From: Candidatus Enterousia sp.
GTDB taxonomy: Bacteria > Pseudomonadota > Alphaproteobacteria > Rs-D84
Assembly (NCBI GenBank): GCA_045648945.1
Contig: JAZROX010000052.1
Span: 8,417 to 72,416 of the forward strand
Length of the DNA: 64,000 nt
Direction of reading: 5' to 3'
Part shown: one piece after another, positions 1 to 64,000 of the stretch
How positions within the stretch are numbered: the first letter of the stretch is position 1
Layout: each line of letters begins with the position of its first letter
The notes under the pieces: generated by a model
Database searches by the model: none
Seen by the model: the letters and a program-made list of their open reading frames with translations, nothing else
What the model was told of the DNA's origin: nothing
Position numbers and translations under genes: made by a program

Positions 1-41
1 GACAAAATATATATATTAAAAGGAAGCGGTATGCGGCGGGA

Positions 42-1256
42 TTGCTTTGGCAACCGTTGGTTGCGGGCTTTACACCGCGTGCGTATGCGTATAAATTGGC
101 GCGTGGAATTGACCACCGATTGAATCGATATATTTCGTACAATGGTATGGTTGGTTTGGGTGCACGCGTAAATGGCCAGCGTTCAGGTATGCCGTCGATT
201 GCCGCCGAAATAGTCGAGGCTTTGCCCGGTTATGCGTCGATGCTCTGTGCGTTCCAGGTTGATGGTAAATTTGTTTTGGTTGCCGTTAGAAACGGTGTGA
301 TAATTTATGATTTGTTCTTTGAATCGGAAGAAAAGGCGCGTGAAAAATTTGCAGAATTGTTCGAAATTCCGGATTGGAATGCATTGTTTGCGCCGGCGTC
401 TTGGGGAATGCCACGGACCGTAGAACGTGATTTAACAGATTTAATTTCTGGGGCTTCGCATGGGGTTTTGCATTCGATAAGTCATTTTGGTGCGGGCGTT
501 GTGTCTTTGTTTCTGTTTGCATTGTTTGGATTTTTGTTTTTATATATTTTCCGTGAACCGATAAACGAGATGTTTTCACCAAAGCCCCAGGTCGCGCGTC
601 AAAACCCGGAATTGGTCGCAGAATATAAACGCCAAATAGAAGAGAAAAATAAAGAGTTAGATAAAGAATTTAATATGCGTCAACCGGCGCCGGTTGAACC
701 GTTGATTATGCCGTTTGAATCTTTACCGGATGTGGCCGAACGTGCAGATTTATGCTATCGTGCAATTGGTTTTTTAATGCAACAGGTTCCGGGTTGGAAT
801 CAGACATCGGCCGAATGTGGTGAAACACATGTGTTTGCTACGTTTAAGCGGTCTTTTGGTACATTGGATGATTTTTATGCCGTTGCCGCAGATATAATGC
901 CCGGTGTGTTTGTTCAGGAAATAAGTGATGACCAGATTTTGGTGCGTGCAAAATTGCCGGAACGCGTTACAAGGCCTTCACAAGATGTGCGTGATGCGGA
1001 CAGTGTGGTGCGTGATTTAACAAGTCGGTTCCAGGCAATAAATATGGATGCAAATATATCGGTTGTTGTTGATGCGGTTGCAAATGACACACAATCGACA
1101 GAGATATACGTGGTCGAAGTTGCGGCGGAATCCAAGATGGTTCCATCACAATTTATGTTGATATTTGACGACTTTGGCGGCGTGTATATGACCAAGGCGG
1201 CCTGGAATGTGGCCAGAAAAATGTGGAACTATGAGGTGATAATCTATGCAAAATAA
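42..1256 (+). CDS. PilO-like type IVb pilus accessory protein (5' end uncertain)
   Basis: 404-codon ORF with one central hydrophobic segment (VVSLFLFALFGFLFLYIF). It is the first gene of a run that matches the pilO-pilP-ATPase-platform order of IncI1/R64 thin-pilus operons. The frame stays open back to nt 3, so the true start may lie upstream of the window. Confidence 0.45.
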   Translation: MLWQPLVAGFTPRAYAYKLARGIDHRLNRYISYNGMVGLGARVNGQRSGMPSIAAEIVEALPGYASMLCAFQVDGKFVLVAVRNGVIIYDLFFESEEKAREKFAELFEIPDWNALFAPASWGMPRTVERDLTDLISGASHGVLHSISHFGAGVVSLFLFALFGFLFLYIFREPINEMFSPKPQVARQNPELVAEYKRQIEEKNKELDKEFNMRQPAPVEPLIMPFESLPDVAERADLCYRAIGFLMQQVPGWNQTSAECGETHVFATFKRSFGTLDDFYAVAADIMPGVFVQEISDDQILVRAKLPERVTRPSQDVRDADSVVRDLTSRFQAINMDANISVVVDAVANDTQSTEIYVVEVAAESKMVPSQFMLIFDDFGGVYMTKAAWNVARKMWNYEVIIYAK

Positions 1257-1965
1257 AATAAAAATGTTATTTGTTTCGGTATGTGTTATGTTCGGTGTAA
1301 CGGCCGGGTATTGTGCAGATACCGTGTTTGAAAATGTTGTTGATGTTATTGAAGAAGTAAATTCAAAAGACGCAACTGACGCAACGGATGCAACGGAAAA
1401 TGAAGATTTTTCGGCCGAGGCAATCGAAGATTACCAGGTCGAAGGTTCTTTGTTTCAGCAAATTACAGATTTGGAACAAGAAAAGGTTTTGATGCAATTG
1501 GAAAAAGAACGCGCGCAATTAAACCTGGACTTGGATAGATTGGCGGCGGAAAAAATAAAATTGCATATGGAAATTGATACTTTGTCCGGTCGGGCCGAGC
1601 AGCAACAACAAGAATTCGAAACAGAACGTGCGCGGTTAGAGGCCGAAGCAAAACGTTTGGAATTGGAAAAAGAAAATATGACCAAGAAAAAGGATGATGA
1701 TAAAGCCCAACCACAAAAGAAACAAGAAACTGTAAAAGAAGCACCGAAAGATGTCGAGATAGAAAAGAACTATAAATTGCTGAACGTGTTTGGCGCCGGT
1801 GCGCAATTGCAGGCGACAGTCCAAGATTTGGCCAGTGGTCAAAACAAACGCATAAGTGTTGGAAAGCAATTGGATGGTTATACCGTTAAATCTATATCTT
1901 TGGATGAAGGTGTTGTGTTTATCAAAGATGGGGAAATCCAAACATTAAATGTCGGTAATAAATAA
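1246..1965 (+). CDS. PilP-like pilus biogenesis protein (signal peptide, coiled coil, C-terminal beta domain)
   Basis: Signal peptide (MLFVSVCVMFGVTAGYCAD), an E/K/Q/L-rich coiled-coil centre, and a C-terminal YKLLNVFG...GYTVKSISLDEGVVFIKDG module. Overlaps the upstream ORF by 11 nt. Confidence 0.45.
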   Translation: MQNKIKMLFVSVCVMFGVTAGYCADTVFENVVDVIEEVNSKDATDATDATENEDFSAEAIEDYQVEGSLFQQITDLEQEKVLMQLEKERAQLNLDLDRLAAEKIKLHMEIDTLSGRAEQQQQEFETERARLEAEAKRLELEKENMTKKKDDDKAQPQKKQETVKEAPKDVEIEKNYKLLNVFGAGAQLQATVQDLASGQNKRISVGKQLDGYTVKSISLDEGVVFIKDGEIQTLNVGNK

Positions 1966-1980
1966 TATTGGGCAACCCAA

Positions 1981-3618
1981 ATGAAAGCGGCAGAAAAAAA
2001 TATATTAGGAAAAGAAAGTGTTTCACAAAAACCGTCTGTGCCGGCGGGGTTGGAACATGCAGATAATAAAGAAATTATCGAGTATTTGTTCACAGAAAAT
2101 AACCATTTGTTGACCGCGCCGGGTGGTGAATTTGAATTGCCAAAAGAAACGCAAGGCCTGTTGGCGTATTTTTCGGGTGGATGTTTGATAATTTCGCGGA
2201 CACATCGGTATGATGGGCGGGTATTGGCGTTTATGGATTTGCTGCGCAAGAAAAATCGTCCGATGCGTATACCGTTTTATTCTGATTTAGGTTTGGTTTC
2301 GGCGATATATAAATATTATGAGAACACTTTGGGTGGTGGGTCACATTCACGTGTTGATTTTAACAATCAAATGCAAAAAGACTTTGTCGATATTATCGCC
2401 AAGGCCGCCGCGCAAAAGGTTTCGGATATTCATATCGATGTTGCAGACCAAACAACAATCTATTTCCGTATAGATGGCAGTATGCAACCGGTTTTGGAAT
2501 TTAATTCCGGGTGGGGTGAATCATTTGTGCGTGCCGCGTTTGCATCGGCCGATATTTCAAATGCGAACTATGCGCAAAATGAATATCAATCGGCACAAAA
2601 AGATGGTCGCACACCATTGCGCGGAACCAAAGATTTATATTTGCCCCAAGGGGTGCTTAGTATAAGAATGCAATTTAACCCGATTGCGTTTGGGTCGCGA
2701 TATGTGGTTATGCGTTTGCTGTATGATAATCCATCCGAGAGTATAACGACCGAGCAAGAATTTGGAAAATATGAACAAACTTTGTTGCGGCGGCTGCGTT
2801 CATATCCGACGGGTTTGGTTGTTGTCGCCGGTCCAACCAGTTCAGGTAAATCAACAACACTGGTTCGGAATATGGTGTTGATGTTGAAAGAGCACAATTA
2901 TGAAATCAACCTTATTACTGTGGAAGACCCGGTTGAACAAAAAATTTTTGGTGCACATCAAATTCCGGTCGTCAATACCGCCAGTGAAGAACAGCGCGAG
3001 GCAGAATATACCGAGGCTTTGGCCGCCGCGTTGCGCAGTGACCCCGATACATTGATGGTTGGTGAAATTCGAACATTGGCCGCGGCACAGTTGACGGTCA
3101 AAGGTGCATTGTCGGGTCATAATGTTTGGACAACGTTACATGCAAATTCTGCGATGGCCGCATTGGTGCGGTTGCTGGATATGGGTGTCGAGGCGTTCAA
3201 GTTAAAAGAAGAAACAATGATGCGGGGTTTGGTGTCTATGCGTTTGTTCAAGAGGCTTTGCCCGCATTGTCGTGAGAAATTAAAAAATCATCCGGAATAT
3301 CCGGAATATGCACGCGTGATGGATACGTTTGGGGAATTGGGATTGGACCAGGTTTATGTTCGTGGGTCGGGTTGCGATGCATGTAATGGAACGGGCACAT
3401 CGGGACGTATCAAGGCCGGCGAGATTATTATAACAAACAGTGAATTTTTAAACCTGGCATTATCTGGTAATACAGACGGCGCCGTAAAGTATTGGTTGGA
3501 AGAAATGGATGGTCGCACGTTAAAGGAATCCGCGTGTTCTTTGATGTTGCAGGGTATAATTGGGGTTGATGAATTAGAACGCTGGGTCGGGTTGTTGGAC
3601 AGACCGGGGGTTTACTAA
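1981..3618 (+). CDS. GspE/PilB-family secretion ATPase (pilus assembly ATPase)
   Basis: Walker A GPTSSGKST, SDPDTLMVGEIR (Asp box/Walker B region), His box GHNVWTTLHAN, and a tetracysteine cluster CPHC...CDACNG. Confidence 0.9.
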   Translation: MKAAEKNILGKESVSQKPSVPAGLEHADNKEIIEYLFTENNHLLTAPGGEFELPKETQGLLAYFSGGCLIISRTHRYDGRVLAFMDLLRKKNRPMRIPFYSDLGLVSAIYKYYENTLGGGSHSRVDFNNQMQKDFVDIIAKAAAQKVSDIHIDVADQTTIYFRIDGSMQPVLEFNSGWGESFVRAAFASADISNANYAQNEYQSAQKDGRTPLRGTKDLYLPQGVLSIRMQFNPIAFGSRYVVMRLLYDNPSESITTEQEFGKYEQTLLRRLRSYPTGLVVVAGPTSSGKSTTLVRNMVLMLKEHNYEINLITVEDPVEQKIFGAHQIPVVNTASEEQREAEYTEALAAALRSDPDTLMVGEIRTLAAAQLTVKGALSGHNVWTTLHANSAMAALVRLLDMGVEAFKLKEETMMRGLVSMRLFKRLCPHCREKLKNHPEYPEYARVMDTFGELGLDQVYVRGSGCDACNGTGTSGRIKAGEIIITNSEFLNLALSGNTDGAVKYWLEEMDGRTLKESACSLMLQGIIGVDELERWVGLLDRPGVY

Positions 3619-3619
3619 G

Positions 3620-4690
3620 ATGAACAGGTTGGAAATATTTTATGCCAAAATGGTTTGTCGTTTCAGTAATGACAAACGTATTTCTATTTGGCGTAAATTG
3701 GTATCACTGTTGAAAAATGATTTTACGTTGGTGAATGCGTTGAACCGGTTGCAGATGATAGAATCGCACGGGGGCGCAAAACCGAACGAGCCTTTTGCAA
3801 TATGTATGCGGGAATGGGAAAAAAACCTGGAACGTGGGATGAGTTTTTCCGAGGCCACACGTGGTTGGGTCCCGGCCGAAGAAACATTGCTGCTTACATC
3901 CGGGAATATGTCCAGTTTGATTGTTGCGTTGGAAAACGTTGGGCGGATAATTGTTGCGAATAAAAGAATAGGGGGCGCGGTATTCAGTGCGATTGCATAT
4001 CCGACATTATTGTTGGTTTTGGTGTTTGCGATTATAATTATGGTTGGTTTGTATTTGGTGCCGCCTTTGTCCCAGATTGCCGGCGATAATATGGTTTGGT
4101 CGGGTGCGGCGGCGTCATTGATTTGGCTATCGAATTTGGCCGGAAATTATTGGAAAGAGTTTTCAATTGCATTTGTTGTTTTTGGAATTTTTGTATGGTG
4201 GTCTTTGCCGCGCCTATCGGGGCGGGTGCGCGCATTCTTTGATAATTTGCCACCATGGAATATATATAAAATTCGTTTGTCGGTAAGTTGGATGATGTCA
4301 TTGTCCGCCATGGTGGCGGCCGGGGTCACGATTCCCGATGCAATGCGAATGTTGGCGGATAATTCTAATCGGTATTTGCGGCGTATTTTGGAAGAAACTT
4401 TGCATTATATCGCGAATGGTGACAACCTTGGGGTGGCGTTACAGAACACGGGTATGGATTTTCCAAATAATGAATTGATTGGCGATTTGACAATTTATGC
4501 CGATATGAACGATTTTGATGAAAATTTGACCCAGATTTCAAATGACTATTTGGAAAATTCGGTCAAGAAAATAGAATCTTTGGCGGAAACATTAAACACG
4601 GTTGGTATAATTTTAATATCGGCGGTTATTGCATGGATTGTTATGGGAACCTTCCAGATGCAGGACCAGATAACGGCGTTTTTAAGTTAG
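3620..4690 (+). CDS. GspF/PilC-family inner-membrane platform protein
   Basis: 356 aa, starting 2 nt after the ATPase stop. Hydrophobic segments alternate with helical cytoplasmic repeats, as in GspF/PilC/R64 PilR. Confidence 0.8.
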   Translation: MNRLEIFYAKMVCRFSNDKRISIWRKLVSLLKNDFTLVNALNRLQMIESHGGAKPNEPFAICMREWEKNLERGMSFSEATRGWVPAEETLLLTSGNMSSLIVALENVGRIIVANKRIGGAVFSAIAYPTLLLVLVFAIIIMVGLYLVPPLSQIAGDNMVWSGAAASLIWLSNLAGNYWKEFSIAFVVFGIFVWWSLPRLSGRVRAFFDNLPPWNIYKIRLSVSWMMSLSAMVAAGVTIPDAMRMLADNSNRYLRRILEETLHYIANGDNLGVALQNTGMDFPNNELIGDLTIYADMNDFDENLTQISNDYLENSVKKIESLAETLNTVGIILISAVIAWIVMGTFQMQDQITAFLS

Positions 4691-4772
4691 TGGTTTATTT
4701 ATATTTATGTAAAATCGAAGTGGGATTTCTTGGTTGAAAAAAGTGAAATTTTGATTATCATAAACCACAGAA

Positions 4773-5813
4773 ATGGCAAGACTAAAACAGTATTTTAGTG
4801 AATATAAAAAACAAAGCGAACCAGATAAACGTGCCCGTGCGGAAAACTGGGGGGTGGCCATTGGGTTGCAACAGGTTGATAATTTAACCCCATCTAGATA
4901 TTTAATTGGTATCGCAAGAGATAACATAGAAGGCAAAATATCGGTCTATGATGCAGAACGTGAAATAAATCGTTATTATCATGAAAATGTTGCATCCACC
5001 AAGCAAGAACAAGATGAGCAAGAAGCGGACAAAGTATCTGTGCGTATTGCCAAATTGCTAAGTGAAAAGACATTCAAGTTCAGTCCCGCCGAATATAAAT
5101 CGATTCATGGGGCTTTGTTTAAAGGAATATTGGATAAAAAAATAGCAGGTAAGTTTCGCACATATAATATAACCAAGAAAGAAGAAATCTTGAACAATGA
5201 CACCGTTATTTATGGTCGGGCGGCCAGTATTGCCGAAACGTTGGAATATGATTTTGCACAAGAGAAAAAGTTCGATTATAAAAATTTAACAAAACGTCAA
5301 CGCATAGAACATATTGAAAAGTTTATGTCTGGGATATGGCAAATTCACCCGTTTGGTGAGGGTAACACTCGCGCTACGGTTGTGTTTGTTATCAAATATC
5401 TGGAAACAATGGGGATGCATACAAATAATGATATGTTTGAAAAATACGCGAAATATTTCAGGAATGCGCTGGTTCGTGCCAATTATCAAAACCTGGAAAA
5501 GAATATTCCGTATACAATGGAATACTTGAACAAGTTTTTTGGTAATTTATTGTTGGGTGAAAAAAATCGCCTTGATAATCGTGAAATGCAGATAAAGAAA
5601 ACTGAATCAAAAACTACCCAGAAAACTACCCAGAAAACCGCCCAGAAAATTTTGGGTGTGTTGGCGAAAAATCCAAACGCAACACGTGCCGATTTGGCGG
5701 TGGCAACAGGCCTTAGTACGGACGGTGTAAAATGGAATTTGAATAAACTGAAACGGTCCGAAAAAATACGCCGCATCGGCCCGGATCGTGGCGGTCATTG
5801 GGAAGTGTTATAA
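4773..5813 (+). CDS. Fic/DOC-family protein with C-terminal winged-helix-like tail
   Basis: Fic core variant HPFGEGNTRATV (canonical HxFx[DE]GNGRxxR). In-frame 3 x 12-nt repeat at nt 5613-5648 encoding TTQK-TTQK-TAQK. C-terminal GLSTDGVKWNLNKLKRSEKIRRIG. Confidence 0.8.
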   Translation: MARLKQYFSEYKKQSEPDKRARAENWGVAIGLQQVDNLTPSRYLIGIARDNIEGKISVYDAEREINRYYHENVASTKQEQDEQEADKVSVRIAKLLSEKTFKFSPAEYKSIHGALFKGILDKKIAGKFRTYNITKKEEILNNDTVIYGRAASIAETLEYDFAQEKKFDYKNLTKRQRIEHIEKFMSGIWQIHPFGEGNTRATVVFVIKYLETMGMHTNNDMFEKYAKYFRNALVRANYQNLEKNIPYTMEYLNKFFGNLLLGEKNRLDNREMQIKKTESKTTQKTTQKTAQKILGVLAKNPNATRADLAVATGLSTDGVKWNLNKLKRSEKIRRIGPDRGGHWEVL

Positions 5814-5869
5814 TTTTAAAATAAAATCTGGTCAGATGGCTTGGTTTTTACCGGTGTTAGTTTTTTTGT

Positions 5870-5898
5870 TTGATTTTTAGTTGAATTTGTTGTATATT
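5870..5898 (+). promoter_or_regulatory. sigma70-type promoter of repeat module A
   Basis: TTGATT (5870-5875), 17-nt spacer, TATATT (5893-5898). The hexamers and spacing are identical in copy B (11521-11549). Confidence 0.55.
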
Positions 5899-5904
5899 TC
5901 TAGT

Positions 5905-6090
5905 GTCGACAGGTGTTCTGTTGATGGATGTTAAAGAAATCCGAATTACACTGGTGTCCGTGGGGACAAAAAACACCTCCAACGCAGGGTTGGAGGGAGA
6001 CGAATATGTTGAATAAGTCTCACCTATTTCTAGTGTAATAGTTCTTTAACCTCCAACCGTTATGATTTTTGTCAGACGGTTTTTATTTTT
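5905..6090 (+). ncRNA. Candidate structured 5' leader / cis-regulatory RNA, copy A (five hairpins plus intrinsic terminator)
   Basis: Hairpins:
- P1: 5926-5942.
- P2: 5956-5967.
- P3: 5976-5996 (CCTCCAAC/GGTTGGAGG).
- P4: 5997-6021.
- P5: 6024-6041.
A competing CCTCCAACC lies at 6050-6058. The terminator is AACCGT..ACGGTT plus a T-run at 6055-6090. The stems are supported by compensatory differences from copy B. Confidence 0.55.
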
Positions 6091-6106
6091 AACAAAGGAA
6101 AGAAAA

Positions 6107-6250
6107 ATGAATAATAAACCAGAAAAAGAAGAATTATTGATAGGGGCGGTTTTGGATTTTTATAGAAAGAATCCGGGTTACAGAATGTCCCAGAAAGAAT
6201 TTATGGGTTTGATATGCGCCCTGTGTCAACAGGTGATGAGTGATATTTAG
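6107..6250 (+). CDS. 47-aa conserved small protein, copy A (unknown function)
   Basis: ATG 6107 preceded by AAAGGAAAG. Differs from copy B (11755-11898) at 5 of 144 nt, four synonymous and one Ile/Val. The longer track ORF (6062) would start inside the terminator hairpin. Confidence 0.6.
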   Translation: MNNKPEKEELLIGAVLDFYRKNPGYRMSQKEFMGLICALCQQVMSDI

Positions 6251-6355
6251 TGGTTAGTGTTTAGTGTTAGTGGATAGTAGAATCTGGCATAATTTCATAA
6301 TTACGAAATAATTCCAGACACCACTAGCCACTAACCACTTACACTAACCACTCTA
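6248..6355. repeat. Palindromic intergenic element built from TAGTGGT-type heptamer arrays
   Basis: The plus-sense array TAGTGGTTAGTGTTTAGTGTTAGTGGATAGTAG starts on the stop codon of the small ORF. Its inverted counterpart (6318-6355) starts on the stop codon of the convergent gene. The centre carries a TCTGGnATAA...TTCCAGA box. Confidence 0.85.
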
Positions 6356-6925
6356 TACCATAAACGGCAGGTTTTCCAATGTGCCTTCGGCGACACGCAG
6401 GTTCACGTCAATCATCATGAATACGCAATCGGGACTGGCCGTGGCCAAATCCGGATGAAAAATGTGATTGGACAGCAAGTGGCTGGTATTCACCGATATC
6501 TTGGTAATCAAATGGTCGTCGTCCAACAGGGTATAAATCGGCCCGGCGTCACGCGGAACGTTTTGGCCAATTTCATGTTCGTTTTGCGGGCAACGCAGAC
6601 CATCGAATAATGTTTTAATCCGATTGTCGATATCCGAACGCGGAACACCGATAATTTCTGGGTGCAGCATTTGGATGTCCAATTCTGCAATCAATTTCAA
6701 TTTTGGGGTAATAATTGGGTTCCAATCTATGCCGCCAATGTGCCGGGTTATAACCGGGCTTTTGGCCGGGTTTGGTGCCATATACTGGGTCAATTTATCC
6801 CACGGTTGATGTTCGACCAATTTCTTTAATTGTGGGTGAAATTGCATGCGGATGTCCGAAATATGCTGGGCCCGTTTCTTGGGATTTATTAAAATTTCAC
6901 CAAAATACAATAACTTGAATTTCAT
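6353..6925 (-). CDS. RusA-like endodeoxyribonuclease-fold protein (enlarged, 190 aa)
   Basis: SDIDNRIKTLFDGL followed by LLDDDHLI lines up with E. coli RusA RDLDNLQKAAFDAL ... WLDDAQV (catalytic D70, D72, K76, D91). Roughly 70 extra residues are inserted relative to the 120-aa RusA. Confidence 0.45.
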   Translation of the reverse strand: MKFKLLYFGEILINPKKRAQHISDIRMQFHPQLKKLVEHQPWDKLTQYMAPNPAKSPVITRHIGGIDWNPIITPKLKLIAELDIQMLHPEIIGVPRSDIDNRIKTLFDGLRCPQNEHEIGQNVPRDAGPIYTLLDDDHLITKISVNTSHLLSNHIFHPDLATASPDCVFMMIDVNLRVAEGTLENLPFMV

Positions 6926-6956
6926 ATCTTTTTTCCTTTATTTTTTGCCTTTTTCT

Positions 6957-6985
6957 TTGACAATTATACCATAATTTGCTATGTT
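6957..6985 (+). promoter_or_regulatory. Putative gyrB promoter
   Basis: TTGACA (6957-6962), 17 nt, TATGTT (6980-6985). GAAAGGA Shine-Dalgarno at 7001-7007 and ATG at 7015. Confidence 0.45.
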
Positions 6986-6990
6986 TTTGA

Positions 6991-9414
<2,424 letters not shown>

Positions 9415-9427
9415 TGAAGGAATCGTG

Positions 9428-10099
9428 ATGTCTGAATTTGAAGTGGCAAGGGCGAAAGTATTGGCAAAATCGCGTGTAACTGTGCATGCGGTTGATGAAG
9501 ATAATGATGTTGTTGATAATACGCAATTGCCGCGTATGCCAGGTGGAAGTAAAGTTATTATTGAACACAGAATTTATGAAGAATTAAAATATTTGGAACA
9601 GTTGACCGGTGCAAAAAAAGCAGAGTGTTCTTTTTTGTTATTTGGTTATTCCAAAGGACAAACAGTTGTTTTTAATGATATTATCTCTGCGGCGCCAAGT
9701 GGAAGTTCTGTGGTAGCTTCATTTAATAAACGGCAAGCAGAAAAACTTACTGATTTTTGTAAAAATGCAAGGCGTGATGAAAATAAAATTGTCGCGCATG
9801 GGCATACTCACCCGCATTTGTCATATGACCAAAGTGGTTGGTATTTAAATTTTTCTTATGGTGATATAATGGGGTATATAAATATGCGTGAACAAAGTCT
9901 TGTAAAAGATCGTGTGGATTTGTGTGGGTGTTTGTTGACTGGTGGTAATTTTAATTTTGTTTTTTGTGACGGCAAAGATGTTTATCGGTTTGATAAGGTT
10001 TTTGTTCAAGATAAAAACGGTAATATAGTGAAACAGTTGCCGTGTTTTGGACACGATGTCACAAATATACCATATGTGCAGAATAATGGACGGAAATAA
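9428..10099 (+). CDS. JAB/MPN-like (JAMM-type) metalloprotease-domain protein
   Basis: Candidate JAMM elements: Glu (AECSFLLFG), HGHTHPH, and SYGD. ATG 9428 is preceded by GAAGGA and lies 14 nt after the gyrB stop. Confidence 0.5.
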   Translation: MSEFEVARAKVLAKSRVTVHAVDEDNDVVDNTQLPRMPGGSKVIIEHRIYEELKYLEQLTGAKKAECSFLLFGYSKGQTVVFNDIISAAPSGSSVVASFNKRQAEKLTDFCKNARRDENKIVAHGHTHPHLSYDQSGWYLNFSYGDIMGYINMREQSLVKDRVDLCGCLLTGGNFNFVFCDGKDVYRFDKVFVQDKNGNIVKQLPCFGHDVTNIPYVQNNGRK

Positions 10100-10735
10100 A
10101 TGTTTGACGCCAAATGGTTCTTTGATTTGGAAAAGAAAATACGCGAAATGGGCGCCGATAGCGACGCCCAATCTTTTGATGAAATTCGTGATAATTTGGC
10201 ACATCCGCGCACGTTTTCGCCCGATGAATTTGCAACTATGTGTGCATATGTGATTCTGGCCGGGGGATTTTCACAAAAAACCGCAAAGCGTATTCATAAA
10301 AATATTATGGATTATATTTATAAAAATGGTGCGGATTTTGATGCGATTTTCCAAATGTTTCATAATAAAAATAAAGTATCCGCGATTTGTAAAATTTGGG
10401 AAGGGCGGGTCGCCCTGTGCCACGATTTTTATAATTGTGTGACGGATGAATCCCGTTTGGTATACCTGGCGCGGTTGCCACATATTGGTAAAATTACCGC
10501 GAATCATTTGGCGCGAAATTTGGGTGTTGATGTGGTGAAATATGATGTTTGGATACGACGGCTTGGTGCCCTATACGCCGGAATCCGCCATACAGACGAA
10601 TTGACACCGGAATTGCGGGCGGCGTGTGATGATATGTTTTCATATTTGGTGCGTGAAACCGGTTTGCCACGCGGATATATTGATGTGGTGTTATGGAAAG
10701 CGTGTCAGTTAAAAATAATAAGTGTTAATGGCTAG
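10100..10735 (+). CDS. HhH-GPD superfamily DNA glycosylase-like protein
   Basis: LPHIGKITANHLARNLGVDVVKYDVWIRR aligns with EndoIII [30 protein letters not shown] (helix-hairpin-helix plus catalytic Asp). The ATG abuts the stop of the JAB gene (TAAATG). Confidence 0.55.
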   Translation: MFDAKWFFDLEKKIREMGADSDAQSFDEIRDNLAHPRTFSPDEFATMCAYVILAGGFSQKTAKRIHKNIMDYIYKNGADFDAIFQMFHNKNKVSAICKIWEGRVALCHDFYNCVTDESRLVYLARLPHIGKITANHLARNLGVDVVKYDVWIRRLGALYAGIRHTDELTPELRAACDDMFSYLVRETGLPRGYIDVVLWKACQLKIISVNG

Positions 10736-10813
10736 TGTTTTCTGGAATAACTATACAATGATAAAATTATTCCAGAGTTTACTAACCACTTACACTATCC
10801 ACTAACCACTTAA
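10733..10813. repeat. Palindromic heptamer-family element (short left arm, long right arm)
   Basis: Begins on the TAG stop at 10733. Perfect 10-bp hairpin TCTGGAATAA (10741-10750) / TTATTCCAGA (10767-10776). The right arm is ACTAACCACTTACACTATCCACTAACCACTTA. Confidence 0.8.
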
Positions 10814-10831
10814 GTGAACGGAGTGAACGAT

Positions 10832-11497
10832 ATGGATGTGAAAATTGAAGAATCTTGGAAACGCGTGTTGGCGGATGAATTTGATAAAGATTATTTTATC
10901 AAACTGACCGATTTTGTGCGCGGGGAATATATGGCGGGCAAAAAAATTTATCCAGCGGCCAAGAATATTTTTAATGCGTTCAACCTGTGTCCTTTTGATT
11001 CTGTGCGTGTTGTGATTATTGGACAAGACCCGTATCATGAACCAGGCCAGGCGATGGGCCTCTGTTTTTCTGTGCCGGATGGTGTAACACCGCCGCCGTC
11101 GCTGGTTAATATCTATAAAGAAATTGAATCGGACCTGGGGCGGCCTAGTCCAACGCACGGTGATTTGACATCTTGGGCCGGGCAGGGTGTATTGTTGTTA
11201 AATTCAACCTTGACCGTTGCGGCACATTTGGCGGCATCGCACGCGGGGCGTGGATGGGAACAATTTACCGATGCGGTGATTCGGCAACTGGCCATGCGAC
11301 GCAATGGGTTGGTTTATATACTCTGGGGGGCGTACGCGCAAAGAAAGGCGGAAATTGTGGACGCGTCAAAAAATCTGATTTTAAAAAGTGTTCATCCATC
11401 GCCACTGTCTGCGCATAGGGGTTTTTTTGGAAACCATCATTTTAGTCGGGCTAATGAATACATTGTTGCGCATGGTGGAAAGCCGATAGATTGGTGA
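10832..11497 (+). CDS. ung: Uracil-DNA glycosylase, family 1
   Basis: GQDPYH and HPSPLS motifs. ATG 10832 with GGAG 9 nt upstream; the track start 10814 is a GTG inside the repeat element. Confidence 0.93.
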   Translation: MDVKIEESWKRVLADEFDKDYFIKLTDFVRGEYMAGKKIYPAAKNIFNAFNLCPFDSVRVVIIGQDPYHEPGQAMGLCFSVPDGVTPPPSLVNIYKEIESDLGRPSPTHGDLTSWAGQGVLLLNSTLTVAAHLAASHAGRGWEQFTDAVIRQLAMRRNGLVYILWGAYAQRKAEIVDASKNLILKSVHPSPLSAHRGFFGNHHFSRANEYIVAHGGKPIDW

Positions 11498-11520
11498 TTG
11501 GTGGTTAGTGTTTTTTCTGT

Positions 11521-11549
11521 TTGATTTTAAATTGAATTTGTTGTATATT
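11521..11549 (+). promoter_or_regulatory. sigma70-type promoter of repeat module B
   Basis: TTGATT, 17 nt, TATATT, as in copy A. Confidence 0.55.
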
Positions 11550-11555
11550 TCTGGT

Positions 11556-11738
11556 GTCAACAGGTGTTCTGTTTGGTGGGGCTTAAAGACCTCTTTTATT
11601 TCGATGTCCGCGGGGACACAAAAAACCTCCAACCTTGGGTTGGAGGGAGCGAATATGTTGAATAAGCTCGGCTATTTTCGAAATAATAGTTCTTTAACCT
11701 CCAACCGTTATGATTTTTATCAAACGGTTTTTATTTTT
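11556..11738 (+). ncRNA. Candidate structured 5' leader / cis-regulatory RNA, copy B
   Basis: Same hairpin series as copy A:
- P1: GGGG/CCTC, 11578-11593.
- P2: 11606-11617.
- P3: 11626-11646.
- P4: GAGC/GCTC, 11647-11669.
- P5: 11672-11689.
The competing CCTCCAACC lies at 11698-11706 and the terminator at 11703-11738. Confidence 0.55.
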
Positions 11739-11754
11739 AATAAAGGAAAGAAAA

Positions 11755-11898
11755 ATGAATAATAAACCGGAAAAAGAAGAATTATTGATAGGGGCGGTTT
11801 TGGATTTTTATAGAAAGAATCCGGGTTACAGAATGTCCCAGAAAGAATTTATGGGTTTAATATGCGCCCTGTGTCAGCAGGTGATGAGCGATGTTTAG
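11755..11898 (+). CDS. 47-aa conserved small protein, copy B
   Basis: Same length, frame and Shine-Dalgarno sequence as copy A. The only amino-acid difference is the C-terminal Ile to Val. Confidence 0.6.
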   Translation: MNNKPEKEELLIGAVLDFYRKNPGYRMSQKEFMGLICALCQQVMSDV

Positions 11899-12022
11899 TG
11901 GGTAGTGGTTAGTGGGTTCTGGAATAAATTCGTAATTTTAAACTTTATTTTTTTTATCGAATCTACCCCACCGGCTATGCCGGTCCCCCCCTTCAGGGAA
12001 CCTGAAGGGGAATAACCACTTA
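11896..12022. repeat. Heptamer-family element between small ORF B and the convergent PagL-like gene
   Basis: TAGTGGGTAGTGGTTAGTGGGTTCTGGAATAA starts on the ORF stop. A 10-bp hairpin CCCCTTCAGG/CCTGAAGGGG lies at 11988-12010. The right end GGAATAACCACTTA ends on the stop of the minus-strand gene. Confidence 0.7.
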
Positions 12023-12586
12023 AAAATTATACGTCACGCCCATACCGTAAAATGCGTAAGAATAATTTTCGGGTGCGGTATTCCCGTTCGAAAAATGATG
12101 CATAAATATTTCCATACCCCATTTGTCATTGATGTGCCAACCGGCGATGACTTTGAACTGAAACAATAATTTTGCACCCAGGCGTTCGTTCTGTTGTGCC
12201 TGCATACCGACGCCGGCGCCGGCCGCGACATAAAAGTTCTTGTATTCCGAAAGGCGGACGTCGCCCGACAGTATAATCATAGGAATCGTATAGTCGCGCC
12301 AATGCCAACCGTATTTATTACCAAAACCAAATGTCTGATTAATGTTTAACGATTGGCGTGCCGGCAGGCCGAAAAAGGTCGTCGGTTGAGAATACTGTAA
12401 ACTAAACAGATTAAATGGGACGAATTGGGTCGGTGGCGGCAGGATGAAACCGCTGTTTATACCCTGGCCGACATTAAAGGCCAATTGATTTTTGTATGTG
12501 CCTGTAAAGGTATTTCGGCCATCCGCCGCAAACGCGGACGCGGCGGCGAAAACCAAAGCGAACAAAGCGGCGATAAATCTCCTCAT
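12020..12586 (-). CDS. PagL-like outer-membrane acyloxyacyl hydrolase (lipid A deacylase family)
   Basis: Signal peptide MRRFIAALFALVFAAASAFA, alternating beta-barrel pattern, HHFSNGN active-site-like motif, and terminal aromatic residues (TYNF). Confidence 0.6.
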   Translation of the reverse strand: MRRFIAALFALVFAAASAFAADGRNTFTGTYKNQLAFNVGQGINSGFILPPPTQFVPFNLFSLQYSQPTTFFGLPARQSLNINQTFGFGNKYGWHWRDYTIPMIILSGDVRLSEYKNFYVAAGAGVGMQAQQNERLGAKLLFQFKVIAGWHINDKWGMEIFMHHFSNGNTAPENYSYAFYGMGVTYNF

Positions 12587-12723
12587 TGAAATGATATTAT
12601 ACACTATTTTGGGCAACTATTCAAATTGTATTATTTTGGGTGGCAAAATTGTGTGGATTTGGCGGATAACATAAATTCTTGCATTTGGAAAAATGTTTGT
12701 TATAATCGGTTCGATTTTCATAT

Positions 12724-12798
12724 GGCGGCGTAGCTCAGTGGTAGAGCAGAGGAATCATAATCCTTTGGTCAGGGGTCCGAATCCCTTCGCCGCTACCA
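12724..12798 (+). tRNA. tRNA with CAT anticodon (Met; a lysidine-type Ile2 cannot be excluded)
   Basis: Cloverleaf by hand:
- Acceptor stem GGCGGCG/CGCCGCT.
- D arm GCTC..GAGC.
- Anticodon stem GAGGA/TCCTT with loop ATCATAA.
- T arm AGGGG-TCCGAAT-CCCTT.
- Encoded CCA. Confidence 0.9.
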
Positions 12799-12804
12799 AA
12801 ATTC

Positions 12805-12833
12805 AAACCGGGCGTGTCCCGGTTTTAATTTTG
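12805..12833 (+). terminator. Intrinsic terminator after tRNA-Met
   Basis: AAACCGGG-CGTGT-CCCGGTTT followed by TAATTTT. Confidence 0.7.
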
Positions 12834-12957
12834 GTATAGTCGCGAGTGGACGAGGACCCCCAGGTCCGACAAAAAAGCAGTTGAGAACAAGTGTTAACGC
12901 CGTTCGAAACGTCGCGATTTGGAAAGGGGCCCACGAATAAAATGAGTGGGAATATAC

Positions 12958-12976
12958 AATCCCTTCGCCGCTACCA
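12958..12976 (+). repeat. Exact 19-nt copy of the tRNA-Met 3' end (tRNA nt 12780-12798)
   Basis: AATCCCTTCGCCGCTACCA is identical to the tRNA sequence. The flanking bases differ. Confidence 0.95.
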
Positions 12977-13270
12977 TCCGTCTTCGCTTCGCTCCGTCGC
13001 GATTGGTGTAATCGGGCGGAGCGATGTGATTTTAAATCACGCGAAGCGGATGTCGCGACTAAGGAAACAAAGTGAATACAAATGGATAAAAATGCATAAA
13101 GTCTCGCATGGTTTCTACACAATGGATACACAGATGTCTACATGGCGAAAATTCCTATGTAAATTAGAGTTTTTTATGTGTTGCGGGCCAGTGTATGTAG
13201 CAACGCAAAGTTCTAGACAAATGATAATTTTATGGTATAACTTGAGCCATTGATATTAAAAAGGTTTATA

Positions 13271-13870
13271 ATGAGTCATATAACAAGTAAAGATTATATC
13301 GTTATCACACCAACAAAGGTCGCTGTTGGCGGACAAGAAACAGCAAAATTTCTTGGACAAGAGATCGATTTGGTTAAGGAATTGCCGGGTATGTTTGAAC
13401 ATATTCAAGACAAGACGTATAAAGAATGGGGTATTCAACCGATTGAGATGCACATAGTTACTTCAAAAACTAATGGAGGTCAGATGATGCTTGGTGAACC
13501 GTCCCCCAAACATGGTAAACATGCGTGGTCCAGGTTTGTTTTTGAACATGATATTAACTCTCGTTGGGTGTATCAGATTTCGCACGATTCTATATCCAGG
13601 AATGCGAGGTGGATGGCATACTATTGCGTTGAAGAAATGTTGCATGCTCCTGTTTTGCGGGAGGAACTTGTTCATTCTGCGGCGAAAAAGATTCTAAAAA
13701 ATCAAAAAGACCTGAAAGAATGCTTTTCTAATTTTAGCAATCATGCTTATTATGATCCTGAGTTTGTTCGGTTTATGGGATGGGAAAAGATTTCAAAAGA
13801 CCAGAATGCCGAAGCGTTGAAAAAACTATTAGCTTTGGGCTGTTATAATTATAGGTCAAAGAAAAGGTAA
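13271..13870 (+). CDS. Hypothetical protein (199 aa)
   Basis: ATG 13271 is preceded by AAAAAGG. The ORF is followed by a strong bidirectional terminator. No recognisable motif. Confidence 0.55.
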   Translation: MSHITSKDYIVITPTKVAVGGQETAKFLGQEIDLVKELPGMFEHIQDKTYKEWGIQPIEMHIVTSKTNGGQMMLGEPSPKHGKHAWSRFVFEHDINSRWVYQISHDSISRNARWMAYYCVEEMLHAPVLREELVHSAAKKILKNQKDLKECFSNFSNHAYYDPEFVRFMGWEKISKDQNAEALKKLLALGCYNYRSKKR

Positions 13871-13897
13871 AACCGGTCGAACGACCGGTTTTTTTAT
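13871..13897. terminator. Bidirectional intrinsic terminator between convergent genes
   Basis: AACCGGTC-GAAC-GACCGGTT with a 7-nt T-run on the plus strand and an A-run upstream. Confidence 0.75.
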
Positions 13898-14181
13898 GAT
13901 ACTGGACATAATTTGCAATCTACCTCAAACACATCTTTGTTATTTGGGTTATTACATTCTTCGCAAAGCGGAACAATATATATTTTAGAATCAAAAAAAT
14001 TGTCACATCTTTGCACATGCCCACCATGTTTTGCCAAGTTTAAGCAACCGCATCTAGCACAAAAAGTTGCTGTGTCGCCAGTCATTTTTTCCCAATATTT
14101 TAACCAACTGTAATCTTGGTAAGGATATGGGGGTGTTTCCCCGGCGGTGCCGGGTACATTTTTTACTTTGATGTTTGCCAT
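13894..14181 (-). CDS. Cys/His-rich small protein, putative zinc-binding (95 aa)
   Basis: CARCGC...HGGH...PLCEECNN...C..C pattern. Strong Shine-Dalgarno sequence (AAGGAG) 7 nt upstream of the ATG at 14181. Confidence 0.6.
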   Translation of the reverse strand: MANIKVKNVPGTAGETPPYPYQDYSWLKYWEKMTGDTATFCARCGCLNLAKHGGHVQRCDNFFDSKIYIVPLCEECNNPNNKDVFEVDCKLCPVS

Positions 14182-14588
14182 TTTTTACTCCTTGAGTTAT
14201 GGCATCGGGAAAAAATTTATTACAAATCTTATTTTTTTATGATAAACTCATAATTAAGTCGATATGTAATCGGTCTTTTCCGATTGTTTATTTTTCCACC
14301 GATTTTCATGGCCGTGAATTTCGGTGGGACTTCTTAAATCAATATGTGGAACATATCGATTTCTACCATTCAATATATAGTGTTTTGTATGTGTTAACAA
14401 CGTCTAAAATGTGTTAAAAATATCATTTTGTGCTTGCAATTTTGTAAAGCCTGATAACAGCACTTTGTAGCTACCGATTCGTTCCGGAAATCTGCGATTT
14501 TTTTGTGTAAAACACTTTGAAAGTCAGAATTTCCAAGTGATTTATGTTAAAGACGGTTGTTTTTGCCCGGAAAACCGATTCGTTCGGA

Positions 14589-15602
14589 CTATTTTTTTGT
14601 TAATTTTACAATCCTGTCAAAGTCACTTTCAATGTTTTGTGTCTTGTTAAATTCATCGTATATTGCTTCTGCATATTGTTTTGCGTCAAGCGCGCTGACG
14701 CTGCCCAAGCCATGCAATACTTTATAATCATTAAATGTAAGTAGTTTATCAACGGATTCTGCGAATTGTGCCATATTAAACGCTTTTTTGTCTTCGATTT
14801 GGTGTTCGATATAGTCAAAAAACATTGTCACTAGGCGTTCAAGGTCTTTTAATTCTTTTTCACTTAGATAATTCTTTGCGATAGATACATCTGTTTTTAA
14901 TATGCGACCATTCGGGGAATTTTTCCATGTGGTCAGTCCCATATGTGGTTTTTCTAAGTTAGCACGATCCTTGATAATTTCGGCAGCGGTGTGTCCATGT
15001 ATTGCATAGTGAAATTTGTTCTGTATATTCGCGTAAAAGTTGAAAGCGGTTTCAGAATTCGGGTCATAATCAATACTGCATTCGGCAAAAATATCAGTTA
15101 TTTGTTGATAAATACGGCGTTCTGACGCCCTGATAGACCGGACACGTTCCAATAATTCACGAAAATAATCAACCCCAAATGGTTTTCCTGCCATTTTTAA
15201 GCGTTCATCATCCAGCGCAAAGCCCTTTTGTATGTATTCGTGCAGGACCTTTGTTGCCCAAATGCGAAACTGGGTCGCCCGCTTTGAATTAACACGATAC
15301 CCAACAGATATTATCATATCGAGATTGTAATAAGGTAAATCTTCGTTTACTTCCCCTCTAAAACCACGATTTACGACGGTGGCAAATTTTGCCATAGTCG
15401 TGTTTTCCGGCAATTCCGAATCATTATAAATATTTTTTATGTGTTTAAGTATATTTGAATAATCAACATTAAACAATTCCGCTATAGCATGTGCCGTTAA
15501 CCACAAAGATTCACCATATATCAAACCGTTCAATTTGACCGTACCATAGTCGTCTTTATACAAAAATATTTCGCCATTTATTGGTTTTAATCCTATTGCC
15601 AT
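14589..15602 (-). CDS. RhuM-family protein
   Basis: YNLDMIISVGYRVNSKRATQFRIWATKVLHEYIQKGFALDDERLK, RIYQQITDIFAECSIDYDP and HGHTAAEI are characteristic RhuM-family blocks. ATG 15602 has an AAAGGA Shine-Dalgarno sequence. Confidence 0.8.
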   Translation of the reverse strand: MAIGLKPINGEIFLYKDDYGTVKLNGLIYGESLWLTAHAIAELFNVDYSNILKHIKNIYNDSELPENTTMAKFATVVNRGFRGEVNEDLPYYNLDMIISVGYRVNSKRATQFRIWATKVLHEYIQKGFALDDERLKMAGKPFGVDYFRELLERVRSIRASERRIYQQITDIFAECSIDYDPNSETAFNFYANIQNKFHYAIHGHTAAEIIKDRANLEKPHMGLTTWKNSPNGRILKTDVSIAKNYLSEKELKDLERLVTMFFDYIEHQIEDKKAFNMAQFAESVDKLLTFNDYKVLHGLGSVSALDAKQYAEAIYDEFNKTQNIESDFDRIVKLTKK

Positions 15603-15856
15603 ATACAATCCTTTGATAACAACAATATGGCACAAGTTTATGGATAATACAATAAAAATCCCTAGCTAGCTCAATTTATAAAATCTGCGGAATGGTTTTT
15701 TGTGGGAAGTGGGAAGTAAGAGGTTTTAGCTACAAACGCATATGGTTTTAGGATAAACTTGGTTCTACACATTCTCTACACAGAGAAAAATTTGATGGGT
15801 TAAAAAATCGCTGTAATCCGCAGGAATCTGCGTTATCTGGTTTTTATCTCAATCTT

Positions 15857-15882
15857 ATCATAATCCTTTGGTCAGGGGTCCG
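15857..15882 (+). repeat. Exact 26-nt copy of tRNA-Met anticodon loop to T-loop (tRNA nt 12754-12779)
   Basis: ATCATAATCCTTTGGTCAGGGGTCCG is identical to the tRNA sequence. It ends exactly where the 19-nt fragment at 12958 begins. Confidence 0.95.
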
Positions 15883-16099
15883 TAAATTTGTATGCGAGAA
15901 CAAGTGAAACGAATTTAGAGCAACTACAAATTTGCGCGCAGGTCAAAGACCGAGCGAATCCCGAGCCGCAGTGTTTACGCTGGATGAGCCCCCCCAGACC
16001 AGATATATAAAGGCAAAATAACCTGTTGTTTTTTTATGCGATTTGTGATATAATGTCGGCCAGAAAGACGGACGATATTTGTCGGTCTTTTTTTATTGT

Positions 16100-16125
16100 C
16101 CCCGCGGTTTGCGGGGGCTTTTTGT
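16100..16125 (+). terminator. Terminator-like hairpin immediately upstream of the tail-fibre-like gene
   Basis: CCCCGC-GGTTT-GCGGGG followed by CTTTTTGTT. Confidence 0.5.
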
Positions 16126-16144
16126 TATAACAAAAGGAGTTAAT

Positions 16145-16981
16145 ATGCAAAAAGTATCATACATGGGAGACGGTTCGACGACCGAATTTAACTTTAATTT
16201 CCCATATTTTGAAAACAGTAACATTGTTGTTACTAAAAACGGAGGTGCCGCCACAGGATATAGTGTTGTTGGCACGTCTGCGGGCGCGGATGCGGATATT
16301 CCGTATACCGGTGGCAAGGTTGTTTTTGAAACTGCGCCAACCGCGCTGGATTGTGTGACAATTGCACGCAGTTTGCCGTTGGCACGGATTGTGGATTACC
16401 AACCAACCGCAAAAATAGACCCGACCACATTAAACCAAGATATAAATTATGTTATGGAGGTTATCAAAGACCGTAAAGATGAACTGGATACACTTTGGGC
16501 GCAATATAGCGATATAGCAGATAAAGAATCTACAACGACTTTATTGGCGCGGATTTCTGAAATCCATAATGAAATTGTGGCGATGTCAGCACAGATTATC
16601 GCATTGGGCGATGTGTCACAAATCAGAAGTGATATAACCACACTGGGGATACAAAAGACAAATATTGATATGGATAATTTGTCTGGCACAGGAAAAACTA
16701 AAATTATAAATTTTGGTATGCCTGATTATAGTGCCGGTATTGGTGTTACTGCTTCTAATCCGATAACTGTACGAGGGCTGGCATATGGATCACTGGTTGG
16801 AAATGATGCAAATGCGGAAATGCATTTAACGCGTGGTGCAACCACGATAGCCGTTGTAAAAGCACACGGTTCGGGGGCAAATGGTGTTTGTGGATTCTTT
16901 CCCGTTGAAATTAACGATGTGATAACGTTAGTAAATCAAACTGCGTATGATGTAATCGTATACCCATATAAGGAGAACTAA
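16145..16981 (+). CDS. Phage tail-fibre-like protein
   Basis: The N-terminus YMGDGSTTEFNFNFPYFENSNIVVTKNG resembles the T7-type tail-fibre N-terminal signature (Y.GDG.TT.F...FPY). It is followed by a coiled-coil stretch and a Gly/Ala-rich C-terminal domain. AGGAG Shine-Dalgarno sequence before ATG 16145. Confidence 0.55.
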   Translation: MQKVSYMGDGSTTEFNFNFPYFENSNIVVTKNGGAATGYSVVGTSAGADADIPYTGGKVVFETAPTALDCVTIARSLPLARIVDYQPTAKIDPTTLNQDINYVMEVIKDRKDELDTLWAQYSDIADKESTTTLLARISEIHNEIVAMSAQIIALGDVSQIRSDITTLGIQKTNIDMDNLSGTGKTKIINFGMPDYSAGIGVTASNPITVRGLAYGSLVGNDANAEMHLTRGATTIAVVKAHGSGANGVCGFFPVEINDVITLVNQTAYDVIVYPYKEN

Positions 16982-16982
16982 T

Positions 16983-17288
16983 ATGAAAAAATATGCAAAA
17001 ATAGTTAATGAAATCACAAAAGAATGTGAAGTCGGTCTTGGAACAGATGAGGTGTTTTATAAAAATCTGGGCATGACATTGCAAGATGTAGAAAAATCTT
17101 ATGATGGCGGATGGTATTTGGTGGGTTTCGCACCACAAAAACCAGAACCAACATATCAAGAACAACGCGCCGCGGCGTATCCAAGTATAAAAGAACAAAT
17201 GGATATGATTTACTGGGACCAAGTTAATGGAACCCATATATGGCAAGACAAGATTGCCGAAATCAAAAAAACATATCCGAAATGTTAG
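16983..17288 (+). CDS. Hypothetical 101-aa protein coupled to the tail-fibre-like gene (possible chaperone/assembly factor)
   Basis: Starts 1 nt after the upstream stop (TAATATG). No motif recognised; the role is inferred from position only. Confidence 0.4.
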   Translation: MKKYAKIVNEITKECEVGLGTDEVFYKNLGMTLQDVEKSYDGGWYLVGFAPQKPEPTYQEQRAAAYPSIKEQMDMIYWDQVNGTHIWQDKIAEIKKTYPKC

Positions 17289-18406
17289 AGGCCCTCTATG
17301 ACCGATATTAAATGTTGATAAATTTTGTCTGATGAAAAGTGCTTTTGTGCCTGATTACTTAATTTTATGTAATCGATTTTATCATGCAATAATTTTTTCA
17401 TTTTTTTAACATCGTGTTCATCGTCACCAGATAATATATGTCCGACGATAACATTTTTATTCATTGGGGAGATATCTGTTGTGACGACCGGACAACCGCA
17501 AACTTGGGCTTCCAAAATGGGGAGGCCCAAACCTTCTTCCAATGATGGAAACAGCAAAAATTTTGCAGATTTATAAAGTTCGATTAAATCATCATTCGTT
17601 ATATCAATATAATGCACAACGGGTACTTTCAGTTCTTGGAAAAATTTATCGTATAATGCCGAGCCGCATCTGGGGCGCCCAAAAATGTGTACCGCATCAA
17701 TATCGTCCGCCAAAGCGTTTAGATACTTTGGTATGTTTGCCAGACCTTTGCGTGGATCAAAAGGTGCCGCCAACACGACAATATTTTTCTTTACAATATC
17801 GGTTTCGGGAATATTTAAAAACCCAGGTGGCAAAATTGCCGGCAAAGCCGAATGTTTTTTTGGTTTATAAAAGTCTATCATTTCTTGGTCTGTTTTTTCC
17901 GAGATTGACAAGAAATGCACGTTTTCACGTAATGCGTATTGATAACCCGTATTATGTGCAAATCCCCATGGAAATACACCAGCATTATCAAATGCGAATT
18001 TATTAGCAGTACAATCATAGCAAATCATGATTTTTTTAGGAATATCTATATCAATAGATTGTGCCATAACCCATGGATTTGTGATAATGGCGACATCGTA
18101 CAGGCCCTTTAGTGAATTGCCGATATATTGTCGGTATGGATTGGCCGCCACAGAATCAATTGGCACAGATTCAATACATTTATAATTTCTGGACGAATCT
18201 GTTTTTGTTTTTTGAACGTGCGATGTCAGAAAACCAGATTCTACAAAAACACGACGCCAAAGAGTTTGTGAACCATGATTTTCTGGGACAACAAAATCCA
18301 CGGATTCCCCGTGCTGTTCCAAAATTTTGGCACAAGAAACAAATAAATTACGCACACCAAAATGAACCGATAGCCAATCAGGCTGAACAACGAATGCTAT
18401 TTTCAT
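17285..18406 (-). CDS. Glycosyltransferase, GT4-like
   Basis: C-terminal FPSLEEGLGLPILEAQVCGCPVVTTD (E-x7-E region of GT-B/GT4 enzymes). Confidence 0.8.
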   Translation of the reverse strand: MKIAFVVQPDWLSVHFGVRNLFVSCAKILEQHGESVDFVVPENHGSQTLWRRVFVESGFLTSHVQKTKTDSSRNYKCIESVPIDSVAANPYRQYIGNSLKGLYDVAIITNPWVMAQSIDIDIPKKIMICYDCTANKFAFDNAGVFPWGFAHNTGYQYALRENVHFLSISEKTDQEMIDFYKPKKHSALPAILPPGFLNIPETDIVKKNIVVLAAPFDPRKGLANIPKYLNALADDIDAVHIFGRPRCGSALYDKFFQELKVPVVHYIDITNDDLIELYKSAKFLLFPSLEEGLGLPILEAQVCGCPVVTTDISPMNKNVIVGHILSGDDEHDVKKMKKLLHDKIDYIKLSNQAQKHFSSDKIYQHLISVIEGL

Positions 18407-19533
18407 TTAAATACCTTTAATACTTCTTGGCTGAAATTATTCCATGTATATTTTTCCAGCACTGGTTTTGCCTTCTTTAATAAATTCTTCTTTATTTTAT
18501 CATCGGTGGCCAATTGATGATATGTTTCTGTTAAAGCGTTTTCATCTTTTGGATCCAACAATATACCTGCATCACCGACAACTTCTGGTATAGAAGTACA
18601 ATTACTGGCGATAACCGGTGTTCCGCATGCCAAAGATTCCAATGGTGGCAAACCGAATCCTTCGTATGATGACATATAGGCCGAAGCAATCGCGCCGGCG
18701 TAAAGATATGGTAAATCTTCTTCGGCGGCAAAGCCCGTGAAAATAATTTTATCTTTATATTTTTCAAAATCTATTCCTTGGAACAAATCGCCCCAGCCGA
18801 CAGGCCCAGACAACACCAATGCGACATCGTCCATATTATATTTATCAATAAAATCGATAAAACATTTCACAATATGTCGGAAATTCTTTCTGGGGTTCAT
18901 GGAAGAAATAGAAAAGAAATATTTTTTATGAGGAATGTTATATTTTTCGCGTACTTGTTCTATCTTTTTTTTATCCAGGTGCATATTATAACGATTGTCA
19001 CAGCCCAATGGAACAACGCGAACATCGTGTACATTTGGTTTGTATTCCAGAAAATCTTTTTTAGTATAATCAGAAATACATAAAGTTGTCGTATTGTTTT
19101 TTATGCTATTCAACAATTTTTGATAACATTTTGTATCTTCTGGTCGTACCCATTCTGGAAATTTTACCTGAATCAAATCATAAATAATCAAAACTTTCTT
19201 GGCCCATATATTCATGCGAAATTCTTTGGGAATTTCAAAATATGGGGAAAAGCAATAGTCATATTTTTTGCGTATTGTACGACGCAATAAAGAAAGTGTT
19301 TTTCTTTGTTTTATTCTTACAAAATTATTTTGCATTCCCGGAAAATTTTGGGCCAAGTAATTTATACATGGTTCAACATTACCCTGGGACGCATATGGAT
19401 ATACGATTATATTATCATCGGATAATAATGTTTTAAGACTTTCTTCGCATACACGATATACGCCGGTTCTGGCACGTTCATCAACGAACCCATAACCCAG
19501 AACAGATATATCAAACAAAACTTTCTTTTTCAT
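18403..19533 (-). CDS. Glycosyltransferase, GT4 family
   Basis: [36 protein letters not shown]. Overlaps the downstream gene by 4 nt. Confidence 0.85.
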
Positions 19534-19543
19534 TTTTATCTCT

Positions 19544-20770
19544 TTAATGATATTTTATATGAATACGAACAAAAGGGAACTTTTTTTTGCCACCGATAAA
19601 AAAGGACCATTTTTTCTTGTGAACTTTATTTATGCTTAAACCGAACATTGTTTCAGAACGCGGGGCCACTTCTACCCTGTGGTGAATTTCTTTTCCATCA
19701 TATTGGTCAAACAAATCGAAAGATTTCGAACGTTCACCGCCATCCAGGACGGTTATTAATGTGGTCAAAAATCCAACACGTGGAATGATTGATTTTTCCA
19801 TAAATTCTTTGGTCACTTCTACATCTTCCATTTCGCCCCAAAACAGCAATGGGTTAAAACGAATTTTTTGTAAAGTTCTTGTTTTGAACACCATTGCCCC
19901 ACCATTTACATATTGGGTATTCAGTAAATGAGCATATTCGTGACAGTTGATAGGATGTGTCCATGTCAGAGCCGGTTCATAAAGTGCACAATAAAATGGA
20001 AATTCGTGTCCATCGGGACACGCCTGACGAATCGCCAAGAAATCCCAGTCATAGCCATATTTATCGAAATTTTCAAAGAAATTGTCTTCCAAATAATACC
20101 TATCGTGTGCAATCAACAGATTTGGATTTTTCGCCATATCGGCAATGGCATTTTTCTTTTTTGCAATTTCTGCGTATTCGTTATCACGGAATTGTGATAA
20201 ATCCAGATATTGAACTTTGTATTTATCATATTCCTTCTTTTTTGGTCCAGAAATAATAATTTCGTGTTTATTTTTGGGGTCGTGCCGGCGAATTGATTCT
20301 AAAAATTTAATAACAAGGTCGTCCTTTTTACCACCGGTTAACATCGCAAATGTCCACAGATTGCTTTGGTAATCTGCAAAATTTAACCGTTTGATTTTAA
20401 AGACAAAAATTGACCAGTCTGGTGATTCGTATTCCACGTCAATTTCCAAATTTGGATTACGCCCTAAAAAGTTTTTTAGCACCGGAAGTGATATATATTG
20501 AGTTCTGTGCATACGAATAATTAATGTCCCGTTTTCTTTTAATAAACGAATTGCTTCGTCCAATATGATTTTCCATGATAATACATGATAAGTTTGCAAT
20601 TCGCGTTCATATAACCAAACAACATCGTATTTTCCGTGGAAATTCGGGGACAGGCGAAAATTAGTACAACTTTCAATATCAACAATATCCATATTAAATG
20701 GGGGCATGCCACCAATCCATGCATGTTTACCTTTTTGTGCCGCCAGTTTTAATAAATATTCATTATTCAT
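19544..20770 (-). CDS. Two-domain protein: methyltransferase-like N-terminus plus GT-A-like glycosyltransferase domain (tentative)
   Basis: N-terminal YDVVWLYE...LKENGTLIIRMH. The C-terminal half has FAMLTGGKKDD...EIIISGP and an EDVE acidic motif. Weak motif support only. Confidence 0.4.
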   Translation of the reverse strand: MNNEYLLKLAAQKGKHAWIGGMPPFNMDIVDIESCTNFRLSPNFHGKYDVVWLYERELQTYHVLSWKIILDEAIRLLKENGTLIIRMHRTQYISLPVLKNFLGRNPNLEIDVEYESPDWSIFVFKIKRLNFADYQSNLWTFAMLTGGKKDDLVIKFLESIRRHDPKNKHEIIISGPKKKEYDKYKVQYLDLSQFRDNEYAEIAKKKNAIADMAKNPNLLIAHDRYYLEDNFFENFDKYGYDWDFLAIRQACPDGHEFPFYCALYEPALTWTHPINCHEYAHLLNTQYVNGGAMVFKTRTLQKIRFNPLLFWGEMEDVEVTKEFMEKSIIPRVGFLTTLITVLDGGERSKSFDLFDQYDGKEIHHRVEVAPRSETMFGLSINKVHKKKWSFFIGGKKKFPFVRIHIKYH

Positions 20771-20785
20771 TAACGTATCCTTTGT

Positions 20786-22387
20786 TTAATTATTTTCCAC
20801 ATATTTTTTGTCGTATTTTTCCCAATCTATATTTGTTTTTATAACAACGGCCGGATTGCCTGCTATCACTGCATGTTTTTGGGTTAATTTTTTGTTTGCA
20901 ACCAATGAATTCCTGCCGATTATACATCCATCTGGGATTGTAACGTTTTTTAATAGAACAGCACTCCAACCAACCCATACATGGTTTCCAATTTTCATGT
21001 CATAAACTTTGTTAATTGGTTTGTTTTTCTGCCCCAAATTATATATTGGATGTCCATCGGTGTTATAAAGTTGTATGTCCGAAGAAAACATACAATCATT
21101 ACCTATTACAAGAGATGCACCAGAATTAACAGTTGTATATGTAACAGCAGAAAAATTATTATGGTCGCCAATGATTACTTTACAATTATTGACACGATGA
21201 CGGTCATCACCACCCACATTTAATACAACATTACCATATATCCAATTTTCTTTGCCTATGCAGATTTTATTGTTTGAGCCATTGATTGTAACAAATAATT
21301 TATTGTCAGCATGAAAATGATTTGATCTGTCGATAATAATTATATTGTTTTCACCGTTTATATTGGTAATCAAACCATCGGGCTGAAAAGGAACACCGTT
21401 TTCATCGTAAATGCCGGCTTGTTCAGGCCATGTATAATTTATTTCTGGTTCTGATGCATGTGCGCCACGATAAAATTTATACTTTGCACGATAATAATCA
21501 TGTAATTTTCCAAATGTTATATGGCCCATAAAACGATAGTAATGCAGTTTGATTCCGGTAATTTGGGGTTGTGGGGCGGCGGGCACTTCGGTTGGTGTAT
21601 TATTTTGTGCCGCTTCAACATCAGATTTTTTTATCTCGTGCAATTCCTGCGAAAAAGGAACAACGGTTGTCGGAAATGTGTTTGATGGAAAATACCAATA
21701 ATCTTTGCCATCATAAATATTAAGATTTTTTAAATGATAATCTTGTTCAATTTGCTCTGGCGATATATCCGGTCGACAGAAATATATATTCATTTCATTA
21801 CACGCTTCGTCATTCGGTTTAATACGATATACCCTGAAACCGTTGTCGTGTAAAAAATTTAACGCATGATATAAATCGCATTCATCATTTTCATAGATGG
21901 ATTTGTCCGGCGTAGTTACAGCCTCTAACATACCGGCCTGAATTTTGGATAGATATTTACCCGCCGATTTTAGTGCGATTAAATCAAATCCTTGGGTGTC
22001 GATTTTGATAAATGCGATTTCGTCAAATTTTTCTTTGGATAGCACGTTTTTTAATGTGTCCGTTTTAACACGTATTTTTTCATCAAAGGATTGTAAATCA
22101 GTCCTTAAATGCCAATATGCGTCATTTTCAATATTGGCTTTGTTCATGTTTAATAATGAAGAAATACCCCAATCACCGGAATGAGAAACATTAAATTCAG
22201 CGGTGCCTTTCTTGGCCGTGATGGCGATATCAAACGGTTTGACGTTTTTAATGCCGGCGTCTTGCAGTATCTTGAATAAATGTGGTTCTGGTTCAAAAGC
22301 AAAAATAACGGTTTCGGGATTGCGCTTTGCAATTTCAAAAGCGAATTCGCCATGATTTGCACCGATGTCAATTATTATGTTTTTCAT
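20786..22387 (-). CDS. Fusion protein: FkbM-type methyltransferase plus hexapeptide-repeat (LbH) acyltransferase
   Basis: N-terminal IIDIGANHGEFAFEIA...FAFEPEP. C-terminal imperfect hexapeptide repeats (VIIGDHNNF..., LVIGNDCMF..., KIGNHVWVGWSAVLLKNVTIPDGCIIGRNSLV). Confidence 0.7.
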   Translation of the reverse strand: MKNIIIDIGANHGEFAFEIAKRNPETVIFAFEPEPHLFKILQDAGIKNVKPFDIAITAKKGTAEFNVSHSGDWGISSLLNMNKANIENDAYWHLRTDLQSFDEKIRVKTDTLKNVLSKEKFDEIAFIKIDTQGFDLIALKSAGKYLSKIQAGMLEAVTTPDKSIYENDECDLYHALNFLHDNGFRVYRIKPNDEACNEMNIYFCRPDISPEQIEQDYHLKNLNIYDGKDYWYFPSNTFPTTVVPFSQELHEIKKSDVEAAQNNTPTEVPAAPQPQITGIKLHYYRFMGHITFGKLHDYYRAKYKFYRGAHASEPEINYTWPEQAGIYDENGVPFQPDGLITNINGENNIIIIDRSNHFHADNKLFVTINGSNNKICIGKENWIYGNVVLNVGGDDRHRVNNCKVIIGDHNNFSAVTYTTVNSGASLVIGNDCMFSSDIQLYNTDGHPIYNLGQKNKPINKVYDMKIGNHVWVGWSAVLLKNVTIPDGCIIGRNSLVANKKLTQKHAVIAGNPAVVIKTNIDWEKYDKKYVENN

Positions 22388-22399
22388 GCGTACGTCTTT

Positions 22400-22744
22400 T
22401 TATCTTTGGTTTTGTTTCATTCTGCCCAGGTATTTATCGTTGTTTGCCCCCGGCATTTTTACAACCACATTTGTTGTGCCGTTTTCCAAACATTCAAAAT
22501 CGGTTGATTCACCCGGTTCCATAACAATAATGTCCCCAGCCACGTATTCTGTACCATTCATTTTTACGCGTCCAGATATAATACAGGTGTATTCTGTTGC
22601 AATTTTGTGATAATGCATTTCTTCAAAATCACCCTTGTTATATGTTTTGACCGCGACTTCGGCAACATTTGTCTTAAATAAAGACGGTTCAAAATTTCCA
22701 ATAAACCACCCTTTGGTCATTTCTGATAATTTTGCGGTTTTCAT
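22400..22744 (-). CDS. Cupin-domain protein (114 aa)
   Basis: HYHKIATEYTCIISGRVKMNG...GDIIVMEPGE matches the two-motif cupin pattern. Confidence 0.65.
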   Translation of the reverse strand: MKTAKLSEMTKGWFIGNFEPSLFKTNVAEVAVKTYNKGDFEEMHYHKIATEYTCIISGRVKMNGTEYVAGDIIVMEPGESTDFECLENGTTNVVVKMPGANNDKYLGRMKQNQR

Positions 22745-22745
22745 T

Positions 22746-23480
22746 TTATTTTGCTCTTTGTTGTTCTTTTAATTCCATTATATATTGTGCCAAATGTTGT
22801 TCGTTCTTTAACGGGTGAAACGCATCGTTTGAAATTTTGTGCATAACAACATTTTTTTGGCGCAAAATCATTTCGTTCAAAGTTTGGGAAATATAAAAAT
22901 TTCCTTTTATTAGATTATCTTTACGAATCACATCCATTGCGCATTCTGTAAAATCAAATCCGTGCCGAAAGTAATAAAAACTGACCAATGCGTTTTTAGA
23001 GATTGGCATTTTTTCTTCGGCCTGGACGACCGCACCGGAAGCGTCTGTTTTTGCAAATGAATAACGTGGGTGCACAGACGTAAAAGAAACAATCCCTGCA
23101 TCAGCAGACTTTTTACGAAAACCTTGGACAATTTTCTTGGCAGAATCAGATACAAAATCATCAACAGCCATCAAAATTAATTCGTCGTCATTTGCAATAT
23201 GTTTATATCCCAATAAAGCGGTACAAATCGCGCCACGTGTTTGATTTGAGATTTTAACTATTTCTGCATTTGGAACAATCTGTTCAATCACAGAATCAAC
23301 ACGAAATTGTTTGATATCAGATTCTTTGACACAAAATATATACTTTGCTGGGTTTAAGTCACGACAATATTCAATCTGTTGTTCCAGAATCAGTTTTTCA
23401 TTTATTTCTGTTAAATAAAAAGGATAATCTTCATTGTTTTTTTCTATGTGCGAAGATCCCATTAAAAACATAATATTCAT
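22746..23480 (-). CDS. Nucleotidyltransferase-fold (GT-A-like) protein lacking the GxGxR signature
   Basis: Paralogous to 24730-25488: NQTRGAICTALL vs ITEGQVCTALL, and FAKTDASGAVVQAEEK vs YAKTDENGLVTETAEK. However, the N-terminus is FLMGSSH instead of LPMAGRGSRF. ATG 23480 abuts the upstream stop. Confidence 0.55.
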   Translation of the reverse strand: MNIMFLMGSSHIEKNNEDYPFYLTEINEKLILEQQIEYCRDLNPAKYIFCVKESDIKQFRVDSVIEQIVPNAEIVKISNQTRGAICTALLGYKHIANDDELILMAVDDFVSDSAKKIVQGFRKKSADAGIVSFTSVHPRYSFAKTDASGAVVQAEEKMPISKNALVSFYYFRHGFDFTECAMDVIRKDNLIKGNFYISQTLNEMILRQKNVVMHKISNDAFHPLKNEQHLAQYIMELKEQQRAK

Positions 23481-23481
23481 A

Positions 23482-24117
23482 TTATTTACCCCCACGTTCA
23501 ATTTCACGAATGCGCCCCATGACATTATCCCATGTCACATCATCAACGGTTTTAACCGCCAATAAATGCCCCCCAGATGCGTTTGCGGCCTTGATACCAT
23601 TTTCATTATCTTCAACAATCAGACATTCGGATGGTTTTAAATTCAACTTTTTCATTGCAGTTAAATATATTTCCGGATCAGGTTTGGCATTTTTAACATC
23701 TTGGTTAGAAATAATAAAATTCAAATATTTATCCAATTTTGCATAACTCATCATCATTTCTATGGTCATACGTATGGAATTTGAACAGCACGCCACCGCA
23801 TAACCATTTGCGCGCAATTTAGATAAACAATATTCATGATTAAATCTTGGGCGGCATTGGTTCTGAATGATGCCGACAGTATATTGCTGTTTCATTTCAT
23901 TAATAAATTCATGTAACTCGACAGGCAAACCTTTTTCAAGGGTCAATTTTTTTAATTTAACCTTGGTTGGTAATCCGTCATAACTGGATAAATGTTCGGA
24001 CCGCGTAATTTCGTATCCAAACAATCCCAGTGCTTTATTCAATGCCTCATAGTGCCAATCTTTGGCTTCAATCAACACGCCGTCCATATCGAATAAAACA
24101 GCCTTAATTTTTGTCAT
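23482..24117 (-). CDS. HAD-superfamily phosphatase
   Basis: Motif I AVLFDMDGVLIE, plus a C-terminal VEDNENGIKAA (motif IV-like). Confidence 0.8.
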   Translation of the reverse strand: MTKIKAVLFDMDGVLIEAKDWHYEALNKALGLFGYEITRSEHLSSYDGLPTKVKLKKLTLEKGLPVELHEFINEMKQQYTVGIIQNQCRPRFNHEYCLSKLRANGYAVACCSNSIRMTIEMMMSYAKLDKYLNFIISNQDVKNAKPDPEIYLTAMKKLNLKPSECLIVEDNENGIKAANASGGHLLAVKTVDDVTWDNVMGRIREIERGGK

Positions 24118-24733
24118 AAAAATACTCCTTTGCTGAAATTGGCTTATCTGTGCACAGCATCAGATTGTCAGAATTAAATGATTTGGATTTTTTTATTTGT
24201 TCCCATTGATATCCCGTATCGCGTTTATGTAAATCAGATGATACAATACAAACATGCCCTGAATCTGCGACGATTTCGTCTAAACGCGCTGCGTCATACC
24301 AATCTGAATTAAACGCATCCAGCCACACGCCGCCACATTTATCCAGCAAAATTGGCGTTTTTATCAAATCACTTTGACCCGTATAAACATTTAATCCATT
24401 TGCAATTTGCACAACCATATCTGGAATGGACATATCAAACGTAAAATAATTCGTATGATTATATTTATCCAGCAATTCTTTGATTGCGGTTGCCTGGCCA
24501 TCTGCTTTGATGTTTAATGCCAATGGCAAATTGCGGCCGTCCATTATCTTTAGAACGTCTTCGAATGTTATCTCGTCGCCGTGTGGCATATCATGAGATA
24601 TAACAATTTTACCACAAATGTCGCGCAAATCTGTTTCTGTGCCAAAACCAGAATTAAAACTGCGAACAAAAGCGTCGCGTTTGTTACGTTCATCTTTTTT
24701 TTGCCAAAAACCACGATGCGACAAAATTATCAT
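24104..24733 (-). CDS. Glycerophosphodiester-phosphodiesterase-like protein
   Basis: N-terminal IILSHRGF...ERNKRDAF...GFGTETDLRD resembles the GDPD HR...EN...E.D signature. Confidence 0.55.
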   Translation of the reverse strand: MIILSHRGFWQKKDERNKRDAFVRSFNSGFGTETDLRDICGKIVISHDMPHGDEITFEDVLKIMDGRNLPLALNIKADGQATAIKELLDKYNHTNYFTFDMSIPDMVVQIANGLNVYTGQSDLIKTPILLDKCGGVWLDAFNSDWYDAARLDEIVADSGHVCIVSSDLHKRDTGYQWEQIKKSKSFNSDNLMLCTDKPISAKEYFYDKN

Positions 24734-25488
24734 TTTTGTTTGCCTTTTAAAAATTGGGACACAGGGTGCTTTAAGAAAAATTCCAAATCTGACGGGATGC
24801 CCAATCCATACATGCCGTCATATTCACGACCGATTGGATAAATGCCAATTTTTTTACCGGCGCGAATTAAATAATTATATGCAGGGCAGGTATAAAATTC
24901 GCCGTTTACACGAACATTATCCGCAATCATTTTCTCGGCGGCCCAAACCAAATCAGAACCATGCTTGAAATTAAATATGCCAACAGTTGCGTCTGGTGAA
25001 ATAACTTTTTTTTCTGCGGTTTCTGTGACCAAACCATTTTCATCTGTTTTGGCATAAGACCATTTTGGGTCGTTTGATTTCATTGTCATAATCATACCGT
25101 CTAAATCACGCGAATTCATCGCATCAAGGTATTCGTTAATATCAAAATCGATAAATTGGTCGGAATTCGCATTCATCAATGGTTCGTCATTGTTAAAAAA
25201 CTTTTTCGCCAACAACGCGGTGCAAACCTGACCTTCGGTAATACCATTAATCCCGATAACCTCTACATTTTTAGCATAGGACTTTAATTTCGGAATTAAA
25301 TCATACTGCTCTATGTGTGCCTGTTGGCAAACGTAAATAAACCTGTGTTCGCATTTTGGGGTTAAATTATCGGTCACAACCTTTATCATTGGAACGCCAT
25401 GCACCGGAATCAAGGGTTTTGGGATTGTGTATCCCGCATCGGCAAAGCGGCTGCCACGACCGGCCATTGGCAAAACGATGTTTAACAT
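24730..25488 (-). CDS. Sugar-phosphate nucleotidyltransferase
   Basis: N-terminal LPMAGRGSRF...PKPLIPV signature of NTP-transferase enzymes. Confidence 0.8.
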   Translation of the reverse strand: MLNIVLPMAGRGSRFADAGYTIPKPLIPVHGVPMIKVVTDNLTPKCEHRFIYVCQQAHIEQYDLIPKLKSYAKNVEVIGINGITEGQVCTALLAKKFFNNDEPLMNANSDQFIDFDINEYLDAMNSRDLDGMIMTMKSNDPKWSYAKTDENGLVTETAEKKVISPDATVGIFNFKHGSDLVWAAEKMIADNVRVNGEFYTCPAYNYLIRAGKKIGIYPIGREYDGMYGLGIPSDLEFFLKHPVSQFLKGKQK

Positions 25489-25489
25489 A

Positions 25490-26422
25490 TTAACGCTCCT
25501 TGGTTTTCATATAATTAATCATATCTGCAATAGTTTGTTGTAATGTGTATTGTGGTTTCCACCCCAGTTCTGTTTTTAATTTAGAATTATCACCAACCAC
25601 CGATGGTATTTCGTTTGCGCGAACACGTGACGGGTCAACAACTATATTCGGTTTTATTCCCAACGTGTTTGATGTAGTATCAATAATGTCGCGTAATTTT
25701 ACACCATGACCACTGCATACATTATAAACACTGCGATTCGGGGCGTTTTTGATTATTTTATAATATGCGTCAACAACGTCACGAACATCCGTGAAATCGC
25801 GCACTACATCGATATTGCCAACCATCATTTTGTTTTCAATTTTGCCACCCGCAATGTTCACCAGTTGTTCAACAAAAGACGGTATCACAAATCTTGTGTT
25901 TTGGCGGGGACCAATATGATTGAATGAACGTGTCATTACTATATCCATACCAAAATTATCTACATATAATTTCGACATGTATTCTTGGGACAGGCGCGCA
26001 ACCGAATACGGACTTTTGGGATGCAGCACAAAACTTTCATTCATTGGTGTATCGTAAATTCCGTATTCTTCGGACGACCCCACAGACAAAATTCGTGTCT
26101 TTAAATTATTTGTACGGACACCATCTGCCAAATTCAAGAATGCCGACATATTGTTTACAAAACAATTCGCCGGTTCGGCCCAACTTTGCGCAACCGAAGA
26201 TATGGCCGCCAAATGTACAATATGGTCAGGTTTAACATTTTGGATGAAATCGTTCACCTTGGTGGCGTCCATCAAGTTTAATGCTTTATATTCAATGTTC
26301 ATATCACAATTTGGTGCAATATCAACACCATAAATCTTTGCGTCTGGTTCATGTTTGTCAAGGTATTCAACAAAATAACGCCCCACAAACCCCATTACAC
26401 CAGTTATCAGATATTTGCTCAT
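25490..26422 (-). CDS. Extended-SDR NAD-dependent epimerase/reductase (candidate GDP-4-keto-6-deoxymannose reductase)
   Basis: Rossmann motif ITGVMGFVGRY and GSSEEYG. The catalytic position reads PYSVAR instead of Y-x-x-x-K. Lies directly downstream of gmd. Confidence 0.7.
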   Translation of the reverse strand: MSKYLITGVMGFVGRYFVEYLDKHEPDAKIYGVDIAPNCDMNIEYKALNLMDATKVNDFIQNVKPDHIVHLAAISSVAQSWAEPANCFVNNMSAFLNLADGVRTNNLKTRILSVGSSEEYGIYDTPMNESFVLHPKSPYSVARLSQEYMSKLYVDNFGMDIVMTRSFNHIGPRQNTRFVIPSFVEQLVNIAGGKIENKMMVGNIDVVRDFTDVRDVVDAYYKIIKNAPNRSVYNVCSGHGVKLRDIIDTTSNTLGIKPNIVVDPSRVRANEIPSVVGDNSKLKTELGWKPQYTLQQTIADMINYMKTKER

Positions 26423-26458
26423 TTGTTTTACCCTTAGAATTACATTATATTGATGTGG

Positions 26459-27508
26459 TTAAAATTGCTGTAACTTTTTTTCTTTTGCGGCCAATTTTAA
26501 ATCTTCGGCGACCATTTCGCGTGCCAAAGATTGCCAATCGTATGTCGGTTTCCATCCAAGTTCCGTACGTGCCTTGGTTGAATCGCCCAATAATAAATCA
26601 ACTTCGGCCGGGCGGAAGAATTGCGGATCAACCGCGACAACGGTTTTGCCGGTTGCACGGTCAACAGCCTTTTCATTTATGCCGGTCCCAGACCATTCCA
26701 AATCGAACCCGGCCGCCGTAAAGGCAACTTTGACAAAATCGCGGATGGATGTTGTGACGCCGGTCGCCAAAACATAATCCGATGGCTTTTCGGCCTGGAG
26801 AATGCGCCACATGCCTTCGACATAATCACGTGCATGACCCCAATCGCGTTTAGAATCCATATTGCCCAGATATAAACAATCTTGCAGTCCTTCTTTGATA
26901 CGTGCCGCCGCCAATGTAATTTTGCGGGTCACAAAGTTGTCGCCGCGGCGCGGACTTTCATGATTAAACAAAACACCGTTGCACGCAAACATGTTATAGG
27001 ATTCACGATAGTTCACGGTAATCCAATAACCATATAATTTCGCAACACCATACGGGCTGCGTGGATAAAATGGTGTTTTTTCAGATTGAATTGGTTCTTG
27101 GATTAAACCGAACAATTCGGATGTCGATGCCTGGTAAAAGCGTGTTTTTTGTGCCAAACCATTTGTATGAATTGCTTCTAGTAATCTTAATACGCCGATT
27201 GCGTCAGATTCCGCAGTGAATTCTGGACAGTCCCAAGAAATTTTAACGTGACTTTGTGCCGCCAGGTTATAAACCTCGTCCGGTTGTATTTCGCGAATTA
27301 AATTATTTAAACTGGTTGAATCTGTCATGTCGCTGTAATGCAGATGAAGTTTATTAATAATATGATCGATTCTTTGTGTGTTTGGAACAGATGCGCGACG
27401 AATAATGCCATGAACTTCGTAACCTTTGTCCAACAATAATTCGGCCAAATATGATCCGTCTTGTCCGGTGATACCTGTGATTAGTGCAATTTTCATTTTT
27501 TGCTCCAT
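26459..27508 (-). CDS. gmd: GDP-mannose 4,6-dehydratase
   Basis: [36 protein letters not shown] and [12 protein letters not shown]. The start may be the second ATG at 27496. Confidence 0.92.
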
Positions 27509-27519
27509 TTTTTATTTTT

Positions 27520-27957
27520 TTAGTTATCTTTGTTCCAGTTCGCCAAAATCCAAGACGAAGAATTTGCCTTGGTTTCCCCGCCAATACCAAAAACAACATC
27601 AACATTGCACTCTTGGGCGGTTGGGATTTCTGGGATATTATTTTTTGTTCTGTCGCCACCGTTTGCAAAGACCAAGTGGGCGTCCGGGTATTTATGACGA
27701 GCCTTTTTTATTCCGTCACATGCGGTATTATCAGAATCATCGAATTCTATAACATCTATGACACCTTTGATGTTTTCCAATATGGTGCGGCGAGTGTTCA
27801 TAGAATAAAAATTTTTACCTTTCTTGCGACATAACCATGCGTCGGAGTTCGCCAAGACAATTACGCCATCAGAGGCCACTGCGGATGCACGTATCATTTC
27901 AATATGACCTTCGTGAATAGGGTCAAATCCACCGGATACAATGTAATAAGTTTTCAT
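27520..27957 (-). CDS. Cytidylyl/adenylyltransferase-like nucleotidyltransferase (HxGH family)
   Basis: GGFDPIHEGH motif near the N-terminus. 145 aa. Confidence 0.7.
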   Translation of the reverse strand: MKTYYIVSGGFDPIHEGHIEMIRASAVASDGVIVLANSDAWLCRKKGKNFYSMNTRRTILENIKGVIDVIEFDDSDNTACDGIKKARHKYPDAHLVFANGGDRTKNNIPEIPTAQECNVDVVFGIGGETKANSSSWILANWNKDN

Positions 27958-29222
27958 ACGTCAAACCCCTTGTTAAATTCGTCGATGATTATTTGTATCG
28001 TTTTGTCCCAAGAAAATAACTTTGAACGTGCAAGTCCACGTGTTGCCATGGATTTGCGATATTTTTCATCAAAGTAATATTTTTCGTATGCCGCGATATG
28101 TTGTTTGTTGTTATCCCAATCTATGGTTATACCGGCATCACCAACAACCTCTGGCAAAGAAGAATTATTTGATGTAATAACCGGACATCCACATTTCATT
28201 GCCTCTAGTGGTGGCAACCCAAAACCTTCGTATTGTGAAGTGTAAACAAACCACTGGGCCCCAGAATACAACGCCGCCAAATCCGCATCATCAACGTATC
28301 CGGCACGAATGATTTTATTGCGATATTTCCCCAGGTCTTGAATTTCGCCTTCAAGTTTTTCAATAAATTTATTCCAATGCCCGCCACCAAGAACAAAAAC
28401 CATATCGTCAATTTTGTTTTTTTTGATAAATTCTATGAATGTTTTGATTGCACGAATTAAATTCTTGCGTGGTTCCAATGTGCAAAGTGAAAATATGTAT
28501 TTTTTATTGGTTGGAATATTATACTTTTCAAGAATTTTTCTTATCTTGCTTTTGTCTTGCTCTTGATAAAAATTGTCACCCGCCGCCAAAGGTGTCACAA
28601 TAATATCATCTGGGTGCACGTTTAACAGTCTAACAAAGTCGTTTTTTGTGGATTGAGATATTGCAAAATATTTGCATTTCGGTTTCGATTTTATGTATTT
28701 AATTAATGTGTCATACCAAAAATTCTTTTTACACCGGAGTGCGTCATAGTAATTCGGTAACAGTATTGGAATCGCATCATATAAAACAACGTATTTCTTG
28801 GTGGCCTTGATTTTATTCGATGGAATGTATATCGGAGATATCACAATATCAAAATTTTGTGTTTTGTGTAATCGGCCAATCATATGAATCGGTTTTCGGA
28901 CAAATATGTTTAGTAATAATTTTGTGATATTACATCTTTTCGCCCGCAATTTCGTATCCAAAATCGATAGCTTGTTTAATAAAACTGCATATTTATTTCC
29001 AAAATAAATTTTTATATCTTTGCCAAAATTCTTTTCCACGAAAGCAATAAAATCTTTGCTGCACACATTGTTGCAAAATAAAGAAATATCAAATTGTTGC
29101 GATTTTACAAGGTTTGTTAATATGTTATATGCGGCAAAGTATATACCAGAACGCCCGGCGGAAAAATTGGAAATGTTATCCGAAATAACAGATGCGTCGA
29201 ATAATAAGGTTTTCTTACTCAT
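27954..29222 (-). CDS. Glycosyltransferase, GT4 family
   Basis: [36 protein letters not shown]. First gene of the minus-strand glycan operon. Confidence 0.85.
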
Positions 29223-29429
29223 AATGGGCGCCTATTGTAAAAACTCCATAATTTTGTTAACATTTAACAGCCGCTTTTGTTTAATGTATCGGCATTATAA
29301 AATAAAAAATCATAAGTTTCAATAAATTAAACCTGTTTTTTATATGGTGGCCAAAATGAAAAAATAAAGCATTTTATCGTTAAATTTGTATGGTTGTAAT
29401 TTGAAATTTTTGGGTTATAATCAAAAAAC

Positions 29430-30191
29430 ATGTATAAAAATCAAGATATTTTAAATTCTTTCTATGCGGCGGCTGATGCGAAGCACAGACGTTACAATAC
29501 GATGTATATAAATTCGATTGATGGCAATCGTATTATCGGTGTGCGGACGCCGAAATTGCGTGCGATGGCCTGTGATATGGTGGAAAATGGCACGTGGCGT
29601 GATTTTGTTGCCGATTTGCCGCACCATTTTTTTGAGGAAAATCAAGTGCATGCGTTTATTATTTCGGAAATTAAAGATTTTGATTTCGTGATCGATGCGG
29701 TTGATAGATTTTTGCCGTATGTTGATAATTGGGCCACATCCGACCAGATGTCACCAAAGATATTTTCAAAAAATACCAAAAAATTGTTGCCGTATATACA
29801 AAAATGGATTAAGTCGGATAATGTTTATGCGGTGCGTTTCGCAATAATTTGCCTTATGCGGTATTATTTGACCGACAGGTTTGATGAAAAATATGTTCGT
29901 ATGGTTGCGGACATTAAATCCAAAGAATACTATATAAACATGGCACGTGCGTGGTATTTTGCCACCGCCGCCGCGAAGCAATTTGATACGGTTTTGCCGT
30001 ATTTCGCACAATTGGATCTTTGGACGCGTACGCGCGCGATTGAAAAATCATTTCAATCCTATCGCGTGGACGAAGAAAATAAGTTAAAATTGAAAGAATT
30101 TAGGCAAAGGATAAAAGATGAACAACGTATTAGATGCAATAAAAAATCGTCGATCCGTTTACGGAATAAACAAGAATTTACCGATTTTTAA
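29430..30191 (+). CDS. DNA alkylation repair protein (AlkD-like HEAT-repeat family)
   Basis: The pattern GVRTPKLRAMA...W..F...LPHHFFEENQVHAF...YVDNWATSD is typical of the DNA_alkylation family. Confidence 0.65.
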   Translation: MYKNQDILNSFYAAADAKHRRYNTMYINSIDGNRIIGVRTPKLRAMACDMVENGTWRDFVADLPHHFFEENQVHAFIISEIKDFDFVIDAVDRFLPYVDNWATSDQMSPKIFSKNTKKLLPYIQKWIKSDNVYAVRFAIICLMRYYLTDRFDEKYVRMVADIKSKEYYINMARAWYFATAAAKQFDTVLPYFAQLDLWTRTRAIEKSFQSYRVDEENKLKLKEFRQRIKDEQRIRCNKKSSIRLRNKQEFTDF

Positions 30192-30705
30192 AGATAAAAT
30201 TGTGGATTTGGTGCGTGAATGTGTGCGGTATGTGCCGGACGCATTTAATATGCAAAGTCAACGGGTTGTTGTTTTGATGGATGGGCGGCACGAAAAATTT
30301 TGGGATGCGGTTTATGATGAATTGGTTCGGGCGACCGGTAATGAATTGCCACGTGAACGTATTGATTCTTTTGCAAAAGGTGCGGGAACGATTCTTTATT
30401 TTTATGATTCTGCGGTTGTCGAAGAAATGCGGCGACAATATCCACTGTATGCGGCAAATTTTCATGATTGGGTTATGCAATCGAATGGAATGTTGCAATT
30501 TGCGATATGGACTGCACTGGAAACATATGGGGTTGGGGCGAACCTGCAACACTATAATCCGGTCATAGATAAAATGGTGCGTGAAATGTTTAATTTGCCG
30601 GATGCGTGGACATTGGTTGCGCAAATGCCATTTGGCGGAATCGAAAAAACGCCGGCACCAAAGAGTTTTGAAGATATCAATCTGCGTGTAAAAATTGAAA
30701 AATAG
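30118..30705 (+). CDS. Nitroreductase-family protein
   Basis: N-terminal LDAIKNRRSVY signature. 195 aa. Overlaps the upstream ORF by 74 nt. Confidence 0.8.
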   Translation: MNNVLDAIKNRRSVYGINKNLPIFKDKIVDLVRECVRYVPDAFNMQSQRVVVLMDGRHEKFWDAVYDELVRATGNELPRERIDSFAKGAGTILYFYDSAVVEEMRRQYPLYAANFHDWVMQSNGMLQFAIWTALETYGVGANLQHYNPVIDKMVREMFNLPDAWTLVAQMPFGGIEKTPAPKSFEDINLRVKIEK

Positions 30706-30817
30706 ACCAAAAGACCACTTCCCGGTGTTCCACACCGTACTCCTCCACAGAAGGAGAACTATTTTTGCTTGATTTTTATAACTGGCTGGGTATAATCATT
30801 TGGCAAATTATCCATTG

Positions 30818-30891
30818 GCCCTAATAGTCTAGTGGTAAAACACGTCCTTGGTAAGGACGAGTCGCAAGTCCGATTCTTGCTTAGGGCACCA
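30818..30891 (+). tRNA. tRNA-Thr (GGT)
   Basis: Acceptor stem GCCCTAA/TTAGGGC, anticodon stem CGTCC/GGACG with loop TTGGTAA, T arm GCAAG-TCCGATT-CTTGC, and encoded CCA. Confidence 0.9.
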
Positions 30892-31068
30892 CAGATGCAT
30901 CATCTGGTTTGCGTTTGTTCGTTTTTGTTTCAGGTCGTGTATGTTTTTATACACTCCCATCACAAAAACTTTACAATACGCACCATCTAATACATTTGTG
31001 GCACCATGCGGGCACTGCGTTGTTTGGTTTGCGGTTGTTCGTTTGTTGGTTTATGAAGAGGTTTTATT

Positions 31069-31608
31069 ATGATAAAGACTTTCCCGTCTGAAGTAATTGG
31101 TCAGAATATTAAATTGGTGAAATTGTCGCCCGTGTTGGAAAATGCAAAAATCGTTTTTGATATAATTGTTGCAAATCGTGACGAATTCAGACCTTGGTTG
31201 GAATGGACGGATTCTGTACAAAAACCGGAAGACGAACTTCCCGTTTTAGAAGGGGATAAAGATTCTGCGGAATGGTTTATTCAATGGAATAAAAAAATTG
31301 TTGGTCGGATTGGGTTTGTGAATTTATCAAAAAATAATAATTTTGGCGAGGTCGGGTATTTTTTGGATAAAAGGGCCGGCGGACGCGGTATAATGACGGA
31401 TGCGTTTGTTTTACTTGAAAAAAATGCGTTCGAAAATTGGGGTTTCAATAGAATAGAAATAAAAATAGATTCGGATAACGTTAAATCTTTGGGTGTGGCA
31501 AGACGTATGGGGTATACCAAAGAGGCATTATTGCGTCAGGACCATTTTATAAATGGGGTATATCGTGATACGGTTTTATTTTCTAAATTGAAATCGGAAT
31601 ACAAATAA
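31069..31608 (+). CDS. GNAT-family N-acetyltransferase (RimJ/RimL-like)
   Basis: KRAGGRGIMTDAF (acetyl-CoA-binding R/Q-x-x-G-x-G/A motif). 179 aa. Confidence 0.7.
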   Translation: MIKTFPSEVIGQNIKLVKLSPVLENAKIVFDIIVANRDEFRPWLEWTDSVQKPEDELPVLEGDKDSAEWFIQWNKKIVGRIGFVNLSKNNNFGEVGYFLDKRAGGRGIMTDAFVLLEKNAFENWGFNRIEIKIDSDNVKSLGVARRMGYTKEALLRQDHFINGVYRDTVLFSKLKSEYK

Positions 31609-31850
31609 TAGCACAGAAATTTCGTATTTTATTACTTGCAATCTGGATATTTTAGAAATAAAATTCAATAGAATTTTTTTGGATTTGGCGATGATGTGAC
31701 TAACAACCACGGAGCCGGATTCAAAAATAAAAAAGTGATAAATTCGGGTGGCACCGCGCATAGTGTTTTTATGCGCCCCGAAAAGAAAATTGTTTAACCG
31801 TGGGTGCCAAAATTCATTGATTTTGTCGCCCAAAAACAAAAGGCGAAAAA

Positions 31851-33620
31851 ATGTTATCACTTAAATCAAAATACAGAACGCATACTTGTGGGGAATTGAC
31901 CGCGAAAAATGTGGGCGAAACCGTCACATTGTCGGGTTGGGTTCATCGTAAACGCGATCATGGGTCATTGTTGTTTATTGACTTGCGCGATAATTATGGA
32001 ATTACCCAGGTTGTTTTGGACGGCGGAAATGACGATTTGGAACGCGTGCGGCCGGAATCTGTGTTGCAGATAACCGGAAAGGTTGTCGCGCGTGATGCGT
32101 CACAAATAAATGAAAAAATCCCAACCGGGGAAATCGAGATTCAGGTTGAATCTTGGAATGTTTTGACATCGGCCGATGTTTTGCCTTTCCAGGTTTTTGG
32201 TGATGACGATACAAGTGAAGAATTGCGTTATAAATATCGTTTCTTGGATTTACGGCGCGAAAAATTGCACCACAATATTTTGATGCGTAACAAAATGGTA
32301 AAATGGTTGCGCGATAAAATGTGGGATTTGGGTTTTTCGGAATTTCAAACACCGTTGCTGACGGCTGATTCGCCCGAAGGTGCACGTTGTTTCCTTGTTC
32401 CTTCGCGTTTGAATCATGGTAAATTCTATGCGTTGCCCCAGGCACCCCAGATGTTTAAACAATTGTTACAGGTGTCGGGTTTTGACCGTTATTTCCAAAT
32501 TGCGCCTTGTTTCCGCGATGAAGATTTGCGTTCGGACAGATTGTTGGAATTTTATCAATTGGATGTTGAAATGTCCTTTGTTGATTTACCAGACATTCAA
32601 AAGGTTGGCGAGGTTGTAATTCCAGAATTAATCAAGACTTTTGCACCGGATGCCAATGTTTATCCGGAAATTCCGCATATTTCGTTTGATGATGCAATGT
32701 TGAAATATGGGTCCGATAAACCGGATTTGCGTAACCCGATTTTGATTTCTGATGTGACGGATATTTTCCGCGGGTCGGATTTTGGAATCTTTGCAAATGC
32801 GGTTGAAAATGGCGCCGTTGTTCGCGCGATTCCGGCACCAAAAAGTTCGGATAAACCGCGGTCTTGGTTTGATAAACTTACCGAATATGCAACCAAAGAA
32901 TTGGGGCTTGGTGGATTGGCCTATATTGTTTTTGCCGATGAACCAAAAGGTCCGGTCGCGAAAAAATTGGATGCGGACCGCATTGCCAAGTTGCATGAAA
33001 TCGCCGGTGACAATTCATCGTTGTTCTTTGTATGCGATATGGAAGAGCCAGCGTCCAAAGCCGCGGGTAAATTGCGTAATAAACTTGGGGCGGATTTGGG
33101 ATTGATTAACCCACGTGATTTTGCGATTTGCTGGGTTGATAATTTTCCGTTCTTTGAACCCGATGAAGAACGGGGCGGGGCACCAAAGTTCACGCATAAC
33201 CCGTTTTCATACCCACTTGCGACATTGGAAGAATTGTCTACGCGTGACCCATTCACGATTAAGGCGGCACAGTTCGATATGGTTATAAATGGTATTGAAA
33301 TGTGCAGTGGGGGACTTCGTAACTATAATCCAGATGTGATGAAAAAATGCTTTGATATTGCCGGATATCCGGAAGAAAAAGTTGAACAAAACTTCTCGGC
33401 GTTATATACAGCATTTAAATATGGCGCGCCACCACACGGTGGGTTCGGGTTTGGTATTGACCGTTTGATTTCCGAAATATTGGGAACTGGTGAAAGTTTG
33501 CGCGAAACGGTTGCGTTCCCGGCAAACCAACGTGGGCAAGATTTGCTTATGGGATCACCGAACGAGGTTACCGAACAACAACTGCGCGATGTGCACATCC
33601 AAGTTCGGAAGAAGAACTAG
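31851..33620 (+). CDS. aspS: Aspartate--tRNA ligase, bacterial type
   Basis: Class II motif 2 CFRDEDLRSDRLLEFYQLDVEMSF and motif 3 GGFGFGIDRL. 589 aa, with a GAD-type insertion. Confidence 0.95.
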   Translation: MLSLKSKYRTHTCGELTAKNVGETVTLSGWVHRKRDHGSLLFIDLRDNYGITQVVLDGGNDDLERVRPESVLQITGKVVARDASQINEKIPTGEIEIQVESWNVLTSADVLPFQVFGDDDTSEELRYKYRFLDLRREKLHHNILMRNKMVKWLRDKMWDLGFSEFQTPLLTADSPEGARCFLVPSRLNHGKFYALPQAPQMFKQLLQVSGFDRYFQIAPCFRDEDLRSDRLLEFYQLDVEMSFVDLPDIQKVGEVVIPELIKTFAPDANVYPEIPHISFDDAMLKYGSDKPDLRNPILISDVTDIFRGSDFGIFANAVENGAVVRAIPAPKSSDKPRSWFDKLTEYATKELGLGGLAYIVFADEPKGPVAKKLDADRIAKLHEIAGDNSSLFFVCDMEEPASKAAGKLRNKLGADLGLINPRDFAICWVDNFPFFEPDEERGGAPKFTHNPFSYPLATLEELSTRDPFTIKAAQFDMVINGIEMCSGGLRNYNPDVMKKCFDIAGYPEEKVEQNFSALYTAFKYGAPPHGGFGFGIDRLISEILGTGESLRETVAFPANQRGQDLLMGSPNEVTEQQLRDVHIQVRKKN

Positions 33621-33662
33621 TGGGTAGTGGTTAGTGTTAGTGGCTAGTGATAGTGGTTAGTG
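33618..33662 (+). repeat. Longest TAGTGGT-type heptamer array (7 units), starting on the aspS stop codon
   Basis: TAGTGGG TAGTGGT TAGTGT TAGTGGC TAGTGA TAGTGGT TAGTG. TAG occurs at offsets 0, 7, 14, 20, 27, 33 and 40, which covers all three frames. Confidence 0.9.
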
Positions 33663-33682
33663 TCGCCCGCGGCTGCGGGCGA
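33663..33682 (+). terminator. GC-rich hairpin after the heptamer array (weak T-run)
   Basis: TCGCCCGC-GGCT-GCGGGCGA followed by TATCTGTT. Confidence 0.4.
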
Positions 33683-33741
33683 TATCTGTTGAATGTTTGT
33701 TTGGTTTGTGATATAATTTTGATGATAAAAAGGAGATAAAA

Positions 33742-34158
33742 ATGGTTGATAAAAAGGCCGTTTATGATACGGGAACCCAAAAAGTTGTTACGTATGCGGA
33801 TGCAATTCAGATGTTTAATGATTTAAATGATGTGTTGGCTGCAGATGGTTTTTATCGATTCCAAGAAAAGTTAAGTGATATGGATGGGATTGGGGTTCCT
33901 GGTTTTTTGTACAAGGGTTATGCTGTGGGTCAGGGGTTGCGCAAAGTTTTAGATAATTTAGGAATAAAATATACCACACATATAAAAAGTGGAACGGGGA
34001 TAAATGAAGAATCCGAGATTTTAACAGCACCTGAATCTGTTGAGAGAATGTTAGATATTTATAAAAAAATCGGGGTCATGCAGGCGCGTCAACATATTGA
34101 AATAAATCATAAACTTGAAAAACGCCCGGATTTTATGTATCAATCTATTCTCAGATAG
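33742..34158 (+). CDS. Hypothetical protein (138 aa)
   Basis: AGGAG Shine-Dalgarno sequence 8 nt upstream of the ATG. No motif recognised. Confidence 0.5.
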   Translation: MVDKKAVYDTGTQKVVTYADAIQMFNDLNDVLAADGFYRFQEKLSDMDGIGVPGFLYKGYAVGQGLRKVLDNLGIKYTTHIKSGTGINEESEILTAPESVERMLDIYKKIGVMQARQHIEINHKLEKRPDFMYQSILR

Positions 34159-34167
34159 TTTTGTTGT

Positions 34168-36645
34168 CTAGAATTTATCGTGGGTTCGTATAAAACTGCG
34201 CATAAAGGCCGGGTCGAAATATCGCATCAATTCAGATATTGAATATCCGCGGCGACCATTTGGTGCAACCGCCAAAGATATGGTTACCGCGTCGGGTGCG
34301 ACCGCCCGCATGGTTATATCAAATTTTGCGGTCATTGCGTTATCGGAAATATCCAATGCCCCGGTTCCATCGGCATGACGAACGGAAAATGTTAATGGAC
34401 GTGTTGTTGTAAAGTTTCCGTTTTTATATTCACCGATAATACGCATATTTTTTAATCGTGTTGTGCCAGATTCCAATGCGGTTATAATACGATCTTCGAC
34501 ATTCAATCGGGTAAGGTTTTCTGAATCCATATAAAATCGATCAAGACCAAGACCGGTAATGTATCCGCCATCAAATGTTAAATCCACGTCCCCAGTCATG
34601 TTGTATTCAATATCGTGTGCAATATGGCCATGTGTGTTAAGGTTTATTTCCGCGGTTATTGATGTGTCCATTATGTTTAACGGGAATTCTTTTGGTAATA
34701 ATTTTCCATCTATTACAAATTTATTTAATTGGATGAAAATATCGTATGTGGAACGCTCTTTGATTATTGTGGCCAACATATTGCCACGTGCATTATCCGT
34801 GATAGAAAATGTCTGGGTCCCAGATTTTAATGAATATACGAAATTTTTGTATGAATTTTGCCCATATACCAATGTGTCCGCAGTAAGGTATATGTTTTGT
34901 GAAAATTCAAATGGTAATAATATCGGCGAATTTGTTAGAAATGATAATTCTTCGTACCTTTCAAAGAAATCAGGTGTTAAAAATACATCTATATCCAATT
35001 TATCGGTGTGCAATGTTAATGAACGTTTGTCGCCCGTACCGGTAAATGTATGCCCGGCGATTTTAAGTGTTAAATCGGATATATCACCCTTTTTATTATA
35101 AAACCCGGTCATAGTGTATTCGTGGGGTTGTATCATGCGCAGGTCCAGATTTGGAAACCAACGTTTAATGTCTTGGCCGGTTATGTAAAAGAAATTATTA
35201 TTAAGTGTCAAAGACCAATCGTTGGTGTTCGGGGTGAATGAAAAACTTTCGCCAACCCATACCATATTACCCGGTGCATCCAGCATAAATTTTGGCAATA
35301 ATTTCATGTGCGGATTTAACCAAGCCAATGTTTTTCCGTAAATATAATCGTATTTTATTGTGGAATCATTTGGTGATATCGTGAATACGCCACCCATGTT
35401 TGCGAATTTAAACCGGATGATGGCGTTGCGTGCGCCGATTCGTTTTACATAAGATTCTAATTCTTTCAAATCAAGTTTGCGGTTCGATGTGATGTTGGCC
35501 TCTATCTTCTTGTCTTTGTATTTTAATGTACCGGATATATCGCCGTAAACAAAGTCTTGGCATTCAAAATTATCGTCCGTTCCAGTGAACATACATTCTG
35601 TTTTTTTGTTATCAACTATGGTGCGAATCATAATTTCATGTGCGCCATGTTCATCGATTGTGCCACCACTGAAAGATGTGTCGTCTGCGATAATTTTGTT
35701 GATTTGTATATATTCTTCGGTTCCCAGGGCGTCAATCATAACATGTTCAAACCTGCGGTTGTTGAAAATCAGGTCGCCGTAAAAATCTACGTGTAATGTT
35801 GTGTCTTTGGTAAAATCAGACGGGTGTGATAAAAACGAAAAGTCAAAAGATGTGTTATCAGATGTAAAATTGATTGTCCGCCATCCGTTGGATTCCAATG
35901 TGACATCGCCACGCAGGTTGTTTGCAACAATATCTGTGAATTTAAAACCGTATCCGCCGTCCCAATAAAAGTTTGCCGTTAAATGAACATTATGTGTTAT
36001 TTTGGGTTCGGCGAATTCAAACCAAGAATTTATTTTATTGGTGTTGATTTCTAATACGCCGGCCGCGCCACCAGATGGGAAATATTCACCAGTTATATTT
36101 AATTTAAGGTTTTTGTTTTTTACCGTAAAATCATTGCCTTGGAAACTTATGTCGTATTTATGTTCGCTGGTTCTGACCAGGCCATTAAAAGTGCCGTTGC
36201 GGAAAAGTCCACGAATAATGCGATAATCTTTTCCCATAAAGTGTAAAACCGCATTGTTCACCGCCATGGCATATTTAAACTGTAACATTGAAAGCGTGTT
36301 CAGGTTGATGTCGGGCCCGTATACGGTTATAACGCTGTCCAATTTTGTGTTTGCCAAGTCAAATAATCCAGAAAAAGGTACGTTTACCGCCAATGTCTTG
36401 GTTCGACCATTTGGGGTTATTACATCGTGCGCAATAAGGTGGGTCGTTCCCAAAAAACCAAAATTCACATCACCTGCGATGGTAAGGTTTACGCCCGTTT
36501 GTGCAAAAATCGCGGCTTCCAGGTGGGGGCGTAATTTATTCAAATTGATAAAATTCGGCGCAACCAAAAGGGCGATGGCAAGAATACCAATCGTGACCAT
36601 AATACCCCAAAATGTCCTGCGCTGATGTTTTGGTTTGATAATCAT
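34168..36645 (-). CDS. AsmA-family outer-membrane biogenesis protein
   Basis: N-terminal membrane anchor followed by APNFINLNKLRPHLEAAIFAQTGVNLTIAGDVNF, typical of the AsmA N-terminus. The remaining 825 aa are long and beta-rich. Confidence 0.6.
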   Translation of the reverse strand: MIIKPKHQRRTFWGIMVTIGILAIALLVAPNFINLNKLRPHLEAAIFAQTGVNLTIAGDVNFGFLGTTHLIAHDVITPNGRTKTLAVNVPFSGLFDLANTKLDSVITVYGPDINLNTLSMLQFKYAMAVNNAVLHFMGKDYRIIRGLFRNGTFNGLVRTSEHKYDISFQGNDFTVKNKNLKLNITGEYFPSGGAAGVLEINTNKINSWFEFAEPKITHNVHLTANFYWDGGYGFKFTDIVANNLRGDVTLESNGWRTINFTSDNTSFDFSFLSHPSDFTKDTTLHVDFYGDLIFNNRRFEHVMIDALGTEEYIQINKIIADDTSFSGGTIDEHGAHEIMIRTIVDNKKTECMFTGTDDNFECQDFVYGDISGTLKYKDKKIEANITSNRKLDLKELESYVKRIGARNAIIRFKFANMGGVFTISPNDSTIKYDYIYGKTLAWLNPHMKLLPKFMLDAPGNMVWVGESFSFTPNTNDWSLTLNNNFFYITGQDIKRWFPNLDLRMIQPHEYTMTGFYNKKGDISDLTLKIAGHTFTGTGDKRSLTLHTDKLDIDVFLTPDFFERYEELSFLTNSPILLPFEFSQNIYLTADTLVYGQNSYKNFVYSLKSGTQTFSITDNARGNMLATIIKERSTYDIFIQLNKFVIDGKLLPKEFPLNIMDTSITAEINLNTHGHIAHDIEYNMTGDVDLTFDGGYITGLGLDRFYMDSENLTRLNVEDRIITALESGTTRLKNMRIIGEYKNGNFTTTRPLTFSVRHADGTGALDISDNAMTAKFDITMRAVAPDAVTISLAVAPNGRRGYSISELMRYFDPAFMRSFIRTHDKF

Positions 36646-36697
36646 AGTTTATTTATCCCCCCTTGTTTTTGTATTATAATGAATTATACTGGTAAAT

Positions 36698-38686
36698 GTG
36701 AATAAAAAAATTTTTAATCTTGAAAGTAATTACAAACCAATGGGTGACCAACCGGCCGCCATTTCTGATTTGGTGCGCGGAATTGCCGATGGTCGCCGGT
36801 CCCAGGTGTTGTTGGGGGTGACGGGGTCTGGGAAAACCTTCACAATGGCGAATGTTATTGCCGAAATTGGTCGGCCGGCATTGATTATGGCGCCAAATAA
36901 AATCTTGGCGGCGCAGTTGTATACGGAAATGAAGTCTTTTTTTCCGCATAATCATGTGGAATATTTTGTGTCTTACTATGATTATTATCAACCCGAGGCG
37001 TATGTTCCAACAACCGATACATATATCGATAAAGACGCGTCTATTAATGAACAATTGGACCGGATGCGTCACAGTGCAACGCGTGCGATGTTGGAAGAAC
37101 GCGATGTTATTGTTGTGTCGTCTGTGTCGTCTATATACGGGTTGGGTACGCCGGAACAATATTCGGAAATGAAGTTGGTTTTGCACGTGGGGGATATGAT
37201 GGGCGTGCATGATATTGTGCGCGAATTGGTGAATATTCAATATAAACGAAATGATGTCGTGCCATCGCGCGGTGATTTTCGCGTACGTGGGGATACGTTG
37301 GATATTTTCCCGTCACACAGTCAAGACCGTGGGTGGAAGGTTTCTTTTTGGGGGGATGAAATCGAAGAAATATGGGAATTTGATACATTGACGGGGGCCA
37401 AGTTGTTTAAACTGGACCGGGTTGCGGTTTATCCAAATACGCATTATGCGACGCCCATGCCATCCATTGCCCAGGCGATTGGGCAAATTCGGTCCGATTT
37501 GAATGAACGGTTGGCGTACTTTCATGAAAATATGAAGTATGTCGAAGAACAACGTTTGCGTGAACGCGTAAATATGGATATTGAAATGATGGAATCAACC
37601 GGAACGTGTCGCGGAATTGAAAACTATTCGCGGTATTTGTCGGGGCGCGCCCCGGGTGAACCGCCACCGACTTTGTTTGAATATCTGCCGAAAGATGCGA
37701 TTTTATTTATTGATGAAAGTCATGTGACTGTGCCACAAATTGGTGCGATGTCGCGTGGGGACAGGGCGCGTAAAGAAACATTGGCCCAGTATGGATTCCG
37801 GTTGCCTTCGTGTGTGGATAATCGACCACTTACATTTGATGAATGGGATTCGATGCGGCCCCAGACGATTTTTGTATCGGCAACACCGGCGGAATGGGAA
37901 TTATCGCAATCCGGTGGAATTGTCGCCGAACAGGTTATTCGCCCAACGGGACTTTTGGACCCGGAATGTATAGTTCGACCAATTACAAACCAAGTTGATG
38001 ATTTGTTGGGTGAATTAAAATCTATTTCTGGACGTGCGCTGGTCACGACACTGACCAAAAAAATGGCCGAACAGTTGACGGACTATTTGGTTGAAAATGG
38101 GGTGCGTGCGCGATACCTGCACAGTGATATTGAAACATTGGAACGTATAGAATTGTTGCGGGATTTGCGGGTTGGAAAATTTGACGTGTTGGTTGGAATA
38201 AATTTGTTGCGCGAAGGTTTGGATGTCCCGGAATGTGAATTGGTTGCAATTATGGACGCCGATAAAGAAGGGTTCTTGCGGTCTGCGCGGTCGTTGATTC
38301 AAACCATAGGGCGCGCGGCACGAAATGCAAATGGGCGCGTCATACTGTATGCAGATGTGATAACAGATTCGATGAATGCGGCGCTTTCCGAGACGGCACG
38401 TCGTCGTGAAAAACAAATGGCGTATAATGCGGAACACGGTATTACACCAAAAACCGTGTCCAAGGCAATATTTGACGAAGTGACCGAAAAACAAGAAAAG
38501 GTTGATAAAAAACGTAGATTCTTGTATACCAAGGATGGTGTGACAGATGCCGAAACATTACGTCGTGAAATAAAAACGTTGAATCAAAAAATGCGGCGTG
38601 CGGCGGAAAACTTGGATTTTGAGGTGGCAGCGGAAATTCGTGACACAATTCGAAAAATGGAAGATGACCTGTTGGTGTTGGAGTAA
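36698..38686 (+). CDS. uvrB: Excinuclease ABC subunit B
   Basis: GVTGSGKTFT Walker A, helicase motifs (DESH, LVTTLTKKMAE, QTIGRAARN), and a C-terminal UVR domain. GTG start. Confidence 0.97.
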   Translation: MNKKIFNLESNYKPMGDQPAAISDLVRGIADGRRSQVLLGVTGSGKTFTMANVIAEIGRPALIMAPNKILAAQLYTEMKSFFPHNHVEYFVSYYDYYQPEAYVPTTDTYIDKDASINEQLDRMRHSATRAMLEERDVIVVSSVSSIYGLGTPEQYSEMKLVLHVGDMMGVHDIVRELVNIQYKRNDVVPSRGDFRVRGDTLDIFPSHSQDRGWKVSFWGDEIEEIWEFDTLTGAKLFKLDRVAVYPNTHYATPMPSIAQAIGQIRSDLNERLAYFHENMKYVEEQRLRERVNMDIEMMESTGTCRGIENYSRYLSGRAPGEPPPTLFEYLPKDAILFIDESHVTVPQIGAMSRGDRARKETLAQYGFRLPSCVDNRPLTFDEWDSMRPQTIFVSATPAEWELSQSGGIVAEQVIRPTGLLDPECIVRPITNQVDDLLGELKSISGRALVTTLTKKMAEQLTDYLVENGVRARYLHSDIETLERIELLRDLRVGKFDVLVGINLLREGLDVPECELVAIMDADKEGFLRSARSLIQTIGRAARNANGRVILYADVITDSMNAALSETARRREKQMAYNAEHGITPKTVSKAIFDEVTEKQEKVDKKRRFLYTKDGVTDAETLRREIKTLNQKMRRAAENLDFEVAAEIRDTIRKMEDDLLVLE

Positions 38687-38689
38687 GAT

Positions 38690-39100
38690 ATGAAAACATT
38701 TATAACAAAAAATATTGATGAAACACGTGCGTTTGCGCGTGATTTTGCGCGCACTTTGCATGCGCCGGTGACCGTTGCATTACATGGTGATTTGGGCGTC
38801 GGAAAAAGTGAGATTGCGCGGACAATAATTCAAACACTGTGTGGGGGGGATACCGTGGTACCAAGTCCGACATTTACATTGGTCCAAACATATATTGCGG
38901 GCGATACAAAGATTTCGCATTTCGATTTATACAGAATTTCAGACGCGGCGGAATTGGTTGAAATTGGGTTGGATTATGCAATTCAAAACGATATCACACT
39001 GATTGAATGGCCGGATATTGCCGCGAATATGTTGCCGGAAAATACGATTCATGTTGATATTTCTGAATATGAATCGGGCCGTAAAATTATTGTGCGTTAG
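38690..39100 (+). CDS. tsaE: tRNA threonylcarbamoyladenosine biosynthesis ATPase TsaE
   Basis: LHGDLGVGKSEIAR P-loop, SPTFTLV and HFDLYR blocks. 136 aa. Confidence 0.85.
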   Translation: MKTFITKNIDETRAFARDFARTLHAPVTVALHGDLGVGKSEIARTIIQTLCGGDTVVPSPTFTLVQTYIAGDTKISHFDLYRISDAAELVEIGLDYAIQNDITLIEWPDIAANMLPENTIHVDISEYESGRKIIVR

Positions 39101-40874
39101 TTTTATCGGGTGGTAACAGTGATAAAACCGCCAATGGAAAATCTGGGGATGATGCAAGATATGAACCACTGACCAATGCGTCGGCACCGGCGTCCCAACA
39201 CCCGCGCGCCGTTTCGGCATTTATGCCACCGTCCACGGATATGGTGAATTTAAGTCCATATTTTTTTCGTGTTGCGTTTAATACCATAATTTTTTGCAGT
39301 GCGTTACGGTCAAATTCTTGACCGGCGGCACCGGGCACCACCCCCATAACCATTACTTCATCCAATTCGCGAATAATTGTTTTTAATAAAGATACAGGCG
39401 TTTCGGGATTTAACGCGATGCCGACGCGACGTTTTGAATTGCGAACAAATTGGACCGCCGCACGCAGCCCCGCCGTATTTGGTGAAACAATGACCGTATC
39501 TGCGCCGGCGTTTACCGCGCTGCGCGCCCATTCGGCGGGTGCATCGGTCATAAGGTGAACATGCAAGTGTCCACCCCAGGATGCACGAATTTGGCGTAAT
39601 TCGTCGATTCCGCCCGCGATTTGATTAACGTATAATCCGTCCATAATATCAACATGTATGGCCAAAATTCCGGACGTTTTAAACATGGTGTATGTTTCGG
39701 GACGCGTCATATCAAAGCACATAGTACTTGGTAAAATCGGTATTTGGCGTTGACGGGTTTTCTTTTTTCGATTGAATATTTTTAATATTTTATCGATACG
39801 ATTTTGTACCCTTTGTGCGCGTTCAATGTATGCGCGACGACGTGGTAATTCGGCCCGCCATATATATTCGCCCAATGCGCGTACCGCACAATCAGAATCT
39901 TTTTTAACAAATGGTATATCAAATGCATGACCAATCAAATCGTCGATTCCGTTTATGCATGCGCCACCACCGGTCACTATAATTTGTGTAGGGGAATATT
40001 TATTTATATATTCGGCAACATCGGTTTTTATGCCGTTTATTAAATCTTTATAGAATGGCGCAACAATTTCGTTCACGTCGGCACATGAAAACGCGTATGC
40101 AGAATCGGCCGGACTGAATCGTGCCATTTCGTTTGATTTAAGATTTGCAGATTTACGTTTAATGCGTTCGGCTTCGGCAAAAGGTATGGCAAGGCGCGTT
40201 GATATTTCATCCGTCAAATCATTTCCGGCAATGGCGCGCCCATCATAATAAACGGGGCCGCGGTCGGTCCATATTGATGTCGTTGTATGTTCCGCCCCAA
40301 AATCGATGAACATAATAGTTTCTTTTGGATTACGAAACACGGCGTTTTCCAAGAAATGTGGCGTATAGAACGCGTTTGATTGCATGTGTGCACGACGCAA
40401 CAATGTCTGAATTTTTTGCATATATTCTTTATCAAAAAACAGCGCAGAAAATGCCGATATCAATTGACGGTCATTATGTCCAATTGGTGATAACATGTTG
40501 CGTATTTTTGGTGTGTCATAACGCAGCGGGATGATATGCATTGGGTAAAAACCGTCGGGTGCATCAATTTCGGCAATTTGCGATTTTACGTCGGCCGCGG
40601 TTATTTTGTGGTCGCCGGACCATGTTGTGTTTTTTGCGCACATTTTGAAGTAAGATGGTCCAAAATTTCCCGTTATATATGCCGAACCAAAATGTGTTCC
40701 AATTTGGCGTTCCAATTCATCTATGACAGATTTTAGGGCGAATACAGTATCAAAATCGTCCACAGAATAATATGCACATTTGTCTATTTCGGCGTTGCGG
40801 ATTCGGTATGCCAGTCCCCGAACACCGCAAGACCCGATATCCAGACACAGAAAAGATGAATCCAGCATATTCAT
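39087..40874 (-). CDS. ftsA: FtsA (actin-like cell-division ATPase) fused in frame to a complete ribulose-phosphate 3-epimerase domain
   Basis: - N-terminal 375 aa: LCLDIGSCGVRG, FIDFGAEHTT, IVTGGGACINGIDDL, and an amphipathic tail IDKILKIFNRKKK.
- C-terminal 220 aa: ILPSTMCFDM...IHVDIMDG, HVHLM and SVDGG, matching Rpe metal ligands.
- No stop codon between the two parts. Confidence 0.8.
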   Translation of the reverse strand: MNMLDSSFLCLDIGSCGVRGLAYRIRNAEIDKCAYYSVDDFDTVFALKSVIDELERQIGTHFGSAYITGNFGPSYFKMCAKNTTWSGDHKITAADVKSQIAEIDAPDGFYPMHIIPLRYDTPKIRNMLSPIGHNDRQLISAFSALFFDKEYMQKIQTLLRRAHMQSNAFYTPHFLENAVFRNPKETIMFIDFGAEHTTTSIWTDRGPVYYDGRAIAGNDLTDEISTRLAIPFAEAERIKRKSANLKSNEMARFSPADSAYAFSCADVNEIVAPFYKDLINGIKTDVAEYINKYSPTQIIVTGGGACINGIDDLIGHAFDIPFVKKDSDCAVRALGEYIWRAELPRRRAYIERAQRVQNRIDKILKIFNRKKKTRQRQIPILPSTMCFDMTRPETYTMFKTSGILAIHVDIMDGLYVNQIAGGIDELRQIRASWGGHLHVHLMTDAPAEWARSAVNAGADTVIVSPNTAGLRAAVQFVRNSKRRVGIALNPETPVSLLKTIIRELDEVMVMGVVPGAAGQEFDRNALQKIMVLNATRKKYGLKFTISVDGGINAETARGCWDAGADALVSGSYLASSPDFPLAVLSLLPPDKTNAQ

Positions 40875-41555
40875 TTATTTGACCAAAATCCTTGCGTTGT
40901 CGCGCATATCAATTGTTTTTATGTTTTTAGATAGCAGGTTGTGTTTTTTATCCAATACGACCAAAGAAGCAATTGCCGCGGTTGGGTCTTCTTCGGGTAA
41001 CATAACCATAATTCCGCCGGTTGTCATAATATTCCATCGCCGATCGTCAATCCATTCCATATAATCCAATTCGCCAATAAGATTTGTTGCGGCCTTGGTA
41101 ATATCGGATATGTCATTTGGCAACGGGCCACGGAACATAACAACGCCGTCTTTTTTTTCTTCGGACGGACTGTTGACGACCGTGCCATCCGCAGACAACG
41201 GATAATAATACGTTCCGTCCGTCCAACCGGCGACCGCGCGATACAGGTGTAATTTCACAGCCAGGTTTCCATTTGGCATGCGTCGCACGGCCGATTCGCG
41301 GACACCCGGCGTGTTTAATAATCTTTCGTTTATTAATTCAAGGTTCACAGAATACGCGTGTGTTCCGGGTGATACCCCGGTGGCGGCAACCATCGGGGTT
41401 AAATCTTTGCCGTCCAGGTCCGCCGATACAGATATATTGCGAACCGTCGATGTTGGGCCGTAACCCATAAATGTCATAATTATACGTGTTGCAAAGTATA
41501 TCGCCAATAAAATGGCGGCAACAAAATAGAGCCAAAACCACAGGTTGCGTTTCAT
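40875..41555 (-). CDS. ftsQ: Cell division protein FtsQ (POTRA domain)
   Basis: Single N-terminal TM segment, then POTRA-like VRNISVS...INERLLNTPGVRESAVRRMPNGNLAVKL. Its stop abuts the ftsA start. Confidence 0.8.
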   Translation of the reverse strand: MKRNLWFWLYFVAAILLAIYFATRIIMTFMGYGPTSTVRNISVSADLDGKDLTPMVAATGVSPGTHAYSVNLELINERLLNTPGVRESAVRRMPNGNLAVKLHLYRAVAGWTDGTYYYPLSADGTVVNSPSEEKKDGVVMFRGPLPNDISDITKAATNLIGELDYMEWIDDRRWNIMTTGGIMVMLPEEDPTAAIASLVVLDKKHNLLSKNIKTIDMRDNARILVK

Positions 41556-41609
41556 GTCGCATATTATAGCATACTTTATATTAAATGTAAAAGCAGGGGT
41601 GCAAAAAAA

Positions 41610-41999
41610 TTACATCGCGCGCAGTAAGTACCCACGGCGGAACATACATTTTCGATATGAACCCACAGATTTTGATGTTGTATTGCGCGGCACAGACAGC
41701 AATGCGCGTTGCCCAACGTCTTTGTATTCATTTGATTGGAATGTCACCCAAAGACCGTCCCAATCGGGCATACGGGTGCTCTGGGTTGGGGAAAGCAGTT
41801 TTGCCAGGCGTGAACGTGGCATGTATGATGGTTGTGTTATGCCCAGGCATGCCTTGTGGTCGCGAACAAATTGTTCGGTTGTGACCGATTCGTTTTCCCA
41901 ATTTAAAATTGTGGCGTCATCAATACTGCCCCCGTTGGGGGAAGTGCACGCGGCAACACCAAATAAACCAACAAATAAAAATATTTTTAACATTCTCAT
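41610..41999 (-). CDS. Lipoprotein, unknown function (129 aa)
   Basis: Lipobox LFGVAAC at the end of the signal peptide. Confidence 0.6.
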   Translation of the reverse strand: MRMLKIFLFVGLFGVAACTSPNGGSIDDATILNWENESVTTEQFVRDHKACLGITQPSYMPRSRLAKLLSPTQSTRMPDWDGLWVTFQSNEYKDVGQRALLSVPRNTTSKSVGSYRKCMFRRGYLLRAM

Positions 42000-42073
42000 A
42001 TTTCATATTATAATTTAATTGCGTTTTGGTGGCAATAGTTTTTATAATGTAAAAAAATGTATCGGGGGAAAGG

Positions 42074-42397
42074 ATGGCGATAAGTGTTCAAAATTTTATT
42101 AAGTTGGCAAATTTCTATAACCAATTGGCCAAGACTATGTCCGCAATATGCGTGAACAAGGGTGGAATACCAATTGAAAACTATGTCGGTCGTTTTTTTG
42201 CGGCGGATGTGTTAGAATTTGTTGTAGAATATGGTGAACGTTTGGTAAAATCATCCAAGAACGTGTCGCCGGATGTTGTGAATGTGTTGGAACGGTTTCG
42301 TGCCCAGTTTGAACATGTGCGCGGTTTGACCACACCTTCACAAAAACCGATATATGAAATGACGTTGGAAGAATTTGAAAAAGTGATGAACATTTAA
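42074..42397 (+). CDS. Hypothetical protein (107 aa)
   Basis: GGGGGAAAGG Shine-Dalgarno-like sequence before the ATG. No motif recognised. Confidence 0.45.
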   Translation: MAISVQNFIKLANFYNQLAKTMSAICVNKGGIPIENYVGRFFAADVLEFVVEYGERLVKSSKNVSPDVVNVLERFRAQFEHVRGLTTPSQKPIYEMTLEEFEKVMNI

Positions 42398-42411
42398 CCC
42401 GGGGTAACAAA

Positions 42412-43737
42412 ATGAAAAAAGTTATAAATTTTGCTTTGATGGGCGTGTGTGTTTTGTTGGGGGCGTGTATGCGCGATGATTCGCGTGACGAGAAGGTTTA
42501 TTATGACACGGTCCAGGTTGTTGATAATTTGGTCATAGATGATAATTCTGTGCCGATTTTCCCAAAAAAGGCGGCGTTGACCACCGATACGGCGCGCCGG
42601 TTTTCGGTTGAATTGCCGCGGCGTTGCACGGTGAATTGGGATAATCAATCGGTTGTGTCGGTTGTGCCAGATGAAAAAATTGAAATGGTGCGATTGGACC
42701 GCGGGGACCCGTTGCCAGAATTACAGGTTTCGGATTATGAGTTTAGAAAACAGACCGTTGCAAATGCTTTGAATAAGTTATTAGAAGGTGTAGATATCGC
42801 CGTGGTAGAGGTTGAGCCGGGTTATGAAAAGGTGTCTGGGTCGGTGGCGTCGGGTAATTTGTCCGATACTGTTGATTTAATTGCACGGTTGGGGCGTATG
42901 TATTATTCGTATGATGCCGCAGGGGGTGAGATAAAACTTTCAAATCGGGCCAAATGGCTGATAAAAATGCCGGCCGAGCAAGATATCATTATGGCATTGT
43001 TGGACGCGATGCATGGTGCAGATGTGCGTAATCTGATTGTGGATTGGGCCGACAAGACATTGGTGTTCGAAGGTAATTATCAAACCGAGCGAGAGGTTTC
43101 ACATATAATTGCGGATATTGCGTCGAAAAAATATGTTTTGGCATGGGATATGGATGTGTACCGTGTTTATCCGCGAACCGACAATCCGATTGTGTGGATG
43201 AATATGTTACCGGCATTTGGGGAAAAGAATATAAAAATGTCTGTGCCGGGTGTTGTTGGGCGCGCATTGGTTGTTGGACCAGAGGTGAATACAAAAACAT
43301 TGCAAGAATTCCTATCGGCCCAGGCGAACGTTGTCTTGGTGTCCCAGGGACATTTTGTTGTCCCGGATGGTTGGCAATCGCGATTTGATATTGGCCAATG
43401 CAGCAAGGAAGAACGTTTAGAGACAGATTTGATTGTTGGTGCGTCGGCCAAATATGGTGACTTTGCCGGGCGCAAGAAAATAGATGCGAAAATCGTATTA
43501 CGGACAAGTCGCGGTGAACTTTCGTCATTCACGATACCGTCCAGTATCGGCGATAACTATGTTATAATTGGTATTCCGACGCATTCGTTTGTGACGACGC
43601 CGGAAACGCTAATAAGTCCATTCGCGGAATTGGTTGTGTTTATGTCGCCACGGATTGTTTCGATTGTAAATCCGGCGGATATTCCGGACGAACCGCAATT
43701 GGTCGGTGATGCGTTACGGAATTTCTTGCGCAACTGA
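42412..43737 (+). CDS. Secretin-like outer-membrane lipoprotein (tentative)
   Basis: Lipobox LLGAC. The C-terminal third resembles a secretin domain (ANVVLVSQGHFVVPDGWQSRFDIGQ ... GDNYVIIGIP ... ELVVFMSPRIV, compare the secretin end ELLIFITPRIV). At 441 aa it is short for a secretin. Confidence 0.4.
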   Translation: MKKVINFALMGVCVLLGACMRDDSRDEKVYYDTVQVVDNLVIDDNSVPIFPKKAALTTDTARRFSVELPRRCTVNWDNQSVVSVVPDEKIEMVRLDRGDPLPELQVSDYEFRKQTVANALNKLLEGVDIAVVEVEPGYEKVSGSVASGNLSDTVDLIARLGRMYYSYDAAGGEIKLSNRAKWLIKMPAEQDIIMALLDAMHGADVRNLIVDWADKTLVFEGNYQTEREVSHIIADIASKKYVLAWDMDVYRVYPRTDNPIVWMNMLPAFGEKNIKMSVPGVVGRALVVGPEVNTKTLQEFLSAQANVVLVSQGHFVVPDGWQSRFDIGQCSKEERLETDLIVGASAKYGDFAGRKKIDAKIVLRTSRGELSSFTIPSSIGDNYVIIGIPTHSFVTTPETLISPFAELVVFMSPRIVSIVNPADIPDEPQLVGDALRNFLRN

Positions 43738-43759
43738 AATTGAATGATAGAATGGGTGT

Positions 43760-45016
43760 ATGATGTTTAGTAAACTGGAAAGAAAAATTGCATTTAGGTA
43801 CCTGGGCGCGCGGCGGCGCGGGTTTGGTTCTGTGGTGTCATGGGTGTCCTTGATTGGTATAATGCTGGGTGTGGCAACACTGATTGTTGTTATGTCGGTG
43901 ATGGGCGGTTTTCATGATACGTTACTGGCGCGGATTGTGGGGATGAACGGGCATGTCGTTGTTTATCACCAAGACGGTGCAATTGCGGATTATGACTTTC
44001 TGATTGAACAGATGAAATCCAGTAAAACCGTTGCGCGGACGGTGTCTTCCATTGTGCCAATTGCCGAAGACCAGGTTATGGTGACGCATAATGGTAATAA
44101 TACTGGTGCGATGGTGCGCGGAATAAGGATGTCTGATTTGGCGGCCAAGACGGCGGCCGGGACACGTATGTACGGTAAATCTTTGTCTGAGATTCGTGAC
44201 GGAGAATTGGTTGCGGGTGCATCATTGACCCGAAATTTGAATGTGCATATGGGTGAAAATGTGTCTTTGGTTTCGGCGAATGGCGCGACACCAACCGCGT
44301 TTGGAACAATGCCGCGGATTATGTCTTACCCGGTGATGACATCGTTCTTTATGGGAATGTATGAATATGATTCGGGATACATATTTATGCCATTGGAAAC
44401 GGCCCAGAAATATCTGAACCTGGGTGATGCGGTGACGCATATTGATTTGTTCCTTAAAAATCCAGAAGATACGACCGATGTTGTGAATGCGTTGATTGCG
44501 GAATTGCCCGATGGTTATGTAGTGCGCGATTGGCGTGATTTGAATCGTGGGTTTGTTGGTGCGCTCCAGGTGGAAACGAATGTTATGTTTCTTATCCTTA
44601 TGCTGATTGTAATTGTGGCGGCGTTTAATATTGTTTCGTCATTGGTTATGTTGGTCAAAGATAAATCAAAAGATATCGCTGTTCTGCGGACGTTCGGTGT
44701 GTCGCGGCGTTCTATGATGAAGATATTCGTTTTGTCGGGAACCAGTATCGGTGTTATCGGGGCGACATTTGGAACGATATTGGGGGTTATTGTTGCAATC
44801 TATATTGAACCGATTCGCAAATTTTTCCAATGGGCAACGGGGCGCGATTTGTTTCCGGCGGAATTGTATTATTTGTCTGAATTGCCGTCACGCCTGGAAT
44901 TTACAACGGTTGTGGGAATCGCGATTTTGGCGATTGCATTGGCATTTTTGGCAACAATTTATCCGGCATGGAAGGCCGCAAACACCGACCCGGTAGAGGT
45001 GTTAAGAAACGAATAA
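43760..45016 (+). CDS. Lipoprotein-release ABC permease, LolC/LolE family
   Basis: N-terminal AFRYLGARRR...FGSVVSW plus TM1, a large periplasmic domain, and a C-terminal FtsX-type 3-TM bundle (ILMLIVIVAAFNIVSSLVMLVKDKSKDIAVLRTFG). Confidence 0.88.
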   Translation: MMFSKLERKIAFRYLGARRRGFGSVVSWVSLIGIMLGVATLIVVMSVMGGFHDTLLARIVGMNGHVVVYHQDGAIADYDFLIEQMKSSKTVARTVSSIVPIAEDQVMVTHNGNNTGAMVRGIRMSDLAAKTAAGTRMYGKSLSEIRDGELVAGASLTRNLNVHMGENVSLVSANGATPTAFGTMPRIMSYPVMTSFFMGMYEYDSGYIFMPLETAQKYLNLGDAVTHIDLFLKNPEDTTDVVNALIAELPDGYVVRDWRDLNRGFVGALQVETNVMFLILMLIVIVAAFNIVSSLVMLVKDKSKDIAVLRTFGVSRRSMMKIFVLSGTSIGVIGATFGTILGVIVAIYIEPIRKFFQWATGRDLFPAELYYLSELPSRLEFTTVVGIAILAIALAFLATIYPAWKAANTDPVEVLRNE

Positions 45017-45031
45017 GAAAGGGATTATGTA

Positions 45032-45742
45032 ATGGCGTCGATATTAAATTCTTTGTCGCGGGCGAAAAGTGGTGATGTGGTCCTTTCGGTGCGTGATATT
45101 AAAAAGACCTTTGTCGAAGGTGGGCAACCGTTGCATATCTTGGTCGGTGGCGGGTTTGATTTGCATCGTGGGGAAATTATCGCATTGGTTGGGCCGTCGG
45201 GTTCGGGTAAATCTACACTGCTACAATGTGTTGGGTTGTTGGATAAACCCAGCGGGGGCAGTATCTTGGTCGGTGGAACCCCGGTGCATACAATGAATGA
45301 TGAAATGCGCACCTTGGTACGGCGGCGTAAAATGGGTTTTGTGTACCAGCGGCATAATTTACTGGCCGATTTTACAGCGCTGGAAAATGTTATGTTGCCA
45401 ATGTTGGCGAACGGAATGGGTGAAGACGCGGCGCGGACGCGGGCAATGAAGTTATTGAAATCTGCGAATGTCGCGCATCGTGCATCGCATTTGCCGGGAC
45501 AAATGTCGGGTGGTGAACAACAACGAACGGCCGTCGCACGTGCATTGGCGAATAATCCGGATATATTGTTAGCGGATGAACCAACGGGCAGTTTGGATCC
45601 GAATCACGCAATCGCGGTTTTTGAATTATTGTTGGATTTGGTGCGGAAAAATAAAATGGCAATGTTATTTGTGACGCATGATATGTCTTTGGCGAATCGT
45701 GCCGATAGACAAATTACTATAAAAAATGGTATAGTTAAATAA
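45032..45742 (+). CDS. lolD: Lipoprotein-release ABC ATPase LolD
   Basis: Walker A GPSGSGKST, signature MSGGEQQR, Walker B ILLADEPTG. Lies adjacent to the LolC/E permease. Confidence 0.9.
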   Translation: MASILNSLSRAKSGDVVLSVRDIKKTFVEGGQPLHILVGGGFDLHRGEIIALVGPSGSGKSTLLQCVGLLDKPSGGSILVGGTPVHTMNDEMRTLVRRRKMGFVYQRHNLLADFTALENVMLPMLANGMGEDAARTRAMKLLKSANVAHRASHLPGQMSGGEQQRTAVARALANNPDILLADEPTGSLDPNHAIAVFELLLDLVRKNKMAMLFVTHDMSLANRADRQITIKNGIVK

Positions 45743-45767
45743 AGAAACAAAAAAAGAGAGGAGAGAA

Positions 45768-46505
45768 ATGAGAAATAATAAAACTGAAAATCGTTATGGT
45801 TATTCACGTCGCCAAAGAATTTTGGCCTGGTTGGCTTTGATTGGAATATTTATATGTGGTATGATGGCGGGTGCATTTATTTGGCAAACAAAATCGACGC
45901 ATACGGCGGATTCCGGCGTACAGACAGAAGTGGATGTGTGTAAAATGCGGGAAAATGCGTTGCTGGCAAACTTACGTACAGACATAGACGATTCTGCAGA
46001 ATGGGCGGCCAATGACCATAAACATAATGCAGATATTTATGATAAATTGATTAGATGGGGGTGTGGCGATAAATCTGATAAGTACCAGGAATTAAGAGAT
46101 GCCGAATTTGCTGCGTTCGATGTTTTACGCAAGATTAAGGATGAAAATATTGATAACAGTCCGTGTGGGGTTATTGAAAGAACATTACTATCTACTATTC
46201 ATGATTGCTATGATTCACCAAATTGCCATTTAGATAATGCAGAAATATATTCCAAAATTGCGGAAGATGGTTGCCCGGCAAATCAACAGAAATATGCGCA
46301 AAAGGCGTTGGATGAATTGCAGATTTCTGAGGGTGTACGTATAAATGAAACCGATGTAAATCGTGGTGAAATTCGTTCTACGGTAAATACATATAAAAAA
46401 CTGCAAATGCAGAACGAGGCAAAAAAGTATATCAAGAAAGTTGAAAAATTGGTCAATCCGGGAATCGATTTTATTATGGAATTGCAACGCGTTATCGAAG
46501 AATAA
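45768..46505 (+). CDS. Membrane-anchored hypothetical protein (245 aa)
   Basis: Single N-terminal TM segment (ILAWLALIGIFICGMMAGAFIW). No motif recognised. Confidence 0.5.
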   Translation: MRNNKTENRYGYSRRQRILAWLALIGIFICGMMAGAFIWQTKSTHTADSGVQTEVDVCKMRENALLANLRTDIDDSAEWAANDHKHNADIYDKLIRWGCGDKSDKYQELRDAEFAAFDVLRKIKDENIDNSPCGVIERTLLSTIHDCYDSPNCHLDNAEIYSKIAEDGCPANQQKYAQKALDELQISEGVRINETDVNRGEIRSTVNTYKKLQMQNEAKKYIKKVEKLVNPGIDFIMELQRVIEE

Positions 46506-46520
46506 AGCACGGGGGCGATA

Positions 46521-47135
46521 ATGAATATAAAAATAATTGGTTTTTTGGCGGCCGTGATAGGCGCGCCGGCGTTCGCCGAAGACGTCGTGGAAGATATTGT
46601 TTATGATGATGTCGAATTTGTGGATGTGGGTGCCATGATCGAGGTTCCTGCCCCGCGTGCGGTCGTTGAACGACTTTCGTGTGACGAAATAAATGAACGT
46701 GTGGCGGAACTGCGCGAAGATGTAAAATCTTATCCGGATTTAGAGGCGGATTTAGAATATATGGTTGCGCGTCAACGTGCGCAATGTGCAACGCGCGCAA
46801 ATCGGCGTCCCGTGCATAACTATCAAAATGTAAATCCGGCCGTGGTGTTGGAAGAAACGGAAATAGCGGAAGAAGAGGTCGCAGAAGAGCAGGTCGAATC
46901 GGATGCATCCATTGCGGTCGAGGTCGCGCCAGTTGTGGAAAAAACACCAGAAGAATTGGCGGCCGAATTGGTGGTGATAGAAGAAAATCGTGCCAAGGGA
47001 CTTTGTGACGACGGTAACAAACCAAATAGGTTTGGTTGCTGCGCCGGTGAAAAGTTCAAAGAGGTTTCGCAAATGCAATTTGCATGCTGTCCAAAAGAAG
47101 GCGATGGCGAATGCGTTGAACCGCGCCGGAAATAA
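46521..47135 (+). CDS. Secreted acidic protein with Cys-rich C-terminus (204 aa)
   Basis: Signal peptide MNIKIIGFLAAVIGAPAFA, an E/V-rich centre, and C-terminal CDDG...CCAGEKF...ACCPKEGDGEC. Confidence 0.5.
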   Translation: MNIKIIGFLAAVIGAPAFAEDVVEDIVYDDVEFVDVGAMIEVPAPRAVVERLSCDEINERVAELREDVKSYPDLEADLEYMVARQRAQCATRANRRPVHNYQNVNPAVVLEETEIAEEEVAEEQVESDASIAVEVAPVVEKTPEELAAELVVIEENRAKGLCDDGNKPNRFGCCAGEKFKEVSQMQFACCPKEGDGECVEPRRK

Positions 47136-47153
47136 TCTGTATAATGGTTGGTG

Positions 47154-47699
47154 TTATTTGCGTTTGGGTTTATAAATTGGGTGTTTTTGTTTGATATATT
47201 CGCCCAGGATTTGTTCGCCGGTTTCAGATTCTATATTTCCGTATACGGTGATTTTTCGGCGTTTGAATTCTTTTAACCAATCGGGTTTGAAACCTTCATC
47301 GAATCCGGTTATGGCCTCTACACGATTAGATGGTACACCGTAATAAACCGCGCCAATGCCGGACCACATAATGCCACCCAAACACATCATACATGGTTCT
47401 GCGGTTACGTATAATGACAGGTTGCGTCCCGATAAATCGTGTGTTTTGAAAAATTTTTCGGCCGTATGGATCGCGTTCATTTCTGCGTGATTGTGGCTGC
47501 ATCCGGCCTTGACCACGGTATTTGCAGATTTCGCCACCAAATGGCCGCGTCCGTCATAAATCGCCGCCAAGAATGGACCGTGCCCGCGTGCGATGTAACC
47601 GGGCAATTCGGCGTATAGTTCGGAAATAATGCGTCGTGCCCGCGCCAATTTACGCGCGTTGATTTTTTCATTTGCGATGATGGTTGTTTGTGATTTCAT
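47154..47699 (-). CDS. CDA-fold nucleoside/nucleobase deaminase (guanine/tRNA-adenosine deaminase-like)
   Basis: Zinc motifs HAEMNAI and PCMMCLGGI. Confidence 0.8.
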   Translation of the reverse strand: MKSQTTIIANEKINARKLARARRIISELYAELPGYIARGHGPFLAAIYDGRGHLVAKSANTVVKAGCSHNHAEMNAIHTAEKFFKTHDLSGRNLSLYVTAEPCMMCLGGIMWSGIGAVYYGVPSNRVEAITGFDEGFKPDWLKEFKRRKITVYGNIESETGEQILGEYIKQKHPIYKPKRK

Positions 47700-47706
47700 T
47701 TATGTT

Positions 47707-48204
47707 CTACCTGCGTATTTGTGTGTTTTGTGGTTGTTCCGGTGGTAAAGGTTTTACAATATTATTCAGGCTTAATTCAGGAACATCTCGCATCAAATTT
47801 TGCATGCCGTTGGCAACATGCTTGGCCGCGGTATCCATATTTTCTGTCAACCATTTGCGATTACCGTTTGAAAATTCTTGAATTATTTGGTCTTTTACAT
47901 ATTTATTGTATGCAGCCAAGAACATTTTTTTAAGGCGTTCTGTGTCCGTTACGTATCGATTGTCAAAGACCAGTGACATACCAAAAAATGACCCGGGTCG
48001 CCCGTTGATATCACAAAAACTGTGTCCCGGTTTTTTATTTACCAAGAAAGAGTAAAAAACTTTGTTCTTGCGGCGGGTGATATTAAGAACCATTTCATTT
48101 TTGTTCATGCCATCATAGAAAAGCCCCAGGAAATTCTCCGTATCGGCATCGCATGCTGAATTTTGAAAACCAAGTGGGACACCAAATAAGTAAAGTTCTG
48201 CCAT
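47707..48204 (-). CDS. Hypothetical protein (165 aa), co-transcribed with the deaminase
   Basis: Only 7 nt separate it from the deaminase start. No motif recognised. Confidence 0.5.
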   Translation of the reverse strand: MAELYLFGVPLGFQNSACDADTENFLGLFYDGMNKNEMVLNITRRKNKVFYSFLVNKKPGHSFCDINGRPGSFFGMSLVFDNRYVTDTERLKKMFLAAYNKYVKDQIIQEFSNGNRKWLTENMDTAAKHVANGMQNLMRDVPELSLNNIVKPLPPEQPQNTQIRR

Positions 48205-48272
48205 AGTCTATATCCTTTTTCCATATTGTATCATATTTATGTGGCGGGGGGTAGAGTTTTCTGTGCCGGAAT

Positions 48273-48447
48273 GCGCACGGGTGCCTCGATACACAATAAC
48301 AAAAATCAAAAAAATCTCCGCGGGTCGATTTTTTAAGATTTTTCTAATTGTGTATTCTCGTATTGGTGCTGCGCCCGACGGGCTCGCACCGATCCGTGCG
48401 CAGACCAAAAATTAAACCGGCAGAGCCGGTTGAATTTTTGGTTGGGG
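48273..48447. repeat. Copy 1 of the tRNA-Gln-downstream module (long hairpin, terminator hairpin, and 10 nt of the tRNA 3' end)
   Basis: - 48273-48364 matches 50414-50504, with internal inverted repeat CTCGATACACAATAACAAAAATC / GATTTTTCTAATTGTGTATTCTCG.
- 48404-48447 matches 50629-50672 with 3 mismatches. Confidence 0.85.
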
Positions 48448-48462
48448 TGTGTGGGCGAAACG
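48440..48462 (+). repeat. Left 23-nt inverted repeat of the two-gene cassette
   Basis: GGTTGGGGTGTGTGGGCGAAACG. Its reverse complement recurs at 49855-49877 with 2 mismatches. Confidence 0.85.
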
Positions 48463-48531
48463 CAGGTTGAATTATAGTTGCAAAAAATAATACAGCGGAA
48501 TATAATCACAGTGTTATAAAAAGGATGGAAT

Positions 48532-49140
48532 ATGAAAAAATTTTTTGCTTTGTTATGTTTTGTTTTATCTGGTTGTGTTTCAGTTGATATGAATAAAGTC
48601 ATGACTGTAAATGAAACAGATACAGAAAAATTGCCAACATTAGAAACTGTGTATATTGATGCTACATCAAAAGTACCACAATATTGGGAAGCTGGAGCCA
48701 AAGTCGTACAAAGTGGCTCTAATAGGGCAACGTTATTTTATCAACAAATCGAAAAAAATCTGACAGACCCATATGGTGATATGCATGGTTATATAGAATT
48801 GCGCGATAATACATTTTTAAATGGTCCAGACCCTGTTAAAGTTGGAGATGCTTGGGGTGCGATGTCTATAGTAACCCTTGGTGTTTTTAATTTGGTTGGT
48901 ATGCCGGCGTATCATTTTAAACCATATAGTGAAATTAATGTTCGTGTATTAGATAAAACAGGGAAACTTATAAAACGCTACCAAGCTAGTTTTGAAGATT
49001 CTGAATATGCAGCATTATATTGGGGGTATTCGTTAGGTGCTGGGGATGAATTATTGTTAAGAACATATAGAAAAGCGCTTGATGATGTTATAGAACAAAT
49101 GCAAAACGATAAAGAATTTTTATTAAAGAAATTAAAATAA
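48532..49140 (+). CDS. Lipoprotein, unknown function (202 aa)
   Basis: Lipobox VLSGC, GGA-rich Shine-Dalgarno sequence (AAAGGATGG), and very AT-rich coding sequence. Confidence 0.6.
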   Translation: MKKFFALLCFVLSGCVSVDMNKVMTVNETDTEKLPTLETVYIDATSKVPQYWEAGAKVVQSGSNRATLFYQQIEKNLTDPYGDMHGYIELRDNTFLNGPDPVKVGDAWGAMSIVTLGVFNLVGMPAYHFKPYSEINVRVLDKTGKLIKRYQASFEDSEYAALYWGYSLGAGDELLLRTYRKALDDVIEQMQNDKEFLLKKLK

Positions 49141-49165
49141 TAAGTTTGATATTCTTATAATCGTG

Positions 49166-49846
49166 ATGGATGATATATTGTATAATTTTGATAGAGAATA
49201 TGGCAATATAGTGGAGTATAATGCTAGAGATGTATCTTGGGTTCATATAGAAAAATTGAATATATTTTATACTGCTATAAATGCCAGTCTAAAAAGTTTG
49301 AAGAAAGAATTAAATCGCTTGCCGATATTGAAATCTCCTTTGGAATATAGAACAGATTTGTTTAATGAGGTTCTAAATGAAATGAGACAGACAGCAATAG
49401 TTGGCATATTTCATTTATGGTTACATAATTTACAAGAATTTTTGGCTATCGGTGGTGATTTTAATAATAACAAAAAAATAAAACTCATCAGTAGTCCAAC
49501 TGAAACTATTTTAAACTTGTTTAATGAAGATAAAATCTTGCAATCATTGGTTCCTGTATTAGAAAAATACGGATATTTGGTAAATACGATAAAACATGGA
49601 ATAGGTTCTTCTTATAAAAAGTTGCAACATTTATATCCAGAATTTTTTGTAGAACCTGGGGAATACAAAGAAGAGCTTATTTTAGATGGTGAAAGTTATG
49701 ATTCTACAATAGCTATGCCACCCTATGTTTTACAAAATCATATAGATGAATTTTACAAAACCGCAAAAAAATTCTGGCAAAATATTCCGGAAAAACTAGT
49801 TATAGATTTCACAGAAAAAATACCAAAGCGAGTTATAAAAGCATAA
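49166..49846 (+). CDS. Hypothetical cytoplasmic protein (226 aa)
   Basis: ORF fills the cassette up to the right inverted repeat. No motif recognised. A GTG at 49163 is an alternative start. Confidence 0.55.
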   Translation: MDDILYNFDREYGNIVEYNARDVSWVHIEKLNIFYTAINASLKSLKKELNRLPILKSPLEYRTDLFNEVLNEMRQTAIVGIFHLWLHNLQEFLAIGGDFNNNKKIKLISSPTETILNLFNEDKILQSLVPVLEKYGYLVNTIKHGIGSSYKKLQHLYPEFFVEPGEYKEELILDGESYDSTIAMPPYVLQNHIDEFYKTAKKFWQNIPEKLVIDFTEKIPKRVIKA

Positions 49847-49854
49847 ATTTTATT

Positions 49855-49877
49855 CGTTTCGCCCGCACACCACAACC
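49855..49877 (-). repeat. Right 23-nt inverted repeat of the two-gene cassette
   Basis: The plus strand reads CGTTTCGCCCGCACACCACAACC, which is the reverse complement of the left repeat (21/23 identical). Confidence 0.85.
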
Positions 49878-50118
49878 ACATTGAATATAAATACTAAATA
49901 TAGCGGTTTTAGGTTGGTTTTCTTTCGTTTTTATTAGTTCGAAAGTTTTTGAATGTCTTGATTTTTATAAATTGTATCCGTATACTCCAATTGTGCTTGT
50001 CAGAGAGTTGGTTCTTTGCTTGAAACACATTATTTTAGTCAGGACAACAGATGGCGACAATAATGTTGTTATCGAGTACATGGTGAACTTTAATTCACCT
50101 GAATAAAAAGGACTCAAA

Positions 50119-50229
50119 ATGAGTACAATAAAAAGGGCTAGAAGCGCTGTCAATGGTAGATTCGTACCAATGAAAGTGGCTCAAAAGCAGCCAAAAACTC
50201 ATGTTGTTGAAACTATAAAGCGGAAGTAA
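50119..50229 (+). CDS. 36-aa basic small protein (MSTIKRARSAVNGRFVPMKVAQKQPKTHVVETIKRK)
   Basis: AAAAAGGA Shine-Dalgarno sequence 8 nt upstream. The R.A..GRFV....A...P.T.V.ET motif resembles a widespread small-protein family (from memory only). Too short to appear in the ORF track. Confidence 0.4.
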   Translation: MSTIKRARSAVNGRFVPMKVAQKQPKTHVVETIKRK

Positions 50230-50413
50230 ACAACATAATTCTCTCTGACAGGTGCATTATACCATAAATTATGACAAAAATATACAGTTATTTTTAATAG
50301 TTCGAAAGTGTTAGTAAGAACGCTGTTTCCCTAAATTAAACTTTCGAACTCGCCAAAGCCTTATGTTTCAAACAAAAAATGCCCCGAAGGACATTTTGTT
50401 AACTTTGGTTGGG

Positions 50414-50672
50414 GCGCACGTGTGCCTCGATACGCAATAATAAAAATCAAAAAAATCTTGTTCCTGCGATTTTTGTGATTTTTCTAATTGTGTATTCTCG
50501 TATTCGCTCGCACGGCACTGTGGTGCCGGCTGCGCGCAACCCGTAACGATTTGGCTGTGCTTTGCTTGCCAAATCTACTTGGTTTCGAACCGGCAACTTT
50601 GTTGCGGATTACGAACCTTGGCCACAGAACCAAAAATTAAACCGGCAAAGCCGGTTAAATTCTTGGTTGGGG
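50414..50672. repeat. Copy 2 of the tRNA-Gln-downstream module (native copy, contiguous with the tRNA)
   Basis: Preceded by TTGGTTGGGGCGC (50405-50417), a 13-nt copy of the tRNA-Gln 3' end (50663-50675). Confidence 0.85.
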
Positions 50673-50737
50673 CGCTCGGATTCGAACCAAGATAAAGAGA
50701 ACCAAAATCTCTTGTCCTACCATTAGACGACACCCCA
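50664..50737 (-). tRNA. tRNA-Gln (TTG)
   Basis: The minus strand reads TGGGGTG...CGCCCCAACCA. It has the U1-A72 pair typical of tRNA-Gln, anticodon stem AGAGA/TCTCT with loop TTTTGGT, T arm CTTGG-TTCGAAT-CCGAG, and encoded CCA. Confidence 0.9.
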
Positions 50738-50879
50738 AAAGTGCTTGTATTATATATGTTTTTATGGCTTTTTCAATAATAAAATATTTTTTTGCATTTT
50801 GGACTTGAATTTATAATTATTAAAAATTATAATGATTGTCGGTTTTAACGTATAGGAATCTATAACAAAGGGGGCGGAT

Positions 50880-51329
50880 ATGGTCCGTAAAGAGTTAGTG
50901 AGTCTGTTGGAAAAGAATATTTTGCTGTTCGCGAAACTGTCCGAACGCATCAATCGTGATATGGTCAATTTTGGCGAATATTCCCGCCAGCAGGCGCAGT
51001 TTCTGATTCGTCTGTATCTGGGTGGGCGCGTGCGGTTAAAGGATTTGGCGGCACGGGAATTCTTGCCGGCGCCGAATTTATGTGCCGCGTTCCGTAAAAT
51101 GGAACGTGATGGGTTGGTTTTACGCACCGTGGACGAAGATGATCGGCGTAATACATGGTATTCGGTGACGGACCGCGGGGCGGCCTTGGCGAATCGGTTT
51201 ATTGATATGTTTCACCAGGCGATTTCGACCATATTTAAAGATATTGATAAAGATGACGAGGAAGAATTAATCAAATCTTTCAAAACCATGAATGGTATTC
51301 TGATGAAAATGGAGTCGAAAAATGCGTAA
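50880..51329 (+). CDS. MarR-family transcriptional regulator
   Basis: Winged-helix block RLKDLAAREFLPAPNLCAAFRKMERDGLVLRTVDEDDRRNTWYSVTDRG. Overlaps the TolC-like gene by 8 nt. Confidence 0.85.
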   Translation: MVRKELVSLLEKNILLFAKLSERINRDMVNFGEYSRQQAQFLIRLYLGGRVRLKDLAAREFLPAPNLCAAFRKMERDGLVLRTVDEDDRRNTWYSVTDRGAALANRFIDMFHQAISTIFKDIDKDDEEELIKSFKTMNGILMKMESKNA

Positions 51330-52641
51330 ATTTTTTATGGGTTTAATCGCGCTATACGCCGGATTTTTCTGTGTAGGGGCAAATGCGATGGATTTGTCTT
51401 TGAATGATGCAATCCAGAAAATCGTTGCCGAATCGCATGATTTAAAAAAGGCGGATGCAAACCTGAAAAAGGCCCAGGCTTCTTTGGATGCCGCAAATGC
51501 GGCGCGTTGGTTTAATGTAGAAGGGTCGGCGACATATATGAATTTGGTTAATGTGGAAAAACCGTTCGATTCATATAACCTGAAATTGCCACCGGAAATT
51601 GGTGGGCTGATTCCGCAACTGGCCGGAATAGATAGCCTAGATATTCCAGATAACATATTTATGGCCGAGGTCACAGTTACACAACCAATTTATACTTTTG
51701 GTAAAATTGGTAATGCGGTGGATAGTGTGCGTAACGCAATCAAGGCCAGTGAATACAGTAAAGAAATGGTCATGCGAGAGGTCAAATATGCCGCCGCAGA
51801 TATGTATTGGACCGCAAAAATGACCGAAGAAATTGTCAAAATTTCCAAGAAAGATTTAGATGATGCCCGGTCTGCAAAGCGGAATATTGCCGTGGCGGGG
51901 CGTGCGAATAGGGCGAATTTGGTTAAAATAGAATCTGATATTGCGACCAAAGAAATCGGTTTGTCCGATGCGGAATTTAACCGTGATACGGCGCATCGTA
52001 TGTTGAAAATATTGGCCGGAATCGATATAGACGAACCGTTGAACCTGACCGATGAATTCCCGGATAAATTTGATGATATACCGGATAAAAAATTGACCAA
52101 TACGCCGGAATGGATGGTGTTGGACCAACAGGTAAAAATGTATGAATCCAAGGCCGCATCGCAACGCGCAAACGGGTATCCGACATTGGCGGCGGTTGGT
52201 TCTTATACTTATTCGACAATGGGTAATAGTGTTAAACACCTGTTCGATAAAGATGGCGCCCAATCGGCGTATTGGGGGTTGGCGTTAAAGGTGCCAATTT
52301 TTAGTGGTGGGGTTAATCGTGCAAACGCAACGGTTGATGTAATGAATGCCGAGGCCGCCCGGCAAGATTTGGAAAAGTCTAAAAAGATTACGGCGGAAAA
52401 ATATGCAAATGCGATAAAGCAATATAATCATTTGCGTGATAACCTGGCCGGATTAGAGAATGCACGTGATTTGGCGGCACGGGCGTACGGGTTTTCGCGT
52501 GATCGCTTTGCCGCCGGACAAACGTCGGCGGTCGAATTGGCGGATGTCTCGGCAAGTCTGCATCAATTAGATATGGCGTTGTTAAATGCAAAATATAAGA
52601 TTCTGATGTCTGCCGAATCGGTGAAAAAATTGGGAGAATAA
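51322..52641 (+). CDS. TolC-family outer-membrane efflux protein
   Basis: Signal peptide, then LSLNDAIQKIVAESHDLKKADANLKKAQASLDAANA. A two-fold internal repeat of coiled-coil/beta segments. 439 aa. Confidence 0.85.
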   Translation: MRKFFMGLIALYAGFFCVGANAMDLSLNDAIQKIVAESHDLKKADANLKKAQASLDAANAARWFNVEGSATYMNLVNVEKPFDSYNLKLPPEIGGLIPQLAGIDSLDIPDNIFMAEVTVTQPIYTFGKIGNAVDSVRNAIKASEYSKEMVMREVKYAAADMYWTAKMTEEIVKISKKDLDDARSAKRNIAVAGRANRANLVKIESDIATKEIGLSDAEFNRDTAHRMLKILAGIDIDEPLNLTDEFPDKFDDIPDKKLTNTPEWMVLDQQVKMYESKAASQRANGYPTLAAVGSYTYSTMGNSVKHLFDKDGAQSAYWGLALKVPIFSGGVNRANATVDVMNAEAARQDLEKSKKITAEKYANAIKQYNHLRDNLAGLENARDLAARAYGFSRDRFAAGQTSAVELADVSASLHQLDMALLNAKYKILMSAESVKKLGE

Positions 52642-52643
52642 TT

Positions 52644-53240
52644 ATGAAAATATTGGGACGAGAATTTGACGATAAAAAATTAAAGAAAAATCTGTATACG
52701 GCGGTTTTGGTCGTATTGGCCGGTTGGTTCGTGTATCGTTTTGTTATGGTTGCAATCGAATCAAGAATGGTCGTTTTTAATCCGGTTCGTGACGCAAATA
52801 AAAATGGAACACTGGTTGAAACATTGGTGGCGAAAAAGCAAGATGGGACCATAAATTTTCCAATAGTCATAAAAAATAATCGCGCGTATGTATCGGGTAT
52901 AATGCGTGCGAAACTGCGTCCCGGCCAGAATATTTCCGAAGGCGGAAGGGTTGCGAATGTATCAAGTTCTTTGGATTTTGATTCGGGTATGTATATTGTT
53001 CAAACGCGCGACGCAAATGATGGTGTAAATAATGTTCAGATTCAGTGCAGCGGGTTTTACATTCCGGTCTATGCGGTGCGTGACGGTGTTGTTATGGTTG
53101 AAAAATCGGGGGTTGCGGTGTCGCAAAATGTGAATGTGACCGCACAAGATTCAGATATCGCATGTATTTCGGGTGGAATAAACGATGGTGATATCGTGAT
53201 TTTGTCCAAGGTTTCAAATAATCAAAAAGTTAGTAAATAA
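52644..53240 (+). CDS. Unusually short (198 aa) RND periplasmic adaptor-like protein
   Basis: N-terminal TM anchor. C-terminal GVVMVEKSGVAVSQNVNVTAQDSDIACISGGINDGDIVILS resembles the adaptor beta-barrel/MP region. It occupies the adaptor position between the TolC and RND genes, and no coiled-coil hairpin is evident. Confidence 0.55.
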   Translation: MKILGREFDDKKLKKNLYTAVLVVLAGWFVYRFVMVAIESRMVVFNPVRDANKNGTLVETLVAKKQDGTINFPIVIKNNRAYVSGIMRAKLRPGQNISEGGRVANVSSSLDFDSGMYIVQTRDANDGVNNVQIQCSGFYIPVYAVRDGVVMVEKSGVAVSQNVNVTAQDSDIACISGGINDGDIVILSKVSNNQKVSK

Positions 53241-53255
53241 TTCGGGGGATTCGAT

Positions 53256-56200
53256 ATGTTAAAGTTCTTTATTAAACGGCCGGTTACAACAGTTATGTTT
53301 GTTTTGCTGTGGGTGGTGTTGGGGTTGGTCGCATTTCCAAAGATGAATATTGAACGCACGCCGGCGTTAGACTTTCCGATGGTGACCGCAACGTTTATAT
53401 ACCCCGGTGCCGCGCCCGCAGAAATAGAATCCCAGGTTATTAAAAAGGCCGAAGACGCCATGTCCCATGTCCCAGAAGTTAAAAAAATTACATCCCAGGC
53501 GTTTGAAAACGGTGGATATGTTATGGCGGAATTTAACCTGGGCGTAAATGTTAATGATAAAGCCAGCGAAGTTAAATCCAAGATTGACGCATTGGCGTCA
53601 GAATTTCCGTCTGAATTGAAACAGCCGGTTATTGAAAAATTAAATCCATTGCAAACTTCGGTTGTAGATATCGCTATATCGGGCGCATCTTTGCGTGAAT
53701 TAAAGGAATATGCAGATAATACATTGGCGAACAAGATAACCGGGGTCAAAGGTGTGGCCAGTGTTTCTGTGTTCGGTGGTAAAAATCGTGCGATACGTGT
53801 GGCGTTAAATCCAGAATCTATGGCGGCACGTGGTATCACAATTATGGATATTGTGTCCGCGTTCGGGGCCAGTAATTTGAATGTCCCGGGTGGCAAGATA
53901 GAGGCAGGAACAGATTCATCCAGTGTGCGTTTTATTGGTGAATTCGAATCGGTGGACGCCATTAAAAATCTGCATATAACAACCGCCGAGGGTCAAAAGT
54001 TCAAGCTTTCTGATGTAGCAAATGTAACCGATTCTGCGCGCGATATTGAAAACGGTGCGCGGTTTAACGGCGCAGACGTTGTTATTGCGTCTGTGGTCAA
54101 GGCCACCGATGGAAATGCAATCAAGATTTCGCGCGCGTTGAACAAAGAATTGCCAAAATTTAATGCGGATTTGAATGCGCGGTTTCCGGGTGCGAAAATG
54201 GAGATAATTTCGGATTCTTCGATTGTGGTTTCAAATGAAACATCCGGAACCATAAACGGCATCATTTTAGGTGTGTTTTTAACCGTATTGGTTTTGTTGG
54301 CGTTTACACATAATTGGCGTTCAACCATTATTGCGGGTGTCGTGATACCGGCGTCTTTGATTGCGGGATTGTTCTTTGTGAATGCCAGTGGTTTTACAAT
54401 TAACGCGATGACATTGTTGGCGTATTCTTCGGCGTTGGGGACGCTGGTGTCGAATGCGATTATTTTGATTGAATCGGCTTTGCAGGAAATGCGCAAAGGT
54501 AAAAATGCAGAAGATGCCGCATTGGATGGAACCAAAAAGGTCGCGGTTTCCGTGTTTGCGGGTGTCGGAACAAATGTTGTGGTGTTTTTGCCTTTGGCAT
54601 TTATGGGTGGAATTGCCGGTAAATTTATGTCGCAATTTGGTATGACGGTTGTGTATTTAACGGTTCTGTCTTTGATGTTTTCATTTACTTTGGCGCCAAT
54701 GATGATTGCCCAGATTTTGCGTTTGCCACGGGTTCAACGTGTGAGACAAAAGGTCAAAGACAAAAAATCTGCTATGGAAAAATGGTTCGCGTATCAATAT
54801 AAACATTCGGGTCGTGTGATTTTAATGGCGGTTGGTGTGTTGTTTGCGTCCGCGTTATTGATGCAATTCACCGGGAACGAGTTTAGCCCGTCCACCGATG
54901 CAAACGAAATAAATATTACCGCACGTGCACCGATGGGGGCAACATATGAAAAATCAGAAATGATTGCCGGGAAAATAGAAAAAACTTTGGCGGAATTTGA
55001 CGAGGTTAAATCGACGTCTGTAAAAATCGGTGAACGTGGTTTGCAAAATATCGCGGTTAAAATTAAATTGGTCGATAAGGCAGAACGTCGGCATTCTGAT
55101 AAAGAAATCGCACGCCGCATGTTGCCAGAGTTAAATAAAATTCCCGATGCAGAGATCCAAATTCGTGCAGGCGAGGGCGTATCCAGTTCTATTTCGTCCG
55201 ATATCGTTTTGAATATTTATGGCGAAGATGATGCGAAACGTCAAGAATATGCGACACGCGCGTTGTCCGCGATAAACAATATTCCCGAAGTCCAAACGGC
55301 GGTATTTGCGCAACAGGTCCCAGGTGATGAAATTAAATTTATCCCCGATGCCGATAAGATGGATTTTTGGGGTGTGCGAAATTCTTATGCCGGGGGAACG
55401 CTGCGTGCGGCATTGTATGGAAACGATACGTACAAGTATAAAGAAAACGGCGAAGAATATCCGATTGTTTTGGAATTTGCGCGACCGTTTAAAAATGCAG
55501 CATTGTTCGATAATGTATTGCTGAATTCGCCCAAGGGAATGGTGGCGTTGGGTGAATTGGGTGAAATAAAACATGAACAGGCGACGCCAGAAATTCGCCG
55601 TTTGGATAAAAATCGTGTGACAGAAATCGATATAAATATTGGCAAGTCAACCAGTGGTCCCGTGCAATCCAAAATTGTCAAAGAATTGAATAAAATAGAA
55701 TGGGATATGGGTTACGGGTACAGCTTTGGCGGTATGGCGGAAATCCAAGATGAAACAACCGGAGAAATTGGGACGGCGTTTATGTTGGCGACGATTTTGA
55801 CATTTATGTTGTTGGCGGCGATTTTGAATTCTTTGATTCACCCGTTCACGATTGCGACATCTATTATTACCAGTTTTGCCGGCGTGTTTATATTGTTGTT
55901 CCTGTCGGGCGCATCAACCAACGTTGGCGCAATGATGGCCTTTGTTATGTTGGTTGGTTTGGTGGTTAATAATAACATTTTGGTTTTGGAACCAACAATA
56001 AGACGTGTGAATAATGGTGAAAACTTGAAAGTCGCATTGTGGTCGGAACTGAATGCGAAACGCGATATGGTGTTGATGACGTCTATTGCGGTTATGGCGG
56101 GTATGTTGCCGCAACTGTGGAGTGCCGATGGTATGAAACGCGCAATGGCGGCGGTTATGATTGGGGGAATGTTAGCATCGTTGATATGGACGTTTACGTT

Positions 56201-56261
56201 GACGCCGGCGTTGTTCTTTGCGATGGAAAGAATTCGTCAGAAATTAAAAAGGAAAAAATAA
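53256..56261 (+). CDS. RND efflux transporter permease (AcrB/AcrD/AcrF family)
   Basis: 1001 aa. N-terminal FFIKRPVTTVMFVLLWVVLG. 12-TM organisation with two large periplasmic loops. Confidence 0.95.
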   Translation: MLKFFIKRPVTTVMFVLLWVVLGLVAFPKMNIERTPALDFPMVTATFIYPGAAPAEIESQVIKKAEDAMSHVPEVKKITSQAFENGGYVMAEFNLGVNVNDKASEVKSKIDALASEFPSELKQPVIEKLNPLQTSVVDIAISGASLRELKEYADNTLANKITGVKGVASVSVFGGKNRAIRVALNPESMAARGITIMDIVSAFGASNLNVPGGKIEAGTDSSSVRFIGEFESVDAIKNLHITTAEGQKFKLSDVANVTDSARDIENGARFNGADVVIASVVKATDGNAIKISRALNKELPKFNADLNARFPGAKMEIISDSSIVVSNETSGTINGIILGVFLTVLVLLAFTHNWRSTIIAGVVIPASLIAGLFFVNASGFTINAMTLLAYSSALGTLVSNAIILIESALQEMRKGKNAEDAALDGTKKVAVSVFAGVGTNVVVFLPLAFMGGIAGKFMSQFGMTVVYLTVLSLMFSFTLAPMMIAQILRLPRVQRVRQKVKDKKSAMEKWFAYQYKHSGRVILMAVGVLFASALLMQFTGNEFSPSTDANEINITARAPMGATYEKSEMIAGKIEKTLAEFDEVKSTSVKIGERGLQNIAVKIKLVDKAERRHSDKEIARRMLPELNKIPDAEIQIRAGEGVSSSISSDIVLNIYGEDDAKRQEYATRALSAINNIPEVQTAVFAQQVPGDEIKFIPDADKMDFWGVRNSYAGGTLRAALYGNDTYKYKENGEEYPIVLEFARPFKNAALFDNVLLNSPKGMVALGELGEIKHEQATPEIRRLDKNRVTEIDINIGKSTSGPVQSKIVKELNKIEWDMGYGYSFGGMAEIQDETTGEIGTAFMLATILTFMLLAAILNSLIHPFTIATSIITSFAGVFILLFLSGASTNVGAMMAFVMLVGLVVNNNILVLEPTIRRVNNGENLKVALWSELNAKRDMVLMTSIAVMAGMLPQLWSADGMKRAMAAVMIGGMLASLIWTFTLTPALFFAMERIRQKLKRKK

Positions 56262-56262
56262 T

Positions 56263-56721
56263 ATGGCGGGCGAGATTAGATTTTGCACCCCGGATGGCCC
56301 ATATTGGTTTTTAAGTCCGTTGGCGCCGTTTCCGATAAAAATGTCTGTGGACGGTAAAGATTTTGTTTTTCCCACGGTCGAGCATTATTACCAGGCGATG
56401 AAGTTTTATGCAAATGATGCACGGTTTAATGTTATTTTGAATCTGGCAAATCCAGATGATGCGCGATTGATTACAAAAACACCGGAATATAAAATCAATC
56501 GTCGTGCGGATTTTGATAAAAATAAATTTAATATTATGGAATTGGGACTGCAGGCAAAGTTTGCCCAAAATCCGTGTGCCGCCGAATTATTAAAATCCAC
56601 AGGTGATGCGATTTTGATAAAGTCTTGCCCGGTGTGTTATAAATGTGGTTTCGGGGCGGGGGCCGGTTTTAACCGTATGGGAAAGGTTTTGATGAAAATT
56701 CGTGCGGAAATTCAAAAGTGA
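56263..56721 (+). CDS. NADAR-family (YbiA/DUF1768-like) protein
   Basis: FLSPLAPFPIKM..GKDFVFPTVEHYYQAMKF matches the NADAR signature. Starts 1 nt after the RND gene stop. Confidence 0.7.
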   Translation: MAGEIRFCTPDGPYWFLSPLAPFPIKMSVDGKDFVFPTVEHYYQAMKFYANDARFNVILNLANPDDARLITKTPEYKINRRADFDKNKFNIMELGLQAKFAQNPCAAELLKSTGDAILIKSCPVCYKCGFGAGAGFNRMGKVLMKIRAEIQK

Positions 56722-56806
56722 TAACGTTTAGGGCGCGGGCCCCGTTTTTGTTTGCTTATATTTTTTTATGTGATTATAATTTTCCCAGAAAATAAAAAGG
56801 ATAAAA

Positions 56807-57403
56807 ATGTTAAATCGCGTGGATGTTGTTTTATTCGATTTTGATGGAACTTTATCGTGGCCCGATTCGAATTTTGCGTTTGCGTTATATTGTTTGCGGC
56901 GTTCGGTTCGGCCGTGGTTGTTTACACCTTTGTTTGGCGTTTGTTCAATTGTACGATTGTTTTGTCCGCGCAGTGTTTGGTGGCGACAAAATATGCGACG
57001 CTTTATAACGCCCGATATGTTGCGGCGCTTTGTGCCGGGGTTTGTTCGCACGCATAAAAAAAATCGTTTTGGTTGGGCGGCGGAACGCGTGGCGGCGGAA
57101 CGCGCGGCGGGAAATAAAGTATTATTGGTTAGTGCAACCGCAAATTACTTAATCGAACCATTGGTGGATGATATGTGTTTTGACGCGGTTATTTGCTCCA
57201 AAATGGAATCAATACGCCCATGGAAATATAAATTTTTTTGCTGGGGCGATAATAAAGTGACGGCGGTAAATAAATGGGCGCGCGAAAACGGGTATAAACT
57301 GCGTATTGTTCGTGCGTATTCGGACAGTAAATCTGATAAGCCTATGATGAAAATGGCCGATGAACGGATTTGGATAAATCCAAAAACACAAATGCCGTGT
57401 TAG
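56807..57403 (+). CDS. HAD-IB family hydrolase
   Basis: Motif I VVLFDFDGTL, motif II LLVSAT, and C-terminal YSDSKSDKPMM. Confidence 0.7.
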   Translation: MLNRVDVVLFDFDGTLSWPDSNFAFALYCLRRSVRPWLFTPLFGVCSIVRLFCPRSVWWRQNMRRFITPDMLRRFVPGFVRTHKKNRFGWAAERVAAERAAGNKVLLVSATANYLIEPLVDDMCFDAVICSKMESIRPWKYKFFCWGDNKVTAVNKWARENGYKLRIVRAYSDSKSDKPMMKMADERIWINPKTQMPC

Positions 57404-57418
57404 GGTTTGTAAAAGTTA

Positions 57419-57445
57419 CCTATACGCCAGAATCCGGCGTATAGG
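57419..57445. terminator. Bidirectional terminator between the HAD gene and rmuC
   Basis: CCTATACGCC-AGAATCC-GGCGTATAGG followed by CGGATTTTT. Confidence 0.7.
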
Positions 57446-57469
57446 CGGATTTTTACTAAACGTTATTTA

Positions 57470-58348
57470 CTAATTTTCGAAATCCAGTTCTTTTAATTTT
57501 TCTGCACGCGGGGTGATTTTGTTCACGGATGTTTGTAATTGTTCTATATCTGATTGGGTTTGGGCAAAATGTTTACGTACATTATCCGCCCGTTCGGCCA
57601 GGCGCCCCAGATCGGCCAATAACATATCCAATTCCCGTTTGATTTGTCCCGCAACACGTTTGATTTTTATGTCTGATAGGACCGCACGAATCGTATTCAA
57701 TGTCGCCCACATGGTTGATGGCGAAACAATAAACACTTTTTTGCGGGCGGCATATTCAATTGCGCCCGGAAATTCGCGATGCAATGTTTCGAATATGGAT
57801 TCCGATGCGATAAACATCATTGCGCTTTCGGCCGTAACGCCGGGAATAATGTATTTTTCCGCAATCGCGTCTATGTGCTTGCGGACGTCCAATTCAAACT
57901 GTTTCCGATACATTTCGGGATTGTCACCATCGGTCATGCGGGAATAAGATTCCAATGGGAATTTACTGTCGATAATCATGTCGCCCGGCGGATACGGCAG
58001 GCGGATTATGCAATCGGGCCGGACGCCGGTGTCCATAACACATTGGAACGCGTATGTTTCCGGCGGCATAATGTCGGAAACCAAATCTTCCAATTGCCGT
58101 TCACCGAATGTGCCGCGTGCCTGTTTGTTACCCATAAGGATGTTTTTGAAATTTGCTATATCGGAACTGATGCTTTTTAATTCATTTGCGTTTTGTGCCA
58201 ACACGCCAAGGCGTTCCGCCAACCGTTCGCGCAGGCGGGTGTTGTCTTCGCGCAGGGCGGACATATCAATCCCGGTCGGTCGCATCAATAACGCGCCCAA
58301 CATTATAATGATGATTGCGCACATGCCAATTAAAATATAAGTTGTCAT
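57470..58348 (-). CDS. rmuC: DNA recombination protein RmuC (short form, 292 aa)
   Basis: N-terminal TM segment, coiled coil, then RGTFGERQLEDLV...PDCIIRLP...IIDSKFPLESY...FIASESIF blocks. ATG 58348 has an AAGGAAA Shine-Dalgarno sequence. The longer track ORF would overlap def. Confidence 0.8.
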   Translation of the reverse strand: MTTYILIGMCAIIIIMLGALLMRPTGIDMSALREDNTRLRERLAERLGVLAQNANELKSISSDIANFKNILMGNKQARGTFGERQLEDLVSDIMPPETYAFQCVMDTGVRPDCIIRLPYPPGDMIIDSKFPLESYSRMTDGDNPEMYRKQFELDVRKHIDAIAEKYIIPGVTAESAMMFIASESIFETLHREFPGAIEYAARKKVFIVSPSTMWATLNTIRAVLSDIKIKRVAGQIKRELDMLLADLGRLAERADNVRKHFAQTQSDIEQLQTSVNKITPRAEKLKELDFEN

Positions 58349-58391
58349 TTGGATTTCCTTTGCTATCATTTTATTATAAAAGGATTTATAT

Positions 58392-58892
58392 ATGTTGCAA
58401 ATGAAACTTTGTGGTGATTTGGTTTTGCGGGAAAAATGTGACCCAGTGGATGATATTACCCCAGAGATTTTAAATATCATGGACGAAATGGTCAAAATGA
58501 TGCGGGAACAAAGTGGGGTCGGCCTGGCCGCGCCCCAGGTTGGTGTTACAAAACGGTTCTTGGTTATGATGGAACCCGATTCGAATAAAGTTTTCAAAAT
58601 GATAAATCCAAAAATTACATCGTATAGTGAAGAGGTCGTCGTGATGGAGGAGGGCTGTTTGTCTGTGTTGGGGCCGGATGGTTTGCCGGTCTATGCAAAT
58701 GTTACGCGTCCGGCCACCGTCGCGGTCGAATGGATGGATATAAATGGCAAAAATTGTGCCGCGGAAATGTCGGGGATAATGGCCCGCATTGTTCAGCACG
58801 AAACGGACCACTTGGATGGGATTTTGTTTATTGACCGTTTGCCGTCGGCAAAACGAGAGATGGTTATGCGCAAGGTAAGGCGTCGCAAATGA
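58392..58892 (+). CDS. def: Peptide deformylase
   Basis: GVGLAAPQVG, EEGCLSV and QHETDHLDG motifs. Confidence 0.93.
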   Translation: MLQMKLCGDLVLREKCDPVDDITPEILNIMDEMVKMMREQSGVGLAAPQVGVTKRFLVMMEPDSNKVFKMINPKITSYSEEVVVMEEGCLSVLGPDGLPVYANVTRPATVAVEWMDINGKNCAAEMSGIMARIVQHETDHLDGILFIDRLPSAKREMVMRKVRRRK

Positions 58893-59692
58893 AAGTAGTT
58901 TTAATGGGAACACCGAATTTTGTTGTGCCAATATTTGATGCTGTGGCCACACGACATGAAGTGTTGGCGGTATTCACGCGTGCGCCAAAGCCCGTCGGGC
59001 GGAAACACGTTGTTACAAAATCGCCGGTACATGTATGGGCGGAATCACGAGGGTTGCCGGTGTATCATAAACCGTCTGAATACAACTTTGCACCCGATAT
59101 GGTGTTTGTTGCGGCGTATGGGGCGATTTTGCGCGACAATGTTTTGAATTCTGCGCCATGTGTAAATTTGCACCCCAGTTTGTTGCCAAAATATCGTGGG
59201 CCGTCACCGATTATAACCGCAATAAAAAATGGTGATGTGGAAAGCGGTGTTTGTTTGATGCAGATGACGTCTGAATTGGATGCGGGTGATATTTTAATAT
59301 GCCGGAAATTTGATATTGATATTGATGACACAACCGATTCGGTCGAAGATAAAGTATCCAAGATTGGTTCGGAAATGATATTGGAATATATGGATGCGCC
59401 CGAAAAATTTCCACCCAAAAAACAAAGTGGAAAAATCGTCTATACGGCGAAAACCGGCGTATACGATGAAATAATTGATTGGAAAAAATCACCAATAGAG
59501 ATTCATAATTTGGTGCGCGCACTTGGTGCGGGGCGGACAAAAATAAATGGAATTGATGTTAAGATATTAAAGACGAAAATGAACGGCGACAAATTAGAAA
59601 TTGTTACAATTCAACCTGCGGGAAAAAAGCCCATGGATTGGAAAAGTTTTGTAAACGGCCTGCATGAGGCAGCAATAAGATACGGAGAATAA
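58889..59692 (+). CDS. fmt: Methionyl-tRNA formyltransferase (short, 267 aa)
   Basis: The N-terminus MGTPNF and the HPSLLPKYRG motif. Overlaps def by 4 nt. Confidence 0.9.
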   Translation: MKVVLMGTPNFVVPIFDAVATRHEVLAVFTRAPKPVGRKHVVTKSPVHVWAESRGLPVYHKPSEYNFAPDMVFVAAYGAILRDNVLNSAPCVNLHPSLLPKYRGPSPIITAIKNGDVESGVCLMQMTSELDAGDILICRKFDIDIDDTTDSVEDKVSKIGSEMILEYMDAPEKFPPKKQSGKIVYTAKTGVYDEIIDWKKSPIEIHNLVRALGAGRTKINGIDVKILKTKMNGDKLEIVTIQPAGKKPMDWKSFVNGLHEAAIRYGE

Positions 59693-59693
59693 G

Positions 59694-59909
59694 ATGAAAA
59701 GCGAATACAAACAAGATGAGTATAGGAAAATGTGTTTTTATTGCAAACGTTTCTTTTGCGCCGGGTATCATTATCCACACAGTCGATTGGTTTGTTCAGG
59801 CGTTTTGCCACAATGGGATTTTTTATGGTTTTTAATGCGTGAAGTCAAAGCCACAGATACTTGTAAAAAATTCGTATTGCATAACGCGTTTAAACACATG
59901 GTAAGATAA
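59694..59909 (+). CDS. Possible Cys-rich small protein (71 aa)
   Basis: Fills the fmt-truA gap exactly (starts 1 nt after the fmt stop and ends 3 nt before the truA ATG). No motif recognised. Confidence 0.3.
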   Translation: MKSEYKQDEYRKMCFYCKRFFCAGYHYPHSRLVCSGVLPQWDFLWFLMREVKATDTCKKFVLHNAFKHMVR

Positions 59910-59912
59910 AAA

Positions 59913-60656
59913 ATGATACGGTATAAAGTTATTCTTGAATACAATGGAACAAATTTGATTGGGTGGCAGGAAAATACCCAAGGCCCTTCTGTGCAATCTT
60001 TGTTGCATGACGCAATCGAGAAGTTTTGTGGCGTGCGGCCGGACATTGTTGGTGCAGGGCGGACCGATGCCGGCGTGCACGCGATCGCGATGTGTGCACA
60101 TTTTGATTTGGATGGCGACGCGGATTCGAACACCGTTATGCGGGCGGTAAATTTCTATTTAAATGATGCGCCTGTGTCAGTATTGGATTGTGAAATTGTT
60201 CCCGATGATTTCAATGCGCGCTTTTCATGTGTTGCGCGGCATTATAAATATGTGGTTCTAAATCGTCCTGCGCCACCGGTGTTGGATAAAAATCGTGTTT
60301 GGTGGGTGCCACGGAAATTGAATATTAAAAAAATGCGTGATGCGGCAAAATTGTTGGTTGGCAAACATGATTTTACATCTTTCCGGGCAAGCCAGTGCCA
60401 GGCGAAAAGTCCGATAAAAACCCTGGATTCTTGCCGTATAGAGAAAAAAGATGAATATATAGTTTTTGATTTTTCGGCGCGTTCATTTTTGCATCACCAG
60501 GTTCGAAATATGGTTGGGACATTGGTGGAAATTGGCCAGGGGAAACCATATGATATTGATGAGGTTTTTGCGGCACGTGACCGCAGCGCGGCGGGCGCAA
60601 CCGCGCCGGCATCCGGGCTTTATTTTATTCGTGCGGATTATGCCACCGACGATTAG
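59913..60656 (+). CDS. truA: tRNA pseudouridine(38-40) synthase TruA
   Basis: YNGTNLIGWQ and GAGRTDAGVHA catalytic motif. Confidence 0.93.
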   Translation: MIRYKVILEYNGTNLIGWQENTQGPSVQSLLHDAIEKFCGVRPDIVGAGRTDAGVHAIAMCAHFDLDGDADSNTVMRAVNFYLNDAPVSVLDCEIVPDDFNARFSCVARHYKYVVLNRPAPPVLDKNRVWWVPRKLNIKKMRDAAKLLVGKHDFTSFRASQCQAKSPIKTLDSCRIEKKDEYIVFDFSARSFLHHQVRNMVGTLVEIGQGKPYDIDEVFAARDRSAAGATAPASGLYFIRADYATDD

Positions 60657-62556
60657 ATGGTATATAATCTATATGACCAGATTTATAAACAACCGCACCA
60701 CCGTGAATTATTTTTCCCGTGCATTTCTTGGAATCTATATCAAAATATGATGCGACATATTTGACGTCTGGGGCGGCGCAGATAGATGTAATGTTTTTTG
60801 ATAATGGGACAAAGTTTTGAATATAAATAATTTTCCAATGTGGACCAAAAATTGTGTATACGCCGGATTCTTTGGGCAGGCGTTCATTTTCTGTGTCGGT
60901 CTTTTCGTTATTAAATTTCTTCCAATTATCAAATGCAAAGTAATTTCCACTATCGTGTGTTTTGTTGAATTTTAATTTTCCATCCAAAACCGCACCAATC
61001 AATTTATGGTCGTATGATATGTAAAATATGGGACGTGGTGAGACCATCCAAATTGTGATTCCAATAGCAGAAAATATCAAACACGCGGCAATATTTATGT
61101 GCCGGGTGATAATTGTTTTCATACTGTCCAAGTTGCGTATAAATATTAAACATGCCAGACCAATGGTTATAAAAACTACACATATGTTTGGTGGAACACC
61201 AAAATTTAAGTTTCCAAATGGCAGATTCGCGATATATTCTGCAATGGAAAATAATTTATTGTAAATGTTGTGCGCGAATATTAAAGGGCTGGGCACGCCG
61301 AATATTGCGCATATTGTTCCAATTATCACGCATGGCATAAGTATGAACGAAAACAGGGGCAGAAATATCAAATTTCCAATCAGACCATAGATTGGGAATT
61401 CTCCGAAATGCAACAGAACAAATGGCGCAGTGAAAATGGTCGCAACCAGTGTAGTAAGCCCGGCGCAATAAATATATTTAATGATTTTGTTGTGGGGCAG
61501 GTTGGGGCGGATACATGTCCATAACCAAAGTATGCCAAATATAGCCGCAAAAGATAACTGAAAACCAGGGCGCATCACGTTATATGGGTTAATAAGGGTA
61601 AGTATAATAAAGGCAAATGCCACCATACGCAGCGACATTACAGACCGGCCAATAATAATTGCCAACATAACCAATGTGGTCATTATAAATGCACGCAGTG
61701 TTGCAACACCACCACCGGATAAAAACGCATATCCGACCAATCCCACCCACGAACATATTGTTGCCGGAATGCGGGCGGGAACGCGTCGGACCAATTTTGG
61801 TATGCAACGGAATATAGTATAGAATATTATGAATAACCATCCCGCAATTAATGTCATGTGATAACCACTAATGGACCAAAGATGTGCCACGCCGTTTGTT
61901 GTCCATACGTTGCGTTGTGTGGCGTTCAATGCGTTTTTGTATCCAAGTAAAAGCGCATCGGTTAGAAAAGAATTTGTTTTGTTTTTAATATATGTTCGTG
62001 GGCCGTATACGTCGGTTTCCGCCGTATAGAGAGTTTTTACATCTTTTATATATCCAATTGAGGTGAGGTTGTTAAAATATGCGTGTCGTGCAAAATCAAA
62101 ACCATTTGGTGTATCCGCAGGCTTTGGTTTAAATAATCCACCGTTGCCGGAAATCACATCGCCCGGTTTTGTTTCGATTTGTTCCCGGGTTGATACGCGG
62201 ATGTTTCCGAAGTCTTTTGTTCCAAGATGGATGCGTGTTTTATCGTTTACATATTCAATATCTGTGACTTTGCCGGTTATTTCAATACCGTGTGTGTCGT
62301 GCGATAACTGGGGTGTGCCTTTTATATGTGTATAAATTCCGGCGTAACCAAATCCCATAAACAGACACATAAATAACGCAACGAATGGAATTTTACGCAA
62401 CAATATAATGCCGCCCGCGCCAACAATAAATAAACAAATCAGTGCAATTATGTTGGGTTCAAAACCAAACGAAAAATACGCCGCCATACCCAATGCCAGA
62501 AAAATAGGCGACCATAAAAATATATTTAATTTTTGTGCTTTGAACCAATCATGCAT
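60625..62556 (-). CDS. comEC: ComEC/Rec2-family membrane protein (no metallo-beta-lactamase HxHxDH motif seen)
   Basis: Polytopic membrane core with GVAHLWSISGYHM (competence-domain signature). 643 aa. Its 3' end overlaps the truA 3' end by 32 nt. Confidence 0.75.
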   Translation of the reverse strand: MHDWFKAQKLNIFLWSPIFLALGMAAYFSFGFEPNIIALICLFIVGAGGIILLRKIPFVALFMCLFMGFGYAGIYTHIKGTPQLSHDTHGIEITGKVTDIEYVNDKTRIHLGTKDFGNIRVSTREQIETKPGDVISGNGGLFKPKPADTPNGFDFARHAYFNNLTSIGYIKDVKTLYTAETDVYGPRTYIKNKTNSFLTDALLLGYKNALNATQRNVWTTNGVAHLWSISGYHMTLIAGWLFIIFYTIFRCIPKLVRRVPARIPATICSWVGLVGYAFLSGGGVATLRAFIMTTLVMLAIIIGRSVMSLRMVAFAFIILTLINPYNVMRPGFQLSFAAIFGILWLWTCIRPNLPHNKIIKYIYCAGLTTLVATIFTAPFVLLHFGEFPIYGLIGNLIFLPLFSFILMPCVIIGTICAIFGVPSPLIFAHNIYNKLFSIAEYIANLPFGNLNFGVPPNICVVFITIGLACLIFIRNLDSMKTIITRHINIAACLIFSAIGITIWMVSPRPIFYISYDHKLIGAVLDGKLKFNKTHDSGNYFAFDNWKKFNNEKTDTENERLPKESGVYTIFGPHWKIIYIQNFVPLSKNITSICAAPDVKYVASYFDIDSKKCTGKIIHGGAVVYKSGHIDYIPSNRRWHNPHE

Positions 62557-62564
62557 AATAAAAC

Positions 62565-62879
62565 TTAGCCACCAAATATAAAGTTCGGGTTCGTGGTCAG
62601 CGCGATAATCGTGTCAATATCGTCGTTTTCAGACGAATGTTGCCGAATCGTCTTGCCGCATTTTTCGCATTTGTGGGTTATAATAAAACCGTCACCATCC
62701 GGTTCGGCCGAAATTGGCGCCATCATGCCACCACAGTCGGACGCCCGGTCGCCCGGATTTTTATCAACATGTCGCGACCACAGACATTGTGGACAATGGT
62801 TTGTGTAACCGTTACCAAAAACCATCGCGCCACAGTGGGCGCATTCAAAATCTTCGATGGTTTTTGTAAACTTTTTCAT
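62565..62879 (-). CDS. RNHCP-domain zinc-ribbon protein
   Basis: CAHCG...YTNHCPQCLWSRHVD...DCGG...KCEKCG. Confidence 0.7.
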   Translation of the reverse strand: MKKFTKTIEDFECAHCGAMVFGNGYTNHCPQCLWSRHVDKNPGDRASDCGGMMAPISAEPDGDGFIITHKCEKCGKTIRQHSSENDDIDTIIALTTNPNFIFGG

Positions 62880-63127
62880 TACAGGCCAAGTGCATTACGG
62901 TACATTTTGGTCAATTCGTCGGTTTCGTCCAATTCATCCGGGTCCATTTTGCGCAGGCGTATCATTTGGCGAATATATTTCGGATCGAATCCGGCGGATT
63001 TAGCTTCGCTGAATATTTCCTTGATGTCTGCGGCGATTGCGGCAGAATCTTCATTTAATTTTTCAATACGTTCGATGATACCCAACAATTGTTGATTATC
63101 AAGTGCCCCATGGTTTGCGTTTTTCAT
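62879..63127 (-). CDS. gapR: GapR/DUF2312-family nucleoid-associated protein
   Basis: The block LLGIIERIEKLNEDSAAIAADIKEIFSEAKSAGFDPKYIRQMIRLRK parallels Caulobacter GapR ([47 protein letters not shown]). Confidence 0.8.
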   Translation of the reverse strand: MKNANHGALDNQQLLGIIERIEKLNEDSAAIAADIKEIFSEAKSAGFDPKYIRQMIRLRKMDPDELDETDELTKMYRNALGL

Positions 63128-63210
63128 AGATGTTTTCCCCTTGTCTAAATACGTGTTTTATGATATACAATAAAACATAAAAATCAACAAAAACCCGAGA
63201 GATTGTAAAA

Positions 63211-64000
63211 ATGACCAGATTTACCAAGATTACCGCCTCGATTGGCCCAAGTTCGGAAAGCGAAAGGGTGTTACGTCAAATGATTTTGGGTGGGGTGAAT
63301 GTGTTTCGTATAAATTTTAGTCACGATACCGGTGATATTCAGGGTAAAAAAATCGATTCTATACGGCGGATTTCGGCCAATTTGAATGTGCCGGTTGGAA
63401 TAATGGTTGATTTACAGGGACCAAAACATCGTATAGGTAATTTCGCAACCGAAGAAAAATATACAATTTCACCGGGGCAAAAATTTACATTCGATTCAGA
63501 CCCAAGCCTTGGAAATTCTTGGCGGGTGAATATGCCGGATGCCGATGTGTTGGCGTCTTTGAATGTTGGTGACAGGATATTGTTGAATGATGGAAAAATA
63601 GAAATGCAGGTTACGGCGTGTGTGCCCGGGCGGGTGGAAACCCAGGTTGTTCGCGGAACGGAAATTTGGTCGCGCCGCGGGTTTAATGTGCCAGATACAG
63701 AGGTTAAAACATCTGTTTTGACCGAAAAGGATAGGGCGGATTTAGAATATGCGTTGACCAAGAATCCGGATTGGGTGGCCGTGTCTTTTGTTCAGCGTCC
63801 CGAAGACATTGCCGAAGTGCGTGATTTTATTACGGCCCGAACGTCGGCCCCAATTAAAATTATGGCGAAAATAGAAAGACGCAATGCCGTCGACAGAATC
63901 ACAGAAATTGCATCAATCGCCGATGGGGTTATGATTGCGCGTGGCGATTTGGCGGTCGAATTACCCTTTGAGCAGGTGCCGGCAATTTCGCGGCAAATTA
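63211..64000 (+). CDS. pyk: Pyruvate kinase (5' part; continues beyond the window)
   Basis: KITASIGPSS, VFRINFSH and MVDLQGPKHRIG. No stop codon before nt 64000. Confidence 0.9.
   Translation, partial: MTRFTKITASIGPSSESERVLRQMILGGVNVFRINFSHDTGDIQGKKIDSIRRISANLNVPVGIMVDLQGPKHRIGNFATEEKYTISPGQKFTFDSDPSLGNSWRVNMPDADVLASLNVGDRILLNDGKIEMQVTACVPGRVETQVVRGTEIWSRRGFNVPDTEVKTSVLTEKDRADLEYALTKNPDWVAVSFVQRPEDIAEVRDFITARTSAPIKIMAKIERRNAVDRITEIASIADGVMIARGDLAVELPFEQVPAISRQI

Follow-up and report, generated by a model that had tools for sequence, protein, structure and literature searches.

In bacteria the division ring is anchored to the membrane by a conserved protein, FtsA, whose targeting helix normally lies at the extreme C-terminus. 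The solved FtsAs (1E4F/4A2A from T. maritima, 7Q6D from E. coli and 7Q6F from V. maritimus) share with the protein described here the actin-like fold, the FtsA-type insert and the nucleotide motifs, and the likeness extends to an amphipathic basic helix after the core and to a gene placed directly 3' of ftsQ. The present protein is ~15% identical to these FtsAs and scores below the curated NCBIfam cutoff. Unlike them, it carries the helix internally, continues into a 216-residue enzyme domain, and is encoded by a gene that does not have ftsZ on its 3' side. The additional domain is a ribulose-phosphate 3-epimerase (Rpe), an enzyme in which the two Asp metal ligands double as acid/base catalysts. 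Known Rpes (PF00834; 2FLI and E. coli Rpe) have the same complete barrel, His/Asp/His/Asp ligands, HLM and VDGG motifs and phosphate loops, whereas the domain of the fusion is ~31% identical to the best solved Rpe, displays PGAAGQ where the usual Rpe has PGFGGQ and, in contrast to the stand-alone enzyme, lacks its own start codon and is tethered to FtsA by its N-terminus.

Metabolic enzymes that moonlight as division regulators are known, among them B. subtilis UgtP, E. coli OpgH and the Caulobacter proteins GdhZ and KidO. Like the fusion, they physically link a central-metabolism enzyme to the FtsZ/FtsA machinery; however, they are separate proteins that bind FtsZ conditionally, whereas the link in the fusion is covalent and permanent and its regulatory effect hypothetical. 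The Firmicutes-type prkC-rsgA(cpgA)-rpe cluster likewise associates rpe with cell-envelope/division regulators, but by neighbourhood alone, not by fusion, and in a lineage different from the one studied here. Two unrelated metagenome contigs (L067 and L072) presented a prkC-rsgA-rpe cluster two genes upstream of ftsZ. Their rpe-(413 aa)-ftsZ order was considered as a related arrangement and rejected, the organism being unrelated and the 413-aa protein at most weakly FtsA-like (hhalign probability 36%). No earlier description of an FtsA-Rpe fusion was found in the literature searched.

The locus

The window analysed is a 64-kb stretch of DNA (64,000 nucleotides) from the alphaproteobacterial order Rs-D84, Candidatus Enterousia at genus level. 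Rs-D84 genomes are <1 Mb in size, and most have the non-oxidative pentose-phosphate pathway annotated (PMC12306168). The features discussed below are the following, the fusion polypeptide being divided into four parts (FtsA core, helix, tether and Rpe barrel).

38690..39100, plus strand: tsaE (PF02367, TIGR00150), downstream of the fusion and convergent with it
39087..40874, minus strand: ftsA::rpe fusion ORF, 595 aa plus stop (ORF listing, both Pfam domains in one protein, full-length homologues)
39090..39737, minus strand: Rpe (beta/alpha)8 barrel, aa 380-595 (PF00834, 2fli match, ligand columns)
39738..39776, minus strand: predicted disordered polybasic tether, aa 367-379 (FNRKKKTRQRQIP), 13 residues from helix to barrel
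39762..39768, minus strand: A_AAA_AAG heptamer, in frame, codons 369-371 of the Lys-rich tether, judged incidental
39777..39848, minus strand: long basic amphipathic helix, aa 343-366 (LPRRRAYIERAQRVQNRIDKILKI), from helix prediction and hydrophobic moment
39852..40874, minus strand: FtsA core, aa 1-341, actin-like ATPase (profile, Foldseek, motifs, model)
40875..41555, minus strand: ftsQ (PF03799), adjoining the fusion on its upstream side
41563..41591, minus strand: promoter-like site just upstream of ftsQ, 11/12 consensus matches with a TG extension
41610..41999, minus strand: conserved lipoprotein-like ORF of ~129 aa, upstream of ftsQ

The stop codon of ftsQ abuts the start codon of the fusion (TAA ATG), and this gene pair was kept in all the related loci examined. 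At the other end, tsaE overlaps the 3' end of the fusion by 14 nt and occupies the usual ftsZ position. In agreement with the sequence-only reading, according to which the ftsQ-ftsA-ftsZ order is broken here, the fusion lies 3' of ftsQ, the next gene is the convergent tsaE, and ftsZ was never 3' of the fusion in the loci examined. No ftsZ was found in the window or within 8-10 kb of the fusion in ~40 related loci, and a partnership between FtsA and FtsZ in Rs-D84 is therefore assumed. Similarly, tblastn with E. coli queries disclosed no extra FtsZ, Rpe or FtsA in the window or the loci, and neither division/cell-wall nor pentose-phosphate genes turned up in a Pfam scan of 30 more ORFs of the window plus 10 ORFs from rearranged flanks. 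Elsewhere the window contains a module resembling pilus or secretion genes (T2SSE, T2SSF, PilO-like).

On the 5' side of ftsQ, most loci displayed an ORF of 124-132 aa on the same strand. The corresponding lipoprotein-like ORF of the window, which gave no Pfam match, is probably the first gene of the ftsQ-fusion unit, and a consensus scan located a promoter-like site upstream of it. The site just upstream of ftsQ is merely suggestive, because the number of such sites was not above that expected from shuffled sequence.

The two halves and the segment that joins them

The N-terminal half contains the phosphate-1 (LDIGS), phosphate-2 (IDFGAEHTT) and adenosine (TGGGA) motifs of FtsA, with D12/G14, D191/G193/T197 and G302-G304 present and conserved. 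In the window protein, as in most lineages, the motif columns of both halves are intact; one clade (P0145, P0147 and P0148) has lost the phosphate-1 and phosphate-2 aspartates. Pfam FtsA (PF14450) matched aa 189-321 with 43.7 bits, passing its cutoff of 31.8, and NCBIfam ftsA (TIGR01174) matched aa 43-339 with 66.3 bits, under its equivalog cutoff of 175.85. The family profile aligned with solved FtsA 7q6f over the whole core (aa 9-338, E=7e-26), whereas its matches to PilM (1e-12) and MreB (1e-10) covered the C-terminal subdomain only. The AF2 model of the fusion had a pLDDT of 88.6 overall and of ~90-96 across the FtsA core, and a Foldseek search with the predicted model returned FtsA in all of the best 19 matches (target TM-score 0.64-0.74, vs 0.53 for PilM). 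The core includes the FtsA-type inserted subdomain (1C/SHS2, replacing actin 1B), and Pfam SHS2_FTSA, which was not detected in the window protein alone, was detected in distant fusion members. Judged by profiles and model, the N-terminal half is a divergent but genuine FtsA.

A helix is predicted after this core, at aa 343-366, and includes IDKILKIF. One of its 14-mers is, jointly with one 14-mer of the Rpe half, the most amphipathic in the protein, and the amphipathic and basic character of the helix was kept across the family. This fits the earlier suggestion that a membrane-targeting-like helix had been retained behind the FtsA core: on these predictions the helix is the counterpart of the membrane-targeting helix of FtsA, now internal, with predicted membrane binding. 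In the tether that follows, the pLDDT of the AF2 model fell to <50 at aa 369-375. The linker had a net charge of +8 to +15 in 136/136 family members, and its dN/dS (0.14-0.41) points to purifying selection, weaker than in the two halves.

The C-terminal half matched Pfam Ribul_P_3_epim (PF00834) over aa 394-573 with 130.6 bits, vs a cutoff of 21.1. The NCBIfam rpe models aligned over aa 378-584, the subfamily model NF004076 scoring slightly under its cutoff (162.8 vs 165) and the rpe equivalog TIGR01163 not reaching its own (141.3 vs 212.6). The Rpe models scored above that for the paralogue AlsE, for which the substrate would be allulose-6-P (NF004076 162.8 and TIGR01163 141 vs NF007266 131), and S. 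pyogenes Rpe 2FLI was matched by sequence with E=1e-31, vs 1.7e-28 for AlsE 3CT7. The fold match to 2FLI had a target TM-score of 0.91-0.92 and an rmsd of 1.4-1.6 A over ~210 residues, and the barrel was complete in the model, from strand 380-383 to helix 579-586. HVD, HVHLM, PGAAGQ, VDGG and GS align with E. coli and S. pyogenes Rpe; the metal ligands H407, D409, H440 and D548, conserved in 29/31 representative lineages, and the phosphate-binding residues S383, P514-G515..G518-Q519 and G570-S571 are all present. The complete Rpe domain with all its metal ligands that had been recognised earlier is thus borne out by the PF00834 match, the four aligned ligands and the fold match. With fold and ligands intact, the Rpe half is catalytically equipped and Ru5P <-> Xu5P activity is predicted. 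The nearest stand-alone Rpe found in the metagenome scan was 32-42% identical.

Conservation across the order

Among the matches listed, 120 of 120 homologues were 529-598 aa long and carried both domains, and 136 distinct homologues aligned end to end at identities ranging from 99% to ~50%. The fusion was found in 17 GTDB species-representative genomes (rumen and gut MAGs) and in ~20 further metagenome loci, in each of which it was a single ORF (586-610 aa). Distant fusions, with an FtsA half that was just 22-30% identical, retained FtsA(SHS2)+Rpe and the position after ftsQ. The comparison with related genomes proposed by the sequence-only reading thus returned the same uninterrupted ORF throughout, and neither the metagenome scan nor phmmer, run exhaustively with the FtsA half as query, yielded a split ftsA plus rpe. 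Of two shorter sequences, P0126 (430 aa) is the fusion cut off at the end of a contig and P0121 (487 aa) a piece of it with a frameshift. An apparent 603-aa fusion in another locus (L087) was discarded as a long stop-free frame in high-GC DNA containing the Rpe domain only.

The dN/dS was 0.07-0.13 for both the FtsA and the Rpe halves, which are therefore both translated and under strong purifying selection. The Rpe half was better conserved than the FtsA half in 28/30 aligned homologues, the exceptions being P0134, in which both halves are degenerate, and P0130, in which the Rpe half has diverged more.

The sequence-only reading had kept in reserve a sequencing error hiding a stop codon. We found no evidence favouring such an artefact, in which a missed stop or an indel at the junction would merge ftsA and rpe. 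The check was made on assembled Logan contigs: an independent contig of 2,879 nt (run X1), covering 38600-40997, presented 31 substitutions and 0 gaps, and no indel was reported in any run. Since, in addition, the frame is kept in >135 distinct full-length homologues, which come from various sample types and were assembled independently, the artefact is refuted, and its probability is negligible. The GTDB representatives and metagenome contigs, all with single ORFs, and the purifying selection on the linker itself, argue in the same direction. The in-frame joining of FtsA to Rpe, for which the model and the fold search identify both halves of the one 595-aa ORF, is a real gene conserved throughout the order Rs-D84.

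Proposed origin and alternatives

The reading that we favour, with a probability of about 0.75, is that the gene is the ftsA ortholog of a reduced-genome Rs-D84 alphaproteobacterium, that its in-frame fusion with rpe goes back to the order's ancestor, and that it encodes one bifunctional polypeptide. The division/cell-wall cluster would have broken up during genome reduction, after which the neighbouring ftsA and rpe were joined, probably by accident, and the join would since have become fixed in the order. The product would be translated as one ~67 kDa polypeptide, probably with coupling to ftsQ translation. Its N-terminal part would serve as the membrane anchor of the divisome and its C-terminal part as the cell's Rpe in a truncated non-oxidative pentose-phosphate pathway, held at the inner membrane face beside FtsA, where the barrel may also aid FtsA structurally, for example in oligomerisation or spacing at the membrane. 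Judging from the sequence, the tethering of a pentose-phosphate enzyme to the divisome anchor is plausible.

Two readings depart from this one. One gene could give two products, through a -1 frameshift (with an FtsA-only product ending just past the helix), through internal initiation or through proteolysis of the tether. The window does carry the in-frame A_AAA_AAG, the same motif as the dnaX slippery site, where a -1 shift would reach a stop after 16 codons and could in principle give a minor FtsA-only product; the tether, moreover, is Lys/Arg-rich with predicted disorder, and therefore would be accessible to proteases. However, the heptamer is absent in the closest relatives (L001-L003) and in most other members of the family, and where it occurs it tracks Lys-rich or AT-rich sequence, so that a programmed frameshift was rejected as a family feature and the motif taken as a by-product of Lys codons. 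As to internal initiation, there was neither a Shine-Dalgarno sequence nor a conserved start codon before the Rpe half, most relatives have Leu in place of the sole nearby Met (M385), and the consensus scan gave no credible, well-placed promoter-like site ahead of this half; an internal start was discarded on these grounds, and the absence of an independent start for Rpe, as originally described, stands. We consider two products improbable, and a single, bifunctional and membrane-proximal polypeptide of ~67 kDa most likely. Even less probable in our opinion is that the N-terminal half is not the working FtsA, being instead some actin-fold paralogue, PilM-like for instance, or a remnant of FtsA that has lost its tie to FtsZ. 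The single-sequence FtsA signal is indeed weak (66 bits with TIGR01174, below cutoff), Pfam PilM_2 matches too, some fusion members are named 'pilus assembly protein PilM' by NCBI, and the pilus/secretion-like genes of the window, the lack of an ftsZ close to the fusion gene and the aspartates lost in one clade can be counted on the same side. Against this stand the FtsA profile match across the whole core, with PilM and MreB confined to the C-terminal subdomain, the 19 FtsA chains at the top of the Foldseek search, the SHS2_FTSA insert of distant members, a gene that is always after ftsQ (after ftsI-ftsQ in L020), and the fact that no second ftsA-like gene was seen in any locus examined.

A further possibility concerns what the barrel does. 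P0134, which synteny identifies as a true ortholog, carries H->Y, D->T and D->C at ligand and acid-base positions; P0130 has H->N twice and D->Y once, and its PG..GQ loop is missing. Since these two proteins are without the catalytic residues, epimerase activity is not the force that retains the domain in every lineage, and the keeping of a domain without catalysis in two divergent lineages hints at an added structural role. It could then be proposed that the barrel serves FtsA chiefly in a structural or regulatory capacity, with catalysis secondary, acting as a membrane oligomerising scaffold or as a pentose-phosphate sensor that tunes divisome assembly. Both proteins have retained the full-length domain after losing the catalytic residues, and in P0134 the barrel is predicted to be intact (pLDDT 88.8), with a dN/dS of ~0.24-0.28 for the Rpe-like half. 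No reversion to split genes was seen across the order, and UgtP, OpgH, GdhZ and KidO provide a precedent for metabolic enzymes modulating division. In E. coli, pentose-phosphate mutants, including rpe, have altered cell size and Z-ring frequency (PMC5825171), which was also counted in favour of a structural or regulatory barrel. However, 29 of the 31 representative lineages, that of the window included, keep every metal ligand and phosphate-loop residue without change, and the Rpe half is the slower-evolving one in nearly all the aligned homologues, both as expected with catalysis under selection. Furthermore, the dN/dS estimate for P0134 rests on 6-15 substitutions per domain, and the divergence of the P0130 Rpe half beyond its FtsA half (ratio 0.58) fits decay and not a new role. 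We therefore regard a mainly structural or regulatory barrel as unlikely, and are similarly tentative about a related suggestion, namely that the Rs-D84 barrel is an integral module of the divisome anchor, set on the membrane beside FtsA by the internal helix and the 13-residue tether. From there the barrel could bring about the oligomerisation or spacing of FtsA, or make division responsive to pentose-phosphate status. Such a module would explain the constrained retention of the domain despite the loss of catalytic residues and, in one lineage, also of FtsA ATP-binding residues.

Throughout this order of gut and rumen bacteria, a complete central-metabolism enzyme has been placed after the FtsA helix, and the arrangement has persisted through divergence down to ~22-30% identity in the FtsA half. 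Should the fusion be no more than tolerated, it illustrates the cargo capacity of the FtsA C-terminus and is a clean case of gene fusion during genome reduction; if it is functional, pentose-phosphate metabolism would be hard-wired to cell division. The fusion proteins are found in public annotations as 'ribulose-phosphate 3-epimerase', 'pilus assembly protein PilM' or 'hypothetical', and ftsA will therefore be missed or mislabelled when metabolism or the divisome is reconstructed automatically from these MAGs.

The ftsA position and its neighbourhood

In the fusion encoded directly after ftsQ, Pfam placed PF14450 (FtsA) at aa 189-321 and PF00834 (ribulose-phosphate 3-epimerase, Rpe) at aa 394-573 (130.6 bits) of one polypeptide, while in NCBIfam the ftsA equivalog aligned to aa 43-339 and the rpe models to aa 378-584. 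The NCBIfam ftsA and rpe scores were all under, or just at, their curated thresholds, which marks both halves as divergent. The two domains are members of well-known families. The sequence-only reading had described FtsA and Rpe domains in a single ORF, and everything in that description was found in the sequence where it had been placed. The fusion is a single conserved ORF that occupies the ftsA position, with the following features around it.

39087..40874, minus strand: ftsA::rpe fusion, 595 aa (ORF listing)
39087-39100: 14-nt overlap of the fusion 3' end with tsaE (plus strand), the convergent downstream gene
40875..41555, minus strand: ftsQ, upstream of the fusion, its TAA stop abutting the fusion ATG
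41610-41999, minus strand: lipoprotein-like ORF of ~129 aa, upstream of ftsQ
42074-42397, plus strand: ~107-aa ORF without Pfam family, divergent from the lipoprotein-like ORF
42412-43737, plus strand: ~440-aa ORF without Pfam family, in the divergent block
43760-45742, plus strand: lolCE and lolD, last interval of the conserved block

The unit formed by a lipoprotein-like ORF (124-132 aa), ftsQ and ftsA::rpe was conserved order-wide, together with the divergent block facing it (~107-aa ORF, ~440-aa ORF, lolCE, lolD). What lies 3' of the fusion differed: most loci had tsaE, L018 had argS and L020 had rpmB. At the L022, L024 and L025 loci the overlap with tsaE was 8 nt instead of 14 nt, and these 3' overlaps fit extreme genome compaction. 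As already remarked from the sequence, no ftsZ follows: none was present in the 64-kb window or in 8-10 kb on each side at ~40 loci, and neither a second ftsA nor a second rpe was seen over the same range. Genes for division, the cell wall or pentose-phosphate metabolism were otherwise absent from the window, whose remainder holds a pilus-/secretion-like module, gyrB, a low-GC glycan island, aspS, asmA, uvrB, tolC/acrB, fmt, truA and comEC.

Continuity of the reading frame and the junction

The alternative that a sequencing error hides a stop codon between the two domains was not borne out, since homologues, species genomes, metagenome loci and an independent contig all keep one frame. Among 5.8 billion clustered proteins searched, all of the best 120 matches listed carried both domains and, save two truncated by contig ends, measured 587-598 aa, with identities falling from 99% to 57%. 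The same ORF was found in 17 GTDB species-representative genomes (86-52% identity), and ~20 further loci from a metagenome scan each held a single frame of 586-610 aa without internal stops, apart from those truncated where the contig ends; with locus translations included, 136 distinct sequences aligned end to end. An independently assembled contig of 2,879 nt from a public run spanned 38600-40997 with 31 substitutions and 0 gaps, and no indels were reported in assembled contigs of four public runs. When the window gene was compared with seven relatives by the Nei-Gojobori method, dN/dS was 0.07-0.13 in the FtsA half, 0.07-0.12 in the Rpe half and 0.14-0.41 in the linker; these values are approximate because dS was ~1. 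These low values indicate that the entire frame is translated and constrained and, as judged by substitution patterns, both halves are under purifying selection. The fusion ORF is not an artefact.

The junction helix (LPRRRAYIERAQRVQNRIDKILKI) displayed an unbroken hydrophobic stripe (Y349, A353, V356, I360, I363/L364, F367) and contained the most amphipathic 14-mer of the fusion, in a tie with one 14-mer of the Rpe half. It resembles in appearance the membrane-targeting helix of FtsA but is internal, lying just 13 basic residues ahead of the barrel's beta-strand 1. Across the 136 members the junction was variable (46% mean identity) and retained its amphipathic character, and aa 345-380 stayed strongly basic, at +8 to +15 net. 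In agreement with the sequence-only reading, which had noted that the Rpe domain lacks a start and a Shine-Dalgarno sequence of its own, neither a Shine-Dalgarno motif nor a conserved start codon precedes the barrel, and a promoter scan yielded no plausible promoter-like site able to serve it. No signal for separate expression of the Rpe half is present. The window junction does contain A_AAA_AAG in frame, a heptamer identical to the dnaX slippery motif, and its -1 frame reaches a stop after 16 codons. However, the closest relatives have CGC AAA AAG or other codons at this site and most family members have no heptamer at all, and a programmed -1 frameshift was therefore discarded as a family feature and the motif taken as incidental.

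Structure and residue conservation of the two halves

A profile built from 31 diverse fusion proteins matched nearly the whole core of solved FtsA structures (best 7q6f, from V. maritimus, E=7e-26, aa 9-338), including those of E. coli, S. aureus and T. maritima, whereas PilM (1e-12) and MreB (1e-10) were matched in the C-terminal subdomain alone. The AlphaFold2 model (mean pLDDT 88.6) depicted an FtsA-like core (aa 1-341), a single long helix (343-366) and a disordered stretch (367-379, pLDDT <50 at 369-375), after which a complete (beta/alpha)8 barrel begins with strand 380-383. Foldseek against the PDB placed 19 FtsA chains on top (target TM-score 0.64-0.74), followed by S. pyogenes Rpe 2FLI (TM-score 0.91-0.92, rmsd 1.4-1.6 A, ~31% identity); PilM scored 0.53. 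The FtsA phosphate-1, phosphate-2 and adenosine motifs and the Rpe His/Asp/His/Asp ligands, HLM, VDGG and phosphate loops were found in most lineages, and the window protein has them all. Both folds and both catalytic or binding residue sets are intact in the fusion.

The Rpe catalytic residues were strictly conserved in 29 of the 31 representative lineages, the window included, which argues that catalysis is normally under selection. In two divergent orthologous lineages the full-length fusion was kept and catalytic residues were gone.

L023:4568-6295: P0130 fusion, Rpe ligands and phosphate loop lost
L022:10001-11770 (also L024 and L025): P0134 fusion, FtsA nucleotide motifs and Rpe ligands lost

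P0130 carries H407N, H440N and D548Y, lacks the PG..GQ loop and has diverged more in its Rpe half than in its FtsA half. P0134, whose gene has 20% GC and whose neighbouring genes are ordered as in the window, is without the FtsA phosphate motifs, and an independent pairwise alignment with 2FLI upheld its three Rpe changes (H->Y, D->T, D->C). Its model predicted that both folds are retained (pLDDT 88.8), a prediction that relies on the intact homologues aligned with it, and dN/dS in this lineage was ~0.2-0.28 for both halves (three strains, with only 6-15 substitutions per domain). Full-length retention despite these losses suggests that the barrel can be kept for a non-catalytic reason. Separately, in a distant clade (P0145, at L018:10001-11716, P0147 and P0148) the FtsA phosphate-1 Asp was replaced by Tyr and the phosphate-2 Asp by Asn or His, with the Rpe residues intact; the FtsA half may no longer hydrolyse ATP in this clade.

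Host clade, origin and proposed arrangement

Carriers were MAGs from rumen and gut that bear the label Alphaproteobacteria or 'Candidatus Enterousia', and the clade is the GTDB order Rs-D84. An exhaustive phmmer search with the FtsA half alone against 1.84 billion representatives gave only 40 matches at E<=1e-10, each full-length one a fusion, and reached ordinary FtsAs (400-440 aa) only at ~23-26% identity; neither there nor in the metagenome loci was a split ftsA/rpe version found. Distant members, from MAGs labelled Rickettsiales or Alphaproteobacteria, had FtsA halves only 22-30% identical and were still composed of FtsA (SHS2 insert included) plus Rpe, also downstream of ftsQ (97-aa ORF, ftsI, ftsQ and fusion in L020). 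The fusion is therefore as old as the common ancestor of this deep clade of order rank.

We infer that the fusion is made as one chain of ~67 kDa, probably through coupling to ftsQ translation. The FtsA part would be active in the divisome. Against the inner leaflet of the membrane would rest the helix and the polybasic tether, and the barrel would be an active epimerase held at the membrane beside FtsA. TIM-barrel geometry would put the N-terminus of the Rpe barrel on the side facing away from the active site. Members of Rs-D84 have genomes <1 Mb with most biosynthesis missing, and are reported to encode MreB, RodA, MrdA and the non-oxidative pentose-phosphate pathway, transaldolase excepted (PMC12306168). 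Considering this genome size, the fusion is probably the only Rpe of the cell. The simplest origin would be a fusion of neighbouring genes after a division/cell-wall cluster broke up during genome reduction, which would then have been fixed in the clade because separating the two genes again takes a stop codon, a start codon and a ribosome-binding site, all of them new.

Known links between metabolism and division (UgtP, OpgH, GdhZ, KidO) are separate proteins, and full-text literature searches found no paper describing an FtsA-ribulose-phosphate 3-epimerase fusion. In E. coli, rpe and other pentose-phosphate mutants are altered in cell size and Z-ring frequency (PMC5825171). Database names of the fusion proteins were inconsistent ('ribulose-phosphate 3-epimerase', 'pilus assembly protein PilM' or 'hypothetical protein', for P0025, P0048, P0075, P0119, P0145, P0148, P0170, P0272 and P0286) and none mentioned FtsA, so that automated reconstructions of these MAGs would call ftsA missing. 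In an unrelated organism (L067:5411-11446 and L072:5448-11529), a cluster of a PASTA kinase gene (prkC), rsgA and rpe directly precedes the gene of a 413-416-aa protein, and ftsZ is the next gene; rpe thus adjoins division genes there too, yet as a separate gene. The 413-416-aa protein had no Pfam hit and aligned to the FtsA half of the fusion with an hhalign probability of 36%.

Elsewhere in the window, positions 42-4690 (plus strand) encode a type IV pilus/type II secretion-like module (PilO-like accessory protein, T2SSE ATPase, T2SSF platform protein), followed by a Fic/DOC-HTH protein (4773-5813). Such a module is unexpected in a genome <1 Mb and may be linked to the proposed partner-dependent lifestyle. 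The region 14000-30000 has a GC of 0.35-0.39, against ~0.43 elsewhere, and contains a glycan-synthesis island with several GT4 glycosyltransferases, an FkbM methyltransferase, a GDP-mannose 4,6-dehydratase, an NAD-dependent epimerase/dehydratase and a nucleotidyltransferase. A RhuM-family gene (14589-15635) lies at its edge and a tRNA-Met at 12724-12798, and the island may be a horizontally acquired surface-polysaccharide locus.
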